Below, in pieces: positions 1 through 60,000 of a DNA stretch of 60,000 bases (the first letter of the stretch is position 1; every line of letters begins with the position of its first letter). The position numbers and the translations under genes are program-made. Where the stretch lies: contig CM075990.1 in the NCBI GenBank assembly GCA_038087875.1, positions 6,078,001-6,138,000 of the forward strand, read 5' to 3'. Under the pieces are notes generated by a model, which was given only the letters and a program-made list of their open reading frames with translations, had not been told where the DNA came from and did no database searches. The DNA comes from Malacoraja senta (taxonomy: Eukaryota).

Positions 1-356
1 ACATTTATCCCTTTGTTTAATGTTGACAGATTGCTGCTTCTTTTATCTTGTACAAGAATGCTTTTTGTTTAGGCTGAATTTTTAATACAAAGATTACAAA
101 GCAGAGAGGTTGGAAAATAACAAATATGTACTGCGTATTTGGACGTTTTGGTAAAATTGACTCAAACATGAAATGTATTGGCAAACTGGTTATAAATATC
201 GGAATCCAACTCTGCATTTAATCTGTTGAAGGACCTGCAAATTACAAACTGTTATCCTCACCTTTGTCACACAGAACATAAATAAATTGCGAATGAAACT
301 GTGGATAATGCACCATATTCTAAGTCATGGCCTAATTGTAAAGCAGCCGATCTACT

Positions 357-422
357 TCATTCATCTTCTTCCTTTCCACAGACTCGCAGCAAGATCTTCC
401 GGAAATCACCTCCCACGTCATC
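357..422 (-). CDS. ANXA3: Annexin, last coding exon (DDVGGDFRKILLRVCGKEEDE*)
   Basis: AG acceptor at 423-424 and TGA at 357-359. Matches the annexin C-terminal pattern (D-T-S-G-D-Y/F...LL..CG). Phase 0 fits the preceding exon. Confidence 0.93.
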   Translation of the reverse strand, partial: DDVGGDFRKILLRVCGKEEDE

Positions 423-2053
423 CTATTGGGAAATGAAGCCACAATATTATCACTGAGCCACTGTGCTGAACCCATTTAGGTAATTAAACTGTAAAAACAC
501 TAATCAGTATTATTGGGAACCACTTCTAAGCCGTGGTTTTCTACTTTTTTTCTTCCTTGTTTTTTGGTTCTGCTTTCCTTGGGAAATAAAATCACCTGGA
601 TAATAAAAGCAGAACCCAAAAATCTAGCAAGTAGATACATTGCTAAACCTGTTTCCTACTACACAGAGCATGGCGACAGTGGTAATTTGCTTGGGAAAAT
701 AATACATTATGACATGCTTTTAATTTGTGCGGTACTATTCTGAAATGATTAAATCAGCCAAAACAAGGAAAAGTGTCAATATACTGGGGAACAGGGACAG
801 AAAAGCTCACAATAGGTCAAGTGAGCAGTCAAGTGAGCTTTGGAATGAGAATGGGACCATAATGGAATGATATTTGAAAGTACCCCATAATGGGCGATAA
901 TCAAAGTAAGATTGAACACCAAGGAAATATGCAACATGCTGGAGTGACTCAGCAGGTCAGTCAGCATCCCTTGAGAACATGGGTAGGTGATGTTTCCGAT
1001 TCCACCCCAAAACATCACCAATCCCTGTTCTCCAAGGATGCTGTCTGATCCACTGAGTTACGTCAGCATTTTGTGTCTTTCATTATCAAACCAGCATCTG
1101 CAGTTCCTTGTTTCTATATTCTCAGATTGAACACCAGCTTTACAAAGTTGAAATAAGCCAGTTCAGGTGTCTCTTCTTCATTGCCTTTTCTATAAAGTCT
1201 GAAAATCGGCCAACATTTTTCATTATATTGTACCACTGTTGTGCAAATGAGCTGTCATGAAACCTTGTTCATCTCCAGGTCCAGGTCCAGCTCTGCCATT
1301 ATCTGAGCCGGGTATGTTTCTGGTCCAGATTAACCCAACGTAAATTTCCTTTCAGCTGGAACTGAAAACTTTGTACAACATAAAATAATTTGTGATTAAG
1401 TTTCAGCATATGTGCTTTACAGGAAATATTTTGCGAGTGAATTGTATGGATCCTACTCATGCTTGCAAATTTCCTGTAATTGGGATTTTGTATTGCTTTC
1501 TCGCCAAGACTCCACATTATAATTTTCTGAAGTTTGTAACTATTTTTACAGCACAATAGACATTGAAAACGGGGGGCTGTTTTCATCTAACTCCCCTTCT
1601 GTTCTGATGAGGGGTCTTTGACCTGAAACATTTACTTTGTTTCTCTTACCATAACTAATGCCCTCTTGCTGAGTGTCCCCAGCAGTTTGTGTTTTCATCC
1701 CTTCTACATAACAGCTTCATTAAAGATTGCCAAGTTATTATGACTTCTAGCCATTCTTTATTTATTCTCCACAACGATTTAGTCCAGTACCTGGCTAAAT
1801 GGATGCACAGTCAAAGAGGAAAGCATTTCTTGGGATGCAAATTTCCAGTATTGAAAAAGTTATTGTTAATGGAAAAGTAAATTACACTAAACATGTCTTT
1901 ACTTATTTTCCATGGTCGGGTGGTCAGTGTGTGTGGAGGGTGGGTGGAGGGGAGCGGAGGACGGGGGGGTGTTAGTATGCCATGTTTCCTCACCCATTGC
2001 TTTAGAAGGTCCGGCATTCTAACAAGAGCATTTTGCGGATTTACGAAGGACTA

Positions 2054-2328
2054 ATTAATAATAAGGGGTAAGCGATTTAGAATGGAGATGAGGAAACACT
2101 TTTTCACACAGAGAGTTGTGAGTCTGTGAAATTCTCTGCTTCAGAGGGCGGTGGAGGCCGGTTCTTTGGATACTTTCAAGAGAGAGCTAGATAGGGCTCT
2201 TGAAGATAGCGGAGTCAGGGGATATGGGGAGACGGGGGTACTGATTGTGGATGATCAGCCATGATTACATTGAATGGCGGTGCTGACATGAAGGGCCAAA
2301 TGGCCTACTCCTGCACCTATTGTCTATA
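2054..2328 (+). mobile_element. CR1 LINE 3' fragment
   Basis: Near-identical to the 3' end of the large CR1 (gagatgaggaaa...gtggaggcc...ggcctactcctgcacctatt). Confidence 0.9.
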
Positions 2329-2427
2329 TCATTTTATAGATTTCCATAACACCAGTACATAGAATTACTGTAGATCAATCTCTCGTTTCGGGGCTTCTCA
2401 TTGTACAATAGTTGCACTATTAACTAG

Positions 2428-2553
2428 GGGTGGAAGATTGCAACCTTCACGTGGTCCACCCTGTTTCGACTAAATTGACGTGCACAAACGGAAGATCAAA
2501 TAGAACAAGTTGTCCAACAACTTTAGGCTGTGCACGCCACACGAAAGATGAAG
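2428..2553 (+). mobile_element. Short 5'-truncated retroposon (RTE-like GAA tail) with a 12-bp TSD
   Basis: ACTATTAACTAG is duplicated at 2416-2427 and 2554-2565; the insert ends in cgaaagatgaag. Confidence 0.7.
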
Positions 2554-2980
2554 ACTATTAACTAGAAATGTAGATAGAGTGTACAGTAGTGTGGATAGCC
2601 ACAAACATTAGAGCGTGGATAGAGAGTCTTCAGATGCTTAATGCATTGCCCTCCACTGAAGCATCTAGGAGAAGGAAGAGAGAACATTACTCAATTTTAT
2701 AAGATATCCTTAGTCACTTGGTCACAGAATAGCTGCAGTAGAGATTGTAGAGCAGTAGAGATTGTAAAAACAAGGAACTGCAGATGCTGGTTTATACCAA
2801 AGATAGAATCAAAGTGCTGGAGTAACTCAGCAGGTCAGGCAGCATCTCTGGAGAAAAAGGACGGGTGATGTTTCGAGTCGGGATTGAGTGTGGTTTTAAG
2901 TATACACCAGTTCCTCGTATGTTGCAAAACATACTTGGCTAATAAAGTATTATTGTATTATTGTATTGTTCGGAACATAC

Positions 2981-3103
2981 CTCAATGTACGAAAATAACG
3001 ATTTTCCACAAAGTTTTAAAAATTCAATTTTGATATCCATCATGTCTACTTCACTCCGAGAGATTATGATTCGAATGAGACCTCCGTCATCTGTGCCAGC
3101 ACC
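2981..3103 (-). CDS. ANXA3: Annexin exon, repeat 4 ([41 protein letters not shown])
   Basis: 123-nt exon with AG/GTATGT boundaries; GxGTD and SRSE.D annexin motifs. Confidence 0.96.
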
Positions 3104-3548
3104 CTGGTGGAAACAGAATAGTTACTACTGGCTAATATCAGTAGGTTAACTAGACTGAGCAAAACACATACATATACACACAACCTGTCACAACCATTTG
3201 TTCATTGCAATGAATGTTATTGCTGTTGAACAGCTCACCCATACGATATATAGAGCTTGTCTTTTCATCATGCAGAACAGGTAGGTTAGCACTGGGAAAG
3301 AGATGGAAAGGTTTAAATACTCTCATATACTATCCCCATATCTTGGTTCAACAGAGGCAGGACAAGGGCAGAGAGCCAAGCTTTTCCATGGAGATGGTTA
3401 ACATTTCAATATATTTTTGAGTCCAACAATCTCAGAATTAACCTTAAAATTAAAATGAATAGCGCTGGAAATATTCAACAACTCAGACAGTATTTGTGGA
3501 ACAAGAAAGAGTTAATAGTTCTATTTGATTACTTTTTATCAGAGTGAA

Positions 3549-3890
3549 ATAGTGGTGCAGCAGTAAGTACTGGTGCCTCACCACTCCAAGGATTCATGTT
3601 TGATCCTGACGGGGTGCCGTCTACGTTGCATTTTCATGTTATCCCTATGATCACGGGGGTTTCCCTAGGTCCCCCAGTTTCCGACAACATCTCAAAGACA
3701 TGCAGGTAGGTCAATTGGCTACTGTAAATTCCCCAAATGGTGGGTGGGTGGTAGAAGAACTAATGAGCTGTTAAAGGGCATGTGGGAAAGAATAGCATTA
3801 ACTGAAAATAGATGGGGCCCAATGGAACTGATGGGATGCTCTGAGAGCTGGCATGCACTTGATGGGCTAAATGATCTTCTTCAATATTGT
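3549..3890 (+). mobile_element. tRNA-derived V-SINE (HE1-like)
   Basis: A/B-box-like head (gtggtgcagcagt...gtttgatcc), V-domain (ggtttcc...cagtttcc...aaagacatgcagg...taattggctactgtaaatt), CR1-like tail. Confidence 0.75.
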
Positions 3891-4984
3891 TTGAAAATTA
3901 AACTATGCAATTGTTTCCTCGATTATTCTGGAGTATTCAGCATTTTTTTTAAACTTTGGATTCTCGGCAGCAGCAGCCTCAGATTTAACCAGTTTTAACG
4001 ACTATTGCTGGCTAGACTAAAGGTAACCAACGTTTCCCGTGGATCAAGAGAAGCAATGTATTCCCCAGCCTTACCATCTAAATAATGCAAAGTCTCTTCC
4101 CCATTGACTACAGATCAGAGCTACCCAGCGCGGTGGCCTGCTCTAGATTATGCCCCCAAAGACCACAACCCATATCTAATAATTAGGCGAACCCGATTAG
4201 CAGAAACATCATTAGCATTGCAGATCATGGAGATAAACATGTAATTCTATGTAACCTACCTATTAACATATTGACCCCACATCAGTACCAATGCCTCTCC
4301 AGTTGGTAATGCTGTAGTTAAGGTATATCTTGGCTACTCACCCCGATAACCTACCCTAGCCTCAATCCACAAGCACCACTCATTCAATTCCCAGAACAAT
4401 CAGGAATCAGATATGGCATTAAATAACTTGAGAATATCAAACATATTTCACATAGTCAACATAGACTTTTAGAAACTCAAATTATATTGTTGCAAGTATA
4501 TCCAATGGAACGAAAAGTCTGACTAACCCACCATCCACTTCCCAATGAGTCTTTACAAATACTGTTTGATGTGATAAAGTTTGAAAGGTAATGGGATCAC
4601 CACATTGTATACAGTTCATGCCTCCCAAAATGTACACAACTGGAAACAGACCAGGAAGCAGAAAAGCTTACTTAAAACCAATTTGTATATATGAATATTT
4701 ACATAATTGAGATTTGATTATTGAAAAGGCACTTGCTAAAATTGGAGTACGAAGTCACAAAGAAAAATATTTTTTTCCTTCTTGGAAAAGCTGTCCCACA
4801 TGGTCTAGGATAACTTGCGTCCAACTCTGTTTTTGTGGGGTTGGAGGTGGTTGATGAGGTCGGTGTAGGAACCACAGACTCTACCACAGGTAAGGCAGCC
4901 GTAGCTAGATCTTTCGAGTAGGGTTGGTAGGTAACCTGGGAGTAGGTAACCTGGAAGAGCCCAGTAGGTAACCTGGGCTCTTGT

Positions 4985-5400
4985 TGAGAAGGTTATTGGC
5001 TGCAACCTTCCCTCCATTGACGAACTGTACACTGCAAGAGCCAGGAAGCGAGCAGGTAAGATCATCTCTGACCCCTCTCACCCTGGCCACAAACTCTTTG
5101 AATCACTCCCCTCTGGAAGGCGACTCCGGACTGTCAAAGCTGCCACAGCTAGACATAAAAACAGCTTTTTTTCCATGAGTAGTAGCTCTGCTCAATGGCC
5201 AAAAATCTGTAGCCTCCATTTGTTCTGGTATTTTGTTTGGTTCACATGTTTGATCAATGGCGTTTTATTATTAATGTTTAGTGTTTTATGTGTCATTCCT
5301 AACTGTCACTGTCATGTTGTCAGTTGTGGGTGGAGCACCAAGGCAAATTCCTTGTATGTGAATACTTGGCCAATAAACGTATTCATTCATTCATTCATTG
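4985..5400 (+). mobile_element. Rex1/Babar-type LINE 3' end with (ATTC)n tail
   Basis: KIISDPSHPGHKLFESLPSGRRLR-type C-terminus, aataaa, then ttcattcattcattcatt. Confidence 0.8.
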
Positions 5401-5409
5401 TTATTATTA

Positions 5410-6440
5410 ATACTGGGCATGTTTTCAAGAGAGACTAGTGGATTACAAAAGCATCGCAAATACTCCTCCTTCATTATGGATTAGTGGGGATGATACACCT
5501 TGCATAAGAGTGCCTGCTAAGAGTGTCTGGTGTTGGGTCTATGAACAACATGGCTGATGGAGTGTAATGTTCAGGGCTGGGGGTGTTGGTTTAAGAAAGA
5601 TTGTTGACATTAGTCTGCAATCCTGCCAGTGGATTTGGAAGATCTTGTGGAGATCACGTTAGTGATATTTATCTGAGATTCCTGCTGCAGGTAGTCCATG
5701 TCTCAGAAAACTACCGGAGATGCATACAATTTTTGGCCAGTAGACCATAGTTTCACGTTGGTTTTCAAACACTTTTCTGCATATGGCAAAAGGTTATGCT
5801 TTAAGCGATAGTGTGTTTCATCATCAATGCCTTCCATTGTTGCAAGATAAGGGACATGGCATATCTTTGCCAATGTCATGTTGTAGTCCTTGTGGTTTAT
5901 AGGGCAATGTTGTGTAGATGTTACTGGAAGGCCTTTTATTTCTTAAGCTTCAGGGTAATAGTTGTTAATAACTTGGGACTTGGCCTTGTGATTGAATGCA
6001 AGCTTTGTCTCTATACTCCAACTCAGTGACTGAAATTGGAGCAACCTTGGTTCTGGGGTGGAGGTGATTAACTTGAACAATTACCCATTTGCTGTCAATG
6101 TAGATTAGCTTGTCTGCTGTGGGGACACGTGAGAAAGACTGATCAGGTATTGGGCTAATGATGCAGTCTTAATTAACACAAGTCAGCACTGAGGAGTATG
6201 AAGCGGACCTATTATTCAAGATTAGAGCTTGAATTTATATCTGCTTCCATTTATGGAGCAGATATATGATGAAGAATTTCAGAGGACATCCAAATCTGTC
6301 AAGGATGCTCTATAGTCTTTGTTAATTGACTGGTCACATGCTTTTGAGGTCAAAAAGGACATGTACGGTGTTTAAATCTGCTCCCTGGATTTGTCTTAGA
6401 ATTATCATGCACTTCAGATGGTGCCCACTGTGACTTTAGT
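5410..6440 (-). mobile_element. Degraded RTE-clade LINE (3' part probably continues at about 4790-4900)
   Basis: Minus-strand remnants FDLK and RFGCP.KF at about 6270-6370 resemble RTE reverse transcriptase. Confidence 0.5.
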
Positions 6441-6986
6441 TGGAAGGATTCTACAGCATTTAAACAACATTTTAACAAGAGCACATCACAGATTTATAAA
6501 GCAAATACTGCAATAGAATATTTTGTTCACGACAATCTCTAGAACAATAAAGTTCCCGTTTATGCTTGGAAAATGGGACTAGCTATATGGGGCTTCGTGG
6601 TCAGCATTGACGTGTTGAGCCGAAGGTCCTTTTTCCATGTTGTATGACTTTAACACTCAATAAAGCTGTTCATGACAAAAATAAAAAAATCATTTGTCTA
6701 ATTCGACATTCCACCCTCTGCAAGTCCTCAGTAATCCAAAACTCTGCTTCCAGTATCCTAATTTCCACCAAATATTATTCACCCATCACAATAGACAATA
6801 GATGCAGGAGTAGGCCATTCAGCCCTTCGAGCCAGTACCGCCATTCAATGTGATCATTACCCCAGAGTCATTAAGGTTAAATAGTCCTTGATTTCAGAGT
6901 TTCATTTCAAATCTTCTTTGACAACTTATCCAAGCTGTTAGAGCAATATGACCACAATTAAAATGACTCCAGAACGTCATCTGTAA

Positions 6987-7478
6987 AGGGCCTGTCCCAC
7001 TTGGGTGACCTAATCCGTGAGTTCTGATGAGTTGTCCCTCGACTCATACTCGCAGCATGGTCGACACGAGGTCCTAGGAGGTCTTCGTAACTCTCCTTCA
7101 TGCTCGAGAGTGGTCTCCGCGTACTCGAGGCCTCAGCTAGGTCGCGCCGTTTTTTTCAATATGTTAAAAAATGCCCGCGAGTAAAAAAAGGTCGCCATTG
7201 AAAATATTGATACTTTTTTTACTCGTAGGTTTAGTCGTAGTAGGTCGTCATGTTAGTCGTAGGTAATCAAGGGTAGTCGAAGGTAGTCGTAGATAGTCTT
7301 CATCATAGTCGAAGGGAGGTCGTCTTCACTCTCCACTATTCGGTGTCCAATTTTCCCGAAGTTAGTCGTAGCTAGTCTTCAACAGAGTCGAGGGGGTCGA
7401 AGGAGGTCTTCTACATGTCATTTTTTTCCAAACTCTTCTAAACGCGCCAATTAGGTTGCACAAGTGGGACAGCCCCCT
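6987..7478. mobile_element. MITE, probably PIF/Harbinger
   Basis: TIRs AGGGCCTGTCCCACTTG...CAAGTGGGACAGCCCC with TAA/TTA flanks; no ORF; CpG-rich. Confidence 0.75.
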
Positions 7479-9125
7479 TACCTTTAACTATCAAGGCATT
7501 CCCATTCTAAAATGTCCATAGCTTTCCCCTTTTCGTCTTGTTGGTCCATAGCTACTTTCTATATTTTCTTGATGCATCAACTACTTTAACAGCACCTTAG
7601 TTTAATTTGCTTTGCTCCTGTTAGTTGCCTTCATATATTTGGCTTTCATTACCAATTGTATAAATATAAAATTTGTTACGATTTATTTCCAAAATTGTGA
7701 AAAGAAAAGCAACTCTGAAATGTATTTCTCGTTCCTTTTTTTAATGAACGATGTCCACTTGGTTTATAAATATAAATTAACAGACAAGCAAGTTACATAA
7801 ACACAGCATGGTCTTTCGCACCATTTACCTGACATCTATTTCTATCACCTATTTGTGCAAAAGATCACCTTTGTTCTCAGGGCAGCTGCATTCACTGACA
7901 ATTTAATTATAATGTTTACATTACTGTTCTAATTTCCTGTGTTTTGCTAAATCCTGACTCCTGTGCAATTATTATATCATCTACTAACATAAACTATCAG
8001 TGTCATCATGAAATTTTTTTCACATGCACAGCAATGTGTAATACATAAATTGTCTTTACACCATCAACTGCATGCACATTATTTGAATTGGTGTGTGTAT
8101 ACGTTTTGCATGTTATTCAATGTGACTATAACCAGAGTCAAATGATCGTTGTTTAAATTTATTTGCTCACGTTCACTGGCAATGCCAACTTTTACTGGTC
8201 ATCTACAATTGCCCCTGAACTATGTCGACACTTATGATTTTAACATCTTTGGGTCCTCAGTCAGTGGCAGTAGATTTTCTTCCTTGAAGAACATTAATGA
8301 ATCAGTTTGTTTTTTGGACAATAATTCAATAGTTTCATGGTAATCTTTACTGACGAATTTTTGTATTTATATTTATTTGATTACAGATGTTCCTTAATTT
8401 ACAAACATTCAATTTTCAATTTTTTTCCCTATGATTTCATTGAAAAAAAATGAAGTGGCCAATTCGGAAATTCTATCATGTATTGTGTTCTTTTTATTCG
8501 TATGGCTATATGGTAATTCAAATCTCACTGTACCAATTGGTGCATGTGATAATAAATGTCTCTTGAACGCTTGAACTCTCTTGATTCCAAGGAAACATAT
8601 AATTGATTTATGAAGTTTTGTTTGCCTTAACAAATAGCACACTACTCTCCACATGCGAGAAATCCAATAGCACATTTTGCCCAGTTCTATCACTCATGAA
8701 ATTTCACAAAATGAAATGTTTTCTGAGATAACATCCTTTTCGTCAATCAAAGAATGGCTGTAAGTACCACAGCTGTTGCAGAAGATTCAAGGTCCAGGCC
8801 TCCAGATGCCAGTGAAGTATTTTATCCATTGCTGCTACATGCCATAAGAATGGAATCAATCTGAAGATCTGAGATATAGTCTCAACAGTGATAAGTTTAT
8901 AACAACAAGTTAATTGCCCTCAATACTGATATTGAAACAGAATGAACAATTGAGACTGGGACAAGATTGTCTGCCTAAGGATTTTACTGCCAACATTAAT
9001 TACAGTCAGCAAATCCATTTATGGTTCATTTGTTCCACATGAACGCAAGTGAAAAAATAAAATTACAATGCACAAGCCTATACAAATGCTGATTGATCTC
9101 AGTAGTCTACCAGCCTTTGTGAACA

Positions 9126-9312
9126 AAGGTAGACAAAAATGCTGGGGAAACTCAGCAGGGAGGCAGCATCTATGGAGCGAAGGAATATGTGACGTTTCGG
9201 GTCGAGACCCTTCACAGTCTGAAGAAGGGTCTTGACCCGAAACGTCACCTATTCCTTCGCTCCATAGATGCTGCCTCACCCACTGAGTTTTCCAGCATCT
9301 GCAGTTCTTTCT
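9126..9312. repeat. Penelope-derived fold-back (palindromic) repeat with an intact hammerhead-like core at 9219-9246
   Basis: Arms atgctgg..aaactcag..ggcagcatctatggagcgaaggaata and tattccttcgctccatagatgctgcc..ctgagttttccagcat are reverse complements. Similar fold-backs at about 922-1120, 13770-13965, 23560-23790, 32452-32695, 49350-49450, 49680-49852 and 55160-55312. Confidence 0.85.
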
Positions 9313-9523
9313 TAAGCCTTTGTGTACATGTTATTCCACCATTTATTACTGCAAAGAATGCTATTATTTAACTTATGGGCCATTATTTTCCAAGGCCAAA
9401 ATGATTCAGCTTCCAATTACCGGGAAGACAGCCTATTCAGAGGAACTCCAAAATGGAGAAAATTATTTTATGGTAGTCTAATAAATAAAATTAATTTAAA
9501 AAAAATCCTCCTTTGATGCTTAC

Positions 9524-9582
9524 CGACATAGCTTGGTAAAGCTTATCTGCAAAATAGCCAGCTGGATTCTTCGCATATTGAA
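9524..9582 (-). CDS. ANXA3: Annexin exon (VQYAKNPAGYFADKLYQAMS)
   Basis: 59-nt exon, TTTGTAG/GTAAGC boundaries, YFA.KL...M motif. Confidence 0.95.
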
Positions 9583-10506
9583 CTACAAAGAACAAAGGCA
9601 AAAATGCACAATCACTACCATGAAAAATGTACAGGCAAAACAAAGGCTTAATATGCCTTTTGTACTAAGCTTGTAATATTTATGATATTTCTTTATGCAA
9701 CTCTTCTATGTTTTATATTAGGATTGGGAATTATTAATGAGAAAGATCAGTAATTAAAAAAAACACATTTACAGCCCAAGTTTGCATTGTTTTAAATGTT
9801 TGGAATTGGACAAGAGGCCAGAATTGAAGAAGCACAGATACTTGGTCGTGATGCAAGAGATTGCAGACGCTGGAATCTGGAGCAATAAACAAACCAGTGG
9901 AGGAACTCGGGGGGGGGGGGGGGGGGGGGGGCAGGCAACTTCATTAGTAGGCTTATTGAGCTGTCAGAAATCATAGAAAGGAGTTTTAAAGTGGAAGTGA
10001 ATTGGCAGATTTAAGGAATGAAATGATGTTGAACAGGAGTTGGTAAGCGTTAAAAGACAATTAGTTGTATTTTAAATATCGTTCTTTGAATCGAGGATGG
10101 AAAACAGGTCAGCCAGTATTACATCAGAAGAGCAGAGTCTAGAGATAATAACAGCATATGTGAAGGTTTCAGCAGTAGATGAGCTAAAGCAGGAGCGCGT
10201 TTTCCATTTGCTCATTAGATTTAAACTTTGGTGGTGTGAGTGAGGCCCAATCAGTGGTCAGAACTTCATCTAGGATCAGACTTGATGCTTAAGAAGCACC
10301 TGATTCAGACAATTGCTGGTGAGACAGATGGAGTTGATGGCTTGGATGCTTACATTTTCTTCAACTGAATCAATGTTTAGTAGAAGAAAATCTCTGTTCA
10401 TCCCTACTGAATATTAGATGTATCAGATTCTACAAAGATACAGTCTTATAGATCTGGACTTGGACAATTACCAATGTGGTATGAAATAAATACATAAAAT
10501 CCTTAC

Positions 10507-10602
10507 CTAGCGCCAACATTCCCATCTGAAATGAGCCAGACATCTCATCCTTAATGCTGTCTTCAACATCTTTGTTAGTTATTTGAAAATATTCTTCAAA
10601 AA
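10507..10602 (-). CDS. ANXA3: Annexin exon (VFEEYFQITNKDVEDSIKDEMSGSFQMGMLAL)
   Basis: 96-nt exon, CTCTAG/GTAAGG boundaries; lies within ORF 10430..10630. Confidence 0.95.
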
Positions 10603-10790
10603 CTAGAGGCAAAGAAAAATTTGAGTCCATTTAGAAATTGAAGTAAGCCTTTTCTCTTGTATCATGGAATAATTTTAAGTTATTGCAGCAGCAATGGTCA
10701 AGCACAAATGGACCTTCAAGTTAAGCAACAATACATTGATATAAAGATTGAGTTAACTTTTGAAATCTGCACTCACAGCACGCAGTCTGT

Positions 10791-11347
10791 GTGGGAACTA
10801 TAGGCCGGTGAGCTTAACATCTGTAGTAGGTAAGTTACTGGAGAGTATTCTGAGGGATAGGATATACATGCATTTGGATGGGCAAGGGCTGATTAGGGAC
10901 AGTCAGCATGGTTTTGTACGTGGGAGGTCGTGTCTCACAAATCTGATGGATTTTTTGAATATCTGAGCAAAAAGGTTGATGAAGGCAGAGCTGTAGATGT
11001 TGTGTACATGGACTTTAGTAAGCCATTCAACAAGGTGCCTCATGGTAGGCTGCTCTTATAGGTTAGATTTCATGGGATCCAAAGAGAGATAGCTGAATGG
11101 ATAGCAAATTGGCTCCATGGAAGGAAGCAGAAGATGATGGTGGATGGTTGCTTCTCAGACTGGAGGCCTGTGACTAGTGGTGTTCCACAGGGTTCGGTGC
11201 TGGGCCCATTACTGTTTGTCATCTACATCAATGATTTGGATGAGAACCTACAGGGCATGGTTAGCAAGTTTTCTGATGATACAAAACGTAGTGGTTTTGC
11301 AGATAGTGAAGATGGTAGTGAATGATTATATCACTCTATGACTCTAA
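10791..11347 (+). mobile_element. CR1 RT fragment joined to a 3' tail
   Basis: [32 protein letters not shown] and FSDDTK motifs; ends in ctctatgactcta. Confidence 0.9.
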
Positions 11348-11572
11348 ATGTACTTTCAACAATGTAATTCTCAGGCGCTAGAGGTCAGCCCATGTATACA
11401 TGACACAATCTCATTTTCAAAAAGTTTCTTTGGATATATCACATCTTGTGATGAGTATGTGCTCTTTGTCAGGTGTCATAAGGGAAATTTACATAATGAA
11501 AAGCATTAGCATAGATAACACTGTCAGAGTGACTTATTAATAGGTTTCAAACTGCGACCGACCGCACGCTAC

Positions 11573-11666
11573 CTTTTCGTAGATGAGCAAAGCTCCGCCT
11601 GCAGAAGACCTTAATGAATTTTGTCTCATCGGTCCCCCACTTGTCTTCTCCTGCGGCAAACAACTC
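11573..11666 (-). CDS. ANXA3: Annexin exon, repeat 3 (ELFAAGEDKWGTDETKFIKVFCRRSFAHLRK)
   Basis: 94-nt exon, AG/GTAGCG boundaries, diagnostic AGE..WGTDE..F motif. Confidence 0.96.
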
Positions 11667-13490
11667 CTAAAGTGAAAGCACGTTGATCATTTACAGCAGT
11701 ATGAATGCAGAACATGGCTGGAAATTAATCCGTGATCAAATCTCATGATCATAAGATCATTACAGGAAGAACAATTTGCTTTTTAATAAAGATTTTAAAT
11801 TCTTAACTGTGAACTTGGCTTCAATAGTAGTGCTTCTACGTCTGAGTCACAATGTTCTTGGAATAAATATTTCTAGAATTTAAACACTAATGTGATCTTT
11901 CCATCAGTGCCAAGGCAGTGCAGATCAATGACTCTTTAGAACAGAGAACATGCAGCACAAGAAAGGCCCTTCGGCCCACAATGTCCATGCGAAATATGAT
12001 GCCAAGTTAAATTAACCTCCTTTGTCTGCATCCATCCCTGCATATTCATGTGCTTGTCCAAAAGTCTCTTAAATGGCACTATCTTTCAACCCTATTAATC
12101 CTGCATTGTTGGAAGTGTCTTTGAATGGAATTTTAGAAACATTTATAGAAGAGCCTGAACAGATATGGATTGCTTTCCAAAAATAGACCAGAGACAGTTT
12201 GATTGCAGTCCTTGCTAACGTTACTCAGTCAAACATTAAAAACTGCTATTTGTTCACTCAAGCTCAATGTGCACAAATTAGTGACTGCATTTGCCTCACA
12301 GCAGTTCCCGAGTTGGTTTTAAAAGCAACAATTTCTGTTGCAAAGAAAAGTTCAAACTTTAAGAGGATTCAGAAGAAAATTAAAATTGGAGCTATACACT
12401 GCAGGATTTCAAACATTTTTGAAAATTATAGCATGTCATAATTTTATATTTAAGAAGATTTCATAGCACGCACTCAGCTGTTGATAAAATGTTGAACATT
12501 TCAGCCTTGCGTTTGTGGCGATATGCTTTGGGACCACCAAAACAAAATAAGGCGTATATAAATTTAATTTTCCTCATCATATCCATTGACAAGTGATAAT
12601 ACATATTTTCTGGAGTTCATAAGGTGATGCAATATTGGGTCTCTAATGTAATCTGACAGGTTTAATCCTGTCATCAAAAAACATTCCAAATGGTGCTGTT
12701 TGAGTACAAGAACAATGTGTGAATGGATATGTCAATGATAGAACAAAACATTTAAAACAAATTCAGGGTAACCTTGGTGATGGTATGGGAACACTTGTCC
12801 TCCTGGCAAAATTTAGCTCACATCATTGGGAAAATGGGCAGCAACTCATTAGGTTAAATTTTAGTTTCAGCTACGTTACTTCAAAGATTAAACAGGAACA
12901 GCTATAAAATGAATACGATGGGAATTTCTACTGAGAATAAAGACTTTACGAATAATTATTCAGGATTGCCTTTTGTTTTGAATGTGTGCCTGAGTATCTT
13001 GAGAACATATTCAATTATATTATCAATATTAATTTTTAAATAAATAATCATTGGAATACTTCTAATAATATTCTGCTTCTTCCTGATAGCATCATTGAAA
13101 AGACTTTATTTGGATCAGTTCTCTTTCCACAAACTACATCTTGTTTGTGATTGAATGGGTTCAATGGGTACTTTCAAAAACAAAAATCAAACTTATATGC
13201 TCACAAATGTTAATCATGACACCAGGTTCAGGACTACAATCTTGAAGTAAACAGCATTACTCAACATTGGACTGCCTTAAGTTACCAAAACATTTTGGAA
13301 TGTACATGGATGTCCAGAGCTCACCAAATACATTGTTTGAAAAATTCACAGGGAGATTTGACTTCCATACACTTTTAAATGTCAAAAGAATTTGGTTTCA
13401 TAGGACACCATTTTACATCAAGGGATTTGTTCTTGCAATCTACTTAACCCACATTTAATCTAAACTTTGAGCAAAATATGCGGTGTTTAC

Positions 13491-13547
13491 CTGAGCATCG
13501 ACCTTTGCAAGACTTGTATCCACAACCATACTTTCATCTCGTTTGCC
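13491..13547 (-). CDS. ANXA3: Annexin exon (GKRDESMVVDTSLAKVDAQ)
   Basis: 57-nt exon, poly-T-AG/GTAAAC boundaries, G.RDE...VD..LA..DAQ linker motif. Confidence 0.95.
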
Positions 13548-14830
13548 CTAAAAAAAAGACAGCTCAGTTAGGACAGAATCTCAATACAAAGAAATAATAT
13601 AGCATAAGTATTCAAAGGATTTGCATCACTGCACAAAACAACTCTTGGTGATGTGATCTATTAGTTCTCCATGTTAGTTCATTGATTTTGTTCTCTCTTA
13701 ATGCCACATGAACACCAGCCTTCAAAGTATTTTAACCAAATAACCAGTGTTTACACAGGAGTGTAGATAACAATGCTGGACAAAATTCTGGAATAATTCA
13801 GCAGGACAGGCAGCATCTCTGCAGAGAAGGAATGGGTGGGTCTTCAGAATGATCTCAACCCAAAACATCACCCATTCCTTCTTTCCAGAAATGTTGCTGA
13901 GATACTCCAACATTTTATGTGTATCTTCGGTTTAAACCACCATCTGTAGTTCTTTCCTACACATTAGATACCAATGCTAATAGCTGTAGGAAGGAACTGC
14001 AGATGCTGGTTTAAACTGAAGAAACACACAAAATGCTGGAGTAACTCAGCGGGACAGGCAGCAACTCTGGAGAGAAGGAAGAGTGATGTTTTGGGTCGAG
14101 ACCCTTCTTCAGACTTACTGAATGGCATCCCAACCAAGCCCATGACTGTGTTTTCTTTTAACTATTGTATCCACATCAAAGGATTACTTTCCATCAATCA
14201 AGAACAATGGACCTGGTTGTTTTTTTTCCTCCCCAGGTGAGAAGCACTGAAACCAATTGTCCAGGTGACTCACCAGACACTACAAAACTAGACATCAAAT
14301 CACAGACATAATAATCTGGCACCTCAATAGATAATTCATTTCCAGTCTGCCGACCTGAAGTGAACCATACTATGGGCAATGCTGCCAATCATTGATGAGT
14401 TGAGTTTAATTTATTGTCACAGGTAGAGAAAAGCTTATGTTGCATGCTAACCAGTCAGCGGAAAGAGGGCACAATCGAGCCTTCCACAGTATACAGATAC
14501 ATGATAAAAGAATAACATGAATGATTGGAACTTGTGTTTCCTCATTAGTTTGAGTCTTTGGGATTACCATACCTGTAGAATAACCACACTGCTACTGTGC
14601 CCTTACAATAAATACAGCAACCCCGGGTTTTTGATATTAGGGGATTTGAATAAGTTAGCACATTGAACGTTAGAGGTAATAGACTTTCTCGTGTTGGAAA
14701 TCGTTCCCCACTAGCTGTTTGGCAATCATGAGTGAGATGCAGGCATGACATTTCCTTAATTGTATTGCAATGTCCAAATAATGCAAGTACACAGTCCCAT
14801 GGAAATGCCATGGTTACAAAGCAAACTGAC

Positions 14831-14910
14831 CTTCTGCAGGGCCAGAAGAAAATTTTCAAAGTCACCAGCATTCTCACCCTGGATAGATTCCTTTAAACTC
14901 ACTGCATTCT
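14831..14910 (-). CDS. ANXA3: Annexin exon (ENAVSLKESIQGENAGDFENFLLALQK)
   Basis: 80-nt exon, AG/GTCAGT boundaries, phases consistent with both neighbours. Confidence 0.93.
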
Positions 14911-15464
14911 CTATCAAAAAGAAATAACACAAATATAGTTACCATTGAAAAAAATCTCTTGTTTTCTGCCTCGTAAATACAAAATATACTTTTAGTTTTA
15001 GTCCATTCAAGTACATATTATACACCTGCAGGAAACACCAAATTAGAGCATACTGAAGAGCGCATTAAAAATGTATGCAACTTATCTATTTTAATTCCAC
15101 AGGAACAAGCACTTAAATCCGCACATGATAATCTGACAATCTACATTTCATTACATCACTACATTGGACAAACACAGACTCGTCCATAGCTCTGTGGAGC
15201 ACCTGCCCTCAGTCCACAAGAATGGCCCTGAGCTTCTAGTTATTTGCCACTTTCATTCACCATCCCACAGCCACTCCAACTCTCCGTCTGTGGCCTCCTG
15301 CACTGTTACAAAAAGGCTCAACACAAACTCATCTTTCACCTGGGCACTCTGCAGCCTTTAGGACTCAACATCAAATTACTTTAGATAATACACCTCTTCT
15401 TTTTGCATTATCAGAACTGGTGGCCCATCATCATTTCGGCTCAGTTTTTCCCTTTTCTCTGTAG

Positions 15465-16270
15465 GTTTAGGTTCATTATTGTCATGTGTGTCGAGGTATA
15501 GTGAAAAGCTTTGTTTTGCCTGCAATCCAATCAGATCCTATACAGTTGTCAAACTCAATTGAGACAAGGTAGATCAAAGGGGAAGATACAGATTGCAGAA
15601 TATAATTCTCAGCATTGTAGCACACCAGTTCCATAGCCAAAGTCCAATGTCCACTATGGGAATGGAGGTGGAAAGCACCTTATCTTTTGGGAGGACCGTT
15701 CAGAAGCCTGATAATAGAGGGGAAGAAGCTGTTTCAGCGTTTGGTGGTGCATGCTTTCAAGTTTCTGAGAATGACCGGATGAGATAAGTCTTTGATTATG
15801 TTGATTGATTTTCTGAGGCAGCGTGAAGGGCAGTTGGAGTCAATAGTGGGGAGCCTGATCAGCATGATGGTTACGCTCACAACTCTTCACAATTTCTTGT
15901 GGTCTTGGGCAGAGTTGTTCCCAAACCAAGCTGTGATTGCAACACAACAGTCTGCTTTCCATGGTGCATCTGAAGTTTGAGCCATTGGAGACATGCCAAA
16001 TTCCCTCAGTCTCCTCAAGAAGTAGAGATGTTGTTGTGCCTTCTTGGCTGTTACTTCAATGTGATAGGTCCACAACAGATCATTGGTAATATTAACGTCA
16101 AGGAACTTGAAGATCTAGACCATTTCCACTTCAGCACCATTGATGCTAATTGGGGCATGTACTCCACCATGCTTCCTGCAGTCGATAACTAGCTCCTTTG
16201 TCTTGGTGATATTGAGGGAGAGGTTGTTGTCCTGACACCATGTTACTAAGTTCTTTATCTTTTTCATGTA
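15465..16270 (-). mobile_element. Rex1/Babar-type LINE 3' fragment (same 3' UTR at about 14400-14520, 50920-51155 and 55660-55800; short RT piece at 36895-36990)
   Basis: WCQDNNLSLNITKTKELVID and KKAQQHLYFLRRL motifs in ORFs 16115..16327 and 15887..16075. Confidence 0.85.
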
Positions 16271-17071
16271 CTTTATCTGCTGGGCATGTTCCATGGCCTT
16301 ACCATTGGTTACACATTTCATTGGCACACATGCTCAATCTGAACCACTCCTTAACTGGACCGTGGGTCACCTGGTCTATCATAGACATCCCCTTTGTTCT
16401 GCACATCCCATCCTCTCTGCAACCTAAAACTAATTTATTTTCTCTTTTACCCCAGTCTTGGACCTAAAACATTTATTGTTTCTCCATCCACAGATGCCGA
16501 CTGACCTACAGAGGCAAATCTAGTATTTTCTGATTTTAATTCATATTTCCAGCATCTGTGGTTTTGTGATTTTCATACTAATAGTAGATGCATTAAGATA
16601 AAGAGGACACAGTGATATAGAATTATTCACTGGACATGCATGGTTAAAGGAAGAAATAATACTCCAAGGGAAAGTACAGTTGTTGAAATTAAGGAAATAA
16701 AATTGGATTGTGTTTTTCTGTGTTTTATCTAGTTACAGTTTTCATCTTGTGATGGACATTGTTGGATTTATAGGTTTATCAAAGGCAAAACCTTTCACAG
16801 AACAGAATAACCAAAGCTTACGTGATGTGCTAACTATGAAGGGGACAGTTACCAATTGAGTTGAGCATCAGTGGCTCGATGAGCACACATACATGGTAGT
16901 GGGCAACAAGGACAAAGAGTAGGAAGTCACGATCACAGTGCGAGGTGTCATCAATCTAGTTGTGTGACTCAGACTGACGATCTGAGAAACATTCATAAAC
17001 GGCAACCTTTGGTTAACTTGGGATCTGAAAGTAATATTGTCTTCGAGAGCAGAAAGATGTACAATCTTCCT

Positions 17072-17425
17072 ATGGGTGGCACAGAGCAGCAGCTAATGGA
17101 GCTGCTGTTCTTGTAACGCAGGATCGATTCTCCAGTGCAGGTGAGTGGAGGAATCCAGAGGCATTGAGTGAGTGGAGGTGAGTGGAGTGGTGGATTGGTG
17201 TTCATCTGGGACCTTGTGGGCTGCCACCAAATGCTCCAGATTCCTCCCACAACCCACAGATCTGTGGGTTGGTAGGTTAATGATTCACTGTAAATTCTCC
17301 TTAATGTGCAGGTGAGTGGAGGAATCCATTGATGGGAATGTGGGGAAAATTGAGGTTAGTGTACGATGTATGCTGTCCCAGTGGGATGAAGGGTCCGTTT
17401 CATGCTGTATCACACTATTACTCTT
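17072..17425 (+). mobile_element. V-SINE (HE1-like), degraded
   Basis: ggtggcacagagcagcag head, V-domain remnant, CR1-like tail; internal duplication of gtgcaggtgagtggaggaatcca. Confidence 0.65.
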
Positions 17426-17546
17426 TGATGCAGCAACTAGCTTGGGATCTTTTCAAAGTAATAGCACAATGCTTAAGTGTGCCATTTCTATAACAGCAGT
17501 TATGACAACCGTGAGTACTGTGGAAATCAGAAAGCAATTCCATTAC

Positions 17547-17637
17547 CTGTTTGGTAGGCTTCAACAAGTTCATAAATTTGTTTGTTTGTCCTTGTAGCTA
17601 AAATTTCCAAGAGGACGTGTTCATCAGTTCCAGCACC
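17547..17637 (-). CDS. ANXA3: Annexin exon, repeat 2 (GAGTDEHVLLEILATRTNKQIYELVEAYQT)
   Basis: 91-nt exon, AG/GTAATG boundaries, GAGTDE..L.EIL..R motif. Confidence 0.96.
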
Positions 17638-18859
17638 CTATTAAACCACAGAATTCAAGTTCACCAAGATCTTAATCACATTTAGGAACAGAAATTACAC
17701 TTCCATCCCAAAATGGATTGCACAATAGCATGTAAATACCTTCGACCTATTATCTCTGCCAAATACGATGACACTTTGGCAACATGAGATTCATTTACAT
17801 TTTTGCGGTACTCTAGCAATAACATTCAATGACGTACATTACTCACAGCCCTTGGTATTTTAAGGCAAAAATTATTCGGGTTTATTTTCCCATTGTTTCT
17901 AAACTGCAATGAGGGTAATTTTTCCTCACACAGGTGCCACCTCAACCAGTCACCACTTAATGATGAATCTTTACTTGCGAGCAAAGGCAGACAATTTGAG
18001 AATGCTTGATTCTGTCTTTTGGCTGATCACGCATATGCACCATCACTGAACGGCAATCAAAGCAGAGAGTACACCTTTTCCCCTTGCAGGTTGCACCAGT
18101 TTAAAGGATGACTTGGATTTTTGACGTCCATGCCTTCAGCCATTTTAGATTAGCACAAGCATGTTGGACGGAGAGATTTGGGAACACATATCTGAGCGTT
18201 CTCCCTCAAACAAGGCTTATATTTCACAAAGAAATTGAAATGTCTATAAAACACTGGGCTTTGGCCTACACACCCAAAAAGGATCAGTGCTGAAGGAGGG
18301 GCCCCAAGGTGAGTGGAGGAAGGCAGGCCTTTTACTGGAGCTGCAGGAGAGTCACAGATAATTCAGGGCCTTTGATGGGGCGAAGAAAATAATAAGAGGT
18401 AACATCTGCCTCACAGATCATGGCCCAACTCTGAGGTCTGGATTCTCAGGATAAAATTGGGGCTTGAACAGGAAGAAATTGTGATTAACTGGATTTGGGA
18501 AGAAGGATGGTGCAAGGAGATATTTACAGTACTAGGCGGCTGAGATGAACACATTTGCTCCTCAAAAAATTCATTCAGTCATAAGCTGCCAATCTAATTT
18601 GTTATAACAGATTTCACTACCGGTTATTTAATGGAAAGTCAGTGGAAAGATTTTACTGGGAGGTTCAGGAAAACACTTGGTCCTTTGCTGTATCTGCAAA
18701 GGAAGTCACCTCTTTCTGACAGGGATGCATCTCATTGTCATTAAATTGGGCAGGTAGCATGCTTCATATTTTCCCGACTTCACAACACAGAAGGCCTATA
18801 CATTCGGCCAAAAAAGTCAGAGTTTCATTTCAACACTTATTTCCCCACTTGTCCGCTCA

Positions 18860-19058
18860 TCTACTCCTGCCACTCATCTACGTTAGAACAAATTCACAGG
18901 AGCCAATTAACATACCAGCATGTCTTTGGAATGTGGGAGGAATTCAGAAACCCATGTGATCGTAGGAGAACATGCAAACTCCACACAGGCAGAACCTAAT
19001 GTCAAAATCACACCCGAGTTGGTGGAAGCTGTGTGGCAGCAGCATTAACTACCATGCC
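18860..19058 (-). mobile_element. V-SINE fragment
   Basis: ccaattaac...tctttggaatgtgggagg...ggagaacatgcaaactccacac, the reverse V-domain. Confidence 0.7.
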
Positions 19059-19166
19059 TTTAGTTAGATAGTTGGAGAATTTAAGGACTTTGGGTGACAT
19101 AGTGAAACCTATTTCCAAGCGATTAAATCCAACTTGTAAAGAGGCCGAATATTAACTGTGACTCAC

Positions 19167-19280
19167 CTCCATTGCACAGTTTAGTTGTTGTGCATCAAAC
19201 TTTGCAGGAGTCAACATCAATCCCTCAACCACAGCTTCAAAATTCCCTCCGAGCTCCGATTTCAATTCATCAATTAGGTT
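19167..19280 (-). CDS. ANXA3: Annexin exon (NLIDELKSELGGNFEAVVEGLMLTPAKFDAQQLNCAME)
   Basis: 114-nt exon, CTGCAG/GTGAGT boundaries, LKSEL.G.FE motif. Confidence 0.96.
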
Positions 19281-20799
19281 CTGCAGCATTATTTATAACA
19301 CATTAATCAACAAAGTTTAGGGTTAAAATTTTACACAATGTACATTGGTGTTGGTGTCAACATCCTGTTCTTCACACCATGGGAATGAGTTTAGTTGATT
19401 TATTCTTTCCTCAACATGCCAAGTGTTTACAGCTAAATACATGTTTCTGTTTTTTACCTACTAACACTATCACTTACTTATGAGGTTAAATGCATATTAC
19501 TTGGAATGCTGGCAAAAACTGCACGTTGCTTTGAAGCCCTGTATTGTATTCTCTGGTGAATCCCGTTTGCCATGAAATGGACTGTATGTGATGTCTGGTG
19601 CTGGCAAGTAGTGAAATATCAGTAGATGCTGTGCAGCTGGAGTCGTCTAGATTGTGGGCTGTGTGAAGGGCTGAAGCTAGGGGCAGGGATGGGAACGCAA
19701 GATTCAGGAAGGTGGGCTGTTTCTGGCTGAATCAGGGATCAGGATTGCTTGTATCACCTTGTTTTGACCAGCTAAAACATATGGCAACTACAACTTTTGT
19801 ACATCATTATAGCCTGAGCTTCATTGCCAGCAGCCTTAGTGATCTCTGTGCATTTTTATTGCACGTAAGAAGTAATTGTCTCTCTGCTTCATGAATAATG
19901 ACACTGTGATATGCTGAAGGATTTAGTAAGAAAACGTATCCAGCAACGAAATAAATTTGAATTGTAACTTGCAAAGTGACAATTTCCATTGGAAGCACTT
20001 CTATACAAAAAGTTAACATGCAAATGCAGCTGCATGGTACCAATAATATGTGGTATCTTTACAAGATTGTCAACATATTTATAATCCCAATATTGGAATT
20101 ATTACTACCAAACAGCACACCACATTTTTGCTGTTTTTGCACAAGAAATGCAAGTACATTAAGAATCTTTTAATGTTGCCTTTACAATGCACACTGTAAC
20201 TATTTGTTTTAACTTACAAAGGAGCCCTTATTTGGAATGTTTCATGAAGTAAATTGCTCATGATGTAATTTAGCATGTGTCTATTGCTATGCTATCATAT
20301 GGATAGAAATATCTTGTGATTTCATATGCAAAAAGGAAAATAACTTTTTCATTTGTGATCCCTTATTTGGGAGAGGATGTTTTTTTCAGAATCACGAATT
20401 AAAGGCCCATGCCTGTGACGATGAAGCATGGTGCATCATTCCGTTGGTCTTCTATCATCAAAGTTTACGGATTTTAAACATTTCAGTTGGTGGCTCTGTA
20501 TCCAGTTCATTCCTTGATGCTTGAGGGAGAATGGGGTTGTAAGGCCATAGGTTGTAAGACGAATGGGGTTGAGACCAAAGGCAAAATATGACAATATATA
20601 TCTTACAGCAGTAATAGTTTCTAAATCTAAAGTAGTTCCTCCATCTATTATAAACTCATTTGCATTTGTTTATATTTATGGTTGATATGAAGGCTAAATT
20701 AAATTAGCTATTTATGCATTTGAAGAAAAAATTCTGAGATAAAGTCACATAGATTTAATATGGTATCTTAAGGTTTGAAGATTAACACTTTTAAATTAC

Positions 20800-20894
20800 C
20801 TGATCATAAGATGATTTGAAGGATTTAATGATCTGCTGCCGTTGACAATTAGTTCTACTTGACAAAAGATCAATGATGACATCTTCATCAGTTC
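20800..20894 (-). CDS. ANXA3: Annexin exon, repeat 1 (GTDEDVIIDLLSSRTNCQRQQIIKSFKSSYDQ)
   Basis: 95-nt exon, AG/GTAATT boundaries, GTDE..II..L..R...QRQ motif. Confidence 0.96.
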
Positions 20895-21110
20895 CTATTG
20901 GAGGAAGTGCAAGGCATTCTATTAAATATCCCAAGGCTAACTGACATAAAGATAACATCAACATTCACTATCACATATTTTGAGAAAGTTACATTCACAA
21001 GTTACAATACATCAAACCTTGAGATCAGAGTAATTTTCCTGCCTACCTCGACCATCCAAACAGATAGCATTTGTTTCTGTATGGTCTTTTCCATCCAAAG
21101 ATGACTTGGA

Positions 21111-21715
21111 TCATAGAACAGTACATCAGGAAGAAGCCCTTCAGCCCACAATCTCTGTGCTGAGCACGATGCCACGGCCAACTCTTATCTGCTTGCACAT
21201 AATCCATTTCCATGTGCCTTTCTAAAAGTGTCATAAATGCCACTATCATACCTGCCACCACCCTTGGCGGTGCGTCCCAGGTACTCACCATCGTTTGTGT
21301 AAAAAAAAAAATCACATCCTGCCAATCTCCTTTAAACTTTGCCACTCTCACCTTAAAGATATGCCCTGTATTGTTTAATATTTCCATACCAGGAAAAGGT
21401 TCTGATTGTCTATCCTTTTGATGCCTCTCATAATTTATACATTTCTATCAGTTGTCTTCTCAGCCTCTGGTGTTCAGAGAAAATAATCCATGTTTATCCA
21501 ATCTCTTGTAACTAATACCCCCTATTCCAGGCATCCTTTTGGTAAACCTCCTCTGCACCCTTTCCAAAAGGTGCACATCCGTCCTGTGTTGGGGCAACCA
21601 GAACTGCATGCAATATTCCAAATGCAGCCGAACTAAAGCTGCATTATGACCTGCATCCTGAGACCTATACTCAATTCCTCGACCAATGAAGGTAAGCATA
21701 CCATATTGCCTTTTC
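21111..21715 (-). mobile_element. CR1 LINE 3' fragment
   Basis: ORF 21460..21699 (HLEYCMQFW..., LERVQRRFTK) plus CR1 3' UTR. Confidence 0.85.
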
Positions 21716-24700
21716 TGCCATTTAGCTTTCTATCACACCCCAAGAATAACAGGCTATTTGAGCAGGTATATATCACCTGCATACTGCTCAGGGATTAGTT
21801 TGGGGCATTCTTCACTATTCCCTGAATTGACATCAGGTACTTTGGATAGAAAATATGAATTATAAATGGACGTTTGCACAAAAAAAATTTAAATCTGCTG
21901 GTATCAGGCTCTTTTTTTCTAAAGAATATAAAGTGAAATAATTAAAATTATTAAAGTTTGTGAAAGGGCATATGATTCCACCTTTGGAGCTTCCTAAAAC
22001 AGGGTCCTATAAATGCAAGACAGTCATTAATACATTTGATTATGGAAAATATTTTAAATTATACAAAACGTGGTTGCACCTGTGTAATAATAATGCAGCC
22101 ATATTTTGCGGTTTGTCAGTAGAAGCCTGGCATAGTGTTTTTGAATCGAGTACAGAAACTGCCAACTATGCAGACTAACATTTGTTAAGTAAATGGACAT
22201 TTTCAGGACATGATGTATATGGTTGTTGGGGAAGTGCAGTGTCTTTTACTTATCACCATGGGACTTCCCTAGATTTTACTGATGGGAAAACAAAAGTAAA
22301 CTGGCAGCGTTACCAAAGTGGATTGGAAATGTGTATCATGAGACAGCCACTGGGGCTCGATTGGATCGGGCGCTGCTCCAAGAGGTCGAACGTGTGGACC
22401 AGACGCGGCTGACAGTGGTGGAGCAGTATTGGAGGAGGACACCACGGCTAGGCTTAGCCAGGCTGACCCTGTAATGCCGCCATGACAATGGGCCCTCATG
22501 GCCATTGAGCACTAAAGCGACATGAATGTCCCTTGATTCATCAACACCTCTTCAGCTGAAGGTTCTGAGTGATAAAACAAAATCAATCCACTGAAGGAAC
22601 TCAGCAGATCGAGCTGCAGTAGTGGTGTTAAAGCAAATGTTGACATTAAGTCAAACACGGGACTGGAGAGCAGGACTGATGAAGCTCTTTGTACCTTCTA
22701 TCTCCCCTCTCAATCCTGATGCAGAGTTTCAACCCAAACATCAACATTTTCTCCCACCCCCAGATGCTGGTGAATCTGAATTCCTCCAGCAGATTGTTTC
22801 ATGCTTGAGATCTGCAGTCTCTTGTGTCAGTAAATCAATGAATCTGCTTCAACACTGTAGAAAATACTTCCCCCTGAATGTAGAGGATTATTGACCTCAA
22901 AGGTATTAGAGTGAGCAGTAAACTACAACCACAGCAACCTGGAATGTTTCTAAAGCCAGTCAATGGTGATTGCAACCTTGATCTCAATTGTCAAAGCATT
23001 CCAGGCAAGCCTGGTGTACAGGCTACAGAAGTTCATTGTTCTTCTAATGCCATTCTTGATCAATCTTAGCCTCGGGAGACATTGCTCCTCAGACAGGTTG
23101 TGATAGGACCACAAGCGTCTGCAAACTCAGGATGGTGATGAGAGGTATGCTGAGGATCATCTAGTTTTGGAGCAGAACTCGTAGGAATAGCACACGAGTC
23201 GAGTTCTGAAATGCAAGCAAAGGTAAGATGCACCCCCAGGGTGATTAATAAAAACTCAGAATCTAGAGTTTCATCAACAAGAGTAGCCATGTTAAACAAA
23301 GTTAACAAAATGTTAAACAAAATTAAACAAAGTTAAGCTGGGAGGGGAATTGCTGTACAACATTCTCACAGTAGCACGATTTGGATAGAAAATATTTGGC
23401 ATTCAACAATGTTCAGAAGGAATATCAAGTGTGGTTCATGAAGCTTTGAATATATACTACACAATGGAAGATTAAAAGAGACAGGAGGCTAAAATCTTAA
23501 AATAACGAAACAAAAGAAAAACTAGGCTGTTGAAGATCCGGTTTAACCTGCAGTATAACCTGTGTAGAAAGAAATGCAAATGCTGGAATATACCGAAGAT
23601 AGACATAAAGTGCTGGAGTATTTCAACGGGTCAGGCAGCATCTCTAAAGAAAAAGGACTGGTGATGTTTCGGATCGGGACCCTTCTTCTGAAGAAGGGTC
23701 CCCACCTGAAGCGCAAGACATCCTTCTTCTCCAAAGATGCTGCCTGACCCACTGAGTTACTCCAGCACTTTGTATCTATCTTCGGTATAACCTTCTGTAG
23801 CTCAGTGCATGGTGGGATTTTTGTTTTCCTCGTACTTTCTTTCCCCTGGCATAAAATTTTGCCAAATCAAAAGTAATCCTAACATTTTCAACATTTGACC
23901 ACACTGGTCTGAAAAACAACAGTCCTTACTGATACACCTAGCAAACATTTTTATCCCTAAAACCTTGCCCAATGCACAAATTTCAATTTATGCTCCATGG
24001 GATCTGTGACCTTACATGGCTTCAAATGCAGCCTCCCGAGTGTCTTAACTGCATTGCCAGAGGGTCACAGTGCATTTCAAATACATGGCAGGTGAATTCC
24101 AGGCTGCAGCTGCTGATCTGTGCCGAATCTCAGGGTTTGCTGCTCACCGTTGGTTTCAGATCACTCAAACTCCACACTCAAGGAAGAGACGTCATCTCCT
24201 TTGCATTGCGTCCTCACACTGCTGTTGAAAATCTGGTTTAGCCTGCAATGCAAGTGTCGGTGTCGGTTCTAGGTGGTGCAATGCTGGTTGGGAAATCTAT
24301 CCCTTCATTTACAGTGGGATATTTGTATTCCGAGCACATTTACTCCCCAGCATAAAATTCCCTGAAATACTATCAAAATTAATGCAACACAGAAAATTTT
24401 GGTCTTCAACATTTGCCCCCCCACTGGCAAAGAACATGTGGATATTTGTAAACATTCTGTAAGCATCAAGATACTATAGTCATGTCATTACTGAGACCTT
24501 AATGGCATCATCCTGCCCAGAAGCTCCTGACCACATCCTTATAGGGTCTCGGTGGCTTCCATGCAAAAAGGACATTGCCTCTGGGCACTCTTCTTCATCA
24601 ACTTGATCTGATTCCCTGAAACAAAATGCCCATCCATTCACTGCATTGCAACATCCATTTGTTCAGTATTGACACTCCCTGGTGGATGTTTGTAATGTAA

Positions 24701-25111
24701 TATGACTCTTTTATATGACTCTTTAAGACCTGCTCGTAAAGATTACATCTGCTATGTTACATGTTAATAACAATTAGAAATTGCAACACAAAATGGGATA
24801 TGCCACCTAAAATCAATTTTATCAACCTCACAGAGATCTTGTTATTTATAAGACTTTCACAAGCACACTATTTTAAACCAAAGAAAAAAGTATAGTTATC
24901 TCCAAGGCATCCTGTTTTTGCCAACTTCAGAGCTGTATCCTACATATCACTCTCAGCAGACGGATGCCAATGTAAGCTTCATTGCCCGTCAATCTCTGCT
25001 GAAAGCAAACCAGAATCAGACTTCTTGCGCTTTCCCCACCTCACCCGATCCCCTTCAGTACTCCTGAATTTTGCATTGCCACAAAAACATTGATTAAGTG
25101 CTTTGAGTTAC

Positions 25112-25193
25112 CTAGTCCTTTCATGGAATTTCGAAGATTTTCTGCATCGTGATAAGCATTAAAACCAGGACTTGGTTTGACAGTGCCTCTTGC
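25112..25193 (-). CDS. ANXA3: Annexin exon (ARGTVKPSPGFNAYHDAENLRNSMKGL)
   Basis: 82-nt exon, poly-T-AG/GTAACT boundaries, RGTV....F....DA..L...MKGLG motif of ANXA3/4/5-type annexins. Confidence 0.95.
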
Positions 25194-25499
25194 CTAAAAA
25201 AAAAAAGAAATATTATAATCAATTTCATTCTCAGAAAATTAAAATGCTTTCTAAGCCTTTTCGTAGTGGAACAATTGCAACAGGAACTTCATTTTAAAAA
25301 CAGATTGCATATTTGTGGGTGGCTAGGAATGGAACAATTTTCTGGAGTGTGTATCACAGATTAAATTTTAAATCTGTTTGTGTTCTATATTTTCATTATA
25401 CAACCTACAGATTTCAATTCTTGACATTTACCTCTCTGCTAACAGCAATATTTCACTCATAGATCTTGGTTTCTCATTTCATAAAAACAACCTCAAAGC

Positions 25500-26420
25500 T
25501 CACACAAAGTGCTGGTGTAATTCAACGGGTCAGGTAGCATCTCTGGACAACATGGATGGGCGACGTTTTGGTTTGGGACTCTTCTTCAGACTGATTGTTG
25601 TGATGATGGGGTGGGGGAGGAGGCTATGAGAAAGCTGGGAGGTGGGGGCAGGACAAAGTCTGGCAAGCAATAGGTGGATACAGGTGACGGAGGTTATTTT
25701 TTGGCCGATAATAGGACAAAGGCCAGAGATGAAAAGACTAAAAGTGTGGGATAAGGAGATGAGGATAGAAAAGGCACAAATTGGCAAGCCAGAGGAAGGA
25801 ATATAGGTGGAGGAGAAAGGGAACGGGGGAAATGGGTGTACATCCAAGCGGGGGAACAGCAAAAAGGGTGAAAAAGGGAGCAGAGTAAGGGTGTTAGTAG
25901 GTTCATTACCTAAAATTGGCGAATTCAACGTTCATTTGGAGAATTGATCCCCCTCTCTTGCCTGTGCTGGATCCACAACTGAATCGCCTTGTGGATCGCC
26001 TTGCCAGGATCCACAACTGAATGGGTAGAATGTGTGAATAATAGGCAGATGGAATAAGGTGGGGGAGAGGAAATAAATGGCCATGAAAGAGGACCTGGGT
26101 GGATCAGGATGTGAAAGGAGCAGAGGAGTCCAAGTTATGGGAAATTTGAGAATGCAATGTTTATGCTGTTGGGTTGTAAAATAATTAGCTGGTATATGAG
26201 ATGCTGTTCCTCTAGTTTGTGCTTGGCCTCACGCTGGGAGTGGAGGAGGCTGAAGGCAGTCAGATTGGGGTGGGAATAGGGAGGAGATTTAAAATGGTGT
26301 GCAACCGCAAGCTCAAGGTGGCCATTGCAGACAAAGCTTAGATGGTTGGCAAAGCGGGCTTCCAGTCTGCACTTGGACTTTCCAATGCAGAGCAGGCCAC
26401 AACATATATCATTTGGTGCT
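25500..26420 (-). mobile_element. Penelope-like element remnants (GIY-YIG C-terminus + 3' region)
   Basis: ORF 26135..26497: CIGKSKCRLEARFANHL...VAHHF...KLEEQHLIYQL...QPNSINI, the GIY-YIG end of PLEs. A terminal repeat with a degenerate hammerhead lies at about 25560-25592. Confidence 0.8.
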
Positions 26421-26829
26421 GTAGATGTGGCCTCCACATCAGTGAGATCAAGGGCACACTGGGTGAATAACTTGCCAAACATCTGCACTATACCCACGTC
26501 ATTTTATTCCACGACACATCTCTCCTAGTTCTTTCTGCCACAAAGCATCTTTACTGTCTCTGTAACTGTAATTTTCTGCAATATTCCCATAGTAGTTGCT
26601 TACATACTTCCTCTCAATTCATGGACAATACATCACAAATCTTTTTACACCGAATCAAAAAGATCAAAGCAATGGCACACAGGGTTATGTCCAAATACTC
26701 TTTGCATGCATTTTTTCCGGATTAGGGTGTGTCAATAAGGAACCTGATTACAGACAATACAAAGTTGCGAATCCAGTTTTTCTTAACGTATTGCAGTCAC
26801 AGGCAAAGAAAAAGCCTAATGTAGGAACA

Positions 26830-28060
26830 TTTCCTTTATTTTCGTGACCGTAGTTGTCACGGAATATTCAACAGATCCTGGATGGAAACCACACAGAAGC
26901 ACGAAGAACTACTAAAGCAGCTAACCATCTACTTCCTCATGTTATTAATTTACAGAAGCTAGTATCAACGTATCCCTCTGAAATGGCAAACCTGCACATT
27001 ACAGTAGTGCTGTCCATTCGACAAAAGGATGTTTTATGTACCACTAGAATTTATCACCACTTAAGCGGTTGAAGATAGATTGCGATTTTGCCACATATTT
27101 CTCCCCTTTATGGACACGCCCAAAAACTTCGTCTATTTTAAATCGGAGAATTGGTTTATCGATGCAATATTTCCTTCTACAAAGTGACAAAATGATTGAT
27201 AAGAGAAAAAGATTTCCGCAATTTCACAAAACTCGTTTACGTTCAAGCCATGGATTACATTTTACTCACACATATAATTTACAAAATACCCGAGAAACAT
27301 TTTACTGGGCGTTTGTATTGGTCACACAATTGACTTACATTGTATGCGTCCTTAGCAGCCATTCTCTCAAAATCAGACATTTCGGGAGATGAAGAGTACT
27401 TGACTGTGTGCCTTAACCGGCTGATTGAGGTGTAACCGATGGAGTGAATTGTATTTCACTGACTGCTGAATAGGTGTGCCTGCTTTACATATTTTATTAA
27501 TGGGTTAGTTGGCATTCTGGGAGTTACCAGTCCTGTCTGACGATATCTTCCCGTAATCCCAATGAAAAGACGGATATTGGTCGACGTCGGCACTGAGCCT
27601 GGCCAAGAACATCTGAATGTCCAGGTACCATTTCCCACACCTTCCAAAAGCTTAAAGGCCAGGAATAATTCAGGTGCCTCGGCTGCTGGAATCAATGTAT
27701 CGGTGACCTGCGAATGCTGTGCTTTGATTGAGAAGAGACATCAGTTAAAAGCGCCTCCTTGTGCCTAGAAACGGGCGGTGCAAAAATACTATTTCTTTAA
27801 AATATGTTTTTTTATTACATTGAAAGGGACACACCAGGAAGCACTTAGAAAATGCAGAGCACGGGACTTACAACGGAATTATATTTTATTTATTTTGGCA
27901 TGTGTTTGTTGACATCAATACACAATCAACTCCAAAGATGTAGCGTTTTTGTTAATTTAAAAAAAGTTAGAGTACAAACATTGCAGCACTTTCCGCTGGT
28001 TCAGGCTATTAAACACTACAACCTCCAAATAAGATCTGAACTACATAACCCGGCGGCATT
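26830..28060 (-). promoter_or_regulatory. Probable annexin promoter / 5' region (AT-rich but CpG-undepleted)
   Basis: CpG frequency is visibly higher than in flanking unique DNA around the ATG exon. TATA-like TTAATAAAA on the minus strand at about 27492-27500 lies upstream of Inr-like TCAG motifs at about 27458-27470. Confidence 0.4.
27339..27362 (-). CDS. ANXA3: Annexin, probable first coding exon (MAAKDAYN; optional upstream in-frame ATG at 27380 adds MSDFER)
   Basis: ATG in strong Kozak context (AGAATGG), perfect GTAAGT donor in phase 0 matching the next exon, and it sits in a CpG-undepleted region. The N-terminal peptide itself has no recognisable homology. Confidence 0.65.
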
Positions 28061-28451
28061 GTGTTTTTTTTTGTTCTATTAGTTTTTTGGTTTGTTTTAC
28101 GTGTATGTAAGTGTGTGCCTGTGGGGTGTATACATGTGTATATATAATATATATACTGAATTTTTTCTTGTTTATCATATTCTTCAGAGAGTACTATGTT
28201 TACGCATTGTGTTATGCTGCTGCAAGTAAGAATTTCATTGTTGTGTCTGGGACATATGACAATAAAATACTCTTGAAATGCTGTTCTTGGCAAGGCTCAG
28301 TGCTGACTCTTGCCAAGAATCACAGGTTGACTGGCATTTTATCAGCTCGTGGGAAGCCAAGCGATTTTGGAGAAACTAAAGTCTCTTTCAATGTTTAAAT
28401 GTGCAACCAGAATCCGTCGTTTATGCTCACAGTCCTTGCTTGCCTGTTATT

Positions 28452-29422
28452 ATGTTTGGATGAGGGGATTGAAGGCTTTGTGGCTAAGTTTGCAGATGAT
28501 ACGGAAATAGGGGGGAGGGGGGTGGGCAGGTAGTGTAGAGAAAGCAGGGACTTTGCAGAAGGACTTGGACAGGTTAGGAGAGTGGGCAGAGAAGTGGCAG
28601 ATGGAATATAGTATAGCAAAGTGTGGAGGAATGTATTTTGGTAGTAGGAATAAAGGCGTAAACTATTTTCTAAATGGGGAGAGAATCCAGAAATCGGAGG
28701 TGTAAAGGGACTTGGGAGTGCTGGTGCAGGATTCCCAAGAAGTTAATCTGCAAGTCAAATAAGTACTAAAGGAAGCAAACTTAATGCTAGTATTTATTTC
28801 AAGAGGGTTTGTATACAAAAACAGGAATGTAATGTTGAAGCTCTATAAGGCGCTGGGTAAGGCCACATTTGGAATATTGTGAGCAATTTTGGGCACCATA
28901 TCTGAGGAAGGGTGTGCTGGCTCTGGAGAGCATCCAGGGGTGGTTTACAAGAATGATCCCAGGAATGAGTAGGTTAACCTATGATAGTGTTTGTCGGCAC
29001 TGGGCCTGTCCTCGCTGGAGTTTAGAAGAATGTACAGGGACCTCATTGAAACATACAAAATAGTGAAAGGCTTGGACAGAGTGGATGTGGAGAGGATATT
29101 TCCACTAGTGGGAGAGTCTAGGACTATAGGTCGTGGCCTCAGAATTGAAGGAAGTTCTTTTGGGAAGGGGATGAGGAGAAATTTCTTTGGTGGGGGGGAA
29201 GTTGGTGAATCTGGAATTCTTTGACACAGAGGGCTATAGAGGCCAAGTTGGTCGATGTTTTTGATGCAGAGATAGATGGATTCTTGATTAGTGCGGGTGT
29301 CGGTGGTTGTGGGGAGAAGGCAGGAGAATGGGGTTGGGAGGGAGAGATGGATCAGCCATGATTGAATGGCAGAGTGGACTTGTTGGGCTGAATGTCCTAA
29401 TTCTGCTCCTATCACTTTTGAC
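28452..29422 (+). mobile_element. CR1 LINE 3' fragment
   Basis: KFADDT, EYCEQFWAPYLRK and DLIETYKI motifs followed by 3' UTR. Confidence 0.9.
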
Positions 29423-29969
29423 ATTATCTGTTTTTTGGGAGGTGAGTGTCTCTCCGAATCACTGTCCTTCTGATGGTATAATGAGCCACCTTCTTCAACT
29501 GCTGCAGTTCTGCTGAACATATGTCCACTTCTGCGCATGTACATCAGATATTCCAGCATTTCAGCCCACTGGGAGAGGGAAAAGTAATACATTTTCAAGG
29601 CAGTGCGATGTATGATTTAAACTCCATAGTTTGCCTATATTTGTTTACAGATTTATTGTGTAACTACCACTGATCATTGTATTGCTGATACACTTGGATA
29701 ATAAGCACTCATTTCTTTACTCAACCTATTAATATAAACTGTAAAGAACTTCGCCTTACAATATGTATTAATCCCAATACCATAAACCCTTATCTTATGA
29801 AGTGATTTTTATGTAGCATTGCAATGAATGCATTTTGGAAATCCAAATGCACTGGTCGCACTTTATCCACTTTGTTAATTCCTAAAGAAATAAATACATT
29901 TGTCAAGTGTAATTTTCTTTCCATAAAGCTATGCTGTTGCCATCCTCAATTACTAAGTGTCCTGTGTGA

Positions 29970-29985
29970 CCACACGCACGCACAC

Positions 29986-30033
<48 letters not shown>
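29970..30033. repeat. (CA)n microsatellite
   Basis: Direct observation. Confidence 0.97.
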
Positions 30034-30036
<3 letters not shown>

Positions 30037-30689
30037 ACACCTCTTAAACAATCATTTTTGTCACACAAAAAACCTCAATCAGACTTGACTTTTACAATTT
30101 TGTTCTGGCTCTCCTTTATAATTCAGATGGATCCAAGTGACAGGTTTACCATTTATCATTTATAATGAGCTCACCTGGCCTGAATCTGAGGATTTCTAAT
30201 TTTTCCTCAAAGTCCACCTGACAGATGTAGTCAAATCGCAAGATCTTATATATTCCAGTGGGGTCACATCTCAATCTTCCATCATAGTATGACCCCATTG
30301 TTCGAGATAACTTACTTGTGAGCTTTTGGTGCATCACCTCCAACACAAGTATATCCTCCTCTTAAATAAACAGATCAAAACAGTTGGGCAAAGCCTTGAA
30401 AATCTGTTTTATTTTTGTACTTGTCATCCTTGTGAGAAAGTTAACATTCCATTTTGCCTTCCTACTTACTCACTGTACATGATAACTTTCAGTATTTCTT
30501 GTACAAGGACATATAGATATCACTGAACACCAACATTTTATAGTGTCATACCAAGTAAATGATATTCTGGGTTTGTAATCTTCCTACCAATGTGATAACC
30601 TCACATATCTTCAAATTATTCTGCAAAATTTTTGGCCACCCAATTAATTTAATAATATCCTTTTGCAGACTTTATGTGCAATTGAATTA

Positions 30690-31740
30690 TAGAATCATAG
30701 GGTAACATGGCATGGAAACAGGAATTTTAACCCAACTCATCCATGGCGACCAAGAAGCCTATCTAAGTTAGTCATATTTGCCTGCATATAACCCATATTG
30801 CTCCAAACCTTACCTATCCATGTATCTATTCAAATGTCTTTTAAACATTATAATTGTACCTGCAACTACCACTTCCTCTGGTAGCTCATTTCATGCACCC
30901 ACCAACCTTGCCTCTCAGAGATGTTTTAAAATGTTCACTCTCACCTTAAATGTATGCCCTCTAATTTTAAACCTCTCTACACAGTGAATGAGACTGTGGC
31001 TATCAATCTTATTTATGCCCCTTAAAAAAAAGACACAAAGTGCTGGAGTAACAGCGAGTCAGGCAGCATCTCTGAAGAACATGAATAGCTGACGTTTCAG
31101 GTCGGGACCCTTCATCAGACTGATTGCAGGGGGGAGGGGAGGGAGGGTGAATTTTGATTGGCATATGGTTGGACAAAGGGCAGTGGTGAAAAGACCAAAG
31201 ATGAAAAAGTGTGAGATAAGGATAAGAGAGGTGCTAATTGTGAAGCCAGAGGAAGGAATGTGGGTGGAAGGGGAAAGATGTAGAGGGAAGTGAGCAAGTG
31301 AAGGGTGCAAATCCAGGTGGGGCACTTGGATGAGAGGAGGGGGAAAAGGGGAGGGGGGTTGTTTATAGTTTAGTGAACTAAATTTGGAGAATTCAATATT
31401 CATACTATTATGTTGTTAGCTACCCCAAGCGGAATATGAGGTACTGTTCCTCCAGTTTGCATGTGGCCTCATGTTGGCAGAAAAGTCAGTATGTGGGACT
31501 TAAAATGGTCAGCAACCGGGAGATCTAGCAGGCCTTGGTGGTCTATGCCCTTCATGATTTTACAAATATCTACAATGTCATCCATCAGTTTTCTTTGCTT
31601 CTGTGAAAACAGTCTCAGCCAATCCAAACTCTCCTAATATCTCAAGACCTCTAGTCCCAGCAATATCTTTATCATTCTTTTCATACCCTCTCTAGCTTAA
31701 TTACATCCTTCCTATAGGTTGGCAACCAGAACCTCACAAT
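30690..31740 (-). mobile_element. CR1 3' fragment interrupted by a Penelope-derived element (about 31030-31541)
   Basis: CR1 3' UTR/ORF2-end sequence on both sides; tatgccc is duplicated at the two junctions (about 31014 and about 31544). Confidence 0.7.
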
Positions 31741-33867
31741 GTTTCTCCACAACTATTGCTGCATCATCCACAAATTTGGATTTATTGGACTCAATCTTTG
31801 CATCTAAGTAATTAGTATATAGATAACTATCGGATGGCCTAGCACTGATCCCTATGGCAACCCTCTAATTTTAACCTGTCAACTTGTAAACCACCTGTTT
31901 ATCTCTACTTTGTCTGTTAACCAATTCACTACCCACCACTCTCAAGCCATGAAGTCTTATTTTGTGCAGTAATCTTTCACGTCAAACCTAAATGACTGCC
32001 TTTTGGAAATATAAGTGCATTACATTCACTGGTTGCCTTTTAACTATTCTGTTGGTTACATCTTCAAAGAGCTTCTAATTAATTATTAAAATAATTTCCC
32101 TTTCAGAAAACCATGTTGATTCATGTTATGTATTTCTTAATGGTCTGTTATCATTTCCTTAAAAATAGATTTCAACTGACCAGCAAATCCCGGTATTCCC
32201 ACTTCTTTTCTTCTTGAACAGCAGTCTTTCCTTTGCCATTGTCTAATCATGGAATCCAGAGTCTACAGAAATGTGGTAAAATTATCAAGAATGGATCCAG
32301 TCTCTTTTTCCCTGAAACCTTGTTCGTTTTTCTTGAACATTTTCTCCACATGAACTTTTAAAATTCCCAACTTTAGTTACCTACCATTTTGATTTCCTAA
32401 ATGTTTATATGCATGAAAACAGATGAGAATATTTGATTAAAACCTTTGAGTAAAACACAAAAAGCTGGAGTAACTGAACGGGACAGGCAGCATCTCGGGA
32501 CAGAAGGAATGGGTAACGTTTCGGGTCGAGACCTTTCTTCAGATTGAAGAAGGTTCAGACTTCGTCTGAAGAAGGGTCTCGACCGGAAACATCACCCATT
32601 CCTTCTCTGCAGAGATGTTGCCTGTCCCGCTGAGTTACTCCAGCTTTTTGATTCTATCTTTGGTTCAAACTAGCATCTGCAGTTCCTTACTACATATTAA
32701 AATGGTGGATTTGATTATTATTCACCATTATTGTTTCTTGTACTGCACCTTTCCTTTACACATCGTTAGAAGCTCCTACAATGAAACCTGTTGCTGCTTT
32801 GCTCCTATGTTCAATTTTCTCTCTATTTATCTATTATTAATTATTTTTGTGTGCAAAATTCTTTGTTATCTGACTAACTATTTCTTCATTACTTTGTAAG
32901 TCTTTTACTTTTATCAAACACCAAACGTTGCTGCTTCCATTGGGCACAACTTAATTAATTTCCTCATGAATCTTTCTTTCTGAATAACAGGCATGTTTAT
33001 TGAGAATAACGAACCATTTCCAAAAACATCAGTTGCTTCTTAGCTAAGCTTTTCATCTAATTTCCGGATCTACCCATGCTGACTCAAGCCAAGTCGTCAA
33101 GTCATCTGCACAAGTACGCTGAGATAGTTATAATAAACTCAGTGCTTATACCTAAGTTTTGTCTTTATTTATATTTATGGTTCTAGTTTTACGCATTTAT
33201 CACTGTCAGACTGGAGATGAGATTCCATTGCATCTTGATCATTATTCTTCTGAGCATCATTTGTAATGAGGATCTGATTAATTCTGCTGTAATTCACAGC
33301 CCTGGTCTAAAATATTCTGTTTCGATCTACAGATTATTGTTTCAGAAAACGGTTTCAAATACTTTCCCCTCACTTTTGCCATTGATGAACAGTCTTTGAG
33401 GGTTAAAGTCATTGAGAACTATTGTATTACATTTATTAAAGCCCTGTCTTATGCCATGTTAAATTCTGCCCTGCTCTCTCAGTCTGCAGTTATTCTCCCA
33501 CATCTTTTTGAATGTCTTGCTGCTTTAAACTTTCAATCTAGTCTCATACTTTCAGTGGTTTAAACTCTCGGCCTCTTCCCCACACTGTCTATTTAAACAC
33601 TCACGGCCAGCTCTGTCATTCTCTCCTTGGATAAAAACCATGGTCACCTCTCTTACTCTGTTGTAGTTCTCACTTTAGCTTTCTCATTACTTTAAACTCT
33701 TGACACATTATCTAGCGTTTACATTTCTTGTAAATGCTTGCCCTAATTGCTCACTATCTTTTACTTTTGGCCCAGTGTCTCACAATCTCATTCCTTTAAA
33801 CCCTCAGCCCAATCTCTGCATTAAATCCTGCAGGAATTGTATATATTTTCTAAGGTAACAGTACAAG

Positions 33868-34730
33868 GACATAAAAAGGTTGGAACAAAAATAGGCCATT
33901 AGCTTTCAAGCCTGCTCCACCATTCCATAACATCTTTTATTTGAACACAATTTTCTTGCTCAATCCCCATAATCCAATTCGATTAATATCAAGAAATCTA
34001 CAAATTTATCTTTTGAATACAATCAATATCTGACTCCGGAGTAAGGGAACTACAATGGCTTACCTCTTATTTTGAAACTATGACTCCTAAATCGAGAGAA
34101 CTCAGCTGGGGAAATAGCCTCTTTGTATCTAACCTGTGGAACCCTTTGAGAATGTTGCATGTTTCATTGGCGTCTCCTCTCATCTACTCAATCTCTTCTC
34201 ATATGACATACATACAATCCCTTGAACCAATCTGCACACCCTCTATAGCAAATATATACTTTTTAAGTTCAGAAGACTAAATATGTACATAAGGTGCGGT
34301 GTCACCTATATTTGTACTGTCATCTTTACTCCAATATTCAAGTCCTCTTGCAATTTAAGCCAACACACCATTTACCTAATTGCCTGCTGGACCCACCTAT
34401 GGTGACATGTGTACAAGAAGTCTCAGCTTCTTCTCAACATTAACTTTGTGCAATATCTTAATAACATTTTATTTTTTTCCTAACAAAACAAATAACTTCA
34501 TATTTTCTCCCACCTGCCATGTTATTTCCCATTTATATCAGCTTATTTATACTTGCTTGAAGCCCTGTTGCATCCTCATCAGTCCACCCAGTTCCACTTA
34601 GCTTTATGTAATTAGCTAACTTAGAAATGTTGCATTTGGCTCCCTTGGCCAAAACATTGATGTATATAATAGTTGGGACCCAAGCAGCAGTTGCTGCATT
34701 ACCTCATTAATCACAACCTACCAATGGGAG
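33868..34730 (-). mobile_element. Old degraded CR1 fragment (related pieces at about 31750-32170, 35270-35470 and 35715-35980)
   Basis: Recognisable CR1 3' UTR and RT-like remnants, e.g. [10 protein letters not shown] in ORF 35104..35418. Confidence 0.6.
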
Positions 34731-34767
34731 AAGGCAACATTTTTCTATTAACCCACTCTCAATCCAC

Positions 34768-35076
34768 TTTAGACTTCAGAGATCCAGCATGGAAACAGGC
34801 TCTTCGGCCCACCAAGCCCCTGCCAACCAGTGATCACCTTATATACCAGCATTATCCAACATACTGGGGACAATTTACAATTTTTCCAAAGCCAATCAAC
34901 CTCCAAACTTTACGTCTTTGGAGTGTGGGAGGAAGCCGGAGTACCCAGAGTAAACCCATGCAGTCACAAGGAGAATGTACAAAACTCTATATAGACAGCA
35001 ACTGTAGTCAAGATCGACCCCGGGTCTCTTGCGCTGTAAGGCAGCAAATCTACTGCAGCGCCACTGTGCCACCCAC
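34768..35076 (-). mobile_element. V-SINE (HE1-like), near full length
   Basis: Minus-strand head ggtggcacagtggcgc..cagtagatttgctgccttacagcgcaagagacccggggtcgatc, V-domain, and (tctgaag/tctaaag) tail. Confidence 0.85.
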
Positions 35077-36989
35077 TATGAGATTACCTCTCACTATTAT
35101 AAATCATGGAGAATATAGGGCCTGTCTGCTGAATATCTCCATACTGGACATCCCTGCATACCAGAAACTGATCTGGATAATATTCATTGTACTCTCTATT
35201 TCACAGGTATATCCTTCTATAGGTTGGCAGAGAAAATCTATGTATATTACATCTGCAATGTGGTCTTCCATTTGCCTGGATAGTCTAAACCTTTGCAGCC
35301 TCTTTGCATTTATGTGACAATTCAGCTGGCTATCATAAATGGAGTTTGTTATTTTACCCCTGATCCCCTCATCCAAATCATTAATATAGATTGTGAGTAG
35401 CTGGGACTTAAGGTCCAAACACTGTAATCCTGTATTTGTTACACCCTCCCGACATGAAAATGAATCATTTATTTACTCCCTTCCTTCATCTGGTTCCATC
35501 TGCCAATCAGCCTTCATGTTTCCTTGGTCCGTAAATCACATCCTGCCCGTCTTAACTCTGCCCCCTCGACTTTACACTGGCTATCTTCCCTCTCCACCAG
35601 TCCTGATGCATTAACACTTCCTTTACCCCACAGATGGTGCTTGACACTGAGTTTCTTCAGCAAATTGTTTGTTGCTCTGTGCTCCAGCATTGCAGTATCT
35701 TGTGCATCCATTGATTTCTACTTTCTGTTTTCTATCTATTAACCAATTCTCAATCTACACCAGTCCTTTCACTCCTATGGACTCTAATGCAGTTGAGTAA
35801 ACTCACATATGACGCTTCATCAAAGACATGACCATCTTCAGGAATCTTCAAGAACAATCCTTGAGTCTATGCAATTTTAAAAGTTGACACTCAGTATTTC
35901 CGTAGCCACTCCTTCACAACCATAAGATGCAGATCATTGGATCCTGAAGATCTATCGGCTATCTATCCCCTTAATTTTACTTAAAAAAAAATTTAATATC
36001 CAGATTCTCAAGTTGCATTCTTAATCTATTTGCTACTTTAAATACTCTTTTGCTGCTGTAAACTCTCACTACCTTTCTCACAGCTTCTGGTCAATTATTT
36101 TCTACTTTAGACTCCAGACCTGCTTCCTTGTAGCTTTACTGATGAAATACATTTAAGAACTGAATGCGGCCTGTAAATTGATCACTGAAACTCACCAAAT
36201 GAATTCTAGAAACAGACTATTTAACTACTCTCAAGACTGATGAATTTAATAACTAAGTTGCATTAAGAAGGATTTTAAGTTCAAGTTTCTGAAGTCTTCA
36301 GTAAGCTTCAAATTAGCCTTCTCAGAATGGGATAAAGATACTATGTTTGTTTTAAGTAGGGTGAGGATGGGATGGTTAGGACAAGGGAATACCTTAGATA
36401 GAAAAGGGTGGGGATGCTGTGGGAATATTGTTAATGAAATACGCTGGTAAGTGATTTAATAAGGGTAGTTGGAGAAAGAGTAACACGAGCAAAGAAACAA
36501 TATCTGGAAGATGAGAGTGGTTTGAGAGAGAAAACACACTTCTCATTTATGTTGACCAAACTCAATGATTCAGTGTCTTCTGTTTATTTCCGATTTTACT
36601 TTTTTTTGTTGGTGTGTAATAGCATATTTGGGATCTTGCGGGGAAAATAAAAGTGGGGTCATCACTGCTTTATTTTGACTTGGTGTTGCTGTTTGAGAAA
36701 GTTGCAAGCAGGATTATGAGTAGACAGCACCCTCTAGGGACCATCTGTTAATATTCCTAATCTTGACGAAGAATTTAACATCAACCAATTAACATTAAAT
36801 AACTCTGATTGAATGCTAATTATAATAATTTAGAACCTTATGTAATATTGCTCTTCAAAATGAAGAGAAATTTGCAAAACTTCGTTGTAGGGTTAATTAA
36901 TGAGTAACGATGAACTATACAGGAGGGAGATCAATAATCTGATTCAATGGTGCCAGATCAACAATCTTTCTCATAACGTTAGCAAGAAC

Positions 36990-37600
36990 AATACCTCCCA
37001 TATCTCACCACCCTGCTTTCTCATCCCTATCCATTTTCACCCATCCACACCCTCATCCCTCTATTTCTCTTTCATTATCGACTTTCCAGTGTTCACTGAC
37101 CTTCACTTTCTTATCCCACCCCACCCTCTCTCCACATTTTCTCATTCCTACGTCTCTTCTTCCTTATCCCTATGTCACTGCCTCTATTATTCCTGTGTCC
37201 CTCCCCTCTTCACTGCTACTTCCACTTTCCCTCTTGCTCTCACTTTCCTGCCTAACACTCCCTTCTCACTCTACTTATTCTTTTCATCCATTCCCCTTCC
37301 TCCGTCACACTCTCTCTCCACTTGACCATCTTCATCCATTCCTCACTTTCCCTCTTTCTCCTTCCATTCACATGCTGCCCTTTCTTACTTAGCCATTTTA
37401 AACTTTTTTCATTCCCAACTCTTCATCATTGCACTTCCACTCATTCCCTTTCCACCCCTTCCCAACCTTCCATCTTATTCCCCTTCACAGCGTCTATCCC
37501 CACTGCCCTTTCCCCTTCTTCCCCCTCTCTTTCAATCTCTCTCCCTCCTCCTCCTCCTCCTCCTCCTCCCCCCTTTCCTTCCCATATTTTCCTATTTTAC
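36990..37600. repeat. Low-complexity pyrimidine-rich tract ending in (CCT)n
   Basis: Strong C/T strand bias; (cct)n at about 37545-37570. Confidence 0.8.
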
Positions 37601-37949
37601 TGAAAAAATTAAGGTCAGTTTATTGAAAAGCATTTGAGATGCTTACTTGAGTCTTAAGAGAACGTTATATGTTCACATGATATAGAATGCTGTTTTTCAT
37701 TGGAGGTTGATGGAATTTGAACCATGCAATAGGAGGGTCTATCACAGTGAAACCCATATGCTGGATAAAAGGTTCTGTACATATGCATCAATTTCCTTTA
37801 TGGAATGAGGAAGAGATGGAATGTTTTTCCAAGGCTTACGAGGAAAGCCTGGGGCTCATTCATTCTGAACACTTGCAATTCATTTCTTCTCTTTCTCTCT
37901 TAGCAGCTAATTAGCCACCACTTTTGACCTTTTCCAACTTCTGGTTTAG

Positions 37950-38405
37950 CAGAATGATGCCTGGATTAGGGGGTATTAGTTAAAAGAAAAGGTTGAACAG
38001 ACTTAGATTGTTATCTTTGGGAAATCAGAGGTTGAGGGGAGACATGAATGAAGCATATATAATTATGAGAGGCATAGAAAGAGTGGACACTCAGAACCTT
38101 TTTCCCAGATGGAAATGTTAAATACTAAAGGGGATAGCTTTAAGGTGAGAGGGGCAAAGTTTAAAGGAAATGCACGGGACAAGTTTTTTTACACAGAGGA
38201 TGGCGAGTGTCTGGAGCACTCTACCAGATGGTGATGGAGGCAGATACTACAGTTGCATTAAGAGACTTTTGGACAGACACATGAATATGCAGTGAATAGA
38301 GGGATATGGATTGTGTACAGGCAGATAAAAGACGGTCTTGGCATCGTGTCCGGCAGAGACATTGTGGGCTGCAAGGCCTGTTCCTGTGCTGTCCTGTTCT
38401 ATGCA
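37950..38405 (+). mobile_element. CR1 LINE 3' fragment
   Basis: gaggttgaggggagac...tttaaggtgagaggggcaaag...cctgttcctgtgctgtcctgttctatg, typical CR1 end. Confidence 0.85.
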
Positions 38406-39028
38406 ATTAGTAACTGGCTTCTGTTGTATCTTCAAGGCAGGTTTATTGTGCCCTACTGTCTTGTCACCCAGGGTTTAAAGCTTCCCCCTCCTGGATTTAT
38501 ATACATCAGTGAACCAGTCTTCAGCAAGGCTTGAAATTAATTTATGGTACATGACCCCAGTAATGCACAAATTAATTCTCCTACATTAATTGAAAAATCT
38601 AATAGCCAGTAAAATTGGTTTTAAAATATCCCCATGGCTAGTAAATGAATGTTAATAAGAATTGTAAATAGAAACTGCTTTATTCTGAGATATATTTAAA
38701 TAAATTAATCACATGGATAATTTTTACTGTAAGAAAAGTATACACACACTGCACTGTGGTTAATTTAATTACATTATAGTTTGCATTTAGCATCTTAGGG
38801 ATTGTCTGAAAACTATGAAGTTTTCAAATAAGAAATTAAATCTTGGTTCCCTTATATTGATTGGGAATAAGACAAATATATTTCTGGGCAATGATTGATA
38901 AAACTACTTTTCTGTTATGTTATTATTGCCATGACTTTCCACATTTATCTTAAAATGTAAAGTGTGAAATGTCACTGAGATTTATATTACATTTATGCTA
39001 CGGTTGAGGGGACGGGACCCAATGGGTC

Positions 39029-39831
39029 AATCAATCAATCAATCAATCAGTTTTATTCGTCACTTGCACGTAAAGTGCAAGTGAAATGAATTTGCCAGCA
39101 GCGGTACAATGAAAAAGAACACACAAAAACACAATAAAAATTGAACACAAACATCCACCACAGCATTCATCACTGTGGTGCAAGGCACAAAATTTGGCCA
39201 GTCCTCCTCCATTTCCCCCCGTGGTCGGGTCCTCAACCCTCCGCAGCCGCCGCTGTGGACGTCCAGATGAGTGAAAGTCAAGGTAAGTCCTGAATCGATG
39301 CCTCCCCCACCGGAGACAGCAGCTTCAGGTTGGTGTAGGCCGCAGGCCGGCGGTCGACGATTTAAAGTTCCCACCGCGCCGCAGCCAGAAGCACCGCAGA
39401 CTGCAGGGCTGGCGGTCAGAGCTCCTCTCCCGGGATCCCCGGCGAGGGACCCCCGCTCCTGATGGTAAGTCCCCGCCGCGCCCGCGGTAGAAGTAGGCCG
39501 CGGCCCGGTGGTGGGAGCTTCTTCTCCCGGGTCCCCAACTAGGGATCCCAGGCTGCGGACGCCGCGCCGGCTAAAGCCCCGGCGCGTCTCCGGGAAAGGC
39601 CGCAAACCGGTCCTCGATGTTAGGCCACAGGGGAGGCGACATGGAAAAAGTCGCCTCTCCGTGGAGGAGGCGACCAAAGCGGTTTCCCCCTTACCCCCCC
39701 CCCCACACAAAACACACAGAGAAACATTAAAAACATACATTTGAACACACTAAAAAAATTAAAAAAGTAGAAAAACTGACACGCTGCTGGCAGGGCTGCC
39801 GGCTTGCAGTGCCCCCACTGCCCCCACCCCA
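39029..39831 (-). mobile_element. GC/CpG-rich non-autonomous retroposon with a (GATT)n tail
   Basis: Minus-strand aataaaac followed by (tgat)n at 39029-39057; internal repeated gggatccc/ccgggga motifs; no credible ORF. Confidence 0.6.
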
Positions 39832-39846
39832 CCAACTTGGTCTAGT

Positions 39847-41444
39847 ATAACTTTAAAACTCTCATCTTGTATGTGTGTGCATGTGTGTGTCTTTATATTT
39901 TCACAATAACACTACGCAGTAACAATAAGATTTTTACATATTCTGACTCATATTTTCCCCTCTAAGCAGTGAACAACTTCACTGAAGATTTTATGCTTTA
40001 TTTCTCGACTTATTGCTGATTAAAGTTTAAAAGAAACCCTCCCTTTTAAAATGAGCAGCTTCCACTGATGACATCACAATGAGGTGGGCGGGCACAATGG
40101 CTTGGCTTGGAGCCCGTTTCAAACACAGAATATTCCACGAGCTTCGAGTGACATCAGGGGGTGGGCCGCATTTCCAGAACATTCCTCAATGGCTTCACCA
40201 CCTACCCAATGGTCGGCCTGCTTCATTCTCACTGCTTGATGCACTCCTTCATGCTTCATTCGGACGTCACAATGTGGGCGGGCACCATTGCTCAGGTCGG
40301 CGCCCTTTTCACACATGCCCGCTGTCGGCCTTGTATAATATAAAGACACACACATGCTCACACATAGGCGTCGAGTCCATGCCCGCCCGCAGCCTCGCTC
40401 GGAGTCCTCGGGTCGACGCCTGCCCACCCGCGGCCTCGCTTGGGTCCTCGAGCCCACGCCCGCCCGCAGTGGGGCCTGGACTGGAGACTGCGGCAACCGA
40501 GCTGACGGCTGCAGTCTACAGCCAGGGCCGGACTGAGTACGAGAACCAGGCCGAGTTCCAGGCCCTGGCGCTGCTCCACGAGCTGGATAGGTGCTGCGGA
40601 AGGGAATGGGAGGGGAGGAGGATGATGGAAATAAGGAGGGGGATCGGGTGGGGTCTCTACCTCCCTCACTCTGCCCCTCTCCCTCTACTCCACTCCCCTC
40701 TCCCTCTCTACTGCCACCCCATCCCTCTCTACCCCTCCCCCTCCTCTCTACCCCTTCCCTCTCTACCCCTTCACTCTCTACACCCTCCCTCTCTACCTCC
40801 CTCCCCTTCTACTTCCTCCCCTCTACCATCTCCCCTCCCTCTCTACCCCCTCCCCCTTCCTCTCAACCCCCTCCCCCTCCCTCTACCCCCTCTCTCTATC
40901 CCCCCCTCCCCCTCCCTCTCTACCCCCTCCCCCTCTCTACCACTCCCCCTCCCTCTCTATCCCCTCCCCCCTCTCTACCCTCACCCCCTCTCTACACCTC
41001 CCCTCCCTCTCTGACTCCCCTCCCTCTCTACCCCCCCTCCCTGTATAGGGAGTGGTGAGTATTGGGGCCTATAGGTGAGTGGTGGAGTATTGCGTTCGGG
41101 AACCAGCCCTCCCCTGTGACGCCGCGCACCCCCTCTACCCCTCACTCTCTACTCCCCTCCCTCTCTACCCCCCTCACCCGCTCCCTCTCTACCCCTCCCC
41201 CACCCTCTCTACCCCCCTCCCTCTCTAGCTGCGCCTGCGCAGTTGGGGGCTATGCGTGAGTGGATAGGGCGGGGATGGGGGAAAAGGAGCGAATGTATAA
41301 TATTAATATAATATCAAGGGGGGGGGCGGGGTTAGTGTGTGTGCGTGGGGGGTGGTTAGTGTGTCTGACACCTCAGGCCACTTCCCCCCTCCCCCACAAC
41401 CGCATGTTGAGGGGATGGGACCCAATGGGTCATACATGGTCTAG
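39847..41444 (+). mobile_element. Putative non-autonomous Helitron
   Basis: 3' end has a GACCC-AAT-GGGTC hairpin, a short spacer and CTAG followed by T (41441-41445). No TIR or TSD. Internal GT microsatellite and subrepeats. A second copy of the same 3' end directly precedes it. Confidence 0.6.
40655..41228. repeat. Polypyrimidine (CCCTCTCTACCC-like) degenerate tandem repeat
   Basis: Repeated ctctctacccc units; source of the spurious Pro/Leu/Ser-rich ORFs. Confidence 0.9.
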
Positions 41445-42454
41445 TAATTTTTTTTTAAATTGCTTCATTTTGTAAAGCCTAAAAATGTGCATCCTAAAAA
41501 ATATGTTCACAATAAAACGGGAATGTGAGTAAGAGAGAAAATAAGGTTTGCTTAAGGTGTGTTCATTTAAAGCATTCACATGATAATAAATCATCGGCCA
41601 TCACTGAACTTTGCACCTCATGGTTGATTCCAGAACTGCAGATTATTGTTGGTTTTTCTGCATATAACTGAGATTAAGAAAATAAGTTAATGGAAAAATC
41701 ATTATCGAATTTTTTGAATCCCTAAAGGTTTATTAATGGAGCTTTGAAAGCCTATAGCAAAATCAGGGGAAATAAAACTATTTCCCTCATTTTATCTGCA
41801 TTGGCATTCTACATTGCATACTTGTCCAAAAGTGATAAAGCGCAATGTAAATATTATATTTAGTAGCAAGGACATACTAACTTTGGTCAGTTGGTTTTGC
41901 ATTTGTCCTAAAGCAAACTGAAAAAGGGCCAGTGATTTACTGGTCTATGGAGCACTTTTGCAGTTGATATGGCAGTTATTTTTTAAAAGGGTAAGGGAGA
42001 GCAGACTTATCATTGAAATTTGATTTCAATTATCGAGAAACTTTGAATTTTTACTTTTTAAAGAATATTACAACATTAGTTGTGACATGTACAATGAGGT
42101 CATGGTTACAGATGATCAGAGTTTTATTTTAGCTAAATGGGGCAAAAATATTGGTTGATGAATGGATTCCCAGTGGGGTAAAAACAAATTATATCACAAT
42201 CAGATTTTCACAATGTATTTTATATTGCCAAGTTATTTCTTGCTGAGTTTTCTCCCAAAATACTGGCATAACTTTAATAGAAAATCATCTGAAATGCCTT
42301 ACCGTAGTTACTCTGCCAAGATATGATTTAATTTATCACATTGCAAATTGTGCAGCTTGTTGTGCACAAATTGGCTGCTGCATTTCTACATTAAAACGGC
42401 AACTGAGAGAATAAAACACTCAATTGGCTGTGAAGAACGTTAAATGTCCTTTTG

Positions 42455-43258
42455 GAGTCATAGAGCCATACAGCATGGAAACAGGCCCTTTGGCCCAACT
42501 TGCCCATGCCAAGCCACATGCCCCATCCACACTAGTCCCACCTGCACATGTCTGGCCCATATTCATCCTAATCTATGTTATCCATGTACCTGATTCAAAT
42601 GTTTTTTTAACATTCTGACAACACCTGCCTCAACCACCTCCTCCGGCAGCTCGTTCCATATACCCACCACTCTTTGTGTAAAAAAAGTTGCTCCTCAGGT
42701 TCCTATTAAATATTTCCCCCCTCTCCTTAAACCTATGTCCTCTGGTTCTTGAATTCCCTACTCTGGGTAAAAGACTCTGTGCATTTACCCTATCTATACC
42801 TCTTGTGATGTTATATTTGCACTTTATTTGTTATTTGCACTTTATCAGTATATTGATTCATGTGTGTATATATTTATAGAATGCCTTGTAGTCAATGCCT
42901 ACTATGTTCTGTTGAGCTGAAGCAAAGCAAGAATTTCATTGTCCTATCAGGGACACATGACAATAAACTCACTTGACTTGACTTACACATCTGTAGGATC
43001 ACTCCTGATTCTCCTGCGCTCCAAGGTATAAAGTTCTAACCTTCTCAACCTCTCTCCATTACTCAGGCCCTTGAGTTCTGTCAACCCTCGTAAACCTCTC
43101 TGCACCCTTTCCAGCTTAACAACATCTTCCTGATAACAGGGTGACCAAACCTGAACACACTACTCCAAATGTGGCCTCACCATTGTCTTACAGAACTATA
43201 GCACAAACCTATCAACTTATATACTTAATACTATGACTGATGAAGGCCAATGTGCCTT
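42455..43258 (-). mobile_element. CR1 3' fragment with a nested Rex1-like 3' end (about 42810-42985)
   Basis: CR1 3' UTR and ORF2 end; the nested piece ends in aataaac(t)cacttgacttgactt. Confidence 0.8.
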
Positions 43259-43704
43259 TTGTTGTGGAAGATAGTTTCTAACTTCAAGTCATTATTTTTA
43301 CACTTTTCGGAATATTCAATGATTTTCTGTTGAAGTTATGGTTGACAATTGGAAGGACTCTTGCTAACATGTAACCACTTTTAAAAAATCCAGGTTATAC
43401 AAAAATATTCCTTTTTCAAATAGTGTGTGTAAGAAGTGATGCCAGTGCTCCCTAACTAACCAACACCGAAATGTTTTCATATATTCTTTTATTCCTTGTA
43501 ATTAGGTGTTTCCAACTGTGATACTGAGTTATGAGAGCATTTAACCTAGACTCTGGGCCACTGTAGGTCATCAAGAGATTCCATTATCTGAATGTAGCAT
43601 GAATTCACAATGTTTACAGTAACCAATGATAATGCCAAGGTGACACATTCTTATAGTTTTGTAGTTAAAACATACAAGTTGCAAAACTCGTGTATTACAA
43701 CCTG

Positions 43705-44560
43705 AACATAACACAAACTGCTGAAGGAACTTAGCGGGTCAGGCAACATCAGGGGAGCGTATGGACAGATGATGTTTCAGGATGAGATTATTTTCAGACT
43801 TTTGGAGTTTGGAGGGGGGGGGGGGGGGGTGGGGGAGGTGGGTAGAAAGCTGGAAAAGAAGATGTAGGGGTTAGCCAAAGCCCTAACAGGTGGTAGATAG
43901 ATACAGGTGAGGGAGGTTGGATGAGGAGAGAGGAGGAATGAAATGCAAAACCAGAGGAAGGGATATAGGTGGAAAGGAACGGGGGGGGGGGGGGGGGGAG
44001 GAAAAAGAAACCAGATATAGGGAAATAGATGGTTTGGGGATGGGAGATGAATGTACTGGGGAGGGGAAAGGTGCAACGTGGTTAGGGGGTTGGGAGATGG
44101 TGAGAGTAATGTGTGTGCATTGGAATGGGGAGGGAGGGGAGGTGGGGGGCATGGAGAGAGGGGTTTGTAGGAGAGTATTATTTGAAATTGGAGAATGCAA
44201 TGGTCATTGCATCATAAGCTACCCAAGAGGAATACAAGGTACTGTTCCTCCAGTTTGTATGCGGCCTCACTTGGGCAATAGAGGAGGCCAAGGACAGAAA
44301 GGTCAGTATTGGAAGTGGAGTTAAAATGGCTAGCAACCGGGAGATTTAGCAGACTTTGGCGGACAGAGCACAAGTATTTCTCGGTAAATTTGCTTGGTCT
44401 ACCTTGGTTTTGTGAATGTAAAGGAGGCTGCATTGCAAGCACAAAATGCAGTAGACGAGGTTTGAAGAGCTGCTGGGGTCCCTGGATGGAACTGAGAAAA
44501 AAGGAGGTTTAGGTTCAGGTGTTTACAGCTGTTGCAGGGTAAAGTACTTGGGTTGGGAGA
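43705..44560 (-). mobile_element. Penelope-like element remnant
   Basis: ORF 44212..44442 (VASHFNS...KLEEQYLVFLLGSL) followed by the shared terminal repeat. Confidence 0.75.
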
Positions 44561-44958
44561 GGAGTGATGAGTGAATTAAGGAGTTGTGGAAGGAGTGGTC
44601 TGAAAGCATTATAAAGTAACATAATGGACATGGTAAGTGATATGCCAAGAATGCCAAATGTTGGAATCTGGAGTAAAAAAAACTTCTGGAACCCAACTCA
44701 GTGGGTTGTGCAGTATCAGTAGAGAAAGGAATTGGTATCATTTCAGGTGAAGATTTTGTTTTTTCCAAGAATGCCACAATATCTTGGCTGCATAATATAA
44801 GCTTGCAGTCAAATTTCACCTGATAATTGTTCCTGTGAAGTAGTTTATTGTTTTAAGAGCTTGATTTAACTCTTAATAGATAACGCTGGTAATAAACTAC
44901 ACATCGGGCAGCATATTTAGGTTGGAAAACAAAGGTCATTAAGCTTCCTTCAATTGCC

Positions 44959-47900
44959 CATAGATACATAGATACATAGAAAATAGGTGCAGGAGTAGGC
45001 CATTCGACCCTTCACCGCCATTCAATATGATCATGGCTGATCATCCAACTCAGTATCCCGTACCTGCCTTCTCTCCATACCCCCTGACCCCCTTAGCCAC
45101 AAGGGCCACATCTAACTCCCTCTTAAATATAGCCAATGAACTGGCCTCAACTACCCTCTGTGGTAGAGAGTTCCAGAGATTCACCACTCTCTGTGTGAAA
45201 AAGTTTTTCCTCATCTCGGTTTTAAAGGATTTCCCCCTTATCCTTAAGCTGTGACCCCTTGTCCTGGACTTCCCCAACATCGGGAACAATCTTCCTGCAT
45301 CTAGCCTGTCCAACCCCATAAGAATTTTGTACGTTTCTATAAGATCCCCTCTCAATCTCCTAAATTCTAGCGAGTATAAGCCAAGTCTATCCAGTCTTCT
45401 TCATATGAAAGTCCTGACATCCCAGGAATCAGTCTGGTGAACCTTCTCTGCACTCCCTCTATGGCTATAATGTCCTTCCTCAGATTTGGAGACCAAAACT
45501 GTACGCAATACTCCAGGTGTGGTCTCACCAAGACCCTGTACAACTGCAGTAGAACCTCCCTGCTCCTATACTCAAATCCTCTTGCTATGAAGGCCAACAT
45601 ACCATTCGCTTTCTTCACTGCCTGCTGCACCTGCATGCCTACTTTCAATGACTGGTGTACCATGACACCCAGGTCTCGCTGCATCTCCCCATTTCCTAAT
45701 CGGCCACCATTTAGATAATAGTCTGCCTTCCCGTTTTTGCCACCAAAGTGGATAACCTCACATTTATCCACATTATACTGCATCTGCCAAACATTTGCCC
45801 ACTCACCCAGCCTATCCAAGTCACCTTGCAGTCTCCTAGCATCCTCCTCACAGCTAACACTGCCCCCCAGCTTAGTGTCATCCGCAAACTTGGAGATGTT
45901 GCTTTCAATTCCCTCATCCAGATCATTAATATAAATTGTAAATAGCTGGGGTCCCAGCGCTGAGCCTTGCAGTACCCCACTAGTCACTGCCTGCCATTGT
46001 GAAAAGGACCCGTTTACTCCTACTCTTTGCTTCCTGTTTGCCAGCCAGTTCTCTATCCACATCAATACTGAACCCCCAATACCGTGTGATTTAAGTTTGT
46101 ATCCTAATCTCTTATGTGGTACCTTGTCGAAAGCTTTCTGAAAGTCCAGATACAACACATCCACTGGTTCTCCCCTATCCACTCTACTAGTTACATCCTC
46201 GAAAAATTCTATAAGATTCGTCAGACACGATTTACCTTTCGTAAATCCATGCTGACTTTGTCCAATGATTTCACCAGTTTCCAAATGTGCTGCTATCCCA
46301 TCTTTAATAACTGACTCTAGCAGTTTCCCCACTACCGATGTTAGACTAACTGGTCTGTAATTCCCCGTTTTCTCTCTCCCTCCCTTCTTAAAAAGTGGGG
46401 TTACGTTTGCTACCCTCCAATCCTCAGGAACTACTCCAGAATCTAAAGAGTTTTGAAAAATTATCACTAATGCATCCACTATTTCTGGAGCTACTTCCTT
46501 AAGTACTCTGGGATGCAGCCTATCTGGCCCTGGTGATTTATCGGCCTTTAATCCATTCAATTTACCCAACACCACTTCCTGACTAACCTGGATTTCACTC
46601 AGTTCCTCCATCTCCTTTGACCCGTGGCCCCCTGCTATTTCCGGCAGATTATTTATGTCTTCCTTAGTGAAGACGGAACCAAAGTAGTTATTCAATTGGT
46701 CCGCCTTATCCTTGTTCCCCATGATCAATTCACCTGTTTCTGACTGCAAGGGACCTACATTTGTTTTAACTAATCTCTTTCTCTTCACATATCTATATAA
46801 ACTTTTGCAGTCCGTTTTTATGTTCCCTGCCAGTTTCCTTTCATAATCTATTTTCCCCTTTCCTAATTAAGCCCTTTGTCCTCCTCTGCTGGTCTCTGAA
46901 TTTCTCCCAGTCCTCTGGTATGCTGCTTTTTCTGGCTAATTTGTACGCAACATCTTTTGCTTTGATACTATCCCTGATTTCCATTGTTATCCACGGATGC
47001 ACTACCTTCCCTGATTTATTCTTTTGCCAAACTGGGATGAACAATTTTTGTAGTTCATCCATGCAGTCTTTAAATGCCTTCCATTGCATATCCACCGTCA
47101 ACCCTTTTAGAACTAATTGCCAGTCAATCTTGGCCAATTCACGTCTCATACCCTCAAAGTTACCTTTCTTTAAGTAAGTTCAGAACCGTTGTTTCTGAAT
47201 TAACAATGTCACTCTCCATCCTAATGAAGAACTCAACCATATTATGGTCACTCTTGCCCAAGGGGGCACGCACAACAAGACTGCTAACTAACCCTTCCTC
47301 ATTACTCAATACCCAGTCTAGAATAGCCTGCTCTCTCGTTGGTTCCTCTACATGTTGGTTTAGATAACTATCCCGCATACATTCCAAGAAATCCTCTTCC
47401 ACAGCACCCTTGCCAATTTGATTCACCCAATCTATATGTAGATTGAAGTCACCCATTATAACTGTTTTGCCTTTGTTGCACGGATTTCTAATTTCCTGTT
47501 TGATGCCATCCCCAACTTCACTACTACTGCTAGGTGGCCTGTACACAACACCCACCAGCGTTTTCTGCCCCTTAGTGTTTCGCAGCTCTACCCATACCGA
47601 TTCCACATCCTCCAAGCTAATGTCCTTCCTTTCCACTGCGTTAATCTCCTCTCTAACCAGCAACGCTACCCCACCTCCTTCTCCTTTCTCTCTATCCCTC
47701 CTGAATATTGAATATCCCTGGATGTTCAGCTCCCAGCCTTGGTCACCCTGGAGCCATGTCTCCGTGATCCCAACTATATCATAATCATTAATTGTTATCT
47801 GTACGTTCAACTCATCCACCTTATTACGAATGCTCCTTGCATTGAGACACAAAGCCTTCAGGCTTGTTTTTACAACGCTCTTACCCCTTATACAATTATG

Positions 47901-48200
47901 TTGAAAAGTGGCCCTTTTTGATTTTTGCCCTGGATTTGTCTGCCTGCCACTTTTACTTTTCACCTTGCTACCTATTGCTTCCGCCCACATTTTACACCCC
48001 TCTGTTTCTCTGCTCACCCATTTAAGAACCCCACCACCTCTTATTCTCTGTTTATTATTGTTTTCTTCTTTCCCCCCTACATGTTGGGTCTGAGTGCTTT
48101 CCTTCTCTGCCTCCTGCCTCACACACCGTCTAATTAGCATTCTCTATTTGAGTCCCTCCCCCAACCATTCTAGTTTAAAGTCTCCCCAGTAGCCTTTGCA
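44959..48200 (-). mobile_element. CR1-clade LINE, young and 5'-truncated (end of ORF1, ORF2 EN+RT, 3' UTR, (TCTATGTA)n tail)
   Basis: ORF 47160..48140 is an APE endonuclease (LNARS, GITETW, MGDFN, SDH). ORF 45367..46788 is RT (NYRPVSL, LDFQKAFD, QGS.LGP, FADD). ORF 45050..45355 is the CR1 C-terminus. Octamer tail at 44959-44980. Confidence 0.95.
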
Positions 48201-50333
48201 GATGTTCATGAGGGGAGCTTAGCATATAAATAAGTTACATCTACATAAGAATTTCATGATTCTCCACTCTATGCTATGTAATCAAGATGATTAGGCTTTC
48301 CTGATCTTCTCATCACCTGCCCTATAGTCCTTGATAGCTTAGCCGAATAAATATTCAAACCATCTGCTTTCAAGTCTGATTAATAATGAGCCAATTTCAA
48401 AGTGCCAAATGCTCAAGAGGAATTCCTGCTAATTTATTAATTTAATATTTCAATTCTCTAATTTTACCGTTGCAGATAAATCCAAGACAGTACTTATTTG
48501 ATGTCCACAATCCTGCACACGGCTGTATCTAAGACTGGCCCATTCCTTTTTTTTAAACTCTTTGCCTGGTTATTGTAAATCTCTTTGTGGTGTTCAGAGA
48601 TCATGAAAGGAAACATTGGGATATAAGTAATAGAAGCAGGAATCAACAATGTGTTCCTTGTACCCGATTAGTTTATTTTATTATTGCCATGTGTACAGTG
48701 AAAATATTGCAATTGATCTTTAACTACTAATGCAACCAATTTGATATCCCCAGAAATCTATTGATCTTCAGACAGCGACCTTCTGCCCTCTTGGGAAAGA
48801 ATTCCAATGATTCACTATTCTTCTGGTAAAGAAAGGAAAATTTCCAACAATGTACGAACAAAATGGAGTCCCTGTAAATTAAAGAATGGGGATTGTCGCT
48901 AAAAACCCGTGGAAAACGTTTTGTCAAACAACAGTAAAGATTTAGCAAAGCTCAGGGAGATTTGTTTCAATGTCAATGAGGTTTGGGAGTCTTGGCATTG
49001 TCAGGGGAATGCACAAGATAAACCACGTGGTTAAAGTGGGTGGGTGGAATGTTGTTAAGTGAGCAAAGGAAAAACAATACTCATGGTGAAAGGAAAAAAT
49101 GCCTGCCAGGCCTCAATGTATAAACCACTTATTGAACCATGCACTTCCTTCTATACAATAAAAACAGAATGTGTTGGAAATGTTCAGCAAATCAGTGGCT
49201 TAAAGGAACAGAAATAACATTTCAGGTTAGCAACCCTTAGTCAGAAGCCATGCCCAATCAGAGCTTCCCTCTCCCCAGTCTTTCCCTCCCCAACTCTATC
49301 AGCTACTTAAAACTAACTGTTTTCTTTCCCGAACCTGAAACTGTTTCAACTAAAGATAAACACAAAATGCTGGAGTAACTCAGCATTACCCCAACATTTT
49401 GTGTTTGCATCTTCGGTGTATAACCAGCATATGCAGTTACTTCCTATACTGTTTCGACTAATGCTGCCTGCCCTCCAGAGGGGTTCTGTATTTTCTGTTC
49501 TTCTTTCAGATTTACAACATCTGCAGTCTGTTTCCTCCCCACCATTTTCATTATCTGCACAGACGACCGGAGCGAGGTCCCTACGGGTTGTTTTGGTTCA
49601 TTGTCAACCTGTGTTTAAACAGTTATCCCTAGCAGACAGCAGTCATTTGACTGCGATGTCAGCACGAGTAAGGAGTTAGGCAAAAATACTGGAGTAACTC
49701 AACGGGAGAGGTAGCATCTCTGGAGGGAAGGAATGGGTGACCCGAAACGCAACCCATTCTTCTCTCCAGAGATGCTGCCTATCTCGCTGAGTTACTTCAG
49801 CATTTTGTGCCTATCTTCCGTGCATCCAGCATCTGCAGTTCCTTCCTACACGAGTAAGGAGTCATTTGGGACATGGCAAAGTCACCTTGGAGTAATCTCT
49901 TCCTCACCTGGGGACAGCCACAGAAAGCTGTTACCCGTTCCTTCCTCCCCTCCTCCAAATTGCCCCATTGGCTGCATTTCGTTGGGTAAAAGTTTAGGTT
50001 CTGAGGATCGATGTTGAATTGTCAATAATGTTTAGTTAATGGAGGAGGAGGGGAGTGTAGATTGAGACAAGTGGTCTGTGTTTTGAATGGGCACTTCCGC
50101 TTCCGGCTGCAGGTTGCCCGTGCAGCCGCCGCCTGTCAGGGATGCGCTGGCGGCCACCGCTGAACTAACCTGGGCGGAGTGAGCGCTCGGCTCGATCCTG
50201 CCTCCCATCCACCCGCGTTAGAGTCCGCTATCTGCTGGCACTGACAGGCGGGTGGAAGGAAGACGTGGTTGTGCAGCAGACGACATTTTATCACTTCTCT
50301 TTCCCCCCCTCCTCCCGTTAACCTCACGACGCG

Positions 50334-50493
50334 ATGGAAGAAGCTTTTCGACGCTCGCAGCAGGGAAGGAGCGGCCGCGGCGGCGGGGGGAGCCGGCGGC
50401 CAGTCCGGGAACGCCGGCGGCTGGTCGTCCTTCAGGGAAAGGTGTACACGGTGGGCCGCTACCAGGTGACGGTGGAGGAGTTGATCGCCGAAG
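50334..50493 (+). CDS. BMP2K: NAK-family kinase (BMP2K/BIKE; AAK1 is the alternative), first coding exon
   Basis: Encodes ...GKVYTVGRYQVTVEELIAE-G, the start of the AAK1/BMP2K kinase domain, and ends at a phase-1 GTAAG donor (50494). The +1 frame after the ATG gives KKLFDARSRE plus a Gly/Ala linker, the expected N-terminus (see findings). Exon 2 is not in the window. Confidence 0.85.
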
Positions 50494-50695
50494 GTAAGCG
50501 GCGGAGGGGGTGGCTGTGAGGGAGGGGGAGGGGGGGGGGGGGAGCGGGAAGCCGCCGGTGGCCGTTACACGGGCGGCGCGAGGCGGGTTTTGAACCCGCG
50601 CGGCGTTCCAGGAGCAGCGGGGTCGTTAGGCGTTGCCATGGGGGACGGCGCGAGCACCCGGTGCCGCCGCTCCACGTCCACTCCCTGCTGCAAAC

Positions 50696-50734
50696 CAAAG
50701 ATACTGGAGGAGGAGCGCTCCTCTAGTATCTTTG
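50696..50734. mobile_element. 39-bp TIR-only hAT-type element
   Basis: 17-bp inverted repeats (CAAAGATACTGGAGGAG / CTCCTCTAGTATCTTTG) flanked by an exact 8-bp TSD CTGCAAAC (50688-50695 and 50735-50742). Confidence 0.75.
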
Positions 50735-51169
50735 CTGCAAACGACGCTCCCGATGACTTGCACAAGCAATGCCACAAATTGACTTTAATTCCCCTTCCCA
50801 CCCCCTCCGCTGCAACCGCAGGAGATGCAACCTCTATACCTCCTCCCTGTCTTTTCAAGTTAGGTCGAGCCGTCGAGGTTCACTTGCACCTCCTCCAACC
50901 TCATATACCGTTTGCAGTTTAATTTTACAATTTAATTTATTGTCATGTGCACCGAGGTACAGTGAAAAGCTTTTGTTGTGTGCTATCTAGTCAGCAGAAC
51001 GACAATATATGATTACAATCGAGCCATTTACAGTGTATAAGATACATGGTAAGGGAATAAAGTTTAGTGCAAGGTAAAGGCAGCAAAGTCCGATCAAGGA
51101 TAGTCCAAGGGACACCAAAGAGGTAGATAGTAGTTTAGCACTGCTCTCTGGTTGTTCAGGTGTGGACTC

Positions 51170-51992
51170 TTAAACATTGGCGAGACCAAAAGTAGACTAG
51201 GCGATCGTTTCGCTTAACACCTTCGCTCAGTCTGCCTGGGTTTACCTGATCTCCCAGTTGCTAAACAGTTTAACTCTCCTTTCCATTCTGACCTGTTCTG
51301 TGCCTCCAGTGCCAGAGTCAGGCCACACGCGAATTAGAGGAACACCCATCTCATATTTTGCTTGGGCAGCTTACAACCCAGTGGTATAAACATTGAAGAT
51401 AGATGCAAAATGCTGGAGTGACTCAGCGGGACATGGAGCGAAGTTTAGGGTCTGAAAAAGGGTCTCGACCTGAAACGTCACCTGTTCCTTATCTCCAGAT
51501 ATGTTGAGCTACACCAACATTTTGTGTCTATCCTCGGTGTAAATCAGCATCTGAAATTCCTTGGGTGACGTTTCGGGTCAACACCCTTCTTCAAACCAGC
51601 ATCCTTCACATTTTTTCTGCAGTTCCTTCCAACACATTATGAAAATTGATTTCTCTAACTTCAAATAACACTTGCGAATTTCCCTTTCTCTCCACCCCCA
51701 CCCTAGTCGTACTAGTTTCACTGTCATCCTGGTGAGTTTCATAGTCGGTATAACTCGTTATCACCTCGCTCACAGCCAACAATGGATTGTTTCCTTGATC
51801 ATTGTTACTTTTTTGCATATCTTTCATTCATTTGTTCTATATCTCTCCACATGACTGTCGAAATCTCTCATTTCCCTTTCATCTGACTCTCAGACTGAAG
51901 AAGGGTCTCTATCCGAGACATCACCTATTCCTTTTCTCCAGAGATGCTGCCTGACCCACTGAGTTGCTTCAGCTTTTGGTGTGTATCTTCGC
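51170..51992 (+). mobile_element. Penelope-like element remnant with a nested fold-back repeat (51395-51640)
   Basis: IGETKSRLGDRF..HLRSV GIY-YIG remnant at about 51176-51235; terminal repeat with a hammerhead-like core at about 51895-51925. Confidence 0.8.
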
Positions 51993-52619
51993 CACAAATT
52001 GACGATTGCACAGACCAGAGCATGCTATACAATTTCCCTTTTCTAAACTTGGAATTCCTGAAGCAATCTTCCTTAATACTTAATGATAATGCTATTTTCA
52101 AAGATTTATTTTTGTTCTTTACTGTCACCAGCAAGCTGTATTTATTGGTAAAAGTCAAACCAGCTGTGCAGTTTTATTTTTCACTAAAGGTAATATCAAT
52201 AAATTCATTGGGGAGCAATCCATACTAAAAAAAAGTGCATGCTGGCAGTCTAAAAGCAATGATTGGAAATGCTTAGCCTGACATGTTTTTGACAGAAGTT
52301 GACATTTTAACTTCATTTGTTTTCCTCTTCAGTGTTTTTCTTTTGTTTACTTGATGCTTCACTGATTGGTATTTTTTGTGTAGTTGTCACAAAAAAAGTT
52401 AAAACCAAGAAGGGCACAAAGTGGTGGAGGAACTCAGCAGGTCAGGCAGCATCTCGGTAAACGGGGATAGGTGATATTTCGGGTCGAGAACCAGACATTT
52501 TTGACGTGAGGGGAGTCAAAGTTGTTGAGGGTGAGGATAAGTTCTGCCAGGCAGGGGAGAGTGTTAATAGAGGGGAATTGATTGGGTCATTGGTGAAAGA
52601 AATGGAGGGCATTGAGACT

Positions 52620-53118
52620 CTAAATTTGAGGAAGGACAATCTTGCTATTGAGGGAGTGTGGCGTAGGTTCACGATGTTAATTCCTGGGATGGCAGGACTG
52701 TCATATGTTGATAGAATGGAGCGGCTGAGCCTGTATACTCTGGAATTTAGGATGGGATCTTATTGAAACATACAAGATTATTAAGGGTTTGGACACACAA
52801 GAGGCAGAAAACATGTTCCTGATGTTGGGGGAGTCCAGAACCAGGGACCACAGTTTAAGAATAAGGGGTAAGCCATTTAGAATGGAGATGAGGAAAAACC
52901 TTTTCTGTGAATCTGTGGAATTCTCTGCCTCAGAAGGCAATGGAGGCCAATTCTCTGGATGTTTTCAAGAGAGAGTTATATAGAGCTTTTAAAGATAGCA
53001 GAGTCAGGGGATATGGCGAGAGGCAGGAACGGAGTACTGATTGTGGATGATCAGCCATGATCATATAGAATGCTGATCGAAGGTCCGAATGGCCTACTCC
53101 TGCACCTATTGCCTATTG
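52620..53118 (+). mobile_element. CR1 LINE 3' fragment (kinase intron 1)
   Basis: LAIEGVWRRFT and GESRTRDHSLRIRG motifs; same 3' UTR as 2054-2328. Confidence 0.9.
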
Positions 53119-54285
53119 TGGAGGCGACGTAAGAAAAGCTCTACATCATAGCGAGTCAGAACTCATTGCGGTTGGGGCGGAGGGATACAAAGGTAAGTCC
53201 TTTCTGCATGGAAGGAGGGAGGTCAGGCAGGATGGTGAAAACACAACAGGGAAAAGGGGTAGTGTCGGAGGGGTGGGAGAGATGCTTGGGCCAGGTACTG
53301 TGGGAGGATGATGGAGGCTGAGAGAGGTGGGGGGGGGGGGTATAAGGGGTAGTGTAAGGGTGGAGGTTAGAAGTAGTATGATTTGAAGAAGGGGCAGGGT
53401 AATAATATGTTTTTTTCCTTGATTTAGAATTGTTGGAATCTGAAATTCGGGGATATCACTGACCTGGAGCAGCATCATTTTTATGTTATTGACTTTCTTG
53501 ATATTCTATTTGAGGATTTTTTTGGGAAAAACTAATTTTGTACATTCTAATAAATTAAAAATCTGTTCAGATTTTCCTCATCCTACTTGGGGCTCAGCTA
53601 TTTTTTTTAAAATATTTTTGTATTTACTTGGGAATAATGTGACCAAATAATTCTCTTATTTGGTCACATTATTATTTGGATGTAATTAAATTATATTACT
53701 TACGGATGCATAATCTCACAAGTATGAGAACAAAACTATAGCAAGTAAATGAAAAACATTCATTCATTTAGCCATTGCAGCAGACTGTTATCTGCTTATG
53801 AATATTCAGTTATCAGATCAGTTTCAACATGGATCTTGTTGAAATATCAGACCTTTGCTTGTTGCATTTAACTTGTATTGCTGCTGTTAAAGGCATTATT
53901 TTCTGTTGGGCTATTTAGAACCACCTCAAAGTAGTTTTATCCAGGATGCATCAGAATAGCATAAACAACCATCACTCTCTTGCCAATTGTAGGCCGAATG
54001 CTCAGTGCTACATGACTCGGTGATTGTCGTTGTACATTTGGGCCTTTGCCAGGAAGAGATAACAATTGTTTTGGATTTAAACAACAGTTTGTTGCAGTTG
54101 TTGCAGTGAAATTTTGTTTCATCGCTTCCTGTCAGGCAGGCAAGAAAACAATATTAGATAGGGAAGGTCAGTGAATTATCTTGGAGGTTCCCCCTCTCAG
54201 AAGAAGGTCCCAATTCTATATCTAGTAATATGCTAGTGGGTACAGGACAAGAGTGAATATTCCACTTTGTTTATAGGAAGGGTAA

Positions 54286-54993
54286 AGGGGCTATCCCAAT
54301 GCGGCGACCTAATCTGCTAATTCAGAAGAGTGTCTTCGACCTTCAAGCTCGAGGGGACTCGCCTGACAAACCTCGAGCTGGATCGGCCATCAGCGATGAG
54401 ACCACGAGCTGGATCTACCACACGCACACACACACACACCAAAAAAAAAAAAAAAAAGCGGGGGACGCTGTCTGAAATTCATACCCACGCTGAAGAGGAA
54501 GGTAAAAGACGGCTGCACAGTTACGGTAAGTCCTTTAGAGAGCATGGGGGGAGAGAGAGGGGGGAGATGGAGTGGAGACACTTTTAAGAAGTCCGACAAC
54601 TTATAATAAAGTTTAGCGGGCATTTTACCTACCGGTCAGTTTTCCTTGGTCCTGAAAACTCCAATGAGCCAATTAAAATGCCCAGTCAGCGAAGGAGATT
54701 GCCTACGGCTGCCCTCGACGGCCTGTAACTACATAGTGACCCCATTCCACTGCACTACGAGTTAAAAAGAACCATGCTGACCAATTTTTACTCGCGGAAA
54801 ATTTTTCAACATGCTGAACATTTTTCCGCGACCTGGCTGAGGCCGCGAGTATTCGGGAACTTCCCTCGAGCATGAAGGAGAGTTCCAGTGACCTCATAGG
54901 ACCTCCTAAGACCACGTGTCGACCATGCTGCGAGTTTGAGTCGAGGGAAAACTCTTCTAAACTCGCAGATTAGGTCGCTGCAGTGGGACAGGC
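54286..54993. mobile_element. MITE related to 6987-7478, opposite orientation
   Basis: TAA|AGGGGCTATCCCAATGCGGCGACCTAATC...GATTAGGTCGCTGCAGTGGGACAGGC. The right ~250 bp is similar to the reverse complement of the left end of the 7-kb element. Confidence 0.75.
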
Positions 54994-55449
54994 AAGCTAT
55001 GTGCCTATATATTTTTTCGTTCCAGCTATTGTTCTTCCTGTTGATTAGTGTAAGGGAAATAAACAAGAACAAACGGTACCAAATACAATATAGACGAGCA
55101 CATGTACCTGAACAATGTTTTACAATTAACTTTTACATAAACAATGAAATATTACAAAATGTGTAGCAAAAAAAAAGGCTGATGCTGGTTGAAATCAAAA
55201 GTAGACACAAAATGCTGGAGTAACTCAGCGGGACAGGCAGCATCTCTGGATTCCTTCTCTCCAGAGATGCTGCTTGTCCCACTGAGTTACTCCAGCATTT
55301 TGATTCTACCGTCCATTTAATATTACAACGTGTATTTTGATGCGCTGGCTTAATCTTTTTAATGATCAAAAGTCTTTGGTGAGATCATATTGGTGAGTAC
55401 TAACAGTTTTGGTCCCTTTTTCATGGGGGGGGGGGGGGGGAGATAGGTG

Positions 55450-55640
55450 ATGATGCAGTTACCTGACTAACAATCCTTCAGGGGCCCGAGTTCAAATCTC
55501 ACCATGGGAGCTATGAAATTCAAATTCAATTAAAAGTGTGGAGTTTGTAACAACACTAGTCCAAGTAATGATGACCATAAAATCTATGATTGTTGGAAAA
55601 CTCCATTGTTTACTATTGATCTTAAAGGGAGGATTTAATG
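55450..55640 (+). mobile_element. Old SINE-like repeat (inverted relative at about 8220-8350)
   Basis: B-box-like gagttcaaatctcacc; downstream sequence resembles the reverse complement of 8270-8345. Confidence 0.5.
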
Positions 55641-58600
55641 ATACTTTATAATGATACTTTATTGTCACTTTAATACGGACTATTGTCACCTAGGTACAGT
55701 GAAATGCTTTTTTTCCATACAGCTGAGAAAATCATTAGCAAACCTCACCTAAGCAGTACACAAGTGTTGTCACTTTTTAGCGCTGACAAAGTTACAAAAG
55801 TTCACCAAACTGGAAATCTCTCATTCTTGCGCATTATGATCCATTTATATCTTCAGTATTGCTCAACCTCCATATCAAATTTCACTAAAATCCTTATTCA
55901 TTCTTCTGTTCTCTCAATGTTGGCAACTTGAGTGATGTCAACATTGACCTTCCTGAACTTTCTTTCAACCTTAATTTCCACTTTAAATTTGGAAGGCTCG
56001 CAAAGTTACATGAAACTGAATTAAATATCAATTGAATGTGGCTGTTATTTTAATTATAAACCTTTTGTTATACATCAGACAACACAAACTTCAAATAGTC
56101 ATTCTATTTGTAAGCCAGGGTTATTCCTCTTATATTTTTCTGTTTCCAAACTCTGCACATTTTGGCTTAGCAGTACTATAAACAAACTGATGTTTAACAA
56201 CCTTATCAATTATTTTTCAAATTGAAAGCAACGATTTGAAATGTTTTGTTTCTATATAATTTAGCTCATCCAAACAGGCAATGTCCCATTAAATGTGGTT
56301 GACTGTCAGAGTTAAATACAGACAAATGGGGAATTGTAGCTGCGTGGGGAGAGATTCAAATTGCCATGAAATCTTTAACAATTAAAATAATCCTATCTTC
56401 TTGGAATAGCTAATTACCACCTACTGTCATCAAACTTTAACTGATGACAACCTGCTGATCTGGTTGTTTTTGTTAGAGATGTTCTTTGGGATGAAGGTTA
56501 ACTTCCACTTCAGTTTGAAGAAGTGGAATATGCCTATGTGTGATTTTTAACATGGATGGCTCTTGTATATCATTTACCACGAGGACAGGGTATAGTCTTG
56601 GTCCATTGACAAGGTGGTCATCTGTTCAAGGGAAATCATCCTCTGGGAGCAGGAATGTTTCACTATGCAGTCATCATGGGTCTTGGATTACTTTGCTAGT
56701 GTCCCTGTCACTGTTTGAATTGTTTGACTTTCCCTGCCGGTGTTCCTATGAATCAGATTGTTCATTGCCTAGACTGCATTTGGAAGATTATCTGAAGTAT
56801 TGTTCACCAACATTATACAAAGGATATTGAGGCACTGGAAATGGCTGAAAAGTTTTACAAGAGTGATCCAAGTCCTGAGGTCACATTTGTTGGGAAAGAA
56901 TGAAGAGACCAGGTTTCTTCTAATAATAGATCCTGGAGGAGGTAATCCTAATCTGTTTCTTCATGCATCTATAATGATGTAATTAAGTAGTATTATTACC
57001 TTTTGATTTAACTTGGTGCAAGCTAGCATTTAAAGTGTATTACAATTTACGTAATTGAAATTTGAGCAATGAATTGGTAACCTGAAATTTTGTTGTTGAA
57101 TTTAAAGATCGCTTATGATATTGACAGCAGTATGTAAGAAAATATTGTTTTGATGTAGGTAATAGTTTTCAACTATGTAAGATGTTTACATTGATTTATA
57201 TTTGAATCAAGCTTAGTACCAATTACCTGATTCTAATTCATGAGGTGTACAGTAAGCAGTTTATAAGCATAGTTAGATAAGCAAACATTGTCTATGGTTA
57301 CTGAAACTGTTTACAGTGATCTTAAATTACTTGGTATTTTCAAAGGATAATTTGTTTCCCAGGAGCCGTATGATAGGGAACAAAGGGTGATTATTAATAT
57401 TCAATTGAGTTTATGATCTGCATCAAAGAGCATTATGCCAAGAGGTTTGTTTATCTGGAAAAAAAACTATTTTAATAGGTTTGATAGTGTCATTCTTTTC
57501 AACATTGCTCCAGTTGGCATCTGGTCTGTTTTTCATATAAATTTGCATGGTTTATTACTATTTTTAGGAAGAATTTCCTGAAATTTGATTTTTTATAGGA
57601 TTTTAAAGTGGATTATTACATAGTCTAGTGCAGAATCGAAGCAATTATGCAATGTTAAAAATGCTGCTTTCTTTTAAGATTAATCATACTTGTCTTATTC
57701 AGTTGTTAAGAATGGATAAAATTTTTAGGAGATTTGTTTTCTACCCGGTCAATTATTTGATCACACCATCAAAAAGCATGGTCCTTTAATATCATGACAA
57801 GCTCAAGAATCTACTAATGGTGCAAAAATAAGTTTTCAAATATGTGACTGTTAATGTTCCTTTGTGTCCCCAGTGCAAACGATGGGTGAAATATTGCTAT
57901 AACTTATTAGAGACCATTTCAAAGTATGAAGCCTTTTTAAGTGTTTGAGCAACGCAAGTAGCTATATAACTGCAATTTCTCAGCACCTCTTTAATCCTTT
58001 GTGCTTTGGCAGGAATATGGGCTAATGTTACTATAACCTTGGAAGTGTTTCTCACTTCGGAAAATAAAATAAAGTTCCGTCACTTCTCGATGCCTTGCTG
58101 TATGAAACTCAGTTTTGAAATGATCCGCTGGCCAGTATCCTAAATGGTTTAATATGGATGTAATCAATTAATCACTGTACAGTGTCTGAGCAATGTAAAT
58201 TTCAATTCCAGTACCAGTCTGTTACATGCACATTTATAAATAAGGAAAAGAATGCTTGTTATATTTCCAACTCTGTTCTTTTGCTCTTTCTGGCATACTT
58301 TAGTATGTTGCAATTTGTCCAACTAGGTAGTATATGTACCGTATGTTTGGGTATTTTGCATTTTGACTAATGCACATACATATATTACTTAAGATATTAC
58401 CATGGTCACTTATATAGACTTCCTGAAAGCCATAATATCAGAAGCTTAACATTAAAAAAAAGAAGTTATATTCGCATTGAAATTAGGTAGATACAATATC
58501 ATCTAAAATTAATATGTAGCATGTATTTTGTATAGGGTCTCTAAGTATTTGAATATTCCTTTTTGCTCCCATGAAAATGATGGAAGTGAAATATTGCATC

Positions 58601-60000
58601 AGAAAGATGCAACATGCATTTTACAGAGATAACTATTACAGAAATGTTTTCACAGAAGCAGCTGATTTTAAAAAAAAGGTATGCTCGAGTAAATAATAAC
58701 TGAAAATGAAGATGATACTTGGTATCTGAGGGAAAAATACTCAACATTTTGGATTGACCTGATGTTAAGTCGCTGACTTAAAACATTGATTCTGTTTCGC
58801 TGTCTACAGATAATGCTTGACCTGAGCATATTCCGACATCTGCCCTTTTTTTTGCTTTACAATACATTTGAGTAGCTGTAATTTCTCGGGTAGATTGAAA
58901 CCATAATTTTCAGAATTGTAGCAAAGCAGATGTGGGCAACCATAGATCAGTTCTGCTTTAGTGCTAGGCCAATTGCTAGTGAAGGTTAAAAAAAACTGAT
59001 AAACACTCAGTAATGGGGAATCGGAAGAAAGAAAGCTTTTTTTTTGTTTAAATGGCTGTTTTCTCTTTTCGTTGTCATAAAATAACTTGGTTGCTTCTCT
59101 GTATCTAACTAATCATGGACCAACCAGTGTGTAACAGTTACTTTTTTTCCCCCTTTCTATTCCTTTGGTGTTTCAATAGTACTTATTTGGTTCATGTGGA
59201 AATGATTGTTTGAATTATCTTGAACTTTCAACTTCCCTTTTTTCGAAACCACAAGTTATATCGGTAAACTTGTACATCTGTCCTCAACAATAACAGCACT
59301 TGGCCAGTTGAGTAAGTTCCCTGCAGCAGATAAATAAACCTTGTATCTTTTATAAATCTCTGTAATTTTTCTGTTTTTTAATGTCCTGTCATTGAGATTC
59401 AGCAGGTGGGGTGGGGTAGTAAGTGGAGTTGATGCAGGATTTATCTGGTTGCATGCAGGTGAGATGATTGCTGGACTGCTTGCTTTACTTTTGTTTTAGC
59501 GGCTAGATATGTATTACTGGTGGACTACTCATTGAGCTGTTCATCATGCTCCATTGCACCACATGTCCAAATAGTCGTACCTTCATTTTTGTCACCATTG
59601 GAATCTCCTGTAAATGTTCTTTCTTACTGCTTTCACCCTTAGCCACTGTAATGTGATGGGTTCACAAAAAATGTTTTCATTGAAATTGAAACTCACTTGG
59701 ATGGGAGTACCTGCTCCTGCACATTGTCTTGCAAGTTCCTGAGCAATTTCTCAGTTGAGTCGCAATAGAAAAAAAATGGCACCATACTGTGGTGACATTT
59801 TGCAAGCATCACAGCAGGACAGGATCACAAACAACAGTTCTGAACTCCTATGGATTAAAGAAACAGCACAAATAGTCTATTTAAATGGATTAGCGAGTTA
59901 ACGATTTTTCAATGGCAATGGAGTTACCGGCTGTAAAGGTATCGTCGATGGCAGGAGTGGAGGATTGCCTTTACGAGGAATACAGTGCCATGGAACAACA

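Follow-up and report, generated by a model that had tools for sequence, protein, structure and literature searches.

Minimal type-I hammerhead ribozymes are known from the terminal repeats (pLTRs) of metazoan Penelope-like elements (PLEs), where they lie behind the GIY-YIG endonuclease and occur mostly as dispersed single motifs, with some pairs on opposite strands (Cervera and de la Pena, 2014, PMC4209133). Their features include CUGANGAH, a G10.1-C11.1 pair, GAAA, a loop-less palindromic stretch at 15.2-16.2, and NUH. The insertion pattern described for PLEs includes an inverted, 5'-truncated pLTR copy placed head to head, a palindromic junction, a tail of 30-40 nt at one end only, and a target-site duplication (Arkhipova et al., 2013, PMC3846280; Craig et al., 2021, PMC8557442). 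In the rotifer PLEs, which also show inverted truncated pLTRs, palindromic junctions, and duplications, the one-sided tail measures 31 bp (PMC3846280). For PAc, a Poseidon PLE of Anolis carolinensis (Frangieh et al., 2024, PMC11167929), the protein was reported to cut and extend both strands in vitro, with two reverse transcription start sites delimiting the tail, and the hammerhead to cut only with protein, to be dispensable for insertion in vitro, and to give no cleavage-end RNA-seq reads. A further group, the non-LTR retrozymes, consists of tandem repeats of hammerhead-bearing monomers (PMC7229834; bioRxiv 10.64898/2026.07.22.740005).

The window analyzed in this study is a 60-kb stretch of the Malacoraja senta genome (contig CM075990.1), in which a 28-nt motif was located at 9219-9246 on the forward strand and 31091-31118 on the reverse strand, both as given by an earlier sequence-only reading. 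With a probability of about 85%, the copy at 9219 is a dead insertion by-product of a PLE, and its motif is a pLTR minimal type-I hammerhead of a probably Neptune-type element. The motif resembles the published PLE hammerheads in all of the features above, including its place in a pLTR behind a GIY-YIG domain and its occurrence as single motifs and opposite-strand pairs. The head-to-head truncated copies, junction palindromes, one-ended tails, and target duplications follow the described PLE pattern, and, as in PAc, the tail is bounded by two repeat ends, ~100 nt upstream of which the hammerhead lies (PMC11167929).

The core at 9219-9246 matched a descriptor written from the published minimal-hammerhead consensus and agrees with the consensus shown in supplementary Fig. 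S3 of PMC4209133. Numbered from C3 as position 1, it consists of CUGAAGA, an extra A, a helix II of GGGU/ACCC with a 4-nt loop, GAAA, and C-G-U-C. All 11 invariant bases, the extra base between A9 and G10.1, and the G10.1-C11.1 closing pair are present, the loop-less palindromic helix III ACGU occupies 9242-9245, and cleavage is predicted 3' of C9246. The identification as a minimal type-I hammerhead with a loop-less palindromic stem III was therefore supported by its fit to the published PLE consensus. Helix I (9217-9248) has only 2 bp, formed by 9217-9218 with 9247-9248; its length is also 2 bp at 25589, 1 bp at 31118, and 3 bp at 51594. A helix II of 4 bp and a helix I of 2 bp place the motif at the short end of the published range, in which helix I has 2-5 bp (PMC4209133). 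Both 9219 and 31118 had been called intact, which holds for the core bases CUGANGA..GAAA..NUH at both sites; that description ignored helix I, and the closing pair of helix II at 31118 is G.U. Since the descriptor passed only 9219, 31118, and 51594 (with no match in 88 of 100 shuffles and one match in the other 12) and the other copies deviate, including a U at position 3 of 51594, 9219 is the one copy in the window whose core is canonical throughout, with a helix I of the shortest published length.

The motif proved to be frequent in the window. A fuzzy search identified 13 sites within six edits of the 9219 core, which included every site of the sequence-only reading, so that all of the degenerate copies it listed do exist. 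A family pattern gave nine matches at up to three mismatches and none in 100 shuffles; the bare CUGANGA..GAAA pattern was not above chance, with 11 matches against a shuffle mean of 6.6 and 10 of 100 shuffles reaching 11. A profile made from 15 copies of the ~130-nt terminal repeat found 32 matches with nhmmer and none in the reversed window, and a covariance model found 34, 16 of which were its training sequences. The earlier estimate of at least 10 traces in 60 kb was thus right as to a high copy number and understated the count. The site at 32515-32550, previously considered near-intact, did not hold up: 32515-32542 fails the descriptor with an A.C at the base of helix II. The copy at 1604 is a more divergent variant, which scores 17 bits against the profile and has 3 nt in loop II, and its shorter loop hints at a second subfamily that would be useful for covariation tests. 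Rfam returned no hammerhead in the window at its gathering score, and the 28 matches at E<=10 included none either, which may mean that its models do not fit forms with a loop-less helix III. The core pattern had no match in a motif scan of public metagenome contigs. A 22-nt downstream pattern gave three metagenome, two genome, and zero viral matches, and all five were rejected as chance occurrences, since the likeness stopped at the pattern, with neither an arm nor an endonuclease around them.

The sequence-only reading had expected covariation in the helices, and this expectation was not borne out: across 16 aligned copies, helices I and II showed none beyond shuffles (score 0.178, which 81 of 500 shuffles also reached; 74% paired against 72.5%), in a test of low power on decayed copies of few masters. 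RNAalifold found no consensus structure among them. From the absence of covariation it does not follow that the master ribozyme lacked activity. Substitutions were counted on 25 arms, after 28 of the 32 matches passed 20 bits and three old divergent arms were dropped. Core losses fell mainly at CpG sites, where G16.2 was changed in 11 of 20 arms, C11.1 in seven of 19, and G12 in four of 19. In the ACGU of helix III, CG was kept in eight of 19 spanning arms and had become CA or TA in 10; the observed/expected CpG ratio of the window is 0.37. Non-CpG core cells differed less than the downstream background (9/141 against 181/1307, P=0.012), a comparison in which the background includes subfamily differences and alignment edges favor matching core letters, and the difference from a more conserved block was not significant (9/141 against 85/823, P=0.17). 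The first of these comparisons does not fit pure neutrality and could mean some selection on the core. From their sequences, the copies are read as decaying, in a test that is underpowered for the master.

The missing Rfam match and covariation would also be expected if the likeness to a hammerhead were accidental, or if the motif were already non-catalytic in the master, and the 2-bp helix I and the preference of isolated fragments for other folds point the same way. We consider this quite unlikely, because the 11 invariant bases occur together with the extra base, a G-C closing pair, and the ACGU palindrome in the very place where PLE hammerheads have been published, and because a 2-bp helix I is also found among the published PLE hammerheads of Drosophila, Culex, and Oikopleura (PMC4209133).

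The motif sits in a ~130-nt terminal repeat, or pLTR. In four longer copies, with cores at 25589, 31118, 43797, and 51895, the repeat with its core follows GIY-YIG remnants, with a broken GIY-YIG C-terminus and a pyrimidine-rich 3' UTR upstream of the core. The remnants that the sequence-only reading had noted at 25500-26420, 43705-44560, and 51170-51992 were recovered there by tblastn at E-values from 1e-15 to 1e-18 (1e-3 to 1e-18 across the four copies), and the Penelope-like origin that it proposed is supported by these four copies. Its statement that the motif lies downstream of such remnants applies to the longer copies and not to 9219 itself, which is at the center of an inverted pair.

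The remnant at 25497-26401 on the reverse strand includes a GIY-YIG C-terminus (26141-26401), the pyrimidine-rich 3' UTR, a broken core (25562-25589), and the repeat end. A second short endonuclease end lies near 25909-25935 on the same strand, giving two C-termini in series ~200 nt apart, and the stretch 25909-26140 suggests that one PLE inserted at the end of another. The reverse-strand remnant at 31026-31525 contains a frameshifted endonuclease end, the 3' UTR, and the core at 31091-31118. The longest remnant, 43699-44714 on the reverse strand, retains a degraded linker, the GIY-YIG domain (44215-44498), the 3' UTR, and a badly decayed core at ~43770-43797, and the forward-strand remnant at 51155-51990 includes the endonuclease (51155-51397) and a broken core (51895-51922). 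Two further GIY-YIG remnants were found at 31426-31485 and 15170-15378, the latter with no arm close by. Older, more divergent relatives of the terminal repeat lie at 1594-1697, 16435-16563, 22706-22824, 35582-35700, 44647-44773, 3450-3552, 49159-49254, and 58749-58851.

Pfam matched none of three endonuclease remnants of the window, and word-based protein searches returned nothing for an endonuclease remnant or for the frame across the palindrome. A phmmer search with one window remnant identified 79 proteins at E<=0.001. Of these, 10 were looked up and eight were named, seven of them belonging to Hypanus, Leucoraja, Rhinoraja, or Narcine and the eighth to a sea urchin; the closest named relatives of the endonuclease remnants are thus from skates and rays. 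Pfam GIY-YIG was present in 10 of 16 scanned relatives at E<=0.1, three of them above the cut-off, and one relative (P0059) combines a reverse transcriptase with GIY-YIG. A CX2-5CxxC linker, described as a mark of Neptune/Nematis when it precedes GIY-YIG (PMC8557442), was clear in relatives P0009, P0056, and P0059, with the form CX4CxxC in P0009 and P0059, and left just a degraded trace near 44545-44520 in the window. This linker is absent from Penelope/Poseidon and sets these relatives apart from PAc (PMC11167929). Since tblastn found no PLE reverse transcriptase remnant in the window, clade and autonomy rest on the relatives, and these point to what is probably an EN+ PLE of the Neptune type. 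Two annotated batoid host proteins, P0016 and P0029 (neuromedin-U receptor 1 and NYAP1-like) include pieces of PLE endonuclease, which are either exonised repeats or gene-model errors.

The motif at 9219 belongs to a 189-bp insertion (9126-9314) of two 5'-truncated terminal-repeat copies placed head to head. It is bordered on both sides by 14-nt target-site duplications, at 9112-9125 and 9315-9328, which match in 13 of 14 letters; at least 13 matches were reached in three of 150 random trials. The inverted repeat is centered on 9219, with arms at 9160-9213 and 9224-9277 that share 96% identity. The short arm (9126-9217) is inverted on the reverse strand, covers repeat positions ~1-94 (with C3 as 1), has no tail, and contains a core of its own in which CUGANGA lacks one base. 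The long arm (9219-9314) runs on the forward strand into the tail and, read by eye, carries an internal deletion between two 7-nt direct repeats. The two arms are each other's best match among 22 and have five non-consensus letters in common. The inversion junction (9214-9222) is the self-complementary TCAG-N-CTGA, through which both arms align and which forms the hairpin loop in the fold; it is composed of natural upstream bases, namely the 4 nt before the core and the base at -1, followed by core positions 1-4.

In computed folds, RNA across the whole 9219 insert formed a hairpin of -133 to -136 kcal/mol (z = -18). The cost of forcing helices I and II with an open core was 39 kcal/mol for the complete insert, compared with 5.8 kcal/mol when the right arm was folded by itself. 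With its core buried in a long predicted hairpin, cleavage by this copy is very unlikely. In silico, isolated motif fragments paired with each other via helix II rather than the ACGU. By analogy with the described elements, the motif in an active master element would most likely cleave after GUC only as a dimer, weakly, and possibly aided by the PLE protein.

Insertions of this type were repeated throughout the window: nine head-to-head pairs, near ~1000, 9219, 13846, 23689, 32554, 49385, 49740, 51444, and 55250, account for 18 of the 32 arms. Their junctions vary, and a one-sided tail was recognized by eye in eight of the nine. Duplications with at least 13 matching letters (13-15) were found in five pairs, against three of 150 random trials; in the remaining four, 9-10 letters match exactly or 10-13 in part, which is near chance. 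In the five well-duplicated pairs the short arms end at repeat positions 88, 88, 94, 94, and 95, and the long arms end in the tail. The pair at 922-1123 has its junction near the helix II loop and a duplication of 13/13. At 13778-13964, the short arm starts at 28 (C17, beside the predicted cut) and the long arm at -2, with a duplication of 13/14. At 23562-23790, the junction is at the core start, the left arm is tailed, and the duplication is uncertain, and the pair at 32443-32708 has a complex 21-nt junction of core-start fragments and a duplication of 9/9, which is not above chance. At 49679-49848, the short arm starts at 26-29 and the long arm at ~16, with a duplication of 15/16. Two pairs have no hammerhead: that at 49354-49447, which is truncated downstream of the core (duplication 13/14), and that at 55158-55318, in which the left arm is tailed (duplication 10/10).

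A complex inverted insertion at ~51397-51637, with cores at 51452 and 51594, lies in the last codons of the PLE remnant at 51155-51990 and has a candidate duplication of 10/12. Its position in the endonuclease end of another PLE amounts to self-targeting near the end of the open reading frame, and it recalls the preferred target region of PAc (PMC11167929). In addition, a solo arm with a tail was found on the reverse strand at 13984-14115, starting ~3 nt before a core that is broken at G12 and G16.2. It is tail to tail with the 13846 insertion, 5 nt from the right duplication of the latter, which creates a second long hairpin. Compared with the described PLE insertions, both arms of the present pairs are cut to ~100-130 nt or less, leaving a bare hairpin (PMC3846280; PMC8557442). 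The duplications are longer than in the rotifer PLEs (13-16 nt against 8-10; PMC3846280), and the insertions are very dense, with nine per 60 kb.

A two-nick mechanism, which joins the rotifer insertion pattern to the Anolis in vitro data, might account for these features. The PLE protein would nick both target strands 13-16 nt apart, and from each 3'-OH reverse transcription of sense RNA would be primed, beginning at one or the other of two internal start sites that mark the limits of the tail. The two cDNAs would stop early and anneal via a short self-complementary stretch, which at 9219 would be the TCAG-N-CTGA at the core start, and repair would leave a palindrome. We lean somewhat toward this scheme, with one cDNA per start site and annealing at self-complementary sites. 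A possible, rather less probable route to the same element's insertions is inversion through fold-back or self-priming, possibly with an antisense template, a scheme discussed for rotifer PLEs with the same head-to-head geometry (PMC3846280). Short palindromes at the junctions, such as TCAG-N-CTGA and the helix II loop at 1000, would suit fold-back, but that mechanism alone does not account for the two fixed and distinct outer ends; the overlaps at the 49740 and 55250 junctions, moreover, appear by eye to be only ~3 nt. Nor does it alone account for arms that seem to differ in subfamily letters, as at 51444, or that rank low as partners (12-15 of 21-22 for 13846 and 23689). Arm identity within the seven pairs that share at least 25 positions was 0.82, marginally above the 0.77 of 244 other pairs (P=0.056), and a common template for both arms was evident only at 9219 and 55250. 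Two-nick priming and fold-back self-priming are indistinguishable by these data.

The starts of the truncated arms appeared concentrated just before the core. Of 22 truncated arms, 10 start at -5 to -1, and six of 12 insertions have such an arm. The excess has a P of ~0.01 under an arbitrary uniform null with scan correction and with a bin chosen after looking; starts were entered by hand (two were judged by eye), the count excludes the four long copies, and a copy at 52493 that probably retains 3' UTR should not have been counted. This concentration, together with a junction axis at the core start in three of the nine pairs (9219, 23689, and 32554) and the non-consensus letters common to the two 9219 arms, could be taken to mean that the palindrome constitutes a non-autonomous hairpin element in its own right, which the PLE machinery copied in full from a single palindromic master or a few of them. 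Such an origin is doubtful: six of the nine junctions lie elsewhere, those three are not alike in their details, and the clustering of the short-arm outer ends at 88-95 is expected of a reverse transcription start site and not of random 5' truncation.

Within the preferred reading of the pairs as PLE insertion by-products, the hammerhead region may have shaped integration, an idea that we regard as speculative and unlikely. TCAG-N-CTGA would then be the preferred site for the two cDNAs to stop and anneal, and starts at 28-29 would represent run-off on ribozyme-cleaved RNA. Two short arms do start beside the predicted cut, at 28 (13846) and 26-29 (49740), and two cases prove nothing; for the Anolis element, template cutting in vivo was not seen (PMC11167929). 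If the idea is true, nine insertions per 60 kb imply enough batoid junctions to show whether PLE hammerheads cut their template in vivo.

The TCAG-N-CTGA at the core start also resembles a 3' splice site. In three of the four long copies a pyrimidine tract is followed by a CAG ending at -2, an arrangement reminiscent of Drosophila virilis Penelope, where the intron ends at helix I (PMC4209133). The tail (repeat ~112-130, e.g. 13984-14010 on the reverse strand) likewise shows a pyrimidine run, followed in some copies by CAG, and is splice-acceptor-like. The window yielded no spliced copy. A spliced form with an improved helix I, in which a GGGT before the core at 13842 and 51452 would give at least four pairs, was considered and not supported: the GGGT at 13842 comes from the inverted arm, that at 51452 is unexplained filler, and no truncated arm continues into the endonuclease.

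The sequence-only reading had interpreted the copies as a retrozyme-like non-autonomous family, an interpretation that was not supported. None of the 23 tandem-repeat rows in the window overlaps the motif, two consecutive tandem hammerhead units were not found within the 60 kb, and the copies are 5'-truncated PLE ends. A non-LTR retrozyme, that is, a non-autonomous tandem or circular-RNA family processed by its hammerhead, would fit the high copy number and the lack of coding sequence in most copies. The family is, as retrozymes are, non-coding, PLE-related, and equipped with a type-I hammerhead (PMC7229834; bioRxiv 10.64898/2026.07.22.740005), and retrozymes, which are linked to pLTRs, have been reported from one chondrichthyan genome (bioRxiv 10.64898/2026.07.22.740005). 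However, no two cores lie in direct tandem in one unit, the paired cores are on opposite strands and would form no ACGU dimer in cis, and the units do not run as monomers from cut site to cut site. The motif is also of the minimal PLE type, not the canonical type of the described retrozymes (PMC7229834). The defining tandem feature is thus absent from this window, the family is not a retrozyme here, and such an origin is highly improbable.

Several other features were noted in the window. A CpG-rich segment at 50334-50494 on the forward strand is probably the first coding exon of an AAK1/BMP2K-type kinase gene and ends at a GTAAG donor; a 22-residue piece of it matched AAK1 (E=0.036) and BMP2K (0.06), both weakly. 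What we take to be the expected AAK1/BMP2K N-terminus reads in another frame there, which suggests two compensating single-base indels, possibly assembly errors. A near-complete LINE ORF2 with APE and reverse transcriptase domains, which we presume to be CR1-like, lies in three frames at 45050-48143 on the reverse strand, and related LINE fragments were found at ~4968-5438, 31540-32140, 35104-35472, and 52461-52766. At 40590-41230, a long C/T-rich low-complexity tract adjoins a GC-rich stretch.

Taken with the published record, both the motif and the element that carries it are of known kinds, probably in a batoid family that is new to the open literature searched. The supplementary file searched of PMC4209133 has no shark, skate, Callorhinchus, or Leucoraja entry, and the open literature searched neither names this family nor holds anything specific on it or on its palindrome mechanism in skates or sharks; Repbase, Dfam, and subscription journals were outside that search, and the family may be catalogued there. 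The published association of minimal hammerheads with PLE terminal repeats is hereby extended to a batoid family, whose copies in this window are decayed insertion products and not retrozymes. Dense two-armed insertions with clean duplications provide material for testing both the mechanism of PLE integration and hammerhead cutting in vivo, and their hairpins may contribute much double-stranded RNA to batoid transcripts.
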